In this document: one piece after another, positions 1-64,000 of the stretch
How positions within the stretch are numbered: the stretch's first letter is position 1
How the letters are laid out: each line of letters begins with the position of its first letter
From: Thalia democratica
Taxonomy: Eukaryota
Length of the DNA stretch: 64,000 nt
Assembly: GCA_965202585.1 (NCBI GenBank)
Contig: OZ241828.1
Location: 15,066,001 to 15,130,000, forward strand
Direction of reading: 5' to 3'
Notes under the pieces: model-generated
Told to the model about the DNA's origin: nothing
The model's database searches: none
Seen by the model: only the letters and a program-made list of their open reading frames with translations
Translations under genes and position numbers: made by a program

Positions 1-3000
1 TGTCATAAACTTATTATGTAATAAACTTCATTTGAAAAATATATCTGAAACAGTTTATTTATAGTCGGTTTTGCATTAACCTAGTTTTCGGTTATATTCT
101 TTAAATGCTTTTAACTGTTTTATTAATTATTAAGAACAAAGAGGTCAAAAACTAACCGAAAATTTCAATGAAGTTATATTAAAAAACAAAAATATTGATT
201 TCTTTTTATACGAAGAAAACTAAATTCGCATTCAATTTCCAGCTAAGTAATTACAATATCACTACAAAAAAGACTTTTTTTTCATTATTTATAGGATGGT
301 TAACGTAAAACAACTATAACAAAAAAAAAAAATCAAAGACTTGAAGCGGATTAAAACTTAAAAATGGCTTGTATTGATTCAAAGTCTGTAACAAAAATTT
401 TTCTGTTAACCAGTCATAAACTTGTTTATAAACATACATTTTAATTATAGTTAAAACAAATTTAGGTTATGCTGAAAATACGTCAACAATCTTGTTTGTT
501 TCACAAATACAGCTTTATTGAAAAATCATTCAATCAAATTATTATAGCACAATAAAAAACCTATGCACGAATTTTTTTCTCAAATCAAATGAACTCATAG
601 CCAAAACTAAAATTTATTTTGTTGCTCGAGGCCAACATTTTCATTTTTTTACGAAAATAGCAAACTCAAACAAAACGTCAGCTTTATTTTGACGTGTTGG
701 AAAACAAAAACGAGTAAAACTTGAGTTTTTCGAAACATTTTTGACAGCCACTTTTGAAATGATTAAATATACTTTTTTGCTTCAGGAATATAAAAATTAA
801 TTATTAAGTGTTTTGATGAAAAGTAGAACATTTTCTTACTATAGTTTGTTTTGTTTGGATTTTTTTTTCAACTAGTTTATGCTTGATGAAAAATTTGACT
901 AATAAAATAAATAAACTAAGTTTTACAAAGACTAAATACTTTATACTTGTTACTTGTCAAATTTCTAAAAATATTCTTTTAAATCATAGTTTACGTGTAA
1001 CATACTATTTACTCATACTTTCAAAGTTTATTCTTTTTAATTATAAAACTATACATACAATATTTCATACTTATTATGTTTCAATAATTTAGTAAAAGTA
1101 TCTTTCGAACAAAAGTCTGTTTGTTAAATTAAGTTGTTTTAATTGAGACCATGTTGAAAAAATACTGCTTGAAAAACATTTAACTGCAAAACAACCCACT
1201 TAAAACTTGCATAACAATTCAAATTGCAATAAAAATTACGAATGGAAACAATTTTAATTTGTTTGAACTCTGTCCACACTTAAAAACAAATTTCACATAT
1301 AACTTACTAAAAGTTTACTGCAAAATCTTACATGTTTATTTGTATAAAATTGAATTTTGTACTAAATTTGTACAAAATGTTTAAGTTAGAATAAAAGGTT
1401 ACAAAAACAAGTTTTATTTGTTTAAACTTAAGACTATTTAATTATATTTCTTGCAAATATTGAACAAAGAAATTGATATATTTAAAAAAAAAGCCTCTAA
1501 AACGTGTTAAGTGTTATCATGTCATAACAAAAACAATAATAAACAAAAGCTGTTGAAAACGTTACAATATCCGCTTTTGTGATGTCATAGAACTTGTTTA
1601 CATTTAATTGTTCGCATAAGTCACATATTTCAAAATAAGTCTACAAGTCTCATGAATTTTATCCAGATGTACCTTCTTTATACAATTTACAATTTGTGTG
1701 TAAGTTATTAATCATTTTGCACAACTTTTTATTTAAAGTAGTATTATTGGAATCAATTTTTCAAGTTTTTTATCAAATTTTTTGTCGAACTATATAAATT
1801 TTCTAATGACAAAATTTCAAGTAAAAAAGAAAAATATAGTTTTGTTTTAATATAATACATCGGTAACACAAGACGAGTTTCGCGGTTTCCAATTACTTTG
1901 TTATTCTAGAAAATGTTTTTATTCTAACCATCTCTGTTTACTTATTTTGCTTTGTCACGTAAAAACATCAACAAACAATGTTTTACGGAAAATACGAGTC
2001 TATGTTTTGTCTACAAAAAGGTAGTGAATTTTTACGACTTTTGTAACACAATATATTTTTTACAATGTAACCAACATATTTTGTCGACAACTCCGCAAAG
2101 GTCGTGAAAACAAAGCTGTTATAATTTGACAATGGACGACTTTTATGACGTAATAATGCAAATAAAACAGCATGTAGTTCAGAAAACTTGAAAACAACAT
2201 TTATTTGTATAAACTTAATTCGGTTTGAAAGAAAATAACAACAACTTTTCTTTAACAAAATACAACCTTATTTAAATACCAGATTTAACTTTATAATAAA
2301 GCACAAATGAAGTAAAAAACAACTGGAATGAAAAATTCACTTTGATTTATGTTCATAACTAAACAAATTACTTTAAAAAAATTACTTGATATTATAAGTC
2401 TTTATAAAGAACACTATTATACAACTAAATTTAAGCCTTTTTTTAATTAATTGATACCATAAACTAATACAATTTAGGCAAATACGTTAAAGCTGTTTAA
2501 ATTATATATATATGACACATCCAATTATTTTATTTCCAAACGTAAGAACTGATATTTAACCTTTAACTTTTGTACTTGAATAATCTCACTTAAACTAGAA
2601 TAAACTTTTGATTAATACTTACTCCAATACTTTTTAATTGTTTTTAATAATGTTATTGGCACGTTTAAATAAACTACTTGATAATAAAATGCCTCTCAGT
2701 CAGTTTTTTTATAGTGACATAATATTCAAAACTAATCTATATACTATTTCACAGTTGATAATTGTCAGGTTTCTTTGCAGTTTAGATTAATGCAGCTAAA
2801 ATTCTTGAAAATACTTTTTTGATTAGAACAAAACCCTAAAAATATACAATTTTTATAGTTTGAAAACTAGTCATTATAAATTAATTAAAATGTAACCTAC
2901 AGTATTACGGATACTTAAAAGCTCTTTGGTACTATTTAGATTTTTTTTGAATTATCTGAATAAACTATTAAAAAAAATCACAAAGTATTGTGTTTTAGAA

Positions 3001-5434
3001 AATACCGAAAAGCTTAATGCTCATCAATAAAACATGTTTGGGAATTTATTTTTCAAGATTAAATGTTATGTGCGTAGTTTTTTAAATTTAATTGAATAAT
3101 TGATCTGAAATGTTATAAATATTTGATTAGCAAACACCAATCTTAATATTGTGTTTGCTTGAATGCTATCATAAGTGGGACTTGGAATCAAGTTTAAAAG
3201 TTTTGAGCAAACAAAATAAAATTAGTTTTAATTTATTTTGCACTTGGCGATTTAAAAAATCTGTTTACATTTTTATTTTAAATAATTTAAAACAAAAAAA
3301 CTATAACTTATCAAGTGTTCAAAATGTTTAAAGTACAAATTGATTAAAAAAAAATTATTTACAAGTATATGATAACCAAAACACAAATCAATGAAGCTTA
3401 TTGAAAAAAGAAGAAATTAAAACACGTTAAACTACTTCAAGCTTGAAAAAAAATCCAAAAACATGCTTCGACGTAAAGCGTGCAAAACAAGCTTCAAACC
3501 AATGAAGTGTTTGCAACATATTTTGTGACGTCACAATTAAAATGCGGTTCGACTGATGTTCGCTCATTGTCAAGTTTGCAATCAATTATATAAATTCAAT
3601 TGAGCGAACAGCTAATGCATTATGATTTGTCAATTTATCTTTTAGTGTAGTAGTGGATTTATTGTTAGTTTTAGTTAACTTACAATAAAACAATACAAAT
3701 TTATTTTCACAAGCTTTAAAAAATTTGCAAAATATCAAACAATAAAAATACTTTTCTTAGACAGTCAAATACATACACAATTTTTCTTATACTATAAACA
3801 TCGTATTAAACTAGTAAGAAGTTTTAACATTTCGATCTCTTCCTTAACTTAAATGTTTCAAACTTCTTAAAAAGTTGTTAAGTTTAAACGTGATTTAAAA
3901 CAACAACTAAATAAATGCTTTTGTTTAAACATCTGATCATTGTAGTTGCTAATTTATTTTAAATTTTCAAATATATGTGTTAATCTAGTGATTAACATTT
4001 TGCTAAACTTAAATGCTGCTTATTCAAATCATCTTAAAAACTTGCACGCACTAAAACTGTCAATCTCTGTCATGTGTAATTAAAATGACATTATATTTAA
4101 ATCAACTGACATAATATTTATTGCTAAATTAAAATCGTTAATTAAATGCTGTCAAGTTTTTCCAGTTTAAATTACATGCATTTTGAAACAATTGTAGATT
4201 TTAATCAAAACGCTCTTATCTTGTCATGCTATTTATAGATTAACTGAGATAAAATGAAAACATACTTTACTGAAAACTTTTGTTGTGCATTTGATATAAA
4301 ATTGAGTAGATAGTAATCAAAAAATCTTTATCAATTAAAAAAACACTTTGTGAAGCTTTGAAATGATGACTGACTTTAATGAAATAAAAAATGTTTATTT
4401 TAATAAAAAAGTATTACATATGTAAAGCATTAAAATATTGTTATATTTGATGTATTCATATATGGTAGAGCACAAATTGTATATTTTCAACTAAGTTAAA
4501 TTTTTGAACAGCATTATTAAAAATATATACAATTTATTGAAAAGTTAAGTTTAAACTATAAATTTATACTGAAAATATTTTGAAAAACAAAATAGTTTGA
4601 AATACATAAGTTAAGAGCTTAAAATCACAAATTTTTTATAACTTTTAATTAAACACTTTATTGCTAATTAAACAGTAATAAAAAAATTCCCGAAAAATTT
4701 CAACAGTAAATATTTACTGAGCAATTACATGATATTACATTTCTAATTTAAACGTGTTTAATCCGCATACTTCTAAATTCGATAAAAATTTTATAAAACA
4801 GTGAATAAAAAAAACTGTTTATATTTTACATGCTTAATGCTAGTGTAAAAGCTTGCTGCTGCAAAAGCTATTTTTGGTAAATGTTGTTATTAGTGAAAAC
4901 ATGCTACTTTGTAATTACTTCTTCTTTATTTATTACTTTCTAATACAACTACTATTTTGAAAACAACTAATTACAAACAATTACTTCAACCTGAGATATA
5001 ACAAAATATGCTTGTAATTATTACAAATCAGCTAGTATGAAAAACAGGTAAGCTTCTTTATTAAAAATTGACAAAGTAGGCTAATATTAGTATTATATAT
5101 TTCATCAAAAATATTTTATAACAGGCACGATCCACTTATTAGCACAATTGAGATTGATTGCATTCCGAGAAAACAACAGAAAATAACATTTAAAACAAAT
5201 GCATCAAAAAAATACATCAACAAAGTTCCAATGCAATGTGACAAGAATTAAAAACAGTTTTTATATGTCTGAGTATTTTATACTTAAAAATAATCTTAAG
5301 TTTTTTATAACTAATTATAAAATTTTTGATACAAGCTTGAATATATCAATTGTTTAGTTACTACTTTTACATCTGATACAATACAGGTAAAAACTTCCCT
5401 TATTGGGATTACTACAAATTAATATATTTCTAAC

Positions 5435-5613
5435 CTGTTACTGGAAGTCTGACTGGCCTTGCTGGGAGGTTTCACACCACCAGCGTTAGAATGGTACCTG
5501 TACGGGAAATCTAATGATATATCCCAGAAATTTTCCTCCCTTACTGAAGTGTTGCCGCATTCCAGACACCTCACTTCACTTCTTAACTTACCTTCGAATA
5601 CACTTCTGACGTC
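5435..5613 (-). CDS. USP44/USP49: USP exon 12 (DVRSVFEGKLRSEVRCLECGNTSVREENFWDISLDFPYRYH...); alternative in-frame acceptor at 5625
   Basis: F.G.L.S.V.C..C...S...E.FWD.SL.FP motif; donor AG|gttaga (phase 2). Confidence 0.93.
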
Positions 5614-8600
5614 CTGTATAGGGTACTGATTTGTACAATGTTTATTTGTTTAATAACTGCTCATAACTTGGTTTGTAAAAGATAAACGTATGGAACAAAA
5701 TGTCTACAGATAATTCTATTCTATTGCTAATTAACTTTAATAAAAATTACAACTGTAAGGTTTAATTAGATACAGCCATTAATTAGTATTAAAAATTGAT
5801 AAAATGAAATAAAATTATTTGATTTATTTATATAGTAGTACACAAAAGTCTAAGTACTAATTCTTTTAATTAAACAAATTACAGGTTAAAAATCTACAAA
5901 AAACTTAAGTAATATAAATTTCAAAATAAAAAACATATATACAGTGATTTAAAGAAACTAACAGTAGAAAGTTTGTTGGTTCTTTCAATTTCGCTTTTTC
6001 TCGAACTTTCCTTTTCAGGGTCTACGGATAACTCAAGAACTATTTTCTGTAAAAGTTCGCACAAAAATTCCTGCGCGTCTTGCTGGCTGTTGCCCTGTTA
6101 AAATTTTTTATAAATTTTTCTTTAACTTACATTTATTTTAGTATATTTGAAAAAATATAATATTTACATTATATGTGGTTGTTATTACCCTGTAAAAAGA
6201 AGAAACATAAGTTAATTTAATTTACTAGCACTAAGCCTTACCAAAAGTCAATTGTAACTGTTTTCACATTAAAGCTTAGTAATAAAAAATACCGCGCTTA
6301 ATTTATAACTGTATACCGTTTTATCATTTATGACGGGTCTGTTTTTTATTTTTGCGAATTTATACTTACAACACTAATATGTATTTATTATGATACAAAC
6401 AAAAAAACAGTGCCTTCTATGCCAATAAAAAAATAAAACATACTTTATAAGGAAATGTCAAAGAAATTATGTTTATGGAAATAATCGAGTTAACATCAAA
6501 ATATTTAAAGGAAAAAAAACAAGTAAACAAAATGGGTTTAATTTAAAAAGAGTATGATAAATTAAGTTGCAAATAATTTTGTTTACAGAAAAACAGCATG
6601 TGTTAATAAATAACAATTTATCATCGGTATAAGAGCTACTGTGTTTCTCAATGTTTTGGTAATTTATTATTATGTTGTTCATGATAAACAGCTTTTTTCT
6701 TTAATTATTGTTTTTTATAAGTCATTTATGAACAATGTATTGTTAAATTACTTGTGTTAAATGTAAACAAAAAAAATATTGTAGCTTAAAGTAAAAAAAA
6801 AAATTAAACTTAATATTAGAGAAAAACTCTTTGTTTTTTTAATGATTGTGGGTCTCAGTATTGCTTTGTATAATCAACTTTTTTAATATACTACTGTGTT
6901 TCGCTACGCGTCGCAACATTTTTTATTAAATATTTAAAATTTCAATATTTGAGAAAGTATTTAAAATGACAAGCGCAAGATGAGATAATTTGTTTCAAGT
7001 ATTTTAATAAAGCAAACCACAGACCGCTAATAAAGTAAAAATATTTTGTAAAACAAATCATAAAATACATGTTTTTCATTGACACATGTTTTCTTAATTA
7101 AAAGAATCAATTTTTACTTAAACATTTAAACTGTAAAAACAATTTGTTAAAAATTACTTTAAGTAGAAAGTTAATTTTACAAACAAAATGCAAACTTGTT
7201 AAACATATTTTACTTTTGTACTGACTTTATTCAACTAACATTTTATAAGTAGCTGTAGTTAAAAGTCATTAAAAACAAACCAATTGACCATTTGTAGAAT
7301 TGAAGTATTATTTTGTTATTTGTAATAAATGAAGTCAATAACAAGCAATTTATTGTTTTGTTGAAAACCACAAAATAATATAGTATTTAAAAACAATTAC
7401 GAATAAAAATGTAATAAACTAAAAATTTTGTTTAGAAATTACCACAGTATTGACTTTTTCTAGAAACTACTAATAGAATAAATTATTACTTTATTATAAA
7501 CACTTGGATCATTTTGTGAAAACTTTTAAAATGTTAAAGTTTTATTAAAACAAACTGAAAATCATAAACAAACTATTATTATCTAAAACCACTTTAAAAT
7601 GGCATATAAAAGTTTATTTTATAATAAATAAAATTTAAATCTATTTTTACAAGTACTTAGTACACAAAATGTACAAACTAATTTATATAATCAGCCTTAT
7701 AATAAAGCATTAAGTAAAGATATTTAGGCACGTAATTGTTGTTAATATTACATTGTACTTTGATGGTTTTTAGATTATAACTTAGTTGTTGTTTATAAGC
7801 ATTTTTGATTTAGTAAAAAAGAATAGTTTTATAATTTTGTTAAAACTGCTGGATTTGTAAGTAAATAAAACAATTAAAAATACAGAACTTATAAAAATCT
7901 GATACTAATTTGTAGATTAAACTGTAATATTTATAGTATTTAAAGTTGCTTGAATTTTAATATTTAAACACTAGTCAGTTTTGATTGAAATATTTAGATA
8001 TTAATAAAATGCAGACAAAATTTCTTTAAATCAAAATTTTTTTGATACTGAACAATTTAAAAAATTTTTAATCATAAGTTATATATTTTTAAGTTTCAAA
8101 TGAAAACTTAAAACATTATTGAAACAATCAAACTATCAACTCAATAATTGAAAAATATAAGACCAGACTACTGCAAATTATACAAGAGTACTAAATATAC
8201 ATTGTAAAATAAATAAAACCTAATTAGTGCTGTTTATTTAACTTTTAAGTAAATAAATAAGTATAAAAAAGTTGGAATAAATATTAAGTGAAACATATGA
8301 CTTTAAACTGGTTTTGAACAATATTATTTTTTTGAATTAAAAACCTTATCACTTTAAATTTAAAACTTTTAAATTATACATAAAAAATTAATAAAATAAC
8401 TGATAAGCTTTTAATAAACCAGTTAGTTATATTATAACTTTTAAAAAAACTACAGATATTTTTTCAAAATTAAAAAAAATACACGTGACTTTAGAGTTTG
8501 TTTAAATCAATAAAATGCATTACTGGTGCCTTTTAAATATTTATTAAATAAAAAAGAAGACATATTTCAAGTTCAAATAATTAATCAATATTTCCAAAAA

Positions 8601-11600
8601 TTTAAGAGCTTTTAGAGATAATTGTTAAATTTGTCTGTAAAATTTCCACAAACATTTTATTAGTAGTTAGAAACAAGAATTTAATTTTAGGAATCATACG
8701 ATCTTACATATAATAAATCAATAAGTTTTATTATTTTTAAGCATTAAACATTTATCAATAAAATTTTAGAAATAAATGTTCCAAAAGCTTTTACATCAGT
8801 CTACTTAATAAAATTGTAACATTGATAAAAAGCCATTAATGCTAAAAAGAAACACTCATTTAAAAAAGCTCGTGATTTATAAGTGAGTTTGTTTACATAT
8901 ACTGTGACTTTCTTTTGTTTTCGCAGTTATGGTATTTAAATTACACTACTTTTAATTCGACTGTGTAAAAAACATTTAGAAAAATCTATCAAGGTTTTTT
9001 TTTACAAAAAAGCTTGTAGCATATGTATAAATGTATTTTAATTTTATTTAGTATCTGTAAAATAATAATCTAAAAATTGTGCTCTAAATATTTATAACAC
9101 TTTTAGCCCTATACAATTTTAAACATTGAACTAGTTTCCTTTGTAATAAAATAGTGATAGCTCAAAATGTTACAAATAAATGATATTATTTTCACATGTA
9201 ACATGATATTTTTATTCGTAATGCTACAAAGTTCATCAAGTTCTTTCGAGTTTATATAACTTTGTTTACCATAAAACTTTATTTGTACTTTGCTTTTATT
9301 AAATTTATTTAAATGTTTTACGAAAAGGTTAAAAAAGTAATATAAGTTTTGTTAATATAAATTATATCAAAAATATTAATAAAAATATTTACACGGCAAA
9401 TTTATTAAAACAAGACGACCTTAATAATATACTATCAAATTTATTATATCTTAACTTCAAATTACCAAATCTTAATTTTATGTTTTAATAACTTAATAAT
9501 ATAGTAGAACATAAACTTTAAGAAACGATTTTTGTTGGCTACAAAGGCAATAGAACAATTAAAGACTTTTGAAAGAAACCTTTTCCGATGTTTAAGCGAA
9601 AACATTCTAAAATAATTATATTTAGTTATAATTTTCAAACTACAGATACTCTCCAAAAAATATTTAAAATTTGAATATACTGATGAAATAAATAAGTAAA
9701 AAACAAATCATAAAAGCAGCTATGTTTCTGCAGACTTAATACTAAATACAATTTACTGAATATCCTTAATTTTTAATTTAAACTAAATATTTGTAATTCA
9801 ACTAACCATGAATGCGGGTATATTCTTGCAAACGGCGCCCCAAAATTTTTCCGGGTATATCGCATGAGGCGCGCTTTTGCTGTTTTTATTACTCCACATA
9901 TTCGTGTAAAGATCTCCGAGTTGCCAAGTAAGTTTACCGTCAACCTTTTTTCGTATAATATATTAACTTTGTGTGTTTTGAATATCATACAGATTACTTT
10001 TTATAAATTTTAAAACTTTTTTGTTAATAATTGGTTGTTATTGATTATAATATATATATACACATTATTATTACTGTTAAAAGAACATTATATTGTTGTC
10101 TATAACTCTTATACAATTTTTCGATACAACATATCAATTATCACAGTTACTAAATTTTATTATTGGTCATTGTTAATATTACCTGTTTATTGGTGTTTCT
10201 ACTCCGCATTTGTCTTTTCCTCTTTGTGGGAATGATGTTTTCGTCCGATATCGTCGAAGATTGCCTCCCGCCGTGAAGACCTGAATCATTTGTTTCTTCT
10301 AATAAAAACAAAAAAGAAGTTTGGTTAGTTTGGTACTATGTGAAAAATATGTTTTATTAAATTAAAAGTAAAAAGATGTTAGTGGTCGACAATCAATAAA
10401 ACAAATAATGTACTTTACACTAAATTATTTTTTAAACTAGTGAAGTTTTCTGAGCTTGTCTGTATTTTTTGGGTAGGAACCATAAATATATACTTCTTAT
10501 ACACACTAAAGCATCAAGATTAATTTATTTTGGGTATTTATAAATTTAATTTATATTAAAAAACAAATGAGAGCTTTTAAATATAACGATTTTTTTAAAC
10601 AAACTTGAATAACTTTTCACTACTATTTGCAGCAAATTAAATTTTTAATACTAATAATTTATATTTAAAATGTAGAAAAATGTAACTTTTTAACTCGCTA
10701 ATAGAAAACAAGAACTCTAAAGCAGAAAAAATTAATCTTGTTGACATGCTTAACAACATTAAGTACTGAATTATATAAAATAAGCTATGTATGAAGGTTA
10801 ACGGGTTAAAAAACTTTAACTAAAAAAATCGTTATACTATGTTCTAAAAATAATTTCGAAATATTTAGTTTACTTGACGCATAGGTGATTTGCATTTTAC
10901 TTGAAATATTTGGTTTTTAAACACTTCTGTGTGAAAAAGTCAAATGAGTTCGTAATTAAATATATCAAAACATAAACAATAATTAAAAAGCATTTTTTTT
11001 AGGCGTCAAAACTTAGTTTGACGATGTTTAAAAAATTAATATAAAAACCATATGTTAAGTCTCTATTATTATAAATATTATTGAAATTGAAAATTTTCAG
11101 ATTTACTTAATGAGTGTTTTATTATTAAAACAATTCAAAAAGATAGAAATCAGAAGCTTTAGCTTTAATTTTTATCACAACATTGATATTGAATTAATCA
11201 TTTTACAAAGATAACACCAACCGTTTTGCAATTTGTTCTTGTTATTAGTGGGTGACAACAGACTTGGCGTTTTGGAAATGTTGTTGTTACTCAGTACATT
11301 GTCCAAACTGCTCAAGCATAATCTGAAAGACGGGTGATGGCCTAATACCTGTTTGAAGAAAAAATATTTTGAAATCTATTTTATCATAAATATTACTTAA
11401 GACCTAAAGGTATTATTAAATATGTACAATAACAGTTAAAAAAAATAAAATAAATAATAACCAAGTATTGACAAATAGAAACTAAAACAAAAATAAAGCT
11501 AGTTCTTAAGTATGCTCTAATTAAGGTTTATAATAAAAGCAACATTTCATTAATTTCAACTCTGAAAATGTCAAGGCTAATTAAAATGTAATTACATTAA

Positions 11601-14600
11601 GATTTGTCAAAAATTTGTGTCATTACCAGATTAAAAACTGGTAACACAAGATGGCTAAAATCTGAATAAATTTGTGATTAATGCGTGCTAATTATATTTT
11701 TGCAAGTATAATTTTTTACGGTAAGCAAATTAGAACTTTGAAGTACATATAATTAAAGAGTTAACATGTCACATAATAATCTAAATCTGTTTTTTATAAA
11801 GCTAATTAGAAATTAACAATACATAATAATTAAGTATTTTAGATTCTCATATATATACTGAGTTTTACATTTATTCAGAAAAAATATTTGACCAAGCAGC
11901 AACTAAGCAGATGTAAAAATTAAATTAAAATTAAAAAAGAAAGTGAAAAGTAAAGAACGGTATTGGCACAAAGGAAACCAAAAAATTTAGCTTGACTTTT
12001 GACCGAATTAAAAAATAGTATGGTAGAGTATAGATCACCATAAAACAAATAAGTTCGACATTGAATTCTAAAAATGTTGGGGACATTTTACTTTTGAATG
12101 ATTTATTATTCAATTACTCGGTCAGAAAATATATTTTTAACAAAATTAAACACCGAACTCAAGGTTGAAATTAAATTTTCATGTCTTTTTTATACATGTA
12201 ATATTTGTAAGTTCGAAATTTTGCAGCTTAAATTAAATTTGTGGCACCTAAACTTATCGAAATAAAATTACAAATTAAATTTAAGTTTCTTATAATTTTA
12301 GATTTGAAACCAATATTTTTGATTACTAAAAAATATCCTTTACTTATTTAGGTCAATTATATTTTACATAAAATATTTAGATAAATTTAAATTAATTTCA
12401 AAATGTTTAACTTAATTAGCTGTCATTTATTTGACATATACATTTCTTTTTCTTCTTTTTTAAAACGCTTTGTTTTGGTTTTATAGGCCAAAATTTAGGT
12501 AAAAGTTAGCTTATTAAGCTGAAAGATTATTTTTTGCGCTCAATCGAGTTATTAAGTTACACGTTTCCTTATAAAACTTTTGCGCAAATCATATTAATTA
12601 CTGGACTTTCTTTTCAATAATTACAAGAATTTGTTCTGTATTAAACAAAATATCTAAACACTCTTTTTAAAGTCATAACTGGTTAAGATGAATTGTTAGA
12701 ACTTTTTTAAGTTTACAGAACACATTGTGAAATTCAAATTACACACATTTTTTTTCCACTAAAGAATGTGAACTTTTTTGTTTATACAAATTTTCAATTT
12801 GTTTATCCAAAATCAATAACTGCCATTCACACAGCGGAGGTCAAATAAAATTGCAAATTGTACTTTTGCAAAAAGCTGTGCTAAATTTGTTTTCTAAGCT
12901 GTTTTTTGTTACATATAAAAATTTTAAATCTTTTTTAGGGTTAAGAAAAATTCAAAATCAAAACAGCTTACATTTGTTTTATTTTATGCGTTAAACTCTC
13001 CTTACTTGTAAAACTGTTTAATATTTCCAAATTTTAGTGTAACAAAATATAAGTTTAACTAAATAGGCTAATTTTGTTTGGTGTTTTTATATTGAGTTTT
13101 CTGTACACTTAATACAAACTTGTTTGACATGAAAAAAGATAATAAAACTTATTTCATTTTTCAACTGTAAAAAAAATAAGTAACCATATTTTTTTTGAAT
13201 TCACAAACAACACGTTTTCTGTTTTTAAATTGCAACTTAATTTATGTGAATTTTTGTTAACTTAAACTTACTAACTATCACGGAAAATTTTAACATTAAC
13301 TTTAGATTAAATACTTCAAATTATTTAAAATCGATATCTTTTTTAATGGTGAAAAAAAATTAACTTTCTAAAAGCGAAACAAAATCCACGTGATAAACTA
13401 AATTTATATTTCAAAATAGTGTATCAAAATCAATACGAATTCTGAGTTAGACACAAAATTCTCATAATAGAGGAAACTCAATAAGTCATCAAAAGGAAAA
13501 CAAAAAGGTCAATAAGACAAAGTGCTACTTATCAAAAAACAAACAAATTACATCATGTGCTAAATATACATCATATGATACTGAATAAACATTAGAATTA
13601 GAAATTTTACGTGCTACAAATGGCTTGTTGTTACTTTGTAAGGAATTTATTAGAAATTCCTTTTACATCTAAAGTAAGCTAAATTGATAAATAAAAATTT
13701 CTCAAAAACTGTTTAAATGGTTATTTTTGTTTGAAGAAGAAATGAATTATTTTACATTACCGAATAAATTTCGATATCAATGTATAACAGTTTATTCTTT
13801 TTTTAGAAAAGAAAAGTTAGTAGCTATGCTTTTAGTTTCAAAATAAAACGAAAAACTGCATTTGAATTTTAAAATATATTTTAAGTAACCACTTAAAATA
13901 AGAGTTTAGATATTTTGAGAAAATATAAAACTTTGTTTTAAAAATAAATCATCAAGTCTTGCTCGACATTGAAATTGCTAAAATAAACAAGTTTTAAATA
14001 ACTTGAATTACGAGAATTTCAACATATAGTTTCTCATACTCGAAATTTTACGTAAATAACATCTTGAGGTATGGAATCTTTCTTTTTAAATATAAATATT
14101 GCTAGTGTTTGATAGAAATAAAAAATTTATACTTTATGTAACTAAAAAATTAATTTTTAAACAAATAACACCTGCTACTTGAAACTTACTTGTATAAACT
14201 TTATTTCTTTGTTTAAATATTTAAAATAAAACTTACAGTTAGTTTAGACATAGAACCTAATAATAACTTTTTTTAATAAAAAAAATAAAAATATTTTCAA
14301 CTTTTTTATGTTTTAAATTCAAACTTAACTAAAAAAATACTTCAGTTATTCAACAGCTAGAAAATAAAAAGCATTTGTTCATTTATTTTAAAAATTTTAA
14401 TGTTTTAAGAAGAACATTTTTTTAGTTAAAAAAAAATTACAATACCATATTTTACATAAATAAAGTTTTATCAATCTTTTTATATGTTTTGTTCCAGATA
14501 AACAATAAATAATTTGTTACAATGTTTTAATATAATTTTTTATAACTTGCATATGTACTTGGAAATAAAATTATGTTTTATGACGCGGAACAAATCTTTT

Positions 14601-17600
14601 AACTTATTTACCTAATAAATATTCACATACAAATAATAAGTTATCAAAGCTTTAAAAATTAACAATAAAACAAGTTGATTAAATTTCATATAATAACATT
14701 TAATTTTGGTCAAAATGTATGTAAATAGTTTTTAAATATTCAATTTTAAAACTTTCAGGTTATTGAAACACTTACATTTACATCCAAAACACATTAAAAG
14801 TTAATAAATTAAAAGTTCACATTAACAGCCTTTTAAAGATTAAAATTTTAATTTAACAATTAATATATTTTCTTAGTACTGCTATGCACATATATTAAAA
14901 AAAGGTCTAATTGATCAATTAGAACATAAACTTCGGTTTTAATAAATGTATTTTTAGTTTTAGAAAGCTTTCGAAGCGTATTAAAATTAAAGCATAGATA
15001 ATATATTTATTTTTTAAGACATATTAAAAGATGTTAAAACCTATAAATCAAAAGTTTACAATTACATTATTTTAAATAATTAAAATATTATTATTTCAAA
15101 ATATTTTATAACCTACTGTTTAGAACGAAAACTTCGGTTTTAAAATTCGTTTCAATTTCAAACAAAGCATTCAAAGCGTGTTAAAATTTACGCATAGATA
15201 AAATATTTATGAATTTCAAGGCAACTTAAGTTCAACTGAAATTTAAATCGTTTTTAAACTTGAGACTGCAACCTTCTTTATTCGAAAGTTTTTAAAAGAC
15301 GTGTCTAAATATAAATACGTCGTACAAAATTAAATTTATCTTTTAAAACATATGAACTTTATTTAAAATACTTTATAGACATTTATTACTGCAAGATTTT
15401 TTAAATTACTAGTTATTTACCTTTTGATCGTTAGCATTTGAATTAAAAAAAAAAACTATAAATTTTAATTATAGTCAAGTTACTTATTAAAATAAACAGC
15501 CTCGTATTTATTTTTAGCCAATATAGTAGCTAAAACTTGATCAAATTAACTTGGAAAGTCATTTTAGACACGCTTATATGCTAATTAGTAAAATATCATT
15601 AGCTTTTAGTATACTAGGAAATTGACTTTTAAGCCTGTATTCTAAAAAATGCATGTTAAATAACGTACTGATTTTTAGCTTAAAATGTAGTAGATTACTT
15701 CAATGAAAGTTTGACAACTTTCAACTTGTTGATAAGAAAGTTTAAAGTCCATACATAATTTGTAGATCTAATTTAATACATGTTCTATTCAAATTACTTC
15801 TTAAAAACCAAGTTTCAAAGCAAACAATGTACTTAAAACTTGTTTGAAACATATTAAGTAGTAGGAAACTGTTTGTGTATTCAACCAAATACGTTCTACG
15901 AAAAAGCTATTTTGACCTTAATGTTTTTACTTTTTTCCAACTATTTTAATTTGAGTCAAGCTGTTTTTTTTTGCTTATTTGAGGTTAAAACATATATACA
16001 ATTGTTCTGAAAGTAACTAAAATATTCAACATTAAAGACGTTTTTATTTGAATGATTGTACATTTTCGTGTTTAGTAATGTATAAGCTTTTAATTTTTGC
16101 AGTAAACAGACCAGACAAAACTACATTTTAAACTGTACCTTACAGGAGAAGGCATGGAAAGCATTCATGTTTAAAGTTCATACAAGTTGCAAGTAATGTT
16201 GTAAATACCAGTAGTTGTATAAATGCTACAGGTTTTGTAGGAAGTCTTTCAAACTGAGGCTTTAGTGTTTATAGGTCATAATGCTTTAAAAAATAAAATA
16301 GCATGACTTTTGATATTAAGTAAGCCTGTAATTGAATTTCCCTGTATTCTTTGTAAATTTTGAGCTTAACCTAATCTAAGCCACGCGTACATTAAAACTT
16401 TATATAGATCTTAAAAGTCATAACACTTATAATTATGACAGTATAATTGCGACAGAAAACAACTTCTAATAGTCAGAAGCATTTTTGATGTCTGAGGCAA
16501 TTAAACAGATAGATTTTAAGTTTATAGTAAACTTATTTTTTGCTCAAAAGTCATTCGAATAAATTAAAGTAGTAGATTTAATCTTTATCTTACTGAAATT
16601 TAAACATTGTTTTTTTAGATAAAGTGTGCTGAAATGCATTACGTGTTCAATTTTACCATTCATAATTAATTAGACAGTTATTAGTCATAACATTTTGAAT
16701 TGCGTCAAAAGAATGAAATTGAGTATTCTATTTATTTTTCGATCACTAAAAAAATAATAACTATAAATTAACAGAAACTTTTATTACAGAAACACTTTTA
16801 AATTGTATGGATACAAATCTTTAGAATAAAACTAGGTAGACAAAAAATCATTATTTATATCCAAATTTAATTGTTTTTTTTTTAAACTTTGAAAATGCAA
16901 TTTCAATCTTAAGAATTCAATAAGTCAGCAATACATCAAATAAATTGAATTTAATTGCGCATGACCAAATTATTTTCTATAAATAAACCAATTTTCAACA
17001 GACCTAAATAAGTATCGCAATACAAAACAACTTGTGCAAAACGTCGTATAAAAATTATATTCAGAAATGGAAATATCTTATTTTTAACTGAATTGAAATT
17101 ACTTTAATTAACTATTTTTGTGGTCAATAACAGGGAAACTTAATTTTTTATGCAACTTTTGACGAGTTCAAGATAAACATAAAATTTTATAAACAAAATG
17201 TGGTAAGTTGTAAAGAAGTTGCTTTAAAGTTGCAACTTTTCTGCAAAAAAACTTTACAAAAAAAAATTTACAGCGTCAAAAACGAATTGTCATCAAAATT
17301 TTCGCGCAACCATCAGACCGTGACGAGCTCTCTCGCTTTCCACAAACTTCTCGAGTAAAAAAGCGCGCTCTCTCGATTTTATAAAACATCTGATTTCGAG
17401 AGACTCTCGTTTCAAAACGAGACAGAAGCTTATTGGAAGCTGTCAAAATTGTGCACGCAAATTTCGCGCGTTTAAGAAGATTTACATGAAAACGTTTGTG
17501 CGAGGTTTTCTTGGCAGTTGGAATATTTGAGACTTTCAAACTTTAAAATTTCAGTGGTATAATTTTACTTAAAAAACAGATACTTAATTTAAAAGTTTTT

Positions 17601-20600
17601 TTTTCTAGAACTTACTTACAAACTTTATAACTTCAAAGTTGTTTTTGAATTTAAATTTTTGAAATATATTTTGTAATAAATTAAAATGTTATCTTTTTGA
17701 AACAAATTAACAAAATTTAAAACAAGTTTTGTTAACAAAAAATATAATCCGATAAGATATAAGTACGTATGAAACTGTTGGCATAAAAAAAGGCTAATTT
17801 ATTTACGTTCTAAAATTAACTACACAACTTTATACGTGCCTTTCTTATACTGTGCTTTATTTCAATTTTATCCTTATAGAGTTTTTCACTTTTTTTGCAA
17901 CGAGACTAAAAATAGCAAATAAGCTATTTTTAGTTTATATTGGCCAATAATTATCACGAGTATATGTGTATATATATATTTTTTTTTACAAATTTTTATC
18001 AATATACAAAAAATTGTCAAGTTACAGAACTGCTATAGCTGCATGCTTTAAATATTACCATATGTTTCTGGACACAAAGATATTAATGAAAATATATCAT
18101 GGTTATTAAATTTATAATTAAGATTTTAAGTCATAACAAATTGTTTTTTATAAATCCAATAACCAACATGCGTGTGTGACAGGTTTAAATATCATAATTA
18201 GTCTGGAAACGAGAATTTAAAATAAAGAAAACATATCTTAAAAGGCCATGAACGCAAAAGCAATGAAGTAAAAGGACAAATCAAAATTGTTTCACAATTA
18301 AAACACTTATACAACCGAAAATCATAATAAAATACTACTAGAATGTAACAACATCACTCGTAGTCAATAACTATAAGGTACGAAATCGCGCGAAGTGATA
18401 GTTAATACTGTATAAATATTATCATTTCTTGTAAAAACACAAAAAATATTATTACCTGCTACAAGCAACTTCAACCTACTCTAAAACATAAACTGAGATA
18501 ACAAGTAAAATTTATAAATATCAGGAAATAAACATTAAGGCAATTTTTTAAGTACCAAAGTAACTATGAATTTGCGAAATAAAGATGAACACATGCAAAA
18601 CATATTGCAAAAGTTAATTTTAATGGAAACCGCTCAGTTCCAACCCGCATACAATTCCCAACCGATCGAATCCTAGAACCGCTCACCGACCAAGGGTAAC
18701 AGTGATAGTAAAACTTTGAAGACAAACAAAAAATAAATAAAAATAAATAACGAACTAAAATCAAAAACAAAATTGGGTATGAGTTGTGCGGGTGGGAATT
18801 GTTAGTACAAAAATTTTAATATATCAATAAACAACCAGCCTGAAGAGCGGAATTTAGATAGCACTAAAATGCACCAAAAATAACTATTTTCATACTAACA
18901 GCTTACAATACACAATAGAACTAAGCTAACAAGTGAAAGCTAAAATAAGAGGAAATAAATAACAGAGGTTATTTCAGTATCAAAGTACAAACTAGTTTAC
19001 AAAAAAAAAAACATGTAAGCTACAAAATAATGCAAACAGCTTTGCTAAGGTTGTACTTGTTCTACAAAATAAAAAAATATTCTACACATTCTTAATAACT
19101 GTACCAACCTGAACAACAGAATTGAGGTAGCAGGTATTTCCAAGGTTGTAAAGTCCAGTCACGCCAGGCAACTTGTTGAAACAATTCGCATTTCTCTTGC
19201 TTTCAACATTCTTTTTAGTTTTATTGTCGGTCAACTTGCGTTTCATCGTGACTTGGCTCTTTGACGTTGTCACCGTGATCGACTCTTTTCTGTTAAGTTT
19301 AATAAAACTAAATGCATTCAACTTTAAAAAGTCGTGTTTTAATTGTTTTAAATAAAACTTTGAATTAGTAGCTTGCAAGATTTAAAAAGAACGATTATAG
19401 ATAATATGTAAATATAAGTTTACATGAAACACAAGAACTTAATTTATTTTTAGAAAAATATCAATTTAAATCAAATATTTTTTCAACAAAGGTCATTTGT
19501 CTGACCTTAAATAGCAACCGTTATCTTTGCATGGTCAAACAAATAAACTTTTATTGATTTTTATTCACATTTATTTAGTTGAACCCTGTTTTAACACATT
19601 TTAGCTGTTTGAAACAATTGAAGTCGAAAAACCAGTTTGTTATTTTCAATTTATTCCAATAATTGCAAAAATACACATTTAAATAAGTATTTGTTGTAGA
19701 AAATGGAACAAATATTAGAGGCTTCTTATTATAACTGTTATTTTATGTGTAAACGTTTCTTTTTAATAATACAAATATACATTCTACACCAGGGTTTCCA
19801 AAACTCTTTTTTCAAATTGCCCCCTTTGAAGAAATTAAAAAACCTATTGGCCCCTCGAACAAGATTACTCAAAAAACTACATTTAAAACAATTAAGATCT
19901 TTTTTTTTTCTCTTCGTCTGCAACTCAAGAATATTTAGTGTAAGTTTCAAATATACTATAAAAACACCTAAGACCTAAAGGTTAAAAAAATACAACTAAC
20001 TTTACTTCCTTTTTGATCAGCTTTTCACACAGCTTCTGCTTCTTCAACACCGGACTGCTACTGGTTGACAGTCTCTTGCTTCTCCTGATCAGCTCTTTGT
20101 TGTTTGAGGAGTTCTTGGGAGCTTCCTGGGACCTCAGAAGCCTCTGTGTTAAATCTTGGTTCAGTTTTTCCTGATTGAGGGGAACCACCTTTTTGGCGGG
20201 TTCAACGTTTTCAAGTGGGTTCGAGGACTTTCTTTTCAGACCGAGGACCTTAAAAAAAATAAATTTTACTAATAAAGCTTTTTAAAATAAAACTGTTTTC
20301 ACTAGAATATTAAACAAAAAATACAAATTCACTTATAATGAGCAAAACTTGAGACCTTGAGAGATAAAACTGTTTTTGCTAAAACGTTTTCAAGTCATAA
20401 TATTTAGTCAAACTTTGAAATACAATAGCCAGCAAAGAGAACTTAAAAATAAATTTAATGTTTTAGCTGACACTTGTATTATAATCAGCACAAATAAAAC
20501 TATTTAATTAATTGACTTATTATTATTTGTTGTCATAAAAAGTATTATTCGTATAGAATATTAATTATACATTATTATTAATATATTTATTATTATTACA

Positions 20601-23600
20601 TATTATAACTTTTCTTTAAAATATTTCTCTTATATTTTTAACTTGAGTCATGCGAGCTTATTTTAAAAAGTCACGTAAGACCTTATTAAAGTACTAAAAA
20701 GAACTAATTTTTTTAGATAAGTAGAAAAGTAATTCCATTAAAATAACTAACAGAGCTTCTGGGCTGCGGGGTCTTGAGAACCACCAACGGGATGTTTTCA
20801 TCGTCCGACTCGTCTGAGCTTGACACCAATTCGTTTTCCTTGGTAGATGCGTCTTTAACAGGACTGATCGGTTCTTGTTTGACCAGGAAAGTTTTGTTTC
20901 CAGTCTTGTCTTTGGTGTTTGAATCGCTCGGTACAACTTTAGTGGGACTTATGGGCTCTTGTTTAACTGTGAAAACTGGTATCTTTTTAGTTGAAGTATT
21001 GTCCTTTGGATTGCTCAAAGGCTCTTTCGTTGGAGTTACTGGTTCTTGCTTCACCAAGAAGGTTTTACCTCCAGTAACCGTTTTATCTGTACTGCTTGGA
21101 GCGTCTTTAGTGGGAGTAACTGGTTCCTGTTTAATAGTAACATTAGCATTAGCTATACTTGAAGTATCTTTAGTGACAGTTTTGTCCTTTTTGCCAAGAC
21201 CTCTCGTTTTTCTAGTTCTAATCCTACCTGACGCAATATCTACCACAGCTTTATTATTCGATGCCGATTTTGTCTTTGTTGTTTTGCAGTTGTTATTCTT
21301 ATCTTTAGCTGTGGTCTTAACCTTTTTAACATTGCTTTTTGGTTTGGATAAAACTGGTTTATCTAATACTGGAGTTACTAAAGTTTTAGTTTTTGGCTCT
21401 ATTGGCTCAATTGCTTTCATTGTTGGTTTATCTTTTATTTCCTCTACAATTTTAGCATCGTTACTGGTTGTAATATTTTCTTTTGGCTTTGTTGCTTTGT
21501 CAATCTTAATGTCTTGTGTTTCTTTTCCATCAATATCATTTGAAGTTATTTTATCATTTGCATCCAACTTTACAGGTTCTGAGTTTTCTTCAACCTTTTC
21601 ATCACTAATTTTTACAATCTTCTTATCTGAATTGCTCGTCTCTGTAACAGTTGCTTCAACCTTGGCAGTATCAGCTTCTGCAACTTTCTCTTTTTTTACA
21701 TCTAAAGTTTTTTCAACCGTAATAACATTAGTTTCTGCTGCTTCAACTTTTTTAACATCCGGTTTTTTCTTCAAACAGATCAACGGTTCGTCTTCACTCG
21801 AATCTCCGGAAGTTGAGAACTTCTCAGGAATCAAGTTCGAAGACACCGAGTCGTTGTCTTCGGTGTTGACTGTGGAACAAGGCTCTGACTTGTCAGTGGG
21901 ATTTTCTTCTGTTTGCGCCTTGGTTGAAGGGTACAAGTCTTCGTCGTCGTAAGAAGGTAGGGAGCTTTTAGATGAAACCTTATCACTTTCGTCAGGAAGT
22001 AAAGGATTTTCAGATTTCAAATCTTTAGATGATATTGTTTCAATCTTTTCAGGAAGATTAGATTTTTCTTTGGACGGAACTTTGCCGCTTTCGTTAGGAA
22101 CAACATTCGAACTAGAATCTTTCGATGACGTTGTTTTACTCTCATCATCTAATGAACTTAACTTCTCAGTTGCTTTAGAAGCAAATTCTGTTTCCTCAGA
22201 TTTATCGCGCTCGTCTGGAACAATACTTGAATCTTTAGACGATGTCGTTTCAATCTTATCAGAAACAGAAGTATTTTCATGCTCGGGGTCTTTGGAGGAT
22301 GTTGTTCCAGCATCTGCTAAATTCAACTTCTCAGCGACTTTCTTAGAAACTGGCTCTGTTTGTTTGGATTTTTCAAAATCTTCAGACAAAGCTGCTGTAA
22401 CTTTATGGTTATCTTCAGAACAAACTTTCGAAGGGAAAGAACTTTTGGTTGTGATGTTAGTATCAAGTTTCTCAGATTTCTCTTCTGTAGTACTTTCATT
22501 GTCTTTGGATGAAGGCAAGGAATTTTCTTCCGAGGCTTCAGGAGAAAGCTGTTTTGATAAACAATTTTCAGTTTGTTCAACTTTTTCTAATGTTGTTTTA
22601 GCAGAAAGCGTCTCAGAAACATCCCTTTCTGAAGTGTGTGCATCATTTAATGTTGAAGGTAAAGAAGTTTTAACTGAATCTTTTGGAGAAATGTGATCAT
22701 CATTATTTGTTGGTATACTTTCGGATTGACTTTTAACTTTCTCAACTGTAGGTGTAGGGATTTCATCAGCAACTTCAGATGGTTTGTCAACAGCTGCTTT
22801 TTTCTTATTTTTATTTCTTAAAGTTCTACCTGTAACCTTTTTCAAGTCGTCTTTTGTTGAAGTGTCAACCTTGTCAGACACGGGAACTTTGTCTTCAGCA
22901 GAAACCAATTGATCTTCAGGTAAAGGTTTAAACTCAATAAAAGTTTTAGACGGTTTGTTATTGGCTGTTTGTTTCTTATCTACAGTTTCTAACGAACTAT
23001 CAGACATAGTTTCTGAGGTGTTTTTAGTCATTGCTACAGAGTCAATCTTTACTTCAGCTGTTAATGAAGTTTGGTTGTCTTCTACTTCAAGTACAAACTT
23101 TTTATCAACCTTATCAGCTGATAACTGTTTCTCTAACTCATTATGAACAGGCAAAACATCATTTTCAGAAATATCTTGGTCCTTCACAACATCATTTTGA
23201 GTAGGTTCAGTTTCTTTAGCACATTCAATGACAGTATTAGATTGAACAACTTTCGCTATTTGCATTGGTTCTAAAGGTTCAGGTGTTTCAGAAACAACTT
23301 CAGAATTTTCAGAAACGACTTCAGATTTTTCAGAAGCGACTTCAGATTGCTCAGAGACAACTTCAGATTTTTTTGAAACAATTTCAGATTTTTCAGAAAC
23401 AACTTCAGATTTTTCAGAAACGACTTCAGATTTTTCAGATACAACTTCAGATTTTTCAGAAACAACTTTAGGTGTTTCAGAGACAGCTTCAGATTTTTCA
23501 GAGACAGCTTTAGAGTTTTCAGAAACGACTTCAGATTTTTCAGAAACAATTTTAGGTGTTTCAGAGGCGACTTCAAGTTCTTGGTTGATCTCTTCAGGTT

Positions 23601-26600
23601 GTTTAGAAATTAAAACATCCTTAGTGACATCTTTATCAACTAGATTTAAACTGTCATCAATTTTGCTTGTTCCAACACTACTCTTTACTTTTTCATCAGC
23701 TGTTAAATGTGAAACAGCAACTTTTGGTGGTTTTGAAACACCTTTTGTCACTTTTTTACCTTTTTGTGTATCAACTGTTTTTTTGACAGTTTCTATTTCA
23801 CTTTTTGAAGCTGGTTGTTTGGAAACTTTTATTTTACTTTCATCAGGCTTGTCAGCTTCTTTCTTTTCTTTATGGTGATCAACAACTGTTTTCTTGTCTG
23901 TTTCAACACACTTTGAAACTTCTTCAGTACTTTTAGCTGTTTTTAGTGGGTCAACAGCATTACTTGAAGCTTTACTAGATTTAAAAACTTTCTTTTTACC
24001 TTGAAGAGAACCAGAAACATCTCGTGTAACTTCAGCAGGTTCCTTATTATTTTGATCAAGTGCTTTTTTATCTGCTGCAACATGCTTTGTTGGTACCTTA
24101 TTGTTTTTAGGAATTTGAACGACCTCTTTTGATGGTGGAATCAGTGTTTCTATACCCTCAGCTATCTCAAAATAATCAAAACCAACTTTGGTCATTTCTT
24201 CAGCCATTCTGCAAAGCGGGCCTTTGTTTTTGCCCGTGAAATCCTTTACAGTTTGGTGCAATTTTCTGTTATTTGTACTACTCTTAGGCTTGACAGGTTT
24301 TTTGGACTCTTTTTTATTTTTTAGTGGATCAGGAACAACTTTAGCCATTTCCTTGTTTACTTTGACTGATAAAGCCTTGCCTTTCAGCAGATTAGCTTTG
24401 ATGGTTTTGTTGGGTATTTTTTGCTTGGTAGGGCTGGCCAACAATTTAACAACCTCTTCCTGCTCGGAAGACATGAGCATTTCGAAAACGTTTCTTTTCT
24501 TCACTCCTTTGTTGGTTAACAGAGACTCTTTTGTGGAAGTTTGATCGCTCGTCGGTACTTCTTTAGGCTTCTCACTTATTTTTACCGGACTAGTTTTAGC
24601 TGAAATTTGTCCAGACTCTCTCGGCGGAGACATACTGAGCCTGGCGAACAAGCCCTGATCAGGAACAGACTTTATGCTCACTGAATCTTGTACTTGCTTG
24701 GCCTTTTCCGAAATTTTAACCGAAGCAGCTTTAACACTGTTCTGTTCGAGCATGCTGAGTTTGGCAAACAATCCCTGATCCGAACTAAACTTGTTATCGT
24801 TACGCTTTATGCTATTATTACACTTCAAAGGACTTTTAAGCGCTTCTCTTGCTTTCGAGGCGAAAACGTTCTTCTTCTTGATGGAGTTCTTGCGCGGCCG
24901 CTTGCACTTGGTGGGGCTCTTGCACACGGCCAGGCCCAGGATCGGGTCGGTGACGTCATAGTTGCTCTGCTGACGCGCTTCGCCGGTCACGACGCGCTCC
25001 TTGGCAACGAAACCCTCCGTGCTCTGAATGGCCTGCTTGATCTTGTCCTTGTTCAAGCTTTTCAAGTTCTGGAACAGCTGCTGGGACAAGTTGGACGACG
25101 ACTCCGAGTTGTTGTCGGAGCTTGAACCGAGGAAGGTCGTCATCTCGTGCACTTGCGAGAAAGTGACGTCCAGTTGCTTTTTGGCAGGAACTTCTCCGAC
25201 ACTTTTGCAGGTCGGTTGATTGTTTTGCGCTTCCTGCTCTTTCAAACTGGCGCTATTTTGATTTTTCAAGTCATCTCTATTTAGTTGTTCTGGTAAAGCT
25301 TCAACCGACTCCAAACAGTCCTCAATTGGCACTTTACTTTTCTTCTTGCTAGCGGCATCAAGTGGCAAAGAATCCTTCTTGGCTGTTGTTTCATCCGAAG
25401 TTTTTGAAGGCTTGTTTGTGATGGCTACTAATTTTTTGTCAGATTTCTTTTTAGTAACCTTAGTTTTAACAAGCAAGTCGTCAGTAGACACTTTGCTGGT
25501 CTTTGTAGAACTTTCAACTTTATCTTTCTTGTACTTATCAGAAAGTGGTTGAGCTGTAGCACTTTTGTTTGTATTTTTTGTCGCATTGAGAACTTTTCTA
25601 TCCGCTTCAACATTCTTGCTTGTCACAGAAACAGCAGCGTGACCCACAGCGTTTGCGTCAAAAGCAATGGGGTTTATTTTCTCATTGTTTTCAGGTTTCT
25701 TCTTCACAATCTGGTAGTCGAGAGAGTCGTTGCTCTCAACGTTTTTAATCAACCTCAGAGGAGTCACCGTGTCCTTTTCAAGCTTGTCAGAGTTTTCAAA
25801 CTTTTCCACCAACGTTTTGACGTTAACCACTTTGAAAGGGGTGAACTGGTGACTTTTAATTTCGCCAGAGTTTTCAGAAACATTTGGTGTATTTTTTACC
25901 TCTTTGACTAGTTTCAAAGGAGTGACTGTATTCTTTTCAACATTATCAGAAACATTATTGACTGTTTTATCAGCGAAAGACATGTTTATTTCGTTTTGCA
26001 CAATTTGGTCTGTCATTTCATTCAAAGTGATACTGACATCCAATTCGGTCTCTGCAATTTGAGACTCTTCTACAGTTGGTGGATTGTTGGACTTTTCAGA
26101 TCGAGTTTTAGCAGAATCAGCAAATTTGGTAGCTTCAGGTGTTCTTACGTCGTCAGGCTTGTCTGTCACAGCTGTTTGTTCAAACTTATGGGAAGCTTCT
26201 TTCTCAATTTTACCTGAATCAGACAAGTCTTTACCAGGCGAAATCTCCGCACTATTGTCTGAAACTTTAGGCTTGGAGCGCAGTGTTTTCTGAGGACTAA
26301 CTTCATTTTTATTTGAAGCAGCCTTGGAAGGCTGTTTTTCAGACAAATCAGACTTGGTTTTACTGACATCAGTATTTTGAGACTTTTGTGGTTTAGAGAC
26401 TGCTGAAGGCTGTGTGACAGTCAAGTTAGGCTTTTTAGTTTCAGATTTCGTGTGCTCAGACTCTGAAGGCTTCTTTTTGCAAACGTGCCCTTTTGGAGCC
26501 TCTTCAGCAACTATCTGTTTAGGAGAATGTTGTTTTTGAAGATTTTCCAAAGAATGCTTCTCAGCAGGTTTGTTCTCCCTGACTTTTGAGTCATTGTTAA

Positions 26601-29600
26601 CAACTTTTTGAGGCTTGTTCTCAGGCAAATCAGACGTTTTAAAGCTGGTTTCAGTTTTTGTTGACTCAATTTTTTCTGAAGGTTTTTTGCGAAGTTCCGT
26701 AGTAGTTTTAGAGCTTTCCACATCCTTTGACAAAGAATTTTCAGGCTTGGAAGGACCTTCAACGTTCTTCTCCTGAGCAGTCTTTAAAACTACTTCTTTT
26801 CCTTCAGAACCACTGGACTTCTTGCTGGTATTTTTGTCCTGAACACTAGAAGATTTCAAGTCTTCGTGCTGTGACATGCTCCTCGTTCTAGATCTTGACC
26901 GCCTTTCACTTCCAAGTTTTCCTTTCGAGCCAGATGAATCACCTTTTACTCGAGATCTACCTCTTTCGGAAGCAACGGGTTTAGTGACGCTTTTCTGGCC
27001 CTGCCTCGTCCTTGAAACAGACCTGGATCTGGTCTTTTGCAGGCGACTGGATTTCAGGTCTGTTTTGGTCACTAACTTATTAATCAAAGAGCCGCTTCTG
27101 CTGCGAGTAGCGGTTTTAGCACTAGGCCCAGTAGGTTTCGACTCAATTTTTTTCTTGTAGTTTTTACCTGTCTCAAGGCAAATATCCGGCTTTTTCGGGT
27201 CAACTTCCACAGCCTTCTCCGAAGAGCTGTTGGAGTTGGAAGAATTCGATTGTGAGTCGAATTCCGGTAACTGATCAACTCCCAGCCTTTCATCAATTTT
27301 TTCCTTGTTGACCCTGTCAACCTCTTCAGCGTTATTTTTGTTGCCTTCCTCGCAAACGCTCTGCCGCGTTTGGCTCCTCGTCCTCTTCCTTTTCATCCTC
27401 TGCTGTTCCTCCTTCTCCTTTTTTATCTCCAGACTGATCCTCCTTTTGGTGGCCTCCAACTTCTTTATGTAATTCGTCTTTTCGGGACTTTTCGCTTTGA
27501 AGCTCTCAATTTTTTTCTCCAGCTCCTTCTCCATTTCTCGTTTTTTGAGAATTTCCCTCACTCGTTCGGTGTACTTCAAACTTTTGTCTGTTTCAGCTTC
27601 CCCCACCACGACCGAGCCCTTTTCTATCTGGCTTCTCGTCGATCTGGTCCTGGGAGACGTCGGCGCGAAACTTTCTGCGAGCTTCTTCCTACTCTTAGGG
27701 TTGTTTTCTCCCGAGCCGTCGAAAAATTTGACGCTCTTCTTGGGAGAAACACCTTTTTTAGGAGAAAATTCAACCTGATTTTTCTTTCTGGGGCTTTTTC
27801 TTGTAGGATTTTTAGAGCTTGCTTCGGAAGATTTTTCCTGCAACTGATCAATACCCAGCCTTTCGTTTAATTCTTTTTTATTTTTGTTACTTTCTTCGTC
27901 ATCTGTGTTTTGGGCGTCCAGTTCTTTTCTGTTGTAGTGGTAGGTCTTCCAATTTCTGAAGAACTTCCTACATCTAGACATCCTGTTTAAAAATTTTAGT
28001 AATTAGTACATTTTATATTTTCAAAGTTTTACTTAATTGTATAGTTTTAGACCTAAATCTATTTGATAATTAAACGTATATATAAACCATGTTTTTTTTC
28101 AAAGTTTGTTAACTATAACAACAATTAGATTATATAGACAAAATAAACAAATTAATAAACAGCTATATAGCTTATATTTAAAGCTAAGTTGAAATAAACA
28201 AAAAAAATTATAAAACACAAGTAGTTAATATATATTATCAGTTATGAGCTAGGATTAGTATAAAGAGTTTTTTAACAGTTTGCCCATAGCAAAACTAAGT
28301 TTTAATTATTCGTAAGTGTGGAGACCTAAGGAGACTTTTATTAAACAATTTGAGCTAATTTTGAATGAGAAGATATTTAGATATAAATTCAAAATAAAAA
28401 AGTATTTACACAACTTTTACATTTCTTACACTTAGATTTTTTCTTGATTAAGTCAATAATTGTCCAAAAAACTTTAAGTTATGACGTCAGCAAACTGAAA
28501 TGTTTGAAATATAAAATTCGTTTTCAAAGTTTTTTGTTTCAATTAGTTTTACTTAAGGCTTTGTGTTGAACGTTTTTTATTTTTGTGTCTATTTGGAATA
28601 CAGTTTAGCTTTGTGTGTTTTAAGATAGGAAAAATGTCGTTCAGAAGACTCAAAATTAATTCGGAGAATCCAGTTTTGAAGAGTTTGATCAAAACCGAAA
28701 AAGATGAACTGACTTTAATGGCTAGGTTTAAATTTCAAGACAATTTTAAAAACTTTTTATCTTTTTTGCATAAATTAGCATACATTAACATCTTAGTTAA
28801 GCATAATATTTTTTTTAATAGTAAATATTGAATAGTTTGGTTTTGGTACTGGTTTTAATTAAAAAGTTTAAACATAACTGACTCATTTTCAAAAAAAAAG
28901 TTTATTTATTAATTTCGTTTAGCTCTTTTCAGAATAACATTGCTAAAAACTATGAATATTGTAGAGTAATTTTAGTTATATATAATGAATTTGAAAAGTC
29001 TAACAAAAAATAGTTACGTCATAAAGAATAAAAGTCTGTTTAGAAAAAGTTTGAAAAATAGAATAGAGCTATACTGAACTAACTTAAAGTAATTTATAAG
29101 ACAAAATTGCTAAAACAAAAACATTTAAAATAGTATAAATTTTTACCTTAAACTAAATTAAATAAAAAGCACATTAAAAATACGACAATAACAACAACGA
29201 AAAATAATACTACTAAAGACCCTATTTGTAAAGTTTTAAATTGTAAAAATCTCTTTGTTTGCAAATTTTTGGCTCGCGAGATCTAATAAATAGAGATTCT
29301 AGAACTGAAAGATGGTAGGTGTTTCTAGCTCGGGATAGGATTTCGAACCTATTATCCAGGTAGTTCTCGGCACAAACAGGGTTGTTGAGGAGGTGCTGAT
29401 TTTGTCTTATAAATTACTTTAAGTTAGTTCAGTATAGCTCTATTCTATTTTTCAAACTTTTTCTAAACAGACTTTTATTCTTTATGACGTAACTATTTTT
29501 TGTTAGACTTTTCAAATTCATTATATATAACTAAAATTACTCTACAATATTCATAGTTTTTAGCAATGTTATTCTGAAGAGAGCTAAACGAAATTAATAA

Positions 29601-32600
29601 ATAAACTTTTTTTTTGAAAATGAGTCAGTTATGTTTAAACTTTTTAAGTAAATATTGCATTATTGCATTGCTTTTTTATTCTGTTTGTCTGATTTAAAGC
29701 TTGAAAATATACTTTGCAGTTTCAGCTCTACGAAAATCAAACCTAAAAATGAGAAAAAGAAAGTCAAGCAACAAGAAAAAGTTTGTTAAGACTTATCTGT
29801 TTTGATCAGTTTACGAGTTAAACTTCAAGTTATTCTAGAAGCCGTATTACCTTCATTATTTTGGTCAATTTCAAATATTCAAGTGACAATACTTGATAAG
29901 TAAAGATTTATTAAAGCTTGTTTATCCAACTGTTTCTAAATTTGTTTATACCAAGGTCATTGTTTTGCTTATTATTACAACTTTTGAAAATTGCTATTAC
30001 AACATAAATAATAATAAATAATACAAGCTTTTGACAAAAAACAGACATATGCAGTAGATACAAAATTTCTACTTTTCCAGGTGTTTGGAAACCCGAAAGC
30101 TATTAGACTGATTCAAAGTATATCACAGCAATCAAACAGGCATGTTAACCACAACAACAAGAAAATAAATAAAATCACGAAACTTGACAAATTAAACAAA
30201 AAATTAAATAATCAAGTTCCACAAGTTTGTAGCGGTCCTTTAAACAGCGGTAGAGTTAATACAAAAGTAAGAAGCTTGCACAAGTTAACGTCGGCTATAA
30301 AGTTGAAGTTTAGTGATCAAAACATTAATAAGAAAAAAGTTACTTGGGTAGACCAAGTTAAAGGATCGAGCATTGCAAAGTAAGTTTAAATAATATTTGG
30401 TAAATTATAGGCAAAACACTTTGAATTTTGACTTAAAAATATAGATTATCTTTTATTAGTTAACATCTTACGCTTTATACTTTATTTATAGTAGATACAG
30501 AATAAAAGATAAGAACTTAATATATTTTATTTTAACTTGATTTTTTTTAGTTATTTATTAATAATATGTATTAACTTTCTTGGTTTATTTTTTAATTTAG
30601 ATACAGTACGATGATTTACGACCACAAATTGAGGAAGTTCAGAGAACAAAACGAAAACGAAAATATTGACGACATAACTACGACTTCTACTTTTCATTGT
30701 AATTGCAGGTAAAATTAAAATATTCCATGTTAAAATATTAGTTAACAAGAGATTTCAAAAGAGTTTGTTTCTCTATTTTTATACAAATTTAAAACATTAA
30801 AGAGTATGTACTTTCTGTTGTCATTCAGATAAAAGCATTTGAATTAATTTGGCAATTAACCACAATTAATTTTACTAATTTTTGTAAAAGAGTAACAGTT
30901 TTTTTAAAGTTCTGTACTAGTGTGAAGCTTATATCACATTGGATAAATTTAATTTATAAACGAATTTTTTCCGTTGTAATTCAGGTAAAACCTTATTGTG
31001 ACTTCTGCGCCAATTTATCACGAAAGTTTATTATGACATCACTAATGAAACATTGAGTCATAACTATTACGTCATAGTAAACGTTGTGCCAACCGAGTGC
31101 ACTTTAAGTTGTTTGTCGAGCAAAAACTTAATAAATTGAACAAATACTCGTATCTAATTAAATCTTGACAAACAAGTCAACTTAGTTTTCGTTTAAATTA
31201 CTCTTTAATTTTCATTAAACATGGTCAAATGTCATATAAGACTTATTGAATTGATAGATAAAATAGTTTTTTTTTTTTAATTCTTGAGATAAGTTTTGTA
31301 TCATTGTTATTATAATTTAATTTTCAGAGACATAAGAGAATGTCCATTGCAAGGCAGCTGTTTGTCGAAAAACATAAAGTTCAAGATAAAAGTGGAGAAC
31401 AACAACCAAGTTAAAACTTTTTACGGAACATGCAAGAACTCTACTTTTAAGAGCAGGTTCTATCAGATCAAGCATTTGATGAAAAATAGAAATATGACGT
31501 ACATGAATCCATTTGCGAGGTTAGTAAAAAAAATTATATATTAAACTTATGTCCATTTGCAAGTACAAGCTATGTGCTGTTATGTTGATTTTTACTGGTA
31601 AGTTGTTGTTTATTTGCTTAATTAATATTACTTGATGAAAAATTGAAGTATGTCGTACATTAGTCCATTTCAAGGTTAGTAATATTTAAGTATTTTTAAT
31701 ATAATAGCTTTCATATACTTCTTTGCAAGTTGAAATATTCTGTTCATTTTTCCTTGTAAATTTTGGTGAGTTTGCAAGGTTGGATGCAGTTTTTTGCAGT
31801 TCAAAATTACAATTACCAGGGAACCTTTTTCAATTAAAACCATAACAATAACTGTTTAAACGTTATCCAACTTTGTTGTTTGTAATGTAGCATTTGATCA
31901 AAGTTGGTGGTATTAGAGCGTTTTGCAGGGTAAATATTTCAAATTTGTTAAATTTCCACCATGATGAATGAACTTTTTCTTCAAGGTGTGCTGTAATTAC
32001 GAGGTCGTATAGGTGGGTTGAACTTTGAACGTTCAAAATGTTGACAGTTTGTAAAAAAAATAAGAAGTGTGTGTTATTGGTGTTTTAAATAAAAATAAAT
32101 AAACATTAACTCGTTTACAAGGTAGTCAATTGTACTTTTAGTTGGGTGCTTAAACTTTTGGTTTACAGTATTAAAACTGAGGAAAAGGACATTGTTAAAA
32201 CTAAATTATTTTATACATACATTTAAACTTAATCAATTTATGAGATAAACCATGTATAATGTATTGTAAATATGTGTTAATATGCTGTTGAGTCTGTATT
32301 TAGTTTTAGCTGTTTTTTTTTTTTGTAAAATTAGCTAAAAGCTATTTTCAGTAGGAAAAGATCAAAGAGTTTGTAATTGTGTAATTATGGTTTTGAAAAC
32401 TCATAATGTGTTTACAAACAGACAAAAAAGCCATTAACTCTCTCTAATCTACATCTCACACGTAAAAGGTGAAAACTTCACTTTTACAACAAGTTCAGAC
32501 AAAAAAAAATCCTACATAAAAGTTTGCTAACTTAACAAAGTTCAAGTAAACTCTAAACATAGCAACTTTGAAAAACTTCAGTATATTTATGTCTAAAACC

Positions 32601-35600
32601 TCTAAATGACCAAGTTTAAAAACCTAAATACTTATATATATGTTACTAAAAAAACAACATAAAAAAACAAGTAAATAAATTAGTAAGTAGTGGCTGTATC
32701 TTTAACAGTTGATAAAACATTTATAATCTGACGTACAAGACAATGTAACTTTTTATATAAATAATTCATGGGAGATTTAAAACAATTTCAGCCAAGTAAA
32801 TGGGTTTATTCAATTTGTTTCTTTTTCATAAGAAACTTTTCCTTCATTTTTAAATTATTTATAAACAACAAGATTTGGTTGGGGAAACTTTGAATAGATT
32901 TAGTAACTGGCCAAAATTTAAAATAAAACAACAAAATTTATCGACTTTAATAGCGACTAAAATAACTTTGAAGCTTATCTTAGAAATGAAACAGTTTTTT
33001 TTTTATTATAATTTTAAATACTTATGTCCAGCCTAAAGGCTTTTATCTAAATAGGGAAGTTTTAAATAGAAATTTTTATAATTTTAAAAGGCAAAAAATT
33101 ACATTGAAGAAACTATAAATTGATAAAAATCAATTAAAACTTAAATTTGATGATAACTAAATTTTCAATTTTATTTTCTTATATAAAACAACACTTTAAA
33201 ATAAAATAAATTGTTTTTGGTAAAATCTAAAATTCCTAATTCACAATTTCTATACTGAAACACATATATATTTAAACCTTATTATTTTAAGTCTATCAAA
33301 GACGTGGTATAAAAATAAAAGCAGCAAAAATAAAACAAACTGGTAAATAAACAAACTTTGTAAAAACAATGAACTTAGTTAAACAAACAAAATTGCCACG
33401 AGTTTTGTATGTAAACTTTAAACGAGCGAATAATTAGTATTTGCAAAACAAATAAATAAAAAAACACGAGTTAACTGGATTACTAGTTGTTAAATTCTTA
33501 GTTTAACTTATGATTTTAAATAAAAAACGGGTTTTATACATAAAATTATTTAAAATTTTACAAACAACCCAAACAAGTAATTTTTCGTTGAAACACGCAG
33601 ACTCAATATTGACGAAATAAATAAAAAGTCGGATTTACAAACTTAATTTTAAGAAGTAAATTTTCGGATTAAATTTTTTTCAACAGAATTATAAACAACT
33701 CAGAAAAAATTGTTTAATTTTTATACGTTACCCAAAACAAATAAACAAAAAACACGAGTTAACTGGATTACTTGTTAACTTTAAGAGAAACTTGCAGACT
33801 TTTTAATAAAATAATTAATTTTATACATAGAAATTATCAAAACTTTACAAACACCCAGAACAATTTGTTTTCCCTAAAAAAAAAATTCGATATTGAAAAA
33901 TAAATAGAAAATTGGATTTTACAAACTTAACTATAAGAAGCAAGTTTTCGGTTTAAAATTCTTTTCAACACAGTTATAAACAAGCAAAATTCGTTTAAAT
34001 TTCAACACGTAGACCAATAGGTTACAAAGAAGCGCAACTCGATACTACTCAAATTTCAGCAAAATTACTCAAATTTCAACTAACTAACGGGCAAAACGTT
34101 TTTGCTTTGTAAATAAATTCAAGTTAGTTCACACGCCAGGCGCAAAGTTTAAATTTGAACTATTTTATATTACTTAGCAAAAAACAATTTTTGGTTTAAA
34201 CAGCAAACTAAATAAAAACTGAGTTCAGCTGTTAACATTTAAAAGCAGATTAATAAAAAGTTAACAAAACAAAAATATAATGCATTTCAGCTCGAAAACT
34301 TGCCTAGTATTAACAAATCTATTCAAATTTGCTAAAATAAATTATTAAAAAACATTTGATTATAAGTAAGTTGTATAAATAGGAGTATGATATGTAGAAA
34401 CTCTATAAAATAAATAAAAAAGTAATTTATAATTTCAGTTGTTCTGCTTTGCTTTTTGTTTAATTATTTCTGTTTAAAACCTCAAAATGTTATCCAAAAA
34501 GTTTACTCAAATTTTGTCACGAGTGAAAAATATAAACTACTTGCTCATAACAAAATTTGTTCAAAGAAAGAAGTCTGTTAGTCGGATATAAAACAAACAG
34601 AGTAATTTAGCTTTTTCTGTTTGGTAATTTAGTCGCAAATAAGTGACACACAAGTCTCTTATTATCTTGCCAGCCAATTTCGTCGAAACTTTAAGAATTT
34701 ATCGATTCTTCAAGTTTCGACCGTTATATTGTTTGTCGTGGTTTCAGTTGTTAGTTACTTTTTTAGCTGTTTTTATTTGTTTCTTTTTATATGATTACTT
34801 TTGCATGTAAAAATGATGGTTTATCTTTTGTATGACTACTTTTTCCGAATATGTAAATTTGCAAAAGATAATTAACACAATCTTAAGAATACTTACATAA
34901 CTTTCTTTTAATCATATTTTTAATGTATAAAACCTAAAATTCAAAAATAAAAATGTTAACGTTTTAAAAGGTCAGGCTAATACATTACAGTTTGGTTTCA
35001 GTTTCATTTTGAGTGTGATTAATGTATATGCAGCTAGGTTAACTTTGTTTATTTACTCATTTATAACAAACTTTAATGACAGTATTTTCGTTTGTCAGCA
35101 TATAACGGTTTAAGTTTAAACCAACAAATAAATATATTCTATACTGGTAAAAATATACATTTTTTTAATAAAAACTATGATAATAAAACAAAGCGATTAA
35201 GACTTTACAACAGATAACCAACTATTTAACTGTTAAACCTATAAAATAAAAAACAAATTAAAGTTTCAACTTTTAAGCTTTAGTAACCAACCGCAAAAAT
35301 TTCAGTATTCATAACTCAAAACAAATAAAACACTAAGAAGTTTTATAGATAGACTTTAAATATATTTTACTTATACTAAAAACTAGCAAATAAGTTTTGT
35401 AACAAAAATAAACCAATTTTTCTTACATAAATTTCAAACCAAAAGTTCAAACTAAACTCATAGAATTCTTAATAAATCAAAAGCTTAACAAAACTTCTTT
35501 AAACTTTTCTTACTTAAATACACTGAAAGTTTGAAACCGGTAACTTTGTATTGAGTGTGTATAGAGAAAAAACGAAAAGTTTCTCTTGGTAATTCGAGAC

Positions 35601-38600
35601 TGTTACGTCATAGTTGACTTAAGTGAGAGAATTGCCGATTATATAGCATTGTGTGTGTGCGAAATTTTTGGTGAATAGTTTTCAAAATTATTTTTTAGGG
35701 AAAATATGAAGTGTATATGTGTGAACTGTAATTCACTGGGCTAAATTATTATCAACAGTATTGCTTATTAAATTGACTTAAAATACGTGAAACAAGCACT
35801 TTCAAACATAAGTCACTAAAATATAATACTTGTGTGTGTGTGTGTGTAATTCGCAAGGATTGTTTGACATTAACTTATTATGACCCTTGTAAAGTTTCCT
35901 GAATGGTAGTTTATGAGTTGTTTAGAGTCTAAATGTCAACAACATTTGTATGTTAAATATATATGTAATATTATTTTACTATTGTGTGTGTGTGTACTTG
36001 AAAGCCTTTTTTGTTTCTTCCATAAATAAAACTTTTTGATTTATCAAAAACGTCTCATTTAAATTGAATAATTAATATAATTAGTACGAGTTACTGGTTT
36101 GTTCCATAATATTCATGTAACAAAAGCTAAAAAATAATATTGTGTGTTAACAAGTAACTAAAATTTACTTTCTAGATTATTTTAACGTTGCTTATGGTTT
36201 ACTATCAACTTTAAAACTGACTTTATGCCAAGTGATTTTAATTTTTGTGCATAAATATGGTTGAAAAATAGAATTAAACTTTTTATTCTATTTGAATAAT
36301 TAATATAACTAATACGAGTTACCGGTTTGGTTTAAAATATTTGTGCAACAAAAATTAAAAAATAGTTATGTGTGTTTATAAGTAATTAAAATTGACTGTT
36401 TCACACTATTTTAATGTTGCTTATGGTTTACTATTAGTTTTAAAACTGACTTTGTGTAAAGTGGTTTTTGTTTTTTAAATGTTTATGGTTGAAAAATAAG
36501 ATTATAATTTGCTAGCCAATGTGTGTGTCTCTTTGCGAATCAACCTTAAATTGACCCTATATTGCGAACTTAATAAGATATTGTTTGCGTTGTATTATTT
36601 TAAATTTTTCCTGAGAAAATGAGTGTTAAATATAAGTAAATTTGTGTAAAGAGTATTTCTTTTACTAAATAAATTAAGTTTAAACAGTTGCATTTCAAAA
36701 ACCAATAATTTAATCCTCTTTGAACAATGCAATTCTGTGAAAACGTAAAATTTAAGCGCTGCGTAACTTGATACGGCGGAAAATTACTGTTTAATATAAG
36801 TTCCCGCGTTTCAATACACAAAGCTGCAATTTATATGTGAGAGAAACTTTTTTTGGATAAAAGCTTTGCTGAGTTTAAGTATTTTTTTGCCTCTATCAAC
36901 ATTATTCTAACAAAACTTTAAAGTTTATTTATGTTAGGTTTTGACTTGTTACTCATCTTTGAATTACTGTCAAATGTAGCATCATATTTACTTCAATTCT
37001 TGTTTATATGTAAATACGCATATATGCTAATGCTTTGTTTGATAAAGTCTGCTTAGTGTTTTAATTTTGAATTCCTTGACGCTGAAATCAAGTTTTCATT
37101 AAATTTCATGAAGTATTTTGTAATATTTTCATTTACAGCAGCGTAGTAGAGACTTTAATGTTGATTGAAATAAAAAAAGGTAAATGTTCCGGTTTTAAAG
37201 TCTAGATAACTTAAACATATGTAAATGAAAAATAACTTATGTCTAATCGTAAGCTTAAATTTATATCTTGTTAAAAGTTTTTTGCGATTTTGTTAGCGCA
37301 AATTAAATTCAAACATTTTTATGTTTGAACATTGTTGCTGTTTAATTAGAAGTTATTTTGGGCTAAAGTTTTTGAAAACTAAGGTTTAAGAAAAATTAGT
37401 AAATTGCAGAATTAAATTAATTATTCTATAACTTATTTGATCGCACATCACTGATAAAACATACTTTAATAACCCAATTATCAAGCTAGATATAATATGG
37501 TTAATAAGTTAATAGTGGTTGTTAAATTATTTATTTAAGTCTCACTGATTTTTTGACTTCATCTGAACAGTTTAGTTCGCAATATTTGGCCTTTCAAAAC
37601 TTTTTGTGAAATTAATTTTTAAATTTAACTTTTTTTTTCTAGATACATCTGGAAACTTAAAAGGAAGAAGGAAAGTTTCGACGTGCAGTACAGAGTGGTT
37701 GACCAGCCTGCAGTCAGCACAGGTAGTAGTGGCAGCAAGAAATCGTGTTCGTGCAGAGTCAGAGTGAGCGGAAAGACAAGCAAGAAGGTGAAGAAATAAG
37801 AAGGGCAACAGTGGAAATTTTGTTCTTGTTTTTTTTTATTTGTCTAATATTTAGAAGTTAGTAACTTGAAAACAATAAAATGTAAAAAAACTGAAATTTA
37901 TTAACTTATGATTGCAATTAGTATGTTAATATTTTTATATATTTTATCTATTACATATTTATAACAAATACATAATGTTTTAATACAAAAAACATTCTGT
38001 AAATTTAAATAATCAGTGACTACTAATTATGAGTTAGAAAACTTAGATTGGTATAAGGTATTAGATCTTATTAAAAATTATTTAACAACCAAATAACAAG
38101 CTTAATAATACAAATTTAAAAACCTGTCGCCTTTTATCATTTATAATTCTAAAAAAACTTGAAATTATTATTTTAATTCACTAATTGCTAATAAATTAAT
38201 ATATTTTATTGTTTTTATATTAATCAAAGTAAATATTCAATATAACTTTTAAATACTAATTGTTAAACGAGTTCAGTTTAATGGTTATGCATTGAATGTT
38301 GCAAAACAAAAGAATAAAATATTTTATAAGCAATACAACATTTTTTCAACATTTATTACTGAAATATCATTTAAGCAAAACACAATCTGAAGCGCCTTAC
38401 TTAAAAGCCAAGCGTATAAACTAAGAAAACTTTGAAAACAAAACTGCAATCGAGTTTTATTTTTAATCAGCTCACTACCTGCAGCACGATGACACGAAGA
38501 AAAGTTTGCTTAAAAATATAATACATAATGGTAAGTTTACAAACTACTTGTAACATAAAAAGTTCTTCTTCCTTTTTAAAAAGTAGGCGTGCAAAATTTT

Positions 38601-41600
38601 CAAACAAGGAAACAGAAGCAAAGTACATATTCAGAAACACAATAAAAGTAAACTACTATTGAGTTTTTTTTTTTGGTAAGCTTATCTGCGGCACAATGAA
38701 CTTAAAAACTTTGCTTAAAAAAGCATGATACGAAACGTTAAATTGTCGAACTACATTTGACATATTTCTCTTTCAATAATAAATAGACGCGCAAAATTAC
38801 GAAATGAGAAAAGTAAACGAAAGCTAATATTTTATAAGTAAAAGACTTTGTTTAAAAAGTTTTTAAACATAACTAATTATTCACATTGTTTTGAAAAGCT
38901 TCTTGAAAAATTACTTTTTAATTGTTTTAGACTTGGCAGAGATCTTAAAACTCTTAAAACTTTAACTTAATTCTCTTTGCAATTGTTTAGTTTTGACAAA
39001 AAGAAGATTAATTTTATTTTAACAACACATTTTTAAATTTAATTTTCGAACATGATTTTCATACTTTGAGTTTTTATTCAAACTAAACTAAGTTTTCAAG
39101 TAATCGACTTTTTCATTGATAATAAGTCTTTATTTCCATTTTAAAAAAAATTAAAAAATTATCAAGAAACAACTTTTAGTGTTATAATTTTGTTTGAATA
39201 CCACCAAATAAAATAATTAATTAGAAGCAGTTAAGTAGACCAGAAACTACTTAATTATGTTCAAATTGAGCATGAAAAGTGAAGCAATTACTCAAATGAG
39301 TTTTACAATTTAATTTCACTCGCGACGTGGCAAACTTTTTTAGATATTTTATATTTTGTTTTTATATAATTTGTAAAACATATCTAATTTATAATTTTGA
39401 ACATATTGTACAAACAAGTCTTTTATTTTTTAATCATTGTGATAAATTTGTAACAAAACAAAGAAAAATTTAAACTAATAGAGCCTTATAATTACATCAG
39501 AAATTAGTTAATCAAACAAATAAACAACTTTAAAGTCTTATTAATTTTGTATTTCCATCAATTAAATGGTAATTTACTAATTAAACAATAAAACGACAAG
39601 ACCGTTTAATACAAGCCATTATCAAAATTGTATTAAAAATGTAATAAAGATAAGAGTTTATACATTAGTGATTTATAGTGTGTGTCGATTGAGAACAGCT
39701 TTTTGGAACGAATATTTCTGATGACCACATAAACTTATTTGTTTCAATCAAAATAACTAAAAAATACTATTGGTCCGTTGTGGTTTGAATTTCAAGAATA
39801 ACTTTTTGTTAAACTATTAGCATGCTTTATACCACAAAAGAATTTTTCAATTAAACATAAAACTTCAATTCTTAGTTTACCAGCTTTAAACTTCAGTGGT
39901 TTTTTGTTTAAGTATTCAAATTAATTAAAACATTTCTTGAATTAATGCAAAATATTGCTTTACACAAAAATTCAAAGCTTGGTTTACCAACTTTAAATTT
40001 TTGTGTCTTTTTTATGGTACAACGCAAACATCTTTCAACAGTTTGCTTATATCTAATTAGTTAAAACCTCAAATAATTTCCAACTTGGCTCAGTTTAAAA
40101 CTTTGATATATTATTGGCGGTTTATAATACTCGTGGTATTTAAAGTTGTTTTGAATATTTAGGTCATATGACTACAAGTTGTTTGTATGAATAACGTGAA
40201 ACAACTTTGTTTTTACTAACAATCCACATAAAACATTTTATTTTGTAATTGCAAACTAAACTACATATATAAGTTTGTTTTCAGAACTGATGTTTGAATA
40301 TTATTTTGCATGTATTAAAATAAATCCCTTTCTTTTTTCTAAGTACTAATAAGTGTTCACAGTATTACTATTGACTAGAGAGAAAAATTTTATATTTCAA
40401 ATATTCCTCAAAACATAAAAACATAACATAAGCTTTAAAAACTTATAATTTGTTATAATATATTAACTTATAAGCTAACACTTGGAATTTTTTTTTAGTT
40501 TCAACAGGTGATAAATGCTACATTGGTTTTAACAGCTAATTGATTGTGGTTAATTTAAATTAAACCAAATTACTTATAATAAATTAAATATTATAAAAGA
40601 TTAAAACAAACACACCTAATTTTTGTTTGAATAATTTAAATACTATAAAATATCTTCATTTTATGTACAGATAAAACAAATGTTTTCAACAGCTGTATTA
40701 TTTGGAAAACTGTATTATTTACTACACCATATTAGGAAATCATTGAGATTTCAAATAGACTTGCAATTCAGCAATATCACAATGATTTTGATTTTTGTGG
40801 GTCAAATCTCACTGGGAATTATTAATTTTTGTTATCAAAACTGGCCACAAATTAATAAGCTTCGTTTGAACCTAGTTTTATAAAAACTTTATAAAAAAAT
40901 TAAACAATCCATAAAAAAACTTTGCACACTTTAAATAAATTGGTGATATCAAAACATTTTCTTTAATTTATGATAGTCTAAACACACTTTTTTTTTGCCC
41001 TGCTAAAAATAATAAAGAACTACTTATCAACAATTCCTAAATAACTTTGGTATCATCCTCAAAATACCAATGCCTTGTATATAATAGAAAATGTATAAAC
41101 TATACTTTAAATAAATTATTTTAGTGGCAACTTTTAAATTAAAAGATATCATAATTGAAACACTTTTCTTTAAATTAAAAGCATTGTCGGACGTACTACT
41201 CATTTGTTAAAAACATTTTCTACCAGCCTCAAGCAATTTATCACTTTATTTATTTTGTTTACCAAAGAGCTTAGTGATTTTTAGCAAAAACACCATCTTC
41301 TTTATTGCTTAAGTTTAAAAAATAGTTCAATACCTTCACTTTAAACACCAAAGGGCCTGGTCATTAAACTTTCGTTGTTTCTCACTAACTATTTTATTTT
41401 GATTTAAAAAAAAAATTACAAACCTTAAACACCAAAGAGCTTATTTTGCGAATACGGCATCTTTATTATTTGTTTTAAATAACTTATTTTCATTTATTTT
41501 ATTTCGTAAATGACCAACTGATCGCTTATAATTAACTTATTTTATTATTCTTTACAAACCTCAAACACCATAGAGCCTTGTGGTTTTTAGCGAAAATGTC

Positions 41601-44600
41601 ATCATCTTTACTATTTGTTTTAAATAATCTATTTTCATTTATTTTATTTGGTAAATGACCAACTGATCGCTTTCAATTAATTTATTTTATTATCATTGCA
41701 CATACCTCAAACACCAAAGAGCCTTGTGGTTTTTAGCGAAAACGTCATCGTCGACCTTATTGTTTCGCTTCGACCTCATCGAAATTCTTCCTTGCACCTG
41801 ATTGGACGAATTTTTCTTGGAGCTCCTCTCGAGCAACAACATCTGTTCGAATTTCAAATGCTACACATTTGCGTACAAAAAATGTGGGTTAGCGTGGGGT
41901 TTTGACATGCTTTTTATAATAATTTATAACTACATTTATTTATATTGATTAATCTACAGCATAACATTAAATACTACTCATAAGGGTAATGTTCAAATTT
42001 TAAACTCTACATTGATATTTGTAAAAAATAGATTGGTTAGCGTCAGTTTTCACCATGCTTTTGAGTTACTATATAGATTTATTAATACTTTAGCTAGTTA
42101 CAAAAATAAATACTACAACTTACCATAAGTTTTGAATTTAAAATTCTAAATTGAAGGTTGTACAAAAAAAATTGGTAAATATAAGGTTGTACAAAAAAAA
42201 TTGGTAAATATAAGGTTGTACAAAAAAAATTGGTAAATATAAGGCTTAAACATTCTTTTTATACTAACTTACATTACATCTGTAGTAAAACATTACAACT
42301 AGGTATGATGCTCATTTGTCAATAAAAACTTACACAAAAAATATGGTCAATGTGTTTTTAGTATGGTTTAATGTTGAAACAAGACTGCAAATACAGTCAA
42401 TATTTTGTTTTTAAGAAATTTGATCTAACAAAATATATAAAAAAAAGCTTATTATGATGGATGACTTATTATGGATGACTTAAATGTGCATATTGATGTT
42501 ATTGTTCTCAAAGTAAAGCAATATAAAATATTCAACTAAAAATTTACAAAAACCTTTTGGTATATCAGGGTTTAGCAATTTATAACCATGCATTCATACA
42601 TTTATCAACACTTGTATAAATTCTACTTTAGAATTTATACAAACTATTTGGTTACTGTGGTTTAGTAATTTGATATACAAGCATGTATATAATTACAGTT
42701 GCTACATTTTCCCATGCATTTTTTAAGTATCTTGTTCCTTGCAATTATTTTAGAACTTTAAATATAGCATGGGAGTTAAGATTTCAAACTTTTAAATTAT
42801 ACACAAAAAAAATATTAGTCAGAGGGATTAAGTGACTTGTTTTGAAAATATAATTTGTTTAGTTTTAAAGCTAAAAAATTTTTTTTTGAAATAACGCATG
42901 AAAAAAATCCTTACAATAGCAACATATTTATGATGTTTTCAATTGTTTTAAAGGTAGCAAACGAGAAAAAATACTGAAAAAATACTAATATTGATTCTAT
43001 TCCTCAAACTTATTAAGGTTTAATATCCATGAATAAAAACCATACAAATTTGATAAACTAAATGAACACCAACATTAACTCTAATCCTCAAATTTAATAC
43101 TTCAAAATCTTCCAAACAAATTCAATTTTAAAAACTATTATTTTTTAAACACTTACATTGACTTTATTCCTTAAATTTTTGATAGTTTCGTTTCCGGCGA
43201 ACAAATAGAAATCGTCGTTCATTTGAAAGTCACCACATTTGTAACAGAACAGCGTCTGATCGTCCACGTTCATCATAATGGCGTGACCCGACTGTTTGTA
43301 GTGGTCCAACGCGTGGTTCTCAATGTACCTATGAAAACATTTACACAATTCAACAAAATTTCTGTACATAAGTAAATTTTAACTACCTATGTAATCTGTG
43401 GAATAAGTAATTGTGTCATGTATATGTGTGTATTAAGATTAACTATTATAGGGTTTAATTGCCAGAATGTGTGTAATGGTCCAATGCATGGTTCTCAATT
43501 TGTCTCTGTATATGTTAAAATTAATTAAATTTGTACTTAAGATGTACTTGAAGGTTTTGTTTGTGTTTATTTTTTGTTGAATACAATGTGTTCATTTTCA
43601 TTTTTATCATTGTATGTCTAAGTGGCTCAGGTTTTGATGCCTGAGTCCGACATTGCACAAAAACAATATAATAAAAAAGTTAAAACACTGATCAAAATTT
43701 GTTTCTATAAGTAAAAGGCTATTGAAAGTATTCATTCAGTTCAAATTCCATATTTCTTTATTATTAATAGAGGTGTAATTAAGAAACTATTTGGCACTAG
43801 ATTGGTTATGAATGAAAAATACTTGCAGTATCCTTTAACAACTTATTTACCTACAGATACATCATTCAATGATTTTAATCCACATTTAGAGGATACTTTA
43901 ACTTTCGACTACTTAACAATTATACAAAGTTCTTATCAAAATATAACTTTTTAGGTATTAAAGTACTTTAGTTCGTAAAACTTAGTTTGTTATTTACAAA
44001 ATAAAAAGCAAATATAAAGCATTATGACATTGCATTTTTACAAGTTTCAAATAAATAATGTGTCATACAAAACAAATAACATGAGAATGCAGTGGTTTTT
44101 CCAGCATTTCGTTATTTGCAATGCAAATGAGTGGGAGTTAGTATGGTCGGTGATACCAGTTTTATTGCTTGTATTTCAACTACTGCTGAAATAAACATGT
44201 TACACTTTCCATTTGTTGATTTTCATATGCAATTTAAAACTGTTTTTGATGTAAAAAAACTTTTCTCATGTAAAGTTGTGTCTTTTTTCTGCCTATTTTG
44301 CTAAAATCTGTAGTTGAATTTTTCTGTGCTTATGTTACTACTTCTGTACCAACTTAAAAATATTTAATTCATTTATAAATGTAACATTAACTCATGATCA
44401 TGACCGAAAAATATTTACTATCAGACATTAAATAAATTCTAAAACACTCAGTCTATCTTAATAGAAAGAAAACTTAATTTTTGAATGCTAAAATGTACTT
44501 AAACCAACTTTCTGTAACTTAGACTTAAGGCCTTTTTTATACAATTTAGACAAACAATTAATTTTTAAATAAAACTTTACATACTCCATGTAAGTATTGA

Positions 44601-47600
44601 AAACATTATCAATTTAAAGAAATCGCAACAAACTATTGCAATTAGTACAAGTTTTGCAACATTATTTTTATATAATTGAAAACATATATATTTACAAACC
44701 TGCTACAGGCCACATGTGAACACTGAAGACAAGCCATCAAAGACTCGTTGGTGCCACAACATTTGCAGAACCACTGGGAAACGTTGCACAGAGATGACGA
44801 TTTAAAATCTTGCATTTTCAGTTTGGCCAGGTGGCTACACAAGCGAGTAGATAGCTGAGATAAAAAAAAGGAAGTAATTAATTTTCATTGATTATTGTGA
44901 TGTAGTTATACATATTATCATGATAACCTTTGATTATTTTATCTGCTCTGGTATAACTAAATAAACCATAGTTATTAAAAACATATTTTCTATATGTATG
45001 GAAAATAAAATAAGGAAAATTAATAGTTTACTAATTACTATTATTATGTGAATAGGTTCTAATAAGTGAAAATATATTCTTTTTAAAAATACTTTTATTG
45101 AAATTGAAATTCAACAATTTACTTTTTTAATCAATAAACTTAGTAAGCATGATTAATGATATTTCATTAAGAGCAGAGTTTTCAGAGTTTTTTAATAGTT
45201 ACAGCCAGAGGGGGTAAATATGTTATTTAATTAGTATTCTGTTATTATTAACAACTAAATCTACTGTTACTTTTTATTTTCTATTCAAACCAAGTTTTGA
45301 AATGTAAGTAGTTTTGAGAGTTTCAAAAGCTTCTTTTAATTTATTGGCAGCTGCAATACACTACTCAAATTTGTGTTTGTACTGACTTAAATTCTATTTA
45401 AGCTAATTTCAATTTATATCTATTAACTTTTATTTAATTGATCAAAAGATTATTTCCTATAAGTTTTTAGGTAAAGTGGGTTAGGGTTAAGATTTAAAAT
45501 AATTGGTTAAATGAGTTAGGGATAAAGGTTTAACTCAAGGTTTCCCATAAAAGTAATTTTGAATTTTAGTACAGTTATAGAAATGTTTAATAAAATAAAT
45601 TCTAACTTAGATAGTCTTTGGTTTTATTTTTAATTTTGTCAAGAGGAAAACCCCAGTTTAAAACCTTAGTACTGTACTGCTGCACTGTTAGTGTTTCTCA
45701 TTTGCATAAATAAAATAAGCAAAAATAAGTTGCTGCAGCCAACTTATGGATGGGGCATACTAAACAATGTCAGTTTACTAAAAAACCATCTTCTTCTACA
45801 TTTTAAAAGCAAGTTTTAACAATGTTTTCCAACTAATCTTTATAAATCAAAACAAAAACTTTAGAAAGAAATTTTTAAATTTACTTAATTTTTTTTTTCC
45901 AACAAAAAATACAAGTTTTCCATGTTTTGGCTACAAAATTTTATTTTCAAAATTTTATAAACTTGTTCTAACTTGTATAACAATTCAAAGAACATTTTCT
46001 AAAAATTAAAGGTCTCTATCATAAAAAATTTAAAACAAGTTAAATTTTAAGTGAGAACTTAAGATTCAGAAAAACTGTGGTCCATATAATTCTATTGAAA
46101 TCCATTTACAGAGATTTTGTAAAATTTAGCTTTTGAGATTTAACTAAATTTTGTATATTATACAAAAACTGACTGCTATTTCTTATTCCAAGGCTTCTTT
46201 TAAAACTGATTTTTAATTTTAGTAGAAAAAAAAAATATTTTTGAACCCCCTGTGGCTCAACTAACAAAACAAAAAAGTAAAAATTATTTGTAGACAGCTA
46301 TATAGAAAAAATTAGATGAATTAGTAACTAATAAGGTTGTAAATTTTGTGAAAAAAGTTGTAGTATGCAAACACAGTAAAGCCTTATTGTTCTAAAATCT
46401 TTATCCTTTGAACATCTTTAGTTTTATAATTGAATTTAATTTAGACACCTAGATTATTTCTTTAAAATACAATAAAACAACTAACTTCATAGCCATATTG
46501 CTTGTAGCTGAACCCATTAGCTTTTATGGGGCTTTCCTGTGAAAAAAATAATCATATAAAATTTGTGATGTTTAAAAAGTGTTTGTGTGTATGTTATGAT
46601 GATTTTAAAACTTTACAATATTACAAAAAAAAAGTGAAACTAATTAAATTACAATATCTAATTAAATTACAATATTACAGTTTAACTATAATTAGTATTA
46701 CAAAACATTTGTATTTTAAACTAATCTTATTTTCATAAAATTGGTAGAAATAACTGTGGTATGTAACTATAAATTAAACTATAACAAACAACCAAAAATT
46801 AAATAGATTGCTATTAAAACATTTACAAAAATATTTCATTGAAAATTGTTTAAATAAAATGATTAAAAATAAAAGTGTTATTTTATTATATGTTTTATTT
46901 TTTTGTAAGAGGCCTGTAGTCTGCTCGTTAAGTAATTTTCATATAGAATTATTTTCATAAGAATGAGTAATTTTGTTTAAAAAATTTCTTTATGTACTGA
47001 ATTTCATAAAATTTAAAAAAGTATTAAATGGAGAGAAAAATTGACATTGCTCAGGGTTTTCATAGATATTTAAAGAAAAATTTCCATTTTTTCTGAATTT
47101 CTTGCAGGTTTTCAAAAGTGTTTTTGTCAACTTGTTGTCTTAAATCTATTAAAAAAACCTTTTATAAATAAATATTAAAACTTCAAAAAGATACTGTAAT
47201 GCTACTTTAATATATGATGATTCATAAAATAATTTTTGTATACAATAGATTTTTTGTATTTAATCAAAATTTTGTAAATTTATATTTGAAAACTGTTCAA
47301 AGTATCAGATTTTATCAGGTTTTTTAAGGTTTGTTTTGACTAAATTGTCAAATTCCAGGTGTTTTCAAAACCCCAGGTTATATGGCAACCCTGTTTAATG
47401 TTTTTGTAGCTTAATTTTAAACAAACTTTTGAATTTCCAAAGTATACATTAACAAAAAACTATTAAAAACACCACATAAGTTTTGTTGAATGATTTTTTG
47501 TAGTTATTTCATTTTTTATTGTTATTATTTAATTGAAAAACATCATTCAAAAATATAGGTCCATGGTTGCCACTCATCAAGCTGAGAAAAATTTCCTGAC

Positions 47601-49354
47601 TTTTCCTGACTTTTTCCTGACTTTTTACCAAAATTTTCCTGACTTTTCTAAATAAAACTCTTAAATTAAACTTATTCTAAAATACATAATCTAACACTTT
47701 AAACTATATAAAGCTTCCAATCTAATTTTAATACAGGTTAAAAACAATATTTTTTTGCTGAATTCTATCATCAAACTTCCAGTACATCACTTAAACCGTC
47801 TGTGTATGATTGATGTTTGTAATAAACAGCTCTATTGGCAAAATACTTGTATTATTACCTTATAAACACAGCTTGTCTAAAAAAAGAAACAATTTTTTAG
47901 CAAACCCTAGCATAATTGTATCAAGATAAACAAACGACATATAAAGAACTTTTACAGTTAAAACCTTGAATTAATAACGAACTTTCACAAATAAAATCTT
48001 AAAACAATAACAAATTTTTACAGTTGAAACCTTAAAACAATAAAGAACACAATTTCTTACAATTTCCTAGTATAAATGTATCTAAATAAACGAAACGACA
48101 TATAAGGAACTTTTACAATTAAAACCTTAAATCAATAAGGAACTTTCACAACTCAAACCATAAAACAATAACAAACTTTTACAGTTAAAACATTAAAACA
48201 ATAAAGAACTTAATCAAATAGTGTTTTTTTAAATGTATGTACTAAAATGTATTTTCTTAGTTTTTTTATTAACACTTCAACCATCATCTAATACTAAATT
48301 AGTATAAAATTTGTAACAAATAGATACACTCTTATTTACTTTAAAAACTTGAGTTACTCTACAAAAAATACAAATATTAAGTAAACTTAAACTTCGCGTA
48401 TACCTCTCTTATAACTTATTTTATAAATTTAAACAAATTTGGAAAAATTATAAAGAGGTAAAGTTTACACATTAACTTGTTACATAAAATACTAAACTAA
48501 CTGCTTAGTTATAAAGAACTCAATTGTTTACTTAAACAAAAAAACTCTTTGATTCTAAAATTATGCTAGATAAACTTTTGTGTATATATCACAGTTTCAC
48601 TATGAAAGTTTCCTTGCTACAGATCATCAAAACTAAAAAGCTTACAAAATCTGCTTGTTCAAGTAGGGTACTTGTTCAATATATTAATAAATAATTTTTG
48701 CAGTTTATTAAAGGATATTTTACTAATTTATACCATTTTGAAGGCATTGGAAATAAAATTTAATATTTTTGTAAATTTCTAGGAAAATTTTGGAATTTTT
48801 TTCTGACTTTAAAGGACTTTTAATTAATTTTTACCACTTGAAGGCTTTGGAAAACAAGGAATTTTGTAAACTTAAACTGACAAAATATGAATTTTGTTTT
48901 TAATTTTATCAAATTTCCTGACTTTTCCTGACTTTTTTTCAAAACCCCTCATTTTTTCCTGACTTTTCCTGACTTTTGTAATTTTTTCAAATTTTTCCTG
49001 ACTTTTCCTGATTTCCTGACTTTTCCTGACCGAGTGGCAACCCTGTAGGTCAAATAATTTTCTCAAGAGAATATATCTATACCTAACCATTTTAATAACA
49101 ATTATTAGTGAATGCTTTTATGATTTAAATTTACTCACCTTGCCAAATTCCGCGTCCGTGGATTTAATTTTTTTAGGCAAAGTTTTCCTGCTCTTTTTAA
49201 GAGGGGTTTTTCTGCAGTTGTTGGGTAAAGTTTTCCTTGTTTTCTTCGGTAATGTCTTTCTGCTTTTTTTGGGTGCCTTTGCCATGTTTGTGTTTTTAAC
49301 TTTAATTAAATTTATTTCATACCTGTCAGTATCATTTGTTAGTTCTAAAAAAGT
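5435..49354 (-). CDS. USP44/USP49: USP44/USP49-family ubiquitin-specific protease, spliced gene, 3'-partial (about 2,990 aa modelled). Exons: 49139-49354, 44700-44854, 43157-43328, 41706-41842, 20752-27982, 20001-20248, 19109-19289, 11222-11348, 10183-10298, 9807-9944, 5963-6094, 5435-5613
   Basis: All 11 introns are GT-AG and phase-compatible. Family motifs occur in the correct order: ZnF-UBP (CSH...[35 protein letters not shown]...LFCYKCGD), ALWxxR..FRNW helix, [23 protein letters not shown], MWS...IPAFMGNSQQDAQEFLCELL, FEGKLRSEVRCLECGN...FWDISLDFP. Confidence 0.93.
5963..6094 (-). CDS. USP44/USP49: USP exon 11 (GNSQQDAQEFLCELLQKIVLEL...)
   Basis: QQDAQEFLCELL box; acceptor ttttaacag|, donor ACT|gttagt. 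Confidence 0.96.
9807..9944 (-). CDS. USP44/USP49: USP exon 10 (VDGKLTWQLGDLYTNMWSNKNSKSAPHAIYPEKFWGAVCKNIPAFM)
   Basis: Carries the L..MWS...P..F...V...IPAF motif; donor ATG|gttagt. The acceptor is weak and purine-rich. Confidence 0.88.
10183..10298 (-). CDS. USP44/USP49: USP exon 9 (EETNDSGLHGG...RSRNTNKQ)
   Basis: Phase 1 in and phase 0 out; acceptor ttttattag|, donor CAG|gtaata. Confidence 0.85.
11222..11348 (-). CDS. USP44/USP49: USP exon 8 (VLGHHPSFRLCLSSLDNVLS...)
   Basis: Continues the Cys box as Q|VLGH..FR.C (compare VLSHL.KFRECF). Acceptor ttcttcaaacag|, donor G|gttggt. Confidence 0.9.
14920..15210. repeat. Direct repeat of about 90 bp, spacing about 200 bp
   Basis: AGAAC..AAACTTCGGTTTT...AAGCGT.TTAAAATT.A.GCATAGATAA.ATATTTAT at about 14920 and about 15122. 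Confidence 0.75.
17276..17540. promoter_or_regulatory. Intronic CpG-rich patch with two E2F-like TTTCGCGC motifs
   Basis: Motifs at 17299-17307 and 17462-17469; CpG density is far above the flanks. Confidence 0.3.
19109..19289 (-). CDS. USP44/USP49: USP exon 7: catalytic Cys box ([21 protein letters not shown])
   Basis: Canonical GL.NLGNTCY.NS..Q motif; donor CAG|gttggt. Confidence 0.96.
20001..20248 (-). CDS. USP44/USP49: USP exon 6 (VLGLKRKSSNPLENVEPAKK...LIKKEV)
   Basis: Acceptor ttttttttaag|, donor AA|gttagt (phase 2), open frame. Confidence 0.85.
20752..27982 (-). CDS. USP44/USP49: USP exon 5: giant 7,231-nt exon encoding a Lys/Ser/Glu/Thr-rich intrinsically disordered region of about 2,410 aa
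   Basis: Corresponds to ORF track 20713..27981. Acceptor tttttaaacag|G ATG (phase 2), donor TCT|gttagt (phase 0). Confidence 0.9.
23278..23571 (-). repeat. Coding 21-bp minisatellite, 14 units of [VIA][VA]SEKSE-like heptads
   Basis: Direct reading of the exon 5 translation; the DNA unit resembles ttcagatttttcagaaacaac. Confidence 0.95.
28482..28489. promoter_or_regulatory. Full CRE (TGACGTCA) between the exon 5 acceptor and the nested gene ATG
   Basis: Exact palindrome about 145 bp upstream of the nested ATG; function is inferred only. Confidence 0.3.
28634..28725 (+). CDS. Nested gene exon 1 (MSFRRLKINSENPVLKSLIKTEKDELTLMA)
   Basis: ATG in an AAAAATG context; donor AG|gtttaa is weak; phase 2 fits exon 2. 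Confidence 0.5.
28634..37799 (+). CDS. Nested antisense gene, about 300 aa: basic N-terminus + KKVTW + PLE-derived GIY-YIG-like domain with Zn knuckle. Exons: 28634-28725, 29726-29780, 30081-30379, 30601-30708, 31328-31519, 37643-37799
   Basis: Five GT-AG introns with compatible phases (2,0,2,2,2). The joined peptide is ...KKKVTWVDQVKGSSIAK|YSTMIYDHKLRKF...FHCNCR|DIRECPLQGSCLSKNIKFKIKVENNNQVKTFYGTCKNSTFKSRFYQIKHLMKNRNMTYMNPFAR|YIWKLKRKKESFDVQYRVV...KKSCSCRVRVSGKTSKKVKK*. It aligns by eye to the PLE endonuclease consensus CNCR....CPL.G.CL...IVY.A.V....YIG.....FK.RY..H..SF......T.LSKYIW.LK. Exons 1-2 are less certain than exons 3-6. Confidence 0.85.
28896..28943 (-). ncRNA. Hammerhead copy with G8->A (28927), predicted inactive, in the left arm
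   Basis: Reads CUGAAAA instead of CUGAAGA; otherwise identical to the right-arm copy. Confidence 0.7.
29563..29610 (+). ncRNA. Minimal type-I hammerhead ribozyme with intact core, in the right arm of the PLE
   Basis: CUGAAGA (29574-80), G.AGCUAAA.C (1-bp stem II), GAAA, palindromic UUAA, then UA (cleavage after 29599). Stem I is UUAUU/AAUAA plus a G-C pair. Confidence 0.75.
29726..29780 (+). CDS. Nested gene exon 2 (STKIKPKNEKKKVKQQEK)
   Basis: Acceptor ctttgcagtttcag|, donor AAA|gtttgt (phase 0). Confidence 0.55.
30081..30379 (+). CDS. Nested gene exon 3 (VFGNPKAIRL...NINKKKVTWVDQVKGSSIA)
   Basis: Strong acceptor ctacttttccag| and donor AA|gtaagt; 99 open codons. Confidence 0.8.
30601..30708 (+). 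CDS. Nested gene exon 4 (YSTMIYDHKLRKFREQ...TFHCNCR)
   Basis: Acceptor tttttaatttag|, donor AG|gtaaaa. Supplies the CNCR half of the Zn knuckle. Confidence 0.88.
31328..31519 (+). CDS. Nested gene exon 5: GIY-YIG core (DIRECPLQGSCLSKNIKFKIKV...TFYGTCKNSTFKSRFYQIKHLM...PFAR)
   Basis: Acceptor aattttcag|, donor AG|gttagt; CPLxGxC, xYG and FKxR motifs. Confidence 0.9.
33445..34015. repeat. Diverged tandem duplication, period about 288 bp
   Basis: AAAACACGAGTTAACTGGATTACT at 33461 and 33749 with colinear downstream similarity. Confidence 0.85.
36065..36505. repeat. Diverged tandem duplication, period about 228 bp
   Basis: TACGAGTTAC at 36085 and 36313; TTGCTTATGGTTTACTAT and TATGGTTGAAAAATA are shared by both units. 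Confidence 0.85.
37643..37799 (+). CDS. Nested gene terminal exon 6 (YIWKLKRKKESFDVQYRVV...SCSCR...KK*)
   Basis: Acceptor ttttttttttctag|; R|YIWKLK continues the LSKYIW.LK motif in phase; stop TAA at 37797-37799. Confidence 0.88.
41255..41760 (-). repeat. Decaying tandem array (period about 80-146 bp) of the exon 4 3' end plus donor site
   Basis: (TC/TT)AAACACCA[AT]AG[AG]GC core at 41707 (true exon), 41561, 41425 and 41341; partial copy at 41261. Confidence 0.85.
41706..41842 (-). CDS. USP44/USP49: USP exon 4 (MLLLERSSKK...DDDVFAKNHKALWCLR)
   Basis: Phase 0 in and phase 2 out, bridging exons 3 and 5. The joined ALWCLRMSRCRKFFRNW resembles the ALWxRRQ..L...FRxW helix of USP44/49. Confidence 0.85.
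42154..42244. repeat. Perfect 29-bp tandem repeat x3
   Basis: AAGGTTGTACAAAAAAAATTGGTAAATAT starts at 42154, 42183 and 42212. Confidence 0.95.
43157..43328 (-). CDS. USP44/USP49: USP exon 3: ZnF-UBP C-half ([39 protein letters not shown]...)
   Basis: Acceptor ttttcatag|, donor AAT|gtaagt, conserved His/Cys ligands. Confidence 0.95.
44700..44854 (-). CDS. USP44/USP49: USP exon 2: ZnF-UBP N-half (LSTRLCSHLAKL...[25 protein letters not shown])
   Basis: Acceptor tttttatctcag|, donor AG|gtttgt. Matches the USP44/49 pattern C.H...W.C..C.T.ES.WACL.CSHVACGR. Confidence 0.95.
45202..46259. mobile_element. Possible degenerate TIR element
   Basis: CAGCCAGAGGGGGT versus reverse complement GAGCCACAGGGGGT (12/14 match); no TSD. 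Confidence 0.3.
47052..47393. mobile_element. Small degenerate MITE with CAGGGTTGCCATA-type termini
   Basis: Left CAGGGTTTTCATA, right TATGGCAACCCTG; internal CCAGG/CAGG repeats; no TSD found. A similar right end lies near 57440-57461. Confidence 0.55.
47562..49045. mobile_element. Non-autonomous DNA transposon (hAT-like), 1.48 kb, with 6-bp TSD TAGGTC
   Basis: TIRs CATGGTTGCCACTC / GAGTGGCAACCCTG. TAGGTC occurs at 47556-61 and 49046-51. Both ends have subterminal TTTTCCTGAC arrays. No transposase ORF. Confidence 0.85.
47927..48210. repeat. Higher-order repeat inside the hAT-like element (subunits of about 30 bp, duplication of about 160 bp)
   Basis: AAACGACATATAA.GAACTTTTACA.TTAAAACCTT occurs twice, with recurring AAAACAATAA subunits. 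Confidence 0.7.
49139..49354 (-). CDS. USP44/USP49: USP exon 1: first in-frame ATG at 49285, MAKAPKKSRKTLPKKTRKTLPNNCRKTPLKKSRKTLPKKIKSTDAEFGK. The frame is open back to the acceptor at 49354.
   Basis: Donor AAG|gtgagt (phase 0) matches the phase-0 acceptor of the ZnF exon; acceptor ttttttag|. There is no homology support, so linkage is inferred from phase and splice signals. Confidence 0.65.
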
Positions 49355-50641
49355 CTAAAAAAACAAAGACAGAAAATTTATTATAAATAAAATTTTGTGT
49401 ACAATAACTTGCACTCAAAAAAGTATAAAACTGAATATTTTTGTATACAGCTTAAATTTGAAATTAACTTGAAAATAATTACTTTGTTCAGTAAAACATG
49501 TGACCAAGACAACGAGAAACTTTTTTAAGCATGAAAGAACTTAAAGGTTTTTAATATAAATATTCATTTACAAAAAACATAATATATACAATGTTTTGGG
49601 TTACATGACAGTCCAAATTTTTAAGAAGATATATAAAGGGCAACTACTCAGAAAGTAATATATAATTAAAAATAAAATTTTGAAAATTACTAAAAAACAC
49701 TACATTTTCAAACTCACTTTAGCCATTTCTCAAAATATATTTAAAAATTTTGTTTTAACTAAGTGTTTCTATATTACAAACCTACAAGAGTTTTTGTTAT
49801 TTTTAATAAACTAAAAAAAAATTTCAGTTGTGCCCCTTGAAATATTTTTTTAATAATTTGAACTTTCTGAATTTGATCCAATGTTTTGATATTAAACATG
49901 CATGTAACTTATTGAGTCCAACAGTTCAGTAACATAAATCAATTAAGACAACTAATATAAGTGTTTAGTTCTAAAATCACTAAAAACCCAAAACAATGTT
50001 CTGATATTTAGCATTCTATTAAAAAAACAATATCATAAGCATATAAGTTTAATATTTTTTTTTAATTATTCAAATGGTTCCAATTATATTTTTTAAACTT
50101 AATTAATTGATTAATAACAAATTAAAATTAATATAAATTAATAGTTATAAACATACAAAAAATACCTTTTAAGTCAATGTAATTGTAATTCACAACAAAA
50201 TTTCATTTGCAACTACTTTTCTTGCAAACTAAACAAGGATGGAAAAATCTGAAGTTAATAGAAACTAATGACATTTTTACTTTAAATGTTTATGAAAGTT
50301 AAATAAAACATTTTTTTTTAACAATTCTGATCACCCTGTTCCTGAGAAATTTTTGAGAGCTCTTAGATGAATAATATTTTTAAATGGCTCTAATCATTAC
50401 CTATCAATTAACTATTGAATAAATTATGTCATTGAACTCAGCTATGGACCTTAAAACTCAACATAACCATAACTAGAAACAAATAACTTTTCATGTGTCA
50501 TTTTTAGTTGGTGTTTTTTTTTACAAAAAGTGCTAAAAACATACTAGAACCTCTAATTGCTTAAGGTAAACAATACTTAAGTCACTTTTTTTACTAGAAG
50601 TAAAAAGTATTAGTTAAAAATTAATAATCAAAATATATTAT

Positions 50642-51291
50642 GGGCATAGGGGAGTTCACCTTGAGTTTTACAAGTTAATCTTTTTTTATAGAGCCATCAG
50701 ACATTTTTAACCTCTTTAAAAAATTCAAAGTAGTTTTATAGATAAAAGCAATCAAAATTGGTTACCTCAATAGGTTCCTAGTGGAAAGTACAAACCAAAA
50801 AAAGCAAAAAAGACAATTTCATTAAAGTATATCTTCTTCTTCATTTGTTTAACAAATTTTCTTCAAATTTTCACAGTAATTCCATTATTAAATTTAAAAA
50901 AAATTGAGCACAGGAATTTTTTTATTTTAAAAAATAAAATCTTTATTAAATATAAACCTCCTTTTTTTGGTTTATATATAAAATTGTTACTTTTTAATAT
51001 TCTTAAAACAGCAACATTCAAGGTCAATTAAACTATATAAGGAACCTTTCCAGGAAGTTTGAGGTAGCTCAAGAAATTAAGAAGTAGGTAGATTTTTAGT
51101 GATTTTTTTATTTCCAAAATAAAATATGGGTCCATATGTTTGTATTTGAAACTATTTACAAAAATTACAATACCTCAGAAGTTAATAAGATTTTTCAATT
51201 TTTATTCAAGCAGGCTTGTAGTTTGTACTTGAAGCTTTCATATAAGAGCCAATGTTATTATTAGTAAAAAAATGTTGGAACCCCTATGCCC
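50642..51291. mobile_element. MITE with GGGCATAGGGG TIRs and apparent 4-bp TSD (TTAT)
   Basis: Perfect 11-bp inverted termini, with TTAT on both flanks. Confidence 0.6.
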
Positions 51292-54200
51292 TTATCAAAT
51301 TGTTTTTAAAAATAATACAAAAAGACTTTAATTATAAAAAAAAATTAAAAATAGTTTAAAACTTAACACTGTACTGTTCTATTGGTAACTGTTGCCATAA
51401 AATAAGTTTTTTAATTATTTTGTCTTCAAATACTTAAAATGATTTGATATAAATTAATGAATATTTCAAAAAAGTTTTTTTTTTAATTTATGTTGTGACA
51501 AAAGTTTAGAACTTTCTAAATGATCTATTCCACCAGCAATCATTAAAATGATTATTACTAAAAAAATTGTTGAAAAAAAATTCAAGCATGAAAAACTTTC
51601 TAGAAAGATCTTTTGTAATCTGACACTATCCAATAATACATAGCAGCTATTCTCATAGTTGGAAGATAATTTAATTGCATATTAAGAAATGTATGGGGCA
51701 AAATAAAATGGACCTTTGTATGGGCAATAAACTTTTTTCAGAGTTTAAAAATGAGCATAACAACCAAATTAAGAACTTTAATTACAGTAGTATTTTTTTA
51801 ATATTATTTTATACTGGTAATATTGATAAGATTAATAATTTTAGTTCGTTGAAGAGAAATTTTTGCTAATAAAATTTGTTCAAGAAATATATCTTATTAG
51901 ATTAAAATTTAAATTATTCAAATGCATACAGGTATAACATGTTCTCTTTGCAGTTTCATAAACATTCAAAAAATATTTTGTTTTTAAGAAAATGTCTAGA
52001 GTTATTGCATATGGATTATTCTCAATGCAATATTTAAAACAAAACAATATTTTTGTTGCCAAAAATTCATCACCAATACTTATAATGCAACAATATAAAC
52101 ATATAAATATTTAACACATATGATCTGCAAAAGACAAAATAAAGAAACATAGAGTCACTAGCACAACTAAAATAGCGTTTTTATTCAATCATAGATTTTC
52201 ATAAACAATGAAAATATCAAATTAATTATCAACAATTTTTATACACAAACACAAAACTAAGCTTTACTAAATAATAATACACTTAGCTTTACTAAGAATT
52301 ATAATCTGTTTATAAACAAATAGCTAATTTTAAGCACTTAAGCTGCAAACATAATCCCCCCTTAAGCTGAGACTTCCAACATAAAAAATATTTTAACTTG
52401 GAAAACAAAAAATAGCTAATAAAAAAACTCTACTAACACAGTTTGTAACTTTTTGCAATATTAATTTAACAAATATAAAATAAAATAATAACAATTTACA
52501 TGTTCTACTTATTTAACAAATAATTAAAATAAAACTCTTTAAAATGAAAATGATCTAATTAAATCATTATGTTATAGATTAATTTGTGAAAGATAAAACA
52601 AAAAAAAGTATAAAATACTCATTTTGATTACTGCATATTTATAGGCATTGTTTGTTTAATACAAACCTTTTTTAAACATACTTAGTAAACTCTATATTTT
52701 AGGATTAAGTGAAAAATCAGTAAAATGAATAAATTAAAAAAATACCAATTGTAAATGCAATTTTTGTTTTCTAACAATTGATGTATACAATTTTGTATAA
52801 AAGAACTTATGATCATTAAATACCAATTACATAGTAGAAACAGCAAAATACTTTTGTTAAAAATTTGAAAAACAAATTTATTGTAAGTACCTTTGAAACA
52901 AAAACAAATCTAAACTAAAAATTATTACACATATCATTAATGTTTAATTGAAAATAAATAATATAAATTTGTTTTGCTTATAAATCTTATATAATACTCA
53001 ACTGTTATACCTTAACTTTTAAATGTAGAAGGTAAACAAAATGTTTTAGAGATAAAATTGATAAAAATAAATATTTGTTAAGAAATAATTGTTTTATATG
53101 AAGATAGTTCGAATTCGCAACAAATACAAATTAATTACTTTCCAAATATTTATGTAGTGGGCTGTAATTTTGAACCTTTTAAAAGTTTAAAGTATATGCA
53201 TTTTTTTATTTTAACACAAAAATAAAACTTGAAAAACTTAATTTTATTCTGCTTCAATGAAAATAAAAAATTTAAAAACTTTTTTACTGATGCATTTCTT
53301 ATTCAGAATTATTTAATCAAATGTATACTGAATCTGTTTAATCAACTTTAAAACTTAAAGAAGTGCAAAAAATAAGCACATGATTCATTAACAAAACATC
53401 AAACCAAATTAATTTTATGCATAAAATAACAAAAAAAAATTATAATACTCAGATTATTATGAACTTTTGTATAAAGTTTTTAAAAACAATCTTGAAGAGG
53501 TAAAAATAAATAAAAATTTAGTTTTAATTTTTTAATAAATAGAAGCTAACAGACCGCCAGACATTATACATTGGAAATTTTTTTCAATTGTGATAAATTT
53601 GGAACTAAAATTTTCAAATTTGCATGTACAAAATAATACAAAATTAAGTGAAAAGCCAAATTATCCAAAGACTATTTTGGGTTATAATCAAATTAGTGTC
53701 ATGCCTACGAACGTGTAACGAAAACCAAGTCCGAAAAAGGCCCATAACAAAAATTTGCTAAACTTTTAAAAACTTTTTTACTAACCATTAGCTAGTTATA
53801 GTTAATATCTTTTTATAAGTTTTGAACACCCCTTAGATTTTAGTTCATTTTGTTTAAATAACTGACCAATAAATTTTAAAAAATATTTATTTATGAAAGC
53901 GTAAACATCAGACTTTTTTACTGAATAAATAAAATAACTTCAATGCTTTTTTTAAAGAATTTGAGTTATCTTATTTTCTTAGAATTTTTTTTTTTTTGTG
54001 TTTTTGTAAAAAAGTACGTATAATTAGTTTTAAATCTGTAAATATATTATCTTAGGTATAAACTAATTTAGAATAAAAAATTTGTTAGGTTTTTTTACTA
54101 TTTTCAAATACAAAAACTCTTAAAAACAAAAATAAAAAGTTGATAAACTAAAAAATCAAAAAGAAAATTTTCTTTTAAAGCTAAAGTTAATTAGTTAAAA

Positions 54201-57200
54201 ATTTCCAAGTAATAATATATCATCTGACTTTCATTCATCTTTTTATTAATACTAAGATTTTTACGCTTTATCTTTCTAAAAAGAAGAAGAGTTATAATTG
54301 AAATTTATTAAAATACCTTAAGTACTCAACTTAATAAAATTATTTTGTCTAAAACAAGTCACAAAATAACAGAACTAGACTGACTAAAAGTGACAGTTAA
54401 TTAATTATGACTAACATAAAACTTTTGTTTTGCTTCCAATATATATTTTTTAAATATTGTTTTCTTTCATAAAAATAATTTTGATTTTCTTTAGCCCTCA
54501 TTAAAAATAATTTGTACGATATTTATTTCATTTTGTAGTTATTTGTGAAAAATATCTTTATGTAAAAAGTTTGAAGTTTAGAAAACATACATTTTACCTA
54601 AAAGTTTATTTCTAAAAACTTTATAATTATAAAAACTTGTAGAGACTAAAAGTAATGTTTTTCGTCTTTTAATATTTTTCTATCATAGAATAAGACTAAA
54701 ATAATTTAAAAAGTTTAGAAAATAAATAAAAGTTACGGTGAAAAGTTCCTTTAAAATTCCTAAATTCTATAAAAAACTTAGGTTGTTAATTTAAATATTA
54801 AAGTTATACAACAATATGATTAAATTTTTATAATTTTATGTTGTATTATGCAACAAATATAGCAACAATATTTCTTTAACAATACTCTTACATCTTAGCT
54901 GTTAACCGTAACTTATTTGTAAACAAAGATTAAAATGTTTTTAATTCTTTTTTGCTTAGTTGGATTAGGTTTGAACAAGTTTAAAAACTAAAACTTTTAC
55001 ATTCTTTTTCTTTAAATAAAATTATTTTAAGATTTTTGAGCACAAAGTCATTTTAAATTATATTAAACACTAAAAATTAGAATAAGTACAAAATTTAATA
55101 CCTTTTTTAAAATTTAAGTTTATTTTCTTGAAAATTTACGTATAAAAGTATTCAAAATCTGTACTTTTAACTTAAATGATTTTTTTTAACTATATTTGAC
55201 TTTAACTTATTAATTTATCATAGAAAAAAAATTCAAAATAGACTGTTTGAGAATATTCATGTTTAAGAAATAAAAGGTTTGACGCAGGCTTTTGTAATAG
55301 GTTTTTAAAATCGAGGAATAAAAACACATTAGCTATTTTGTCGAATATATTTGTATCGACAATAGCTTTAAAATTGTCGATTTTGTTAAAAGTCGTTGCT
55401 AAAAGTTGTTGTGCTAATTAAATACTGAAGCGTAAAAGCTTTGTTTGTTTAAAGTTATAATTTTACGCTCGAGAAACTAAAGCATTTCGCTTAAAAAGTA
55501 TTGTGCGCTTTTTACATTTAGTGATTTAAAACTAATCTAATAATACAATTTATACCACGATTTAAGTTTTTAAATCTAAAGTTTTTTGATTTATGTTAAA
55601 ATTTTGGTTACAAACTTTATTTTTGACAAATTAGTTGATCAAAAACATGTAAAATTTGACAACACTAGGTTTGTCAAAAACTTGCTTAATAACAAATTTT
55701 AAAAAATAAAGTCACGGTGTATATAAAATATTGCTTATGTATGCTTAATACGCATACTAGTATAGAACCTAATAAGTAAAAACTAAAAATAAGATGCAAA
55801 TAGTAGTTGAATTCACAAAAATAAGTGCATAAAAAGATTAAAAGTATAGTACTAAACGATTAAGCGTGTATACTGAAACGAAGAAAGGAACTAATAAGTA
55901 TTTATATATTTTAAGTACATAAAAAAACACGTTACCGTATACAACCAAAAAATAGTCTTCCATTCAAAAATATCTTGTTTAGATTATTAAAGTATTTTTT
56001 TATCGAAAATACTGAAAATGAATGCATGGTTTTGTATAAAGTATAAACTGTATAAAAAGTTATTAATTTAAATAGAGTACTGTTGATTAGCTTTTGTAAA
56101 AGATTTTAGAACCTTATAGTTTTTTATAGTTGTTTGCATATATTCAAATAAATTTCATGAGTTTTTATTTACTAAACTGTTCATGGTCCACTTATTAAAA
56201 ATATAGTTTGTTTCTTAGTTTTTTTTATACAGTAATGTTCTTATTAAGATTGCCTAGGTACACGTATCCACTGTGTAGATTTATGCAGTTTTAAAAACTT
56301 TTAGAATTTTAGAAACATGTAATTTAGCTCTTTTTAACCGGAAGAATACAAGAATTTTTATCTAGATATAAAAATAAGAATTCTAAAACAAATAAACAAA
56401 TTAACAATGCAAACCGTTTTTATTAAATTTAACAGAGTAAAATTGAAAACGTAGTATGTTTATCAAAAGAACATTTTAATTATTTGAAACAATAAAATTA
56501 ACTAAACGTGATTTAAATTATCAGATTAACAAAATTATTAACTTGTTATAGATCGGATAATACAAAAATTAATACATTTTACATCAAGGAACAAAAAAGA
56601 TAAAAAATTAAAAATGAGTAGTATCAATAAGTAATACAAAAGAAGTAATTTGGTTTTAAGGTTTATTTGTCAAAAAAGATCACAATAAAAAACATTGATT
56701 TCGAATAGTTTTTATTATATACTTTTTTAGGATGCGACATAAAATTACTTTTCTTAATAAGTAATAAAAAGAAGTTGTATTTAATACGTTTATTTTTAGT
56801 TTTAGAGATGCTGTTGACTCTCTAACCTGTAAGTGTTTAACGATCATAAAGTGTTTTCATTCACTGCAGCTTTCATTGACAAATTTACATAACCTTAGAA
56901 AAATTATAAAAACGAGTTTAGTTTTATTAATTTCTTTGTATCATTTTATTTATATCTATAGTAAAAATTCATTTTTTTCATAGTAGAAAAAACCTTAAAT
57001 TAAAGTAAAACTAAATTGAATATATGATTACTATAAATAATACATTAATTGTTTTTTAAGCAATCATGATGAAATAAATTGCACAAAAAAGGTAAAAACA
57101 TTTAGCTAAGTTTTAATTGTTTTAATAAAGAATAAAAACAAAAATTCATAATTCTGATTTAACATAATGTTTAATAAAATTTAATGTTATTTAATAAAAA

Positions 57201-57275
57201 GAGATATCTTTTATCTTTATACTATTTTTTAGTTTTAGTCAAAAATATCTAATTTTATCACTATTGCTTTAATTA

Positions 57276-58105
57276 CAGTATACTACCGCTTAAGTACGCA
57301 CTTTTTTTGGTACGCATCACGCCTTAAGTACGCAATTATCCAGAAAGACAAAGTAAAGGATGTTATACTAGAACTTCAAGAAATTCCAGTTTTTTTGCCT
57401 AAATTTTCAATCATCAAGTTTTTCCAGATTATTTATGTTTCCAGGTATAATGGCCAACCTGCTGAGTTAGCCTGATACTTTCACAACTTTTAAACTAGGG
57501 TGAGTAATCCTGAGTAGGCCAAGTGGCCTGAAATTGAGACAGTCCTGTTATTAAATGTTAACAAACTAAATACTTATGTAGTGGTTGCAGAAAAGTTAAC
57601 AGAATAATGATATTTGAGCTGTAATGCTATAAAATAAATAAATTTAGATGACAAAGTTAAAAAAACCTACATATACAAAATAGTTAAGTCATAATTTAAT
57701 TTAAATGTACATACATTGATGTTTTGAAAATGTTTGGTAAACACAAAGTAGTTTGGTACTTTCCCTCTAACAAAACAAAATGTAGCTTAATATTTTTTTT
57801 AAATCATTGACTGACATTGACTTTCTATATTAAATGTATGTATTAATTATGTAGAAGCTTTTTATAGAAAAAATAAATCATTTTAAAATCTAATAAATAA
57901 ATTTGCAAATTAGAATTATGTTTTAAATGTTATTTAAAATAAATGACTTGTTTATTTGGCTTAATTATTTGGTGGCTAGTTGTAAGAAAGAAAACAAACA
58001 ACTAAATTTCATATTATACTACATCGTCAAAAAGTACGCACTACCCGTGCTAAGTACGCACTTTTTGATCGGGTTCAATTTGCGTACTTAAGCGGTAGTG
58101 TACTG
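57276..58105. mobile_element. Tc1/mariner-type MITE (830 bp) with 25-bp TIR and TA TSD
   Basis: TIRs CAGTATACTACCGCTTAAGTACGCA / TGCGTACTTAAGCGGTAGTGTACTG (1 mismatch), TA on both flanks, subterminal AAGTACGCA repeats. The paralogous empty site is at about 63787. Confidence 0.9.
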
Positions 58106-60232
58106 TAAGCATCGCTTAAGGTGATTTATGATATATAAAACATACTTACTTTAACTAAACAAAAGTGAGCATGTTGTCAACTAAAATGCGAGTACTTTAT
58201 AGTGCGAAGCTTTTTTCCCGCATTGAAGCTTAAAAACTGAAAAAAGTGTTTTTATTGTTTTAAGCGCACAATGACGTCACTTAAATGCACACAAATTCAA
58301 AGATTATTTTGTGAAATATAATTGAATCCAATTATTATAATGACATTCAGTTCTAGAACTACATCTGAAAATTTGCAACGAGAAATCGATCTTTTATATC
58401 GTTCTCGTATTATTCGACCGAAGAAATTATCTGATAATTGTATTAAAAAAAACCCTGCTTAATTACTGAGCAGGTCAAGAAACTACATTATTCTTTGTAG
58501 AGTGTTTATTTTAAAAATGAACTAGGTAGCTATTTTAATGCAATTAAAAAAATTGTAAATAATAAAACGGCAATCCACTGTACATAACTTACATTCATTT
58601 GATATTTTTTCTACCTTTCTAAATTACTAGTTAAAAAAGTTGTTAGCTTTTACAAAATTAAGTTAAAAAATAAAGTTAGCTTTTTAAAGAGAATTTTAAC
58701 ACACCACGTAATGTATGCTTATGCTTTAGACATTGTATTTTAATTAGTTTGAATGATTATATTTAGTTTTAATAATTATCTACTAATTATTAGTAAAAAT
58801 AATAAACTAAACCTTTACAACTTATTTACACTTATTAAATTGAGTAATACAGTTTTTTGTCTACTTTTGAATAAAAGGAACTTTTCAGAAATAAAAAAAT
58901 CTATTCAAGTTTCTTGCTGATATAATTCCTTTAACTTCATTTTTCTAACTTATACGAGAATTATACAAATCATCGCCCTTTCTTAAATAAATTGAAAAAA
59001 AAGTTATAAAGTTGTTTTATTCATGAAAAAAGATATAAAAGATCAATTTCTCGTTGTAAATGCAATTACATGTATTTATAAATATATAAATAGAAAAAGA
59101 TAATGTTTTTATTAAACAAAAGTGAACTAGAACTTGTTATTAAAACGTCAGTAAACTTTTACAGTAAATAACTTTTTTTGATAATTCTCTGTTTAAAGTT
59201 TGAGACTTAAAGTTTTAGGTTTTAAAATTTACTGTTTTAATCTAAAATAATTTTCAATTTTTTTTTGCAAACATGCTTTATGTTAATGAATATAAAGAAA
59301 GTAAAAATTTCTAAAAAGTTTTACAGCATAAATATTATATTTTAAATGTAGTTTAAAGATTGAAGTTGAATTATAAAATATTAATGCCGTGCTAAAAGGT
59401 AAAACTATTAATGTTTAAGTTTTAAAAGGAAACTATGTAATAAAATTAATCACATAAAAATTATTTCTCTGAATAATTTTTTTTTATTACCAATGTCTTG
59501 TTCTTGCATAATTAACTTCATAAACATCTTTTTTTATTGTGTGTCAGTTTTATAAAAACAAAAATGAACATAAAATACATTTCGGTTAGATAAAAATTTT
59601 ATATTATACTCCAGTATTTCATTCAAAATAAATCCTAATGAAACCAATTCCAAAAAATGCCTATATTACAAAAATTACTTAATTTTGAAAAACTTTATCT
59701 ATTAACAATAAAATAGTTTTAGCTAGTATGTTTTTATTAGTTTTAAAAACCACTTGGATTCTAAATCATTTTATTAAAATAATCAAAGAATAAATTGTAA
59801 ATTATATTTAAATAAACAGCGTAAATATTAGGCGTTTTTAGACTTTACTGTATTAGTAAGATGAATAAGACGAACCCATTCTTTTAAAGAAATTGAGTTG
59901 TTTTATTTATTCAGTAAAATAGTTATTTATTTTTTTTGTGTCTTGGTTAAGAGCTATATATTATTGGTTTTAAATTTATAGCGATACTATCTTAGGTAAA
60001 AACTAAGTTAAAGTGAAAAGTGTTTTTTTAGTATCTTTAAATTCGAAAATTCAACAAAATTATAAAAAAATTGAAAAACTGAAAAACATAAATAAAAATT
60101 TTATTAAAAAGCTAAAGTTATTTAAGTAGAAATTCGAAATTATAAAAAACAATTTTACTTTTATTTACCATTTTGTTAAGACTAAGGTTTTCTCGCTTGA
60201 TTTATTAAAGTTATAAATAAATTTTTATTTTC

Positions 60233-60945
60233 AAATATAACAAAATACAATTCGTTTTTCTTAAATTTATTTGAGTACTTTCGTTGTAAGGCTCATCAGA
60301 AAATTTATCATACTAAGTTACGCTGAATTGAAATTGAAATAAAATTATAATGTAGTTTAAGTTATAAAATATAAAATCACGTAATAATCGATTTTTAATA
60401 CTAACTAAAAACTTCTACCATAGAACGTTACTGTACTAATAAAACTGGATAGATTAAAATCAAACTAAAATAAACAAGCGATAAAAATGAAATTAAAACT
60501 ACACTTAAATATGTAGTTGAAAAGATTTCTTTGCTTTAACTAAGACTAAAAAGTTCTCCTTTTTATATTTTTTAGCAACTAATGCTGCCCAATCGCTGAG
60601 AAGTATTTTTTGTTGGTTTCTGCGAACGACTACCAAACCAACTATTCAAGATTTTCGGAACATGCTGATCGATTCTTACATGAAACCTTTGAGATGATTT
60701 TCCCACATAGTCACTAGTTCCGTCGTGGTACACGAGTTTTATTAGTACAGCAAAGTTCTATAGTATTAGCTTTTAGTTAGTTTTAACATTCGATTATTTC
60801 GTCATTTTATATTTTAAAACTTTATTATATATGTAATTTAATTTCAATTTTAATTCAGTGCAACTAAGTAAGATAAAACTTCTGTTTAGCCTTACTACGA
60901 AAGTACTCAAATAAATTAAAAAAGAAAAAGTATTTTGTTATATTT
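60233..60945 (-). mobile_element. Older degenerate Penelope-like element with inverted arms (about 60233-60446 and 60735-60945)
   Basis: Diverged inverted arms of about 210 bp. The loop (minus strand, 60734-60505) encodes YVGKSSQRFHVRIDQHVPK, then after frameshifts SAIGQH* and LVKAKKSFQLH, which are GIY-YIG remnants. Confidence 0.85.
60260..60310 (-). ncRNA. Minimal type-I hammerhead ribozyme with intact core, in the left arm of the second PLE
   Basis: CUGAUGA, G.CCUUACAA.C, GAAA, palindromic GUAC, UC. The right-arm copy (60882-) is decayed to CUGUUUA. Confidence 0.75.
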
Positions 60946-63900
60946 TTTAAATAAGTTATGCAACGAAAAAAAAGCACTTCAAATAAAATTTGTTGAAATA
61001 ACACAAGTATTACATTTAATAAAGTTTATATATTTAAAACAAGTCACAAAATAACAGAACTAGGCTGAAATAAAACTGATTATTAATAAAATATGATTAA
61101 CATGAAACTTTTATTTTGCTTCCAAATACATATTTTCTTTAATATTGTGTTCTTTCAAAAAAATAATTAAGACCTTTTAATCCTCATCAAAAATGGTTTA
61201 TACGATGTTTATTTCATTAGTTGTTATTTGTGAAAAATATCGTATGTAAAAAGTTTAAAGCTTAGAAAACATAAATTTTAACTTTAAATTTATTTCTTAA
61301 AAAAATTTACAACTACAAAAACTTGTAAAGACTAAAAGTAAAGTTTTCGGCTTTTTGTATTTTTCTTTCATCGAATAAGACTTAGGTTTAGCTAGATTTT
61401 ATTTATAATATTACATTCATAAAAGTATTAACTCGTTATAAATTCGATAATACACAAGTGAATACATTTTAGATAACGAAAAAAAGTAAAATACTACAAA
61501 ATCATTAGTATAAATAAGTAATACTAATTTTTTAACTGGTTTTTCACCGTTTAGTTTTTTTATTATATGAATTATATAATAATTTTAATAACTTGCTAAT
61601 GAGGTATTAATTAGAATAATACTGTTTAGAAACTAAGTTTACACTTAACTTTAAAAAAAAGTGTGAAATTAGTATTACTTCACATAATTTAGTTTTGTAA
61701 ATACTGAAAGCAACACAAAATTTTTAATAAATTTAATCATAAGAAAAAAGACTATCGTAACTAATATTAATTTAAGATAATCGCTTTAACTATGGTATTT
61801 AAATCAAACAAGTTTTGATGAAACATTAACATATTTTATAATAGCAAGAAATTTTTTTTTGTTAAAGTAGATAAAGTCTGAGTAAAATTCTAATGAAGTT
61901 TTGACAAAAGTATATGATTTTTTTTTGTTTTTGAACTGTTTTAATTCTTTTAACTCTGTATAATAAGTTGTAATTTTTCACTTTGTTACAAACTTAATTT
62001 ACCATGGATTTGTTAAGTAGTCAATAGGATAAATAATCTTGTATGTTGTTTTTGCCTATAAAGCCTAATATATACAATATACTATACTTACAATTACTAA
62101 ATTTTAAAGTTTAGCCAGATTTTGATTAATTTCTGACTACATTATTTTAATAAAAATTTTATTTAAACTAAAACTTAACTGTGAAGTTAATTAAACTGTG
62201 AAACTAATTTGTAGAAATATTTCTTAGTTAAAAAGTTAAAAGTACTTTAAGTTGAAAATTAAATCAGTCACACTAAAACTGTTTTGTAATAAGTCGTTTC
62301 AAACAAAACATTTAAATGTTAAGAATTGCAACAACCTATTGACTTTTATACAAATGAAAAGTTATAAATAAAGTTTTGTTTTAAACATCAGAAACTTGTT
62401 ATTATATTTTTAGTTCTGTTTGACTGTCTGCATTTTGAATCAAAAAATATGCTAAATTTTCTTTATAAGTTTAGTTGACAAAAATAAAATTAAGTAAAAT
62501 AAATACGATTTTGTCTAAAATCAACTCTTTTAGTGAATCCGCAAAACAGATTATCATTTATAGTTTTTTACGTAAAAACATTATGTTTATTAGATTTAAA
62601 AATAAATTAAGCACGTATTTAATAAAAGTAAAAAAAAATTTATAACAAAAATAAAAACGTTAAAACTAAATAAATAGATAATCTTATCATAAATTCTCAG
62701 AACTTTTTAAGTTTGTTTTCAAAAAAGTGTAAATATCAAATTCCGAATTTTATTTAAACGTTTAAAATTTCTTTAAACATTAATGTTCTATGGTCAGTTA
62801 AGCCAAAGTAATTTACAAATATTTGTAAAAAAAATAATTTGATCATAAATATTTAATCTTATCTGTTTTAAATGTATTGTTATATTTTTGTTTTGCAAGA
62901 ATGATTTAAAAGATTAGTTAACATAAAATTCAAAAAACAAAAACAAATATTTTTTTTTAAAGTTTAACTTTTTGTAAACTTAAGATCTTTGTAATCGATT
63001 AAAAAAGTCTCATTAGATTTAATATTAGCTAGTTACAAATGGATTAATAACTCTTTTAGATTTTTGCAAGAATAATAAAGATGATCAATGTCTTGCTTCA
63101 AATGATTCACGTAGTTAAAATTGATGATCACAAATTTGTTTTATATAGTATGCATTAGGCAGAAGCTTTTGTTTGTTGGTTTTAGAAAGACAACACTAAA
63201 ACTTTTACGAAACATTTATTACATGTAATGTTAAAAATTATTTTTTTCGATAATTTTCAAGTTCTTTTATTTGTCGTGATTTTATGTTTAAGGAGGAGAA
63301 GTTATGTTTAAAACTTCGAGTTTATATTACTTCAATTTTTAAATTAAAGCTAAAACAAAATATAATACTTTAATGTTTAGTTTATTAATTTTTCTTACAT
63401 TTAAATGCTTTTTTGAAAATAATTACGCTATAGGTAAATTTAAACTTATTTAAAACTAAATAATTAAAGAATGCAAAACTTTTTAAAATTCGAGTGTTTG
63501 AGCTTAGAAAGAAACTATTATTTTTAGTTTTAGTTTTATTCACTAACCAGGTAGAATGCAACACTTATTAAGAAGTAAAAATCAAATTAATATATAGTTA
63601 ATATTAATAATAAATTAATTGGTTATTTAAGCAATGATGATCAAAAAAATAAATTGCACAAAAAAGGTAAAAACATGTTAGTATAATTCTTTTTTTTTTG
63701 GAAAATAATTTAATTGAAAAATTACAATTCTGATAAAACATAAAGTTTTAGGCATAAATGTTTCGTTTTATTAATATTGTTTTAATTTAGCATCGCTTTT
63801 AGTGGCTTATGATATACAAATTATAGTTACTTTTTTAAATAAAAGTTTGCACGTAGTCAGTTGTAAACTAAAATGCAAGTATTTTATAGTGCGAAGCTTT

Positions 63901-64000
63901 TTTCTATCATTTAAAGTTTTTTAGTTTTAAGCGCACAATGACGTCACTAAAATGCAAACAAATTCAAACTTCATTATAAAACATATGTTTAAATCGATAT

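Follow-up and report, generated by a model that had tools for sequence, protein, structure and literature searches.

Why does the intron of a deubiquitinase gene harbor a set of exons resembling the endonuclease (EN) of a Penelope-like element (PLE), and does this locus encode a host protein or the relic of a retroelement? In the window (the whole 64,000-nucleotide stretch of Thalia democratica DNA that was analyzed), a sequence-only reading had placed these exons inside an intron of a USP gene, which it numbered intron 4; one correction concerns the strand of the host. The zf-UBP/UCH deubiquitinase lies on the minus strand, and the plus-strand gene is therefore nested antisense within its intron.

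The nested gene comprises six plus-strand exons, all with AG/GT borders, that splice in phase into 302 codons followed by a TAA stop at 37797-37799, where the orthologous mRNAs also terminate (Table 1); this bears out the earlier reading of six in-phase exons encoding about 300 residues. Its knuckle and EN motifs are split by introns that had been put at 0.6 and 6.1 kb and that measure 619 nt (HCNC-R|DIRE, where intron 4 divides the Arg codon following H-C-N-C between exons 4 and 5) and 6,123 nt (FA-R|YIW). All five junctions were seen in RNA, in spliced contigs from two studies, this support consisting of metatranscriptome contigs that are 90-97% identical to the window rather than of a labeled sample of this organism. 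One such contig (X2 record 5) extends over 28600-28730 and resumes at 30081, joining exons 1, 2, and 3; another (X2 record 9) reaches the end of exon 3 at 30379 and continues into exons 4 and 5; and two more (X5 record 21 and X1 record 3) break off at 31519/31521, with loose letters corresponding to the start of exon 6. Moreover, L025 and L020, two full-length mRNA contigs from related species, map onto all six exons, and the three junctions singled out earlier for RNA mapping (30379/30601, 30708/31328, and 31519/37643) were found both in these and in the spliced contigs. For exon 2, the length and sequence of the orthologous mRNA (P0023/L025) are given only by the borders 29720/29780. The mRNA is at least about 1.06 kb long (six exons, 28544-37863), and mRNAs of the family are present in several metatranscriptomes. 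Upstream of the gene, positions 28300-28633 are ∼80% identical (0.806), with few gaps, to the orthologous contig L019, which exceeds the identity of the introns. The 302-residue product is very basic (68 Lys/Arg versus 21 Asp/Glu); residues 1-185 are predicted to be disordered, the part encoded by exon 3 having a pLDDT of <50 in the full-length model, and residues 184-270 are predicted to form a Cys knuckle and half of a GIY-YIG fold.

Table 1. Positions of the nested gene and of its host's exons, counted from the first letter of the window.
Feature	Position	Strand	Remarks
Nested gene, six coding exons	28634-37799	+	Coding parts as listed below
Minimal 5' UTR and upstream region	28544-28633	+	L025 positions 2-185 map to 28544-28731
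Exon 1, coding part	28634-28725	+	ATG at 28634; N-terminus MSFR conserved
Intron 1 inverted-repeat insertion	28854-29652		
Exon 2, 61 nt	29720-29780	+	Same length in L019
Exon 3, 299 nt	30081-30379	+	Encodes basic, low-complexity, predicted-disordered region
K-K-V-T-W, RVxF-type motif, residues 136-140	30333-30347	+	From family alignment
Exon 4, 108 nt	30601-30708	+	Ends in H-C-N-C, start of Cys knuckle; 92% identical to L019
Exon 5, 192 nt	31328-31519	+	Remainder of CxCX5C-x5-C knuckle, β1, β2, helix 1 (Arg230, His236)
Exon 6, coding part	37643-37799	+	YIWKLK helix, FDVQYRVV strand, basic tail with no acidic residue
Minimal 3' UTR	37800-37863	+	L025 and L020 map to 37858/37863
Host UCH Cys-box exon	19085-19381	-	Follows giant exon
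Host giant exon, 2,422 codons	20713-27981	-	Downstream of the intron holding the nested gene
Host zf-UBP exon	43148-43378	-	Pfam PF02148, E 2.2e-10; upstream of the intron holding the nested gene
Host zf-UBP exon	44645-44884	-	Upstream of the intron holding the nested gene

Exons 3 and 5 each occur once in the 801-Mb genome, at the DNA as well as at the protein level. All further genome matches to them are PLE copies of at most 45% identity, and the genome search found no near-identical copies of either exon linked to a reverse transcriptase (RT). As the sequence-only reading had stated, the window itself holds no RT, exon 5 being the only match in a tblastn search with an 888-aa RT+EN PLE ORF; a mobile PLE copy was rejected on the grounds of this result and of the single-copy exons. 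Orthologous exons are present in three related genomic sequences (exons 1-5 in L019, and exons 3-5 in L023 and L024), all of which retain the AG/GT borders. Exon lengths in L019 and L023 equal those of the window, and exon indels are limited to one in-frame deletion of 24 nt, in exon 3 of L024; the introns of the three sequences are 65-70% identical to the window's and rich in indels.

Between the window and L025, its nearest full-length orthologue, we counted 86.8 synonymous differences on 166 sites and 53.2 nonsynonymous differences on 734 sites, giving a dN/dS of 0.085 over 300 codons. The EN-derived part has an even lower value (0.020/0.766, dN/dS 0.026), and the range for the orthologues is 0.085-0.27. 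Third codon positions hold 10 of the 11 listed differences between RNA and window. Judged from these substitution patterns, the nested gene evolves under strong purifying selection. Orthologues, purifying selection, and expression, the criteria for a domesticated gene, were all found, orthology being judged from the gene's own intron-exon structure on short contigs. The locus might nevertheless be no host gene at all, but a decayed or non-autonomous PLE fragment with a chance reading frame and splice sites, or else belong to an active PLE that has kept its introns; intron retention does occur in PLEs (PMC8557442), and the genome is rich in PLE fragments. We consider this reading refuted, with a probability close to nil, by (i) the single copy with no RT nearby, (ii) splice sites kept in L019, L023, and L024 and exon lengths kept in L019 and L023, (iii) the low dN/dS, and (iv) the spliced full-length mRNAs in several metatranscriptomes.

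Sequence comparison shows where the C-terminal part of the product comes from: over residues 184-270, it shares homology with the linker and the N-terminal part of the GIY-YIG EN of an abundant RT+EN PLE. An hhalign comparison of the family with the PLE EN gave a probability of 99.5% (E 9e-23, 92 columns), the match ending at β3, before the Glu. Exon 5 matches the PLE in tblastn (E 3e-8) and has 42-45% identity with no fewer than 150 scored PLE EN copies among 2,015 candidates, and PLE homology was undetectable in the new 180-aa N-terminal region. The resident PLE carries its EN C-terminal to the RT in 880-aa RT+EN ORFs, and its family is very abundant and apparently young (at least 2,015 candidates, many with intact 880-aa ORFs).

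While the PLE ancestry proposed earlier stands, the Naiad subclade, which had been flagged as uncertain, does not: by motif comparison with PMC8557442, the related element belongs to the Hydra clade. Hydra-clade PLEs are defined by a CxCX5C linker ahead of the GIY-YIG core (PMC8557442), and this linker is present in the nested protein (C184-N-C186-x5-C192, then C198), with all four cysteines invariant. A Naiad-type EN, which would have a CX2-5CxxC linker, CCHH in the core, and the EN N-terminal to the RT, was rejected, as none of these features was found; there is not a single Cys between β1 and β2, in the window protein and the resident PLE alike. The nested protein agrees with the Hydra-clade EN of Craig et al. 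(2021, PMC8557442) in its CxCX5C linker, after which comes CPLxGxCL, in having no CCHH between the β strands, at the F-K-x-R and H positions, and in the helix (Y/F)(I/V)WxLK. In contrast to that EN, the nested gene has no RT, is single copy, and carries two introns within the homologous region, and its protein has Phe for the YIG tyrosine and stops after β3, so that it is devoid of the CxxC-Glu and Asn-CxH elements. These flanking CxxC/CxH motifs are found in the resident PLE (CPTC...E and LNKR...CPH) and are gone from the family, with a C-S-C, a possible remnant, in the tail of the window clade only.

The family is monophyletic among the compared ENs (77/94, 83% of bootstraps), as obtained in the tree with PLE EN domains suggested earlier, the support being moderate, the tree unrooted, and P0006 a long branch. 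An unrooted tree with a monophyletic family fits either direction of transfer, including one in which an old host domain (the knuckle plus half GIY-YIG) gave Hydra-clade PLEs their endonuclease. We find this direction scarcely credible. In PLEs, the EN is a full GIY-YIG domain that has both Glu and Asn, and it is akin to its counterparts in other PLE clades and to homing endonucleases (PMC8557442). The family, in contrast, forms a subset that is truncated and inactivated and has turned up in just a handful of marine sequences, and half a domain is an unlikely source for a complete catalytic one.

The core of the AF2 model (pLDDT 77-89) has a β-β-α-α-α-β topology, which covers no more of the GIY-YIG fold than its N-terminal part. 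I-TevI (1ln0_A) and T4 endonuclease II (2wsh_A) ranked first and second among 48,161 PDB representatives, each with a Z of 4.5, a weak value that is tied with unrelated entries. The I-TevI match (rmsd 3.5, 65 aligned residues) spans chain residues 2-73, which form the β-β-α-α-β portion ahead of Glu75. Furthermore, the top four AFDB clusters are each annotated as "GIY-YIG domain-containing protein" (E about 5e-6, TM 0.60-0.63), and Atlas structures matched with TM 0.62-0.64 at 2 Å, in line with the predicted fold having been GIY-YIG. Neither Foldseek on PDB structures nor a profile search through PDB sequences gave a match for the domain, and Pfam called GIY-YIG in none of the family members. 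Although I-TevI and T4 endonuclease II are the best structural matches, their identity to the nested protein is 12-14%, the latter has none of the catalytic Tyr, Glu, and Asn, and its upstream Cys knuckle is absent from those enzymes.

The sequence-only reading was thus right about the origin and fold of a GIY-YIG endonuclease, but what the gene encodes is not a working copy. In all five members, Phe replaces the YIG tyrosine, within an invariant F218-Y219-G220, so that β2 reads FYG where YIG is expected; β1 reads IKF where GIY is expected, the GIY position being occupied by Phe in the window clade, but by Tyr in P0004 and P0006. Helix 1 retains its Arg and His in F-K-S-R (R230) and I-K-H (H236), of which H236 is invariant and the Arg is replaced by His in P0006. 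The C..C..E / LN.R half was sought in all members and found in none, the proteins ending at or soon after β3; the window tail after β3 contains zero Asp or Glu, and P0004 stops directly after β3. With Phe in place of the YIG tyrosine throughout the family, and with the portion bearing the metal-binding Glu and the Asn missing, the protein cannot be a normal GIY-YIG nuclease, and its element-derived domain is most likely a pseudo-nuclease. A nuclease or nickase that is still active, through non-canonical residues or through a Glu/Asn half supplied in trans by a partner or by dimerization, could draw on the retained Arg230 and His236 in the window clade, on the Tyr at the GIY position of P0004 and P0006, and on the conserved C-S-C of the window-clade tail, possibly left over from the CxxC that precedes Glu. 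We regard such activity as very unlikely, given that the metal-binding Glu and Asn are absent from every member, and given the other losses described above.

Upstream of the pseudo-nuclease, V138, W140, D142, and G146 are invariant in all five aligned members, within an otherwise unalignable region of low pLDDT. The string is KKVTW in the window, L019, L023, L024, P0023, and P0003, and RVTW in P0006; in P0004 it is G-V-R-W, which has no basic residue at -1/-2 and fails the strict RVxF-type motif that we tested, [RK]-x(0,1)-[VI]-{P}-[FW]. RVxF-like strings are common by chance. We modeled P0023 residues 112-176 with the genome's own PP1c (L030:1327-2316, residues 1-305), which yielded a predicted complex with a score of 0.89, as compared with 0.00 for the best of three controls, under a pass mark that 51 of 78 solved complexes, but just 2 of 108 mismatched pairs, attained. 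Three runs shared at least 63% of contacts, with a partner pLDDT of at least 51. In the predicted complex, V138, T139, and W140 contact PP1 residues 168-169, 242-243, 261, and 288-292, in the RVxF groove made up of residues 169, 243, 261, and 289-293, and I149-K151 contact PP1 residues 292-295. The structure predictor has met many RVxF-PP1 complexes, and a pass may mean only likeness to known peptides. A further, SILK-like contact (SAIKLK) is lost in frame in L024 and is therefore probably not essential.

PNUTS is an RVxF-type PP1-interacting protein with the motif TVTW. Like such interactors, the nested protein has a short [KR]-x0-1-[VI]-x-[FW] in a disordered basic stretch, acidic or polar residues after the motif, a hydrophobic pair about eight residues on, and a predicted position in the PP1 groove; unlike them, it is not homologous in sequence to a known regulator of PP1. 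From the model, we infer that the nested protein would dock into the RVxF groove of PP1 through KKVTW.

Co-option as a host gene, as first proposed from the sequence, is supported: a lack of spliced transcripts, many intron-bearing copies linked to an RT, a dN/dS near 1, or the lack of a GIY-YIG fold match had been named as speaking against it, and each of these points came out in its favor. We consider it probable that the nested gene is a domesticated PLE fragment, whose product would most likely be a PP1-targeting adaptor with a pseudo-nuclease module. A Hydra-clade PLE fragment, consisting of the Cys-knuckle linker and the first β-β-α-α-β of the GIY-YIG EN, would have been fixed as a single-copy host gene, which would since have carried spliceosomal introns within its element-derived coding sequence. 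The knuckle and half-nuclease would have been kept as a nucleic-acid-recognition or binding module, selecting a nucleic-acid site to which the docking string would bring PP1; both the binding of nucleic acid by this module and its cellular role are proposed. CENP-B is a domesticated gene derived from the pogo transposase (PMC4231638), and the nested gene resembles such genes in being single copy, conserved, and expressed, and in apparently having kept a recognition module while losing mobility functions, but it derives from the endonuclease of a PLE retroelement instead of from a DNA transposase or gag/env.

Truncated transposases repress their parent elements, and a rival modeled on them would make the dead, truncated EN an element-restriction factor that competes with the active Hydra-clade PLE EN for DNA targets or intermediates in a dominant-negative manner. 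The genome is full of apparently young PLEs with the same linker and EN, the catalytic residues are gone from a fold under strong constraint, and among what was kept is the linker, which Craig et al. (PMC8557442) connect with targeted insertion at (TA)n. Nonetheless, we think restriction unlikely: the identity to the resident PLE EN is only 42-45%, a repressor that keeps pace with its element should evolve fast, in conflict with the dN/dS of the EN part, and the invariant VxW motif would be left unexplained. Such a role can, however, be compatible with PP1 recruitment.

Returning to the PP1-targeting adaptor, the literature searched contained no described PLE-endonuclease domestication, in agreement with the sequence-only reading. 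We tentatively extend the proposal, with more doubt than confidence, to the first host gene known from a PLE endonuclease and a new kind of PP1 regulatory subunit, in which the dead module would guide PP1 to particular DNA or to intermediates of PLE integration, both introns having been gained after domestication. If true, a module inherited from a (TA)n-targeting retrotransposon would define this new kind of subunit.

Intron 1 of the nested gene contains a young, high-copy inverted-repeat insertion, which lies outside the gene product and is missing from the orthologue L019. An Rfam search for a hammerhead in it found none even at E<=1. By repeat search, its arms are 254 nt long and 99% complementary, with a loop of 291 nt, and its DNA depth in X3 is about 1000x that of the flanks.

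The six plus-strand exons that a sequence-only reading had joined in phase into a protein of about 300 residues yield a spliced coding sequence of 909 nt (302 codons plus TAA), and the endonuclease (EN) motif is split, as that reading had it, across introns of 0.6 and 6.1 kb: a 619-nt intron interrupts the Arg codon following H-C-N-C, and a 6,123-nt intron the one preceding Y-I-W-K-L-K. Outside the exons, the window is very AT-rich (G+C ∼24%). Exon 5, at both the DNA and protein levels, and exon 3, at the protein level, occur only once in the 801-Mb assembly. Splicing, also foreseen from the sequence, was observed in RNA contigs from marine metatranscriptomes aligned to 28600-34599. In run X2, record 5 covers exon 1 and 56 bases of exon 2 and restarts exactly at 30081, while record 9 leaves exon 3 at 30379, passes through exon 4, and continues into exon 5. 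Record 21 of run X5 ends at 31519 and record 3 of X1 (an oligo-dT library from a separate study) at 31521, with overhanging letters that are the first bases of exon 6; the exon 5/exon 6 junction is evidenced in these contigs by such overhanging ends only. Run X3 is unbroken across the introns and is therefore DNA. Ten of the 11 listed differences between RNA and window in exons 3-5 fall at third codon positions. Moreover, two metatranscriptome contigs of related species (L020 and L025, ∼1.1 kb) carry uninterrupted open reading frames and map to all six exons, so that the transcript spans at least 28544-37863.

Features of the nested gene, its host gene and the intron-1 repeat
Feature	Coordinates	Strand	Remarks
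Exon 1, coding	28634-28725	+	AG/GT borders, in-phase joining
Exon 2	29720-29780	+	AG/GT borders, in-phase joining
Exon 3	30081-30379	+	AG/GT borders, in-phase joining
Exon 4	30601-30708	+	AG/GT borders, in-phase joining
Exon 5	31328-31519	+	AG/GT borders, in-phase joining
Exon 6, coding	37643-37799	+	AG/GT borders, in-phase joining
Young inverted repeat, intron 1	28854-29652; arms 28854-29107, 29399-29652		arms 254 nt, 99% complementary; loop 291 nt
Host zf-UBP exons	44645-44884, 43148-43378	-	zf-UBP plus UCH deubiquitinase
Host 2,422-codon exon	27981-20713	-	between zf-UBP and UCH parts
Host Cys-box exon	19381-19085	-	
Further host UCH exons	down to ∼5.4 kb	-	

The protein has relatives in Tara Oceans and other marine samples. 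Exon 5, used as the query of an exhaustive HMMER search, retrieved P0003 (299 aa) and an exon-sized fragment, P0002, and a word search found P0023 (300 aa, nine cluster members). These proteins are the products of the unbroken frames on the L020 and L025 contigs; P0023 and P0003 form a clade with the window protein, and P0004 and P0006 are more distant. P0023 was the only addition from word-indexed protein searches queried with P0003 and the family profile, a metagenome scan returned two ordinary Hydra-clade Penelope-like elements (PLEs) and no family members, and a P0004 query of the genome matched only the window locus and PLE copies. A candidate paralogue 23 Mb away (L036:8726-9696, C4:38.137 Mb) was rejected, as neither the family nor the PLE EN resembled it significantly (best tblastn E 0.36-5). 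Orthologous exons were present on environmental genomic contigs (exons 1-5 in L019; exons 3-5 in L023 and L024), with splice sites conserved in all three and exon lengths in L019 and L023 equal to those of the window; their introns are 65-70% identical and rich in indels.

Substitutions between these orthologues point to purifying selection. Between the window and L025 (300 codons), we counted 53.2 nonsynonymous differences over 734 sites and 86.8 synonymous differences over 166 sites (dN 0.076, dS 0.895, dN/dS 0.085), and the EN-derived codons 151-250 gave 0.026 against L019 (dN 0.020, dS 0.766). Over exons 3-5, dN/dS was 0.27 for window versus L023 (dN 0.087, dS 0.327) and 0.17 for L019 versus L023 (dN 0.120, dS 0.702); dS was saturated between the window and P0003. 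Single copy, splicing, and conservation bear out the main proposal of the sequence-only reading, that of a co-opted host gene. Within exon 4 (108 nt), X3, which carries the same organism label, differs from the window at five positions (30628-30682), all third codon positions and three of them common to the RNA contigs, which puts silent-site diversity, either intraspecific or between haplotypes, at ∼4-5%.

At least 2,015 candidate matches to exon 5 (42-45% identity) are present in the same genome, many arranged as head-to-head pairs and some lying within ∼880-aa open frames that encode a PLE-type reverse transcriptase (RT; DKT motif, RWR, YRDDG) and, C-terminal to it, an EN. Judged by sequence against the clade definitions of Craig et al. 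2021 (PMC8557442), these resident elements are Hydra-clade PLEs: their linker reads CxC-spacer-C, the CCHH cysteines are absent between GIY and YIG, and a CxxC stands ahead of the Glu and a CxH behind the Asn. A profile-profile comparison matched the family to the PLE EN over 92 columns (probability 99.5%, E 9e-23), from the first Cys to β3, the last strand, ending ahead of the catalytic Glu. The proposed PLE origin of the EN was thus upheld, whereas its tentative assignment to the Naiad subclade was not, the linker of the window protein having the exact CxCX5C form of the Hydra clade. Profile comparison detected no PLE homology in the N-terminal 178 residues, and the window contains no RT remnant, as had been read from the sequence. 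Descent of the N-terminal VxW motif from the PLE motif RN(I/V)xW(F/Y)NPPY was also considered, but hhalign of the full-length family with PLE C-terminal halves aligned the EN part only and hence gave it no support. A small tree placed all five members of the family in one group, with only moderate support (77/94; 83% of bootstraps). Since resident PLE copies run uninterrupted where introns 4 and 5 lie, we infer that both introns were gained after domestication.

The resident PLE (for example, at C6:36.29 Mb, C1:67.72 Mb, and C4:23.90 Mb) has many near-identical copies with intact ∼880-aa frames, and a long Asn-rich insert separates its WYNPPY region from the EN. Pfam recognised nothing significant in the exons, the orthologues, or an 888-aa PLE frame, and its RT went unrecognised at E ≤ 1; isolated PLE EN fragments gave sub-threshold GIY-YIG matches (E 0.014 and 0.0024).

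External tools were run on the orthologue P0023 (∼84% identical over exons 1-5) in place of the window protein. An AF2 model of its residues 170-300, built from an alignment of the family with PLE ENs, showed a confidently modelled core (pLDDT 77-89), in which two strands are followed by three helices and a final strand. In a structural search of 48,161 PDB representatives, I-TevI (1ln0_A; Z 4.5, rmsd 3.5 Å, 65 aligned, residues 2-73) ranked first and T4 endonuclease II (2wsh_A; Z 4.5) second, a Z score that is low and near those of unrelated rows. The top four AFDB hits were clusters named "GIY-YIG domain-containing protein" (E ∼5e-6, TM 0.60-0.63), and Atlas clusters, the nearest of them mostly cnidarian, reached TM 0.62-0.64 at 2 Å, in line with the GIY-YIG fold expected from the motif. 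Foldseek against the PDB returned no matches at E ≤ 0.001, and a profile search of PDB sequences returned none at E ≤ 10.

The endonuclease activity implied by that motif is contradicted by the active site. The YIG tyrosine is replaced by Phe in all five aligned members, and the GIY tyrosine by Phe in the window clade; every member ends at or shortly past β3, so that the catalytic Glu and Asn are missing, and the tail of the window protein has no acidic residues. Arg230 and His236 are retained, and all four Cys of the knuckle starting at residue 184 are invariant. The most plausible reading of the EN-derived part (residues 184-270) is a pseudo-nuclease in which a recognition module persists.

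The protein is very basic, and its residues 1-185 are of low confidence in the full-length model. Between the window clade and P0004/P0006, only seven N-terminal columns are invariant: L117, K125, K127, V138, W140, D142, and G146. These include a motif core, KKVTW (residues 136-140) in the window clade, RVTW in P0006, and GVRW in P0004, which by its residues is an RVxF-type candidate for docking to the phosphatase PP1, the P0004 version failing the strict RVxF pattern. The PP1 catalytic subunit of the genome (PP1c; L030:1327-2316) is canonical and intronless. Its residues 1-305 and residues 112-176 of P0023 gave a predicted complex scored 0.89, whereas the best of three controls scored 0.00; of 78 solved complexes, 51 attained the mark used, as did 2 of 108 mismatched pairs. 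Across prediction runs, contact agreement was at least 63% and partner pLDDT at least 51. In the predicted complex, (i) V138, T139, and W140 contact PP1 residues 168-169, 242-243, 261, and 288-292; (ii) I149-K151 contact 292-295; and (iii) S122-K127 lie near 49-59 and 166-167, surfaces established in PP1 as the RVxF groove, the adjoining hydrophobic-pair site, and the SILK site. The predicted docking may, however, mirror the predictor's memory of solved complexes. Two Tara Oceans metagenome contigs from the same near species differ in exon 3: relative to L023 (291-589), L024 (95-400) lacks 24 nt in frame, a deletion that removes eight residues, including a SILK-like A-I-K-L, and leaves KKVTW intact.

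PP1c (C8:57.12 Mb; 339 aa), a divergent PP1-like gene (L031, C8:51.89 Mb; 367 aa), and PP2Ac (L032, C6:54.92 Mb; 316 aa) are each a single uninterrupted frame, although the genome is otherwise intron-rich and AT-rich; other frames in the PP1c region are unusually G+C-rich.

Among transposable-element proteins, DNA transposases and retroviral gag and env are well-known cases of domestication, and the link usually discussed between PLEs and their hosts is the common ancestry of their RT with telomerase. The papers searched described neither a host gene derived from a PLE EN, in agreement with the sequence-only reading, nor a combination of GIY-YIG with PP1 docking. The gene offers a clean case of domestication, being spliced and conserved, present as one copy, and disabled in its catalytic site; it is also a dated example of introns within sequence that has none in the parent element. 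It suggests a route by which the target-recognition module of a retroelement can be reused, here apparently joined to a phosphatase-docking motif, and serves as a natural experiment to tell which part of a PLE EN binds nucleic acid without cutting. As the protein is small, the PP1 and DNA-binding predictions are directly testable at the bench.

The host deubiquitinase is encoded on the minus strand, so that the plus-strand gene lies antisense within a large host intron, its start ∼650 nt from the giant host exon. The DNA run X3 contains the intron-1 inverted repeat at ∼1000-fold excess, and L019 lacks it; Rfam matched no hammerhead in the repeat at the gathering score or at E ≤ 1. The giant host exon is of low complexity, rich in Ser, Lys, and Glu, with internal repeats (SEKSEVV units), and has a G+C content of 34-42%, versus 24% in its surroundings.

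Follow-up and report, generated by a model that had tools for sequence, protein, structure and literature searches.

Canonical endonuclease-encoding (EN+) Penelope-like elements (PLEs; Penelope/Poseidon, Neptune, Nematis type) encode a reverse transcriptase (RT) followed by a C-terminal GIY-YIG endonuclease; their copies show heavy 5′ truncation, an adjacent inverted truncated copy at the 5′ end, a tail at one end, a terminal hammerhead and a high copy number (PMC8557442, PMC4209133, PMC11167929). The inverted 5′-truncated copy together with a one-sided tail of 30-40 bp is typical of PLEs (PMC8557442), as are tails found at one end only (PMC8557442, PMC11167929). A PLE protein studied in vitro acts on both strands, which it cleaves and extends, and begins reverse transcription at two internal sites (PMC11167929). 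In Schistosoma, paired hammerheads are found on opposite strands, 100-700 bp apart (PMC4209133). The PLE hammerheads are minimal type I motifs acting as dimers (Cervera & De la Pena 2014, PMC4209133). They have CUGANGA and GAAA boxes, a G10.1-C11.1 pair, a short stem I and a stem III cut down to A15.1-U16.1 and a palindromic tetraloop, all of which are found again at the locus described here.

The window (the whole stretch of 64,000 nucleotides analysed) carries at 28831-29647 what is, as judged from its sequence, a single 5′-truncated insertion of an EN+ PLE. An exact 11-nt direct repeat ((A)GTAAATATTG; left copy, 28820-28830; right copy, 29647-29657) adjoins both element ends, which has a chance probability of ~3e-4; the target-site duplication is 10-11 bp long. 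On the minus strand, the main copy comprises, from its 3′ end: the PLE 'tail' (28831-28858), present in this copy only and, with 28 nt, slightly below the published 30-40 bp; the distal 249 nt of the 3′UTR (left arm, 28859-29107), with a hammerhead-like motif at 28900-28947 (H17, 28907); the proximal 3′UTR (29108-29224; stop codon, 29222-29224), delimited by translation and aligning with the related Tara contig L002 through the 3′UTR; and the last 58 codons of the RT-EN ORF, i.e. the C-terminus of the GIY-YIG endonuclease (29225-29398), recognized by phmmer. The 5′-truncation point is at ~29397-29400; other family copies run on beyond it. The right arm (29399-29647, plus strand) is an inverted 5′-truncated copy of the last 249 nt of the 3′UTR, without tail, as found by alignment with the left arm and with Tara contigs; it carries a hammerhead-like motif at 29559-29606 (plus strand) that has all 11 core bases. 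The element is thus a main copy of 540 nt (3′UTR and last 58 codons) plus tail, fused head to head to an inverted copy of 249 nt. An inverted-repeat search gave arms at 28854-29107 and 29399-29652, 99% complementary and 291 nt apart. The motif lies in the terminal repeat, its core 48 nt from the arm end.

The coding remnant has 825 phmmer matches, the top one 91% identical; a Pfam search with the 58 residues alone gave nothing significant. Two long matches (P0039, 841 aa; P0067, 682 aa) have an RVT_1 domain and a C-terminal motif of GIY-YIG type (...VIYKFxCxCxxxYVGRxSQR...), so that the RT and GIY-YIG endonuclease ORF characteristic of these PLEs is seen through relatives. Unlike canonical EN+ PLEs, the locus retains only the last 540 nt and the tail. 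Depth is 25,000-190,000 over the element versus 50-250 in its flanks, and the family is estimated at roughly 10^3 copies. The 3′UTR, the hammerhead block and the tail are found again in related Tara contigs (L002, L018, L019, L020), which also bear head-to-head partial copies; truncation points differ among related copies. The tail is shared by L018/L020 and L002 past the inverted-repeat boundary, and family contigs part from the locus at 28828/28831. In a full-length relative (L023), identical motifs are found both 5′ and 3′ of the ORF. The core pattern had 0 matches in IMG/VR. A scan of JGI metagenomes for CTGANNAGAGCTAAACGAAA gave 8 loci, without homology outside the pattern; no family members are retained from the JGI metagenomes because all 8 are chance matches. 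A second, older PLE remnant of the same geometry lies at 60230-60951, with its main copy on the minus strand; CUGAUGA is intact in this main copy (core at 60299, minus strand) and the inverted copy reads CUGUUUA. In tblastn searches with two full-length PLE proteins, coding remnants were found only in this remnant and in the element at 28831-29647; the interval 30330-37799, suggested to hold a 'nested GIY-YIG gene', gave no PLE coding remnant.

Pairwise alignment of the 249-nt arms (28859-29107 and 29399-29647) gives exactly one mismatch: T at 28927 versus the complement of G at 29579. The latter is G8 of the CTGAAGA box (core, 29574-29580) of the plus-sense copy. The minus-sense copy reads CTGAAAA, i.e. 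A8 (complement of 28927), without covariation at U3. The preliminary description is confirmed on these points: it had given the two 249-bp arms as hammerhead-bearing PLE arms (by the present analysis, PLE 3′-terminal sequence with a hammerhead-type core and a palindromic loop 3), their only mismatch as G8 of CUGAAGA, and the G8A copy as the one in USP pre-mRNA sense (minus strand). It had also called for the mutation to be polarised against the family. G8 is found in the inverted copy, in L002, in L018/L020 and, as C at 28927, in 8-9 family contigs per run; on this comparison G8 is ancestral and A8 is derived by a C>T transition in the main copy. This copy differs from the family majority at 29027 and 29071, differences that both arms share because the arms differ at one site only. 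The location in an intron of a minus-strand USP gene, likewise claimed earlier, is supported by ZnF-UBP-type exons at ~44.7 and 43.3 kb, by an acceptor just upstream of the big USP exon at 27981 and by a Cys box at 19156. The host gene is USP44/49-like.

The preferred reading, to which a probability of about 0.85 is given, is a dead-on-arrival insertion of a high-copy endonuclease-encoding PLE into an intron of the USP44/49-like gene, with a neutral G8A and a hammerhead that is a relic. The PLE endonuclease would cut both target strands, each of which would then prime reverse transcription from the 3′ end of the element RNA. The first cDNA would start at the distal start site, hence the retention of the 28-nt tail, and extend 540 nt into the element; the second would start at an internal site and extend 249 nt. 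Head-to-head joining of these two 5′-truncated products would give the 249-nt arms, the 291-nt 'loop' and the target-site duplication of 10-11 bp. The arms would have been identical at insertion since they were copied from the same source. After insertion, one plus-strand C>T transition (G8>A in element sense) would have occurred in the main copy, most simply as a neutral change in a non-functional fragment, and the hammerhead motif would be left from the RNA processing of the element itself, without role at the locus. Two-strand priming is transposed here from the biochemistry of another PLE.

An alternative is that the mismatch results from faulty assembly or sequencing or from heterozygosity, so that one haplotype or both would have identical arms. 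At 28927 the two runs of the organism show T as well as C (C making up 496/1183 and 827/1339 of depth), assemblies are known to have difficulty with inverted PLE structures (PMC8557442), and the other haplotype is ~10% divergent in the flank. However, the C-bearing contigs may derive from any of the hundreds of family copies, T-bearing contigs are found in both runs, and one difference between 249-nt arms is as expected for a young insertion; this explanation is improbable. The contigs that cover 28927 are short and come from many family copies, and a T in them is not evidence specific to this locus. In each run, a single contig links 28812 directly to 29709, which may represent the allele without the insertion.

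Even less credit can be given to the proposal of the preliminary description that selection removed self-cleavage from the USP transcript, i.e. that purifying selection on the host fixed G8A in the USP-sense arm while the plus-sense arm stays active. If true, this purge of an intronic ribozyme by the host would be a rare case of selection on one catalytic nucleotide of a transposon-borne ribozyme. The sole mismatch does affect an essential core base in the USP-sense arm, and the ancestral base is G8. However, this is one event, and the probability that one substitution falls on a core base is 0.04-0.08 (0.02-0.04 for a core base in the host-sense arm, the prior of 2-4% for such an event). The position of the mismatch is no more than chance. 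With a core hit in 4-8% of cases and about 10^3 copies in the family, any one genome should contain many such coincidences. C>T is the commonest change in this genome of 26% GC, and the copy is a dead 5′-truncated fragment that decays neutrally. Folding of a spanning transcript gives a 249-bp hairpin (-407.8 kcal/mol, z = -42.6), which is predicted to bury both motifs in any spanning host transcript and to prevent the ribozyme fold. The 1-bp stem III requires dimerisation and each transcript has one sense copy only. Because of the hairpin and of a stem III that needs a second sense copy, neither arm would be expected to cleave in host transcripts, whatever base 8. PLE minimal hammerheads are poor cleavers in vitro even as dimers (PMC4209133). 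The pattern is reversed in the remnant at 60230-60951, whose minus-sense core is intact and whose plus-sense core is mutated. The 4-8% probability of a core hit, together with transcripts that fold into a motif-burying hairpin, leaves the selection reading unsupported; a single event is compatible with selection too, which counts against the neutral explanation.

That the element is a MITE or foldback DNA transposon rather than a retroelement is hardly credible: its long, near-perfect terminal inverted repeats and short target-site duplication would fit, but the 'loop' codes for the C-terminal part of a PLE RT-EN ORF, the ends are asymmetric (28-nt tail on one side only), other copies extend beyond the loop into the remainder of the ORF and truncation points differ among related copies, whereas symmetric ends, uniform length and no retroelement coding remnant characterize such transposons. 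A tRNA-SINE was considered for the tRNA-like GGTTCGAAATCC in the loop and dropped because this sequence belongs to the endonuclease ORF; no tRNA was detected by ARAGORN anywhere in the window. A metazoan retrozyme was also rejected. Non-LTR retrozymes of metazoans are likewise hammerhead-bearing, PLE-derived and non-autonomous (PMC7229834; bioRxiv 10.64898/2026.07.22.740005), but they are tandem direct repeats without ORF, whereas the locus has one inverted pair and an ORF remnant, and no direct or tandem repeats.

CUGANGA-(7..17)-GAAA with G...C linker ends is found twice in the window versus 0.015 expected, and the full hammerhead descriptor once versus 0 in 200 simulations; the hammerhead-like core is more than chance. 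The plus-sense copy had been described as intact. This holds for its 11 core bases (C3, U4, G5, A6, G8, A9, G12, A13, A14, A15.1, U16.1), present with H17 at 29574-29599 and incomplete in the minus-sense arm; it fails for stem II, which is absent, and for the Rfam hammerhead models, which gave no match at the locus (E<=10), in the whole window (gathering score) or at six related loci (E<=10). The parts of the plus-sense motif (plus strand) are: stem I (5′ strand, 29569-29573; 3′ strand, 29600-29604), the CUGAAGA box (29574-29580; G8, 29579), a 1-bp stem II with a 7-nt loop (29581-29589), the GAAA box (29590-29593), the palindromic loop 3 (29594-29597), U16.1 (29598) and H17 (29599), after which the predicted cleavage site had been correctly placed. 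Stem I, with covariation, has 5 bp here and 3-7 bp of unrelated sequence in L003, L021, L022, L023 and L025. A stem II of at least 2 bp is lacking at the locus as well as in six related PLE lineages: the 8-11 nt linker is closed by G10.1-C11.1 (or G-U) alone in 8/8 instances. MAFFT misaligned six motif instances because linker lengths differ, and pair counts were therefore scripted. A 4-6 bp complement to loop II ends 8-9 nt upstream of C3 in 6/7 lineages compared (here, candidate pseudoknot strands 29559-29564 with 29583-29588, plus strand); L002, which belongs to the family of the element at 28831-29647, shows a 4-bp match in the corresponding position. Covariation of loop II with the segment 5′ of stem I (swap test, P=0.0016; small sample, sequence only) suggests a pseudoknot. 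Isolated motifs fold no better than shuffles (MFE, z near 0), nested folding being blind to dimers and pseudoknots. An intermolecular, maxizyme-like stem II was rejected because the linker lacks self-complementarity.

PLE minimal type I hammerheads are reportedly described as acting as dimers by Lunse et al. (2017) as well. The motif at the locus differs from those of metazoan PLEs in its 1-bp stem II (6-8 bp published), in having no extra nucleotide between A9 and G10.1, and in a loop II of 7-9 nt that seems to base-pair with the sequence flanking stem I on its 5′ side. A single-pair stem II and a 4-6 bp pseudoknot between the stem I and stem II regions are shared with type II RNAs described in 2011 (PMC3088659) and with engineered miniribozymes (PMC544870), which cleave fast in vitro; those are bacterial or metagenomic type II RNAs or synthetic trans-acting ones, whereas the present motif is of type I, belongs to an animal retrotransposon and has no stable stem III. 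The 'HHR_core' of Naiads (Craig et al. 2021, PMC8557442) is also a CUGANGA-(7-17 nt)-GAAA found in a PLE 3′UTR and outside stem/loop descriptors; Naiads have an N-terminal endonuclease, whereas the relatives of this element have a C-terminal one, with a covarying stem I, a palindromic stem III and a candidate pseudoknot. Tentatively, and at less than even odds, a canonical PLE clade found in this marine planktonic organism and in relatives from Tara Oceans metagenomes may carry a distinct type I hammerhead. Its stem III would consist of A-U and a palindromic tetraloop; its stem II would be a lone G-C or G-U pair, whose 7-9 nt loop would engage the 5′ flank of stem I in a pseudoknot of 4-6 bp.

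The insertion is cleanly resolved (target-site duplication, one-sided tail, head-to-head junction, arms from one source) and fits two-strand priming from two start sites. The hammerhead variant, with its one-pair stem II and covarying loop II, bears on the number of PLE ribozymes overlooked by current searches and on the accuracy of descriptions of PLE hammerheads as structurally bare. If active, it would be a natural 'miniribozyme' missed by current descriptors and Rfam models, and the hammerheads of canonical PLEs would not all be devoid of tertiary contacts, contrary to reviews (PMC6155905).

The arms of e1, the Penelope-like element (PLE) insertion at 28831-29647, were recovered by repeat search as an inverted repeat (28854-29107 and 29399-29652; 99% complementary, spacing 291 nt). 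When the right arm is reverse-complemented and aligned with the left, one mismatch remains within the 249-nt arms (28927 T versus the complement of 29579 G). The right arm reads, on the plus strand, GTTATT-CTGAAGA-GAGCTAAAC-GAAA-TTAA-T-A-AATAAAC; this makes 29579 the G8 position of the CUGANGA box, and 29599 H17. In minus-strand reading, the left arm has CTGAAAA, and the preliminary description of inverted arms differing only at G8 is correct.

Many family contigs do not stop at 29397-29400 but carry other sequence from there on (...GAATAGATGACTGTTCACC...); the left arm and the 'loop' are therefore the 3' portion of a longer minus-strand element. The loop translates, in its minus-strand frame, to QHLLNNPVCAENYLDNRFEILSRARNTYHLSVLESLFIRSREPKICKQRDFYNLKLYK followed by a stop (58 residues). 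A phmmer search of 1.8 billion representatives with these residues gave 825 matches, the top one (91% identity) from a Tara Oceans contig. Two long matching proteins, P0039 (841 aa) and P0067 (682 aa), contain a reverse-transcriptase domain, then ...VIYKFxCxCxxxYVGRxSQR..., which is the GIY-YIG endonuclease of PLEs; the query matches the extreme C-terminus of both. The main copy is thus identified, by translation and homology, as a 5'-truncated minus-strand PLE with an ORF remnant (29225-29398), a stop codon (29222-29224) and a 3'UTR extending from the stop down to 28859, all on the minus strand, and the PLE identity proposed for the arms is borne out. Contigs from two whole-organism runs and marine metagenomes, placed on 28300-30200, have a depth of 25,000-190,000 over e1 versus 50-250 in the flanks; e1 therefore belongs to a family of roughly a thousand copies. 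One PLE-bearing locus (P0004; L012-L016, contigs of 10-25 kb) was recovered from five separate marine metagenome assemblies, so the organism that hosts it occurs widely in plankton samples from the ocean.

Beyond the repeat boundary, the main copy has a further 24-28 nt in common with the related Tara Oceans contigs L002, L018 and L020 (TTAAAACCAGTACCAAAACCAAAC...); the inverted copy lacks this tail. An 11-nt direct repeat, AGTAAATATTG (28820-28830 and 29647-29657), flanks the insertion, its left copy directly adjoining the tail and its right copy the right arm (chance probability about 3e-4). Given the one-sided tail and the abutting direct repeat, 28831-29647 is therefore a single integration event: a 28-nt tail, a 540-nt main copy and a 249-nt inverted copy. 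This structure agrees with PLE insertions as described by Craig et al. (PMC8557442). It is likewise in keeping with biochemical work on the Anolis PLE protein, in which both target strands are cleaved and extended and reverse transcription begins at two adjacent internal sites delimiting the tail (PMC11167929). From these papers, two-strand priming may have given rise to the locus. Partial copies arranged head to head are also found in L002, L018, L019 and L020, with truncation points that differ from those of e1. e1 differs from the majority of family contigs at 29027, 29071 and 29291; the arms, differing at one site only, both carry the 29027 and 29071 states and so derive from one source. 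Both organism runs contain one contig, at single-haplotype depth (44 and 54), in which 28812 is followed directly by 29709 and 896 nt are skipped; this may represent an insertion-free allele. In the more distant relative L022, a long hairpin-forming inverted repeat (L022:358-716), about 1.8 kb upstream of the PLE ORF remnant and with many weak Rfam miRNA-precursor matches on both strands, is probably another inverted transposon structure.

The host gene is a minus-strand USP44/49-like gene with ZnF-UBP-type exons at about 44.7 and 43.3 kb, a 7.3-kb exon (20713-27981) preceded by a ...tttttaaacag/G acceptor, a USP Cys box at 19156 and a QQDA box at 6085. These positions place e1 in an intron of this gene, with the main, A8-bearing copy in USP sense, in support of the earlier placement. 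The 7.3-kb exon, which has the ZnF-UBP exons (about 43-45 kb) on one side and the exons of the USP catalytic domain on the other, is a single open exon of 2,422 low-complexity, K/S/E-rich codons with short tandem peptide repeats (SEKSEVVSE...). Searching the window by tblastn with two full-length PLE proteins gave PLE coding remnants at e1 and e2 (60230-60951) only; a plus-strand ORF (31296-31544; ...CPLQGSCLSKNIKFKIKVENNNQVKTFYGTCKNSTFKSRFYQIKH...) with a loose likeness to the GIY-YIG motif had no match in this search. In the organism runs, contigs over the e1 flanks (28300-28650 and 29770-30160) fall into two sets of comparable depth: the first matches the window exactly, and the second differs from it by about 10%, with indels. 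This pattern suggests either very high heterozygosity or a second haplotype that is divergent.

The inverted copy has G8, as do L002 (CUGAGGA), L018 and L020 (both CUGAAGA), and C is found at 28927 in 8-9 family contigs per run, these being short contigs of a high-copy repeat and not locus-specific. Polarised against the family in this way, G8 is ancestral and A8 derived, by a plus-strand C>T transition outside CpG. It had been proposed that selection removed self-cleavage from the USP transcript, A8 lying in the USP-sense copy. According to family contig counts, G/C sites in the e1 region vary about 2.4 times as often as A/T sites; with this weighting and 11-14 core positions, one substitution in either arm hits the core with a chance of 5-7% (4-8% across all weights tried, half that for the host-sense arm). 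With about 10^3 genomic copies, such coincidences must arise many times. The minus-sense RNA (819 nt) folds as a single 249-bp hairpin (-407.8 kcal/mol versus -130 kcal/mol for shuffled RNA; z = -42.6), the G8/A8 site being its sole internal mismatch, and transcription of either strand reaches the hammerhead's complement before the hammerhead. Isolated hammerhead motifs folded no better than shuffles. Stem III of both e1 motifs is one A-U pair with a palindromic tetraloop; such motifs are active only when two sense copies dimerise, and then weakly in vitro (PMC4209133), and each host transcript has one sense copy. The older remnant e2 (minus strand) has the same geometry, with arms 78-86% complementary and a loop of about 288 nt whose minus strand encodes ...DYVGKSSQRFHVRIDQHVPK... 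(GIY-YIG) with a frameshift. Its minus-sense core is intact (CUGAUGA-GCCUUACAAC-GAAA-GUAC-UC) and its plus-sense core degenerate (CUGUUUA). The hairpin, the need for a dimer and the e2 pattern thus give no grounds for supposing that the host selected against cleavage; on the economical reading, A8 would be a neutral change in a fragment that is dead. The locus itself is the ordinary scar of a PLE insertion, with one transition.

The hammerhead identity of the arm motif is confirmed: its core is no chance match, and selection kept it during the family's history. The 3'UTRs of e1 and L002 are 75% identical, with 11/11 core and 9/9 linker bases the same; they differ at N7, at H17 (A>C) and in loop 3, where UUAA>UAUA is a pair of changes that leaves A-NNNN-U palindromic. 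The A9-G12 spacing in e1 is just 9 nt (GAGCUAAAC), with no stem past G10.1-C11.1. No such stem was found either in e2 or in the ORF-adjoining motifs of the five PLE relatives at greater distance, L003, L021, L022, L023 and L025, where linkers are 8-11 nt with G first, stem I is 3-7 bp of unrelated sequence, and stem III is palindromic (GUAC, ACGU, AGCU, AUAU) except in L023. In the latter, a full-length marine metagenome PLE encoding P0067 (682 aa), identical hammerhead-like motifs lie 5' and 3' of the ORF (L023:39-70 and L023:2798-2830) as direct pseudo-LTRs, with a 7-bp stem I (UUAUGAA/UUCAUAA), an 8-nt linker and a 2-bp, non-palindromic stem III. Published minimal hammerheads of metazoan PLEs have, in contrast to this one-pair stem II, a long one of 6-8 bp (PMC4209133). 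Rfam hammerhead models matched none of the motif instances.

The best upstream complement of the linker ends 8-9 nt 5' of C3 in 6/7 lineages compared (UUUAGC/GCUAAA, UCGCA/UGCGA, UGAU/AUCA, UGAC/GUCA, GCAGC/GCUGC, GCUGAC/GUCAGC); a 4-bp complement occurs at the same position in L002, which belongs to the e1 family. With linkers swapped between lineages, the summed match of 33 falls to 22.3 on average (P=0.0016 by exact permutation; small sample). These complements and the swap test suggest that loop II pseudoknots with the 5' flank of stem I, replacing stem II. There are precedents: a stem I/II pseudoknot is used by about 40% of hammerheads, and fast cleavage is described for a natural type II hammerhead whose stem II is one base pair (PMC3088659). 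Engineered miniribozymes, too, are active with just one G-C pair (PMC544870). Naiad PLEs contain unexplained 'HHR_core' motifs (PMC8557442). The candidate hammerhead of the e1 PLE clade lacks stem II and is probably pseudoknotted, a modestly novel by-product of this analysis.

Follow-up and report, generated by a model that had tools for sequence, protein, structure and literature searches.

A domesticated fragment of a Penelope-like retroelement in Thalia democratica, predicted to encode a nucleic-acid binder without nuclease activity

The DNA of Thalia democratica analysed here, a stretch of 64,000 nucleotides (the window, to which all positions refer), contains reading frames that resemble a degenerate GIY-YIG endonuclease. 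Upstream of the degenerate core lies the peptide KKKVTWVDQV (30330..30359, + strand), which matches the RVxF pattern for docking to PP1. The locus raises the question of whether these sequences are the debris of a mobile element or a host gene, and what a protein with so many catalytic residues missing could still do. A splice model gave a gene of six exons on the + strand at 28634-37799 with a product of 302 amino acids, and all introns (n=5) were GT-AG. In the initial annotation the feature had been placed at 30330-37799; this covers the last four exons but is only part of the gene, as two coding exons lie upstream. The residues named in that annotation were all found at the positions given for them. 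The gene is nested antisense inside a long intron of another gene, with repeats around it.

Coding exon 1 (28634..28725, +) begins with the start codon at 28634. The transcript contig L004 aligned there at 28544-28731, extending the 5' UTR back to at least 28544, and one RNA contig of run X2 joined exon 1 to exon 3. Exon 2 (29720..29780, +) has GT..AG flanks and was aligned with L004 at 29728-29782. Exon 3 (30081..30379, +) was aligned at 30079-30382, and X2 RNA contigs started at 30081 and ended at 30379; it encodes the basic N-terminal region, predicted with low confidence, with the block KKKVTWVDQVKGSSIA at its end and with KKKVTWVDQV inside it. Exon 4 (30601..30708, +; L004 alignment 30601-30708 at 91%) encodes 'KYSTMIYDHKLRKF', then an acidic linker, then the first and second Cys of a zinc knuckle (CNC). 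The third and fourth knuckle Cys (CPLQGSC) come from exon 5 (31328..31519, +; L004 alignment 31322-31519), so that the knuckle is split by an intron into HCNCR (30695-30708) and DIRECPLQGSC (31328-31361). The degenerate GIY-YIG core begins in the same exon with its first helices and strands 1 and 2, including the motifs IKF (NIKF, 31371-31382), FYG (TFYG, 31416-31427) and FKSRFYQIKH (TFKSRFYQIKH, 31443-31475). Exon 6 (37643..37799, +; L004 alignment 37641-37858) encodes the YIWKLK helix, strand 3 (FDVQYRVV) and a Ser/Lys/Arg tail with a C-x-C remnant, followed by the stop codon and a 3' UTR reaching to at least 37863. The product has a pI of 10.3 and contains 22% Lys plus Arg.

The gene is transcribed in marine plankton and correctly spliced. 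All six exons were matched at their predicted borders by the transcript contigs L004 and L001 of related species, and RNA contigs of run X2 linked exons 1-2-3, showed the donor at 30379 and crossed the junction of exons 5 and 6. A loose end in the X2 RNA, GCGAG followed by GTACATTTGGAAACTAAAGAGAAAG, is the exon 5-exon 6 junction of a relative. The relatives used for comparison were transcript contigs. Orthologues 85% and 70% identical were open over their full length, and the same architecture was seen in homologues with 24-31% identity. Against the 85% identical orthologue, L004, dS was 0.90 and dN 0.076, a ratio of 0.085 (Fisher p 4e-38), indicating strong purifying selection. The ratio was 0.04 for the knuckle plus core and 0.17-0.2 for the faster-evolving N-terminal 125 residues, for which no origin could be recognised. 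In closer relatives, 10/11 (X2) and 10/12 (X6) of the exon differences listed were synonymous. The read depth of DNA run X6 was 100-350 over the exons, similar to the flanking introns, and the gene is apparently single-copy in this related DNA; no paralogue was present within the window. Thus an intact ORF, introns of host type, transcription, purifying selection and orthologues in several species, which serve as criteria for domesticated transposable elements, were all found at this locus, and the gene is a retroelement fragment that was domesticated.

Penelope-like elements (PLEs) form an ancient class of retroelements related to telomerase. A profile of the family, which has five members (the window protein, P0018, P0002, P0003 and P0005), matched PLE ORFs with an hhalign probability of 99.3% and an E value of 1.4e-20. 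Element ORF P0027 matched exon 5 in a tblastn search of the window (E 4e-6), and exon 5 was also the only match obtained with element ORFs that included the thumb region. No reverse transcriptase was present in the 302-amino-acid product or in its transcripts. The element ORFs carry CxCX5C, CxxC-E and N..CxH and have no Cys between GIY and YIG, which are features of the Hydra clade as described (PMC8557442). The window protein was not detected by the Pfam GIY-YIG models. The predicted model of the element resembled I-TevI (Z 9.0), T4 EndoII (7.3) and UvrC (6.0). The AF2 model of the domesticated domain had a pLDDT above 90 over residues 190-275, and its top three hits among 48,161 chains were I-TevI (Z 4.7), Hpy188I (4.3) and EndoII (4.3); these values, all below 5, are weak alone, and the core is linked to the GIY-YIG fold via the parent element model and the hhalign match. 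In the tree the five members formed one split with a support of 97/98, but this is an unrooted tree in which the family lies on long branches, so that monophyly could be inflated by long-branch attraction. A deletion of about 40 residues and the truncation are common to all five members. Taken together with the split support, these shared changes suggest a single origin of the family.

The catalytic positions were compared column by column with those of 44 Penelope-element endonucleases. The window protein keeps the four knuckle Cys, the Gly, the Phe-Lys and the Arg; its knuckle, C-N-C-R-D-I-R-E-C, conforms to CxCX5C, and there is no Cys between IKF and FYG. The GIY Tyr, present in 95% of the elements, is Phe in the window protein, P0018 and P0002 and is retained in P0003 and P0005, while the YIG Tyr (44/44 elements) is Phe in all five members. 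The His four residues after the Arg, present in 100% of the elements, is replaced by Ile in the window protein; of the four database members, three have Ile and one has Leu at this place. The catalytic Arg itself is retained in 4/5 members, with His in P0005, and a His at Arg+6 is invariant in the family. In the C-terminal half, where Glu, Asn, Arg, Glu and C..H each occur in 98% of the elements, nothing corresponds to these residues, as the proteins stop or run into the Ser/Lys/Arg tail. All five members lack the Glu, the Asn and the CxH tail, and tblastn of the element ORFs on the window revealed no remnant of the lost half downstream in any frame. With the YIG Tyr and the His lost along with the complete half that binds metal (Glu, Asn, CxxC, CxH), cutting of DNA by the GIY-YIG mechanism is therefore not expected, and the nuclease is almost certainly dead. 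The column comparison and the hhalign match thus bear out the earlier proposal of a catalytically dead module that derives from a Penelope-like GIY-YIG endonuclease and keeps its zinc knuckle.

The explanation that we prefer, with a probability of about 0.78, is that the host gene arose from the C-terminal region of an ORF of a Hydra-clade PLE and that its product is a non-cutting nucleic-acid binder. The parts retained are the Lys/Arg cluster, two short blocks on either side of the roughly 40-residue deletion, the zinc knuckle (CxCX5C..C) and, of the GIY-YIG fold, the first two-thirds with two strands, three helices and the third strand; the YIG tyrosine, the histidine and the entire metal-binding half are lost. 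Judged from the parent family, the product would be a nuclear protein that binds nucleic acid and lacks nuclease activity. The knuckle and the remaining GIY-YIG surface, in which Phe-Lys-x-Arg is kept, would bind the same kind of DNA as the parent endonuclease, and the target predicted for the clade is (TA)n or AT-rich sites. The protein may act as an adaptor or as a competitor.

The observations could also be read in other ways. A decaying or accidentally exonised retroelement fragment with no function of its own might well lie antisense among repeats in the long intron of another gene and might have lost its catalytic residues. However, the frame is intact over six exons, dN/dS is 0.085 at a dS of 0.9, open full-length orthologues and more distant homologues exist, and the transcripts are correctly spliced; this explanation is extremely improbable and is contradicted by the selection and orthologue data. 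That the protein is still an active nuclease with a rewired site, for example using the kept Arg, the His two residues past the lost one and a Tyr at the second YIG position, is also very improbable. The Arg in 4/5 members, the invariant His at Arg+6 and the GIY Tyr of P0003 and P0005 would fit such a site, but the metal-binding Glu has no conserved acidic substitute, P0003 and P0005 stop directly after strand 3, and the Glu-bearing helix and the Asn are missing from the predicted model. At the equivalent sites of UvrC, point mutants from Tyr to Phe and from Asn to Ala exist (PDB titles), and Truglio et al. are said to have found in 2005 that these changes abolish incision. An antagonist of the elements themselves is possible, if rather doubtful: the dead endonuclease would occupy insertion sites or DNA intermediates of the abundant PLEs of this genome and block target-primed integration, in the manner of truncated transposase repressors. 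The parts retained are those thought to give target recognition, the catalytic parts are gone, and purifying selection is strong; the related DNA of run X6 is extremely rich in Penelope-like repeats, and such a repeat lies in intron 1. The linker knuckle has been associated with (TA)n targeting (PMC8557442). Against this, a gene engaged in an arms race would show fast or positive evolution at its binding surface, whereas the core ratio is 0.04; the reading is purely inferential, and the membership of the abundant PLEs in the Hydra clade is assumed.

The last alternative concerns the KVTW peptide, which would dock into the RVxF pocket of PP1 while the dead module brings PP1 to nucleic acid. The change of the FNPP turn into x-D-[EQ] would have converted a strand of the element into an RVxF peptide with a hydrophobic pair at +9, and the dead endonuclease would have become a chromatin- or nucleic-acid-targeting subunit of PP1. 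The docking and both of these elaborations are each unlikely, although several features are in their favor. V-x-W-x-D-[EQ] is invariant in 5/5 members, including the pocket residues V and W and the D at W+2, and so is a downstream Gly; the x-D-[EQ] is new relative to the FNPP of the elements. The pLDDT of the stretch was below 40 in the model of the orthologue P0018, for which the alignment was only four sequences deep. The motif has a basic flank in front of it and an acidic one behind, as in true RVxF motifs (PMC3792071), and Ile-Ala is present at W+9/+10 in 4/5 members, the position of the hydrophobic pair that accompanies TVTW in human PNUTS (PMC10731240). With RVxF regulators of PP1 such as PNUTS the protein shares K-V-T-W, both flanks, the pair and a context of low model confidence that is probably flexible; it differs from them in that the candidate motif is inherited from a folded retroelement block and is not strict in all members. 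Strict forms of the pattern were found in the window protein, P0018 and P0002, and a loose form in P0005. The conservation expected for KVTW held for V, W, D and Gly, but [RK]-x(0,1)-[VI]-{P}-[FW] was matched by only 4/5 members, with P0003 (RNGVRW) failing. Shuffles of the lysine-rich window protein contained a match in 52% of cases for the loose form and in 23% and 9% for two stricter forms.

The pattern also appears to be older than the gene. The initial annotation had suggested that KVTW may derive from the KVSY of the elements, but this did not hold. An alignment of the N-terminal profiles (E 0.01; it is colinear with the strong match further downstream) placed KVSY opposite 'KYSTM', 14 residues downstream, and the 'KYSTMIYDHKLRKF' of exon 4 is the counterpart of the KVSYS-M..I..HN.K.L block of the elements (hhalign of the N-terminal parts). 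KVTW aligned opposite the block [KR][KR][IV]x[WY][FY]NPP[FY], which reads RKRKVTWFNPPF in P0053 and RSRKITWFNPPY in P0090, and it is a remnant of this basic cluster and strand. One element ORF reads KVTW at the homologous block, and 11/21 element ORFs already fit the loose RVxF pattern there, so that the match is inherited. In the predicted model of the element the block forms a short beta-strand in a folded subdomain, so that its conservation could have a structural reason. The block V-x-W-x-D-[EQ]..G, which is invariant, could be an inherited structural strand or a docking peptide, and docking of PP1 through KVTW is neither supported nor refuted by these comparisons. If it is a docking site, for PP1 or another protein, a short linear motif would have been born from a folded strand of a mobile element.

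The closest known system to the domesticated gene is the endonuclease of Hydra-clade PLEs (Craig, Yushenova, Rodriguez, Arkhipova 2021, PMC8557442). Both have the CxCX5C linker knuckle with a fourth Cys, lack a CCHH finger between GIY and YIG and show the same block order (basic cluster, [IV]x[WY] strand, K.SY.M, knuckle, strand-strand-helices-strand). In contrast to the elements, the domesticated gene has no reverse transcriptase and has lost about 40 residues (NPPF..FL.L.DKHFP..); its protein has other residues in place of the YIG Tyr and the His, and CxxC-Glu, Asn and CxH are gone. It has five spliceosomal introns, is apparently single-copy in related DNA and is under purifying selection. 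The three-stranded sheet with helices is common to the domesticated domain and to I-TevI (1ln0), T4 EndoII (2wsh), UvrC (1ycz) and Hpy188I (3oqg), but only about 65 of the 92 residues of the I-TevI catalytic domain have counterparts, and 4/6 of the catalytic positions of GIY-YIG nucleases are gone. The KP repressor of the P element is likewise a mobile-element protein that was reduced to DNA recognition, with catalysis lost, and kept by host or element; the source here is instead the endonuclease of a Penelope-like retroelement.

No host gene derived from a PLE endonuclease was described in the literature searched, and in the rotifer Adineta vaga exapted Penelope ORFs were not found (PMC3846280). 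Selection has kept the zinc knuckle of the linker together with those two-thirds of the GIY-YIG fold that are not catalytic, and all of the chemistry was discarded. The protein would thus be a natural separation-of-function variant for whatever the knuckle and core recognise, with which the proposed role of the linker in (TA)n targeting becomes directly testable.

Repeats were also found in the introns of the gene. A truncated, non-coding Penelope-like insertion detected by repeat search in intron 1 (28854..29652, no strand assigned) has inverted arms of 254 nt that are 99% complementary and spaced by 291 nt, and it is separate from the coding sequence of the gene. A mobile element of the Hydra clade would be multicopy and carry terminal repeats or hammerhead motifs; Rfam gave no match in the window. 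The X6 read depth over the intron 1 fragment was about 100,000. The repeat search also revealed an intronic duplicate (31632..31680, +, 87%) of the final 39 nt of exon 5 together with a GT donor. This duplicate is a decoy or the end of a pseudo-exon, and X2 contigs placed on it continued into sequence resembling exon 6.

The window has a G+C content of about 24% and is without assembly gaps. A six-exon gene model was assembled on the forward strand from the raw sequence, with coding exons at positions 28634-28725, 29720-29780, 30081-30379, 30601-30708, 31328-31519 and 37643-37799 and a product of 302 aa. All five introns are of the GT..AG type, and the last is the longest (6,123 nt). Parts of the locus were present in three marine metatranscriptome runs and in DNA runs of two organisms, as found by a sequencing-run search, and the run contigs were aligned to window positions 28600-34599. 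One RNA contig led from exon 1 through a stretch of about 56 nt without placement, matching exon 2 in size, directly to 30081. A second RNA contig terminated precisely at the exon 3 donor at 30379, and exons 4 and 5 were covered by further RNA contigs. The junction of exons 5 and 6 was taken from loose ends of RNA contigs, where GCGAG followed by GTACATTTGGAAACTAAAGAGAAAG corresponds to this junction in a close relative, and from L004 and L001, two transcript contigs of related species. Both transcripts gave six blocks on the window with ends at the exon borders of the model, including exon 6 at a distance of 6 kb, and they extend the 5' UTR back to 28544 or further and the 3' UTR to 37863 or beyond. 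The six-exon gene is real, expressed and spliced. All residues quoted in the initial annotation were found in the window sequence; the stretch that it had assigned to the gene, 30330-37799, begins with the codons for KKKVTWVD in exon 3 and ends at the stop codon, and holds only the last four of the six exons. Rfam and tRNA scans gave no feature in the window.

The N-terminal region of the protein is loosely conserved, and two helices are predicted in it. The other parts are a short invariant peptide, a knuckle with four Cys and a remnant of GIY-YIG that is non-catalytic. The peptide KKKVTWVDQV is encoded in exon 3 at 30330-30359 (+). The knuckle, HCNCR/DIRECPLQGSC, is interrupted by intron 4 and is followed by NIKF, TFYG and TFKSRFYQIKH, while exon 6 encodes YIWKLK, FDVQYRVV and then a Ser/Lys/Arg tail with C-x-C.

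For database and structure searches, exon pieces and the orthologue P0018 were used as stand-ins for the spliced window protein. A full HMMER scan with exon 5 (63 residues) gave two near and two distant relatives, and P0002 (299 aa) led to P0018 (300 aa) in a word-based search. Protein identity to the window product was 85% for P0018, 70% for P0002, 31% for P0003 and 24% for P0005. All four come from transcript contigs, each uninterrupted and about 1 kb long, and the marine metatranscriptome origin of these contigs fits a planktonic animal. No additional members came from a word-based search of proteins that used the family profile, and the 64-kb window contained no paralogue. Comparison of the whole coding sequence with L004 by the Nei-Gojobori method gave a dS of 0.90 and a dN of 0.076 (ratio 0.085, Fisher p 4e-38). 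The ratio was 0.04 for knuckle and core, 0.037 for the region of motif and linker, and 0.17 for the N-terminal 125 residues; synonymous sites were saturated in comparison with L001. Among the exon differences listed, 10 of 11 in the RNA run X2 and 10 of 12 in the DNA run X6, both from closer relatives, were synonymous, one of them being a silent change in the codon right after KVTW. The gene is under strong purifying selection. The depth of the exons in X6 (100-350) equalled that of neighbouring introns, while a Penelope fragment in intron 1 reached about 100,000; by this depth in related DNA the gene looks single-copy.

The weaker HMMER matches were C-terminal pieces of retroelement ORFs, as were 145 relatives of one such match. 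In order, these ORFs contain the RT thumb region, a Lys/Arg cluster, the blocks [IV]x[WY][FY]NPP[FY], FL.L.DKHFP and K.SYS.M..I..HN.K.L, the knuckle CxCX5C..C, a GIY-YIG core with no Cys in the stretch from GIY to YIG, and finally CxLCL.EK, LN.R.E and C.H. This is the plan of the Hydra clade of Penelope-like elements as described by Craig et al. 2021 (PMC8557442). The profile built from the four database members matched that of twenty element ORFs with a probability of 99.3% (E 1.4e-20) over the knuckle and the core as far as the third strand, and exon 5 was matched directly by the element ORF P0027 (tblastn, E 4e-6). Pfam gave no domain in four exon pieces or in P0018, P0002, P0003 and P0005; its GIY-YIG model appeared only in element ORFs and below threshold, at best in P0027 (E 5e-4, 20.7 bits versus a cut-off of 22.6 bits). 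In an unrooted tree with long branches, the five family members formed one split from the elements with 97/98 support, and a deletion of about 40 residues between two N-terminal blocks is common to all five. The single split together with this deletion suggests that domestication happened once and that the members then diverged for a long time, with the missing root and the branch lengths of the tree as a caveat.

The catalytic columns were compared with 44 element sequences, and both the losses of catalytic residues claimed in the initial annotation and the retention of the four knuckle Cys, the Gly and the Arg were confirmed. The family has kept the four knuckle Cys, Pro-Leu, the Gly of YIG and Phe-Lys, which are conserved in the elements, and also the Arg (98% of elements), except for a His in P0005. 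The Tyr of GIY (95%) is Phe in the window protein and two close orthologues, the Tyr of YIG (100%) is Phe in all five members, and the His (100%) is Ile or Leu in all five. The CxxC, Glu, Asn, Arg, Glu and C..H of the second half, conserved to 95-100% in elements, are without counterpart in the family. P0003 and P0005 end directly after the third strand; in the window protein, P0018 and P0002 this strand is followed by a basic tail with a C-x-C at the place expected for CxxC, which lies in frame at 37743-37760 of the window. The family alignment contained no conserved acidic residue able to substitute for the metal ligand. On these residues, the nuclease is almost certainly dead across the whole family. 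Since the catalytic residues are common to the elements and all other GIY-YIG nucleases, the state of the elements is ancestral and that of the family derived.

No accepted remnant of the lost C-terminal half was found, either beyond the stop codon or in the other frames. The likeness of GRRKVSTCSTEWLTSL, out of frame in exon 6, to GGRVCDLCLTEKLTIL was judged to be chance because of its wrong distance from YIWKLK and its E-value of 0.2 in a 1-kb search. GRRKVSTCSTEWLTSL lies within a 53-codon ORF at 37606-37767 (+) that overlaps exon 6, and has a faint likeness to the element CxLCLTEKLTIL block.

A PDB sequence search with the element ORF P0004 gave no match. The predicted model of P0064, an element ORF, had a mean pLDDT of 77 (above 95 in the core) and was matched to the catalytic domain of I-TevI with a Z of 9.0 (rmsd 2.4, 90 of 92 residues), to T4 EndoII with 7.3 and to UvrC with 6.0, all well clear of the next rows. 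The model of P0018 had a confident core at roughly residues 190-275, with pLDDT values over 90, consisting of strand, strand, three helices and strand, and its best three of 48,161 chains were I-TevI (Z 4.7, 65 residues), Hpy188I and EndoII. Foldseek gave no PDB match at E 0.001 or better, and T4 EndoII and UvrC topped its list. The scores of the predicted P0018 fold are weak alone and are meaningful only in combination with the sequence link.

The window protein, P0018 and P0002 all have exactly KKKVTWVDQV despite saturated synonymous sites, and the distant members have RNGVRWIDEE and KFRVTWRDER. The V-x-W core is thus invariant in the family of five. So are position W+2 (D), position W+3 (Q or E) and a Gly shortly downstream; P0003 is without the basic anchor. 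The suggested descent of KVTW from the element motif KVSY did not hold. An alignment of N-terminal profiles placed KVSY-S-M opposite KYSTM, 14 residues downstream of KVTW, and KVTW itself opposite the element block [KR][KR][IV]x[WY][FY]NPP[FY], where P0053 has RKRKVTWFNPPF and P0090 has RSRKITWFNPPY. Its E-value of 0.01 is modest, and it is colinear with the strong downstream match. In element ORFs including P0012, P0053, P0064 and P0090, the stretch from the RT thumb to the endonuclease linker contains a highly conserved block, composed of a basic cluster and [IV]x[WY][FY]NPP[FY]..V.TN[IV]G..FL.L.DKHFP, for which no role seems to have been described.

The initial annotation had read KVTW as an RVxF motif for docking of PP1. 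The two pocket residues, V and W, are invariant in the family, and the motif has a basic flank on its N-terminal side and an acidic one on its C-terminal side, as in true RVxF motifs (PMC3792071). The x-D-[EQ] that follows the W is new relative to the FNPP of the elements. Human PNUTS has TVTW with a hydrophobic pair at W+9/+10 (PMC10731240), and an Ile-Ala is found at the same distance in four of the five family members. The KVTW segment of the P0018 model had a pLDDT below 40, as would suit a docking peptide, although this value comes from an alignment four sequences deep. The RVxF match, however, was inherited from the element block, at which 11 of 21 element ORFs meet the loose PP1 pattern, and the missing anchor of P0003 also speaks against docking. 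Moreover, shuffles of the window protein matched the loose pattern in 52% of cases, and two stricter forms in 23% and 9%. On balance, a PP1 docking site is rather unlikely. A structural role appears the natural reading: in the P0064 model the motif block is a three-residue strand beside the helix that is deleted in the domesticated family, and the KVSY block forms another short strand next to it. On this reading, both putative partner strands would have been kept, and a short Gly turn would have taken the place of the intervening helix.

The window protein is very basic (pI 10.3, 22% Lys+Arg). It is probably a nuclear protein that binds nucleic acid without cutting it, with a target as for the parent endonuclease; almost every family of the Hydra clade inserts into (TA)n, a preference that the linker knuckle is suspected of determining (PMC8557442). 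The protein may serve as an adaptor by way of the V-x-W-x-D-[EQ] peptide, or it may compete with the very abundant Penelope elements, although the very low dN/dS of the core somewhat disfavours such an arms race. Domesticated transposable element proteins and dead-enzyme derivatives are well-known kinds. The literature searched described no host gene of Penelope-like endonuclease origin, and Arkhipova et al. 2013 (PMC3846280) reported no exapted Penelope ORFs in Adineta vaga.

The six-exon gene is flanked by two exons of the opposite strand, a zf-UBP exon at 43148-43369 (-; Pfam E 1.2e-10) and a 7.3-kb open exon of 2,422 codons at 20713-27981 (-), which has a splice acceptor directly before its first ATG. 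The zf-UBP exon is 15 kb upstream of the long exon on the same strand, and the long exon has a high content of Ser, Lys and Glu and contains a short run of VSEKSE-type repeats. The two minus-strand exons look like one USP44/49-like gene, and because of its antisense placement between them the six-exon gene is probably nested in an intron of that gene. The Penelope fragment in intron 1 (28854-29652) is a truncated insertion with 254-nt inverted arms, 99% complementary and 291 nt apart, and its sequence also occurs in marine RNA runs. Exon 5 ends in 39 nt that, together with the GT donor (compare 31476-31525), are copied 156 nt downstream at 31632-31680 with 87% identity. This copy forms a decoy exon end (..MSYISPFQ, then GT), at which the contigs of a relative were aligned instead of at the real one. 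A degenerate copy of the exon 4 end with a donor-like GT was seen by eye at 30955-30990 (..GTTGTAATTCAG followed by GTAAAACC, versus ..CATTGTAATTGCAG followed by GTAAAATT at 30708) and would be a second decoy of this type. The last intron (6.1 kb) contains two-copy tandem duplications at 33446-33983 and 36048-36510, with periods of about 287 and 228 nt and identities of 71-89%.
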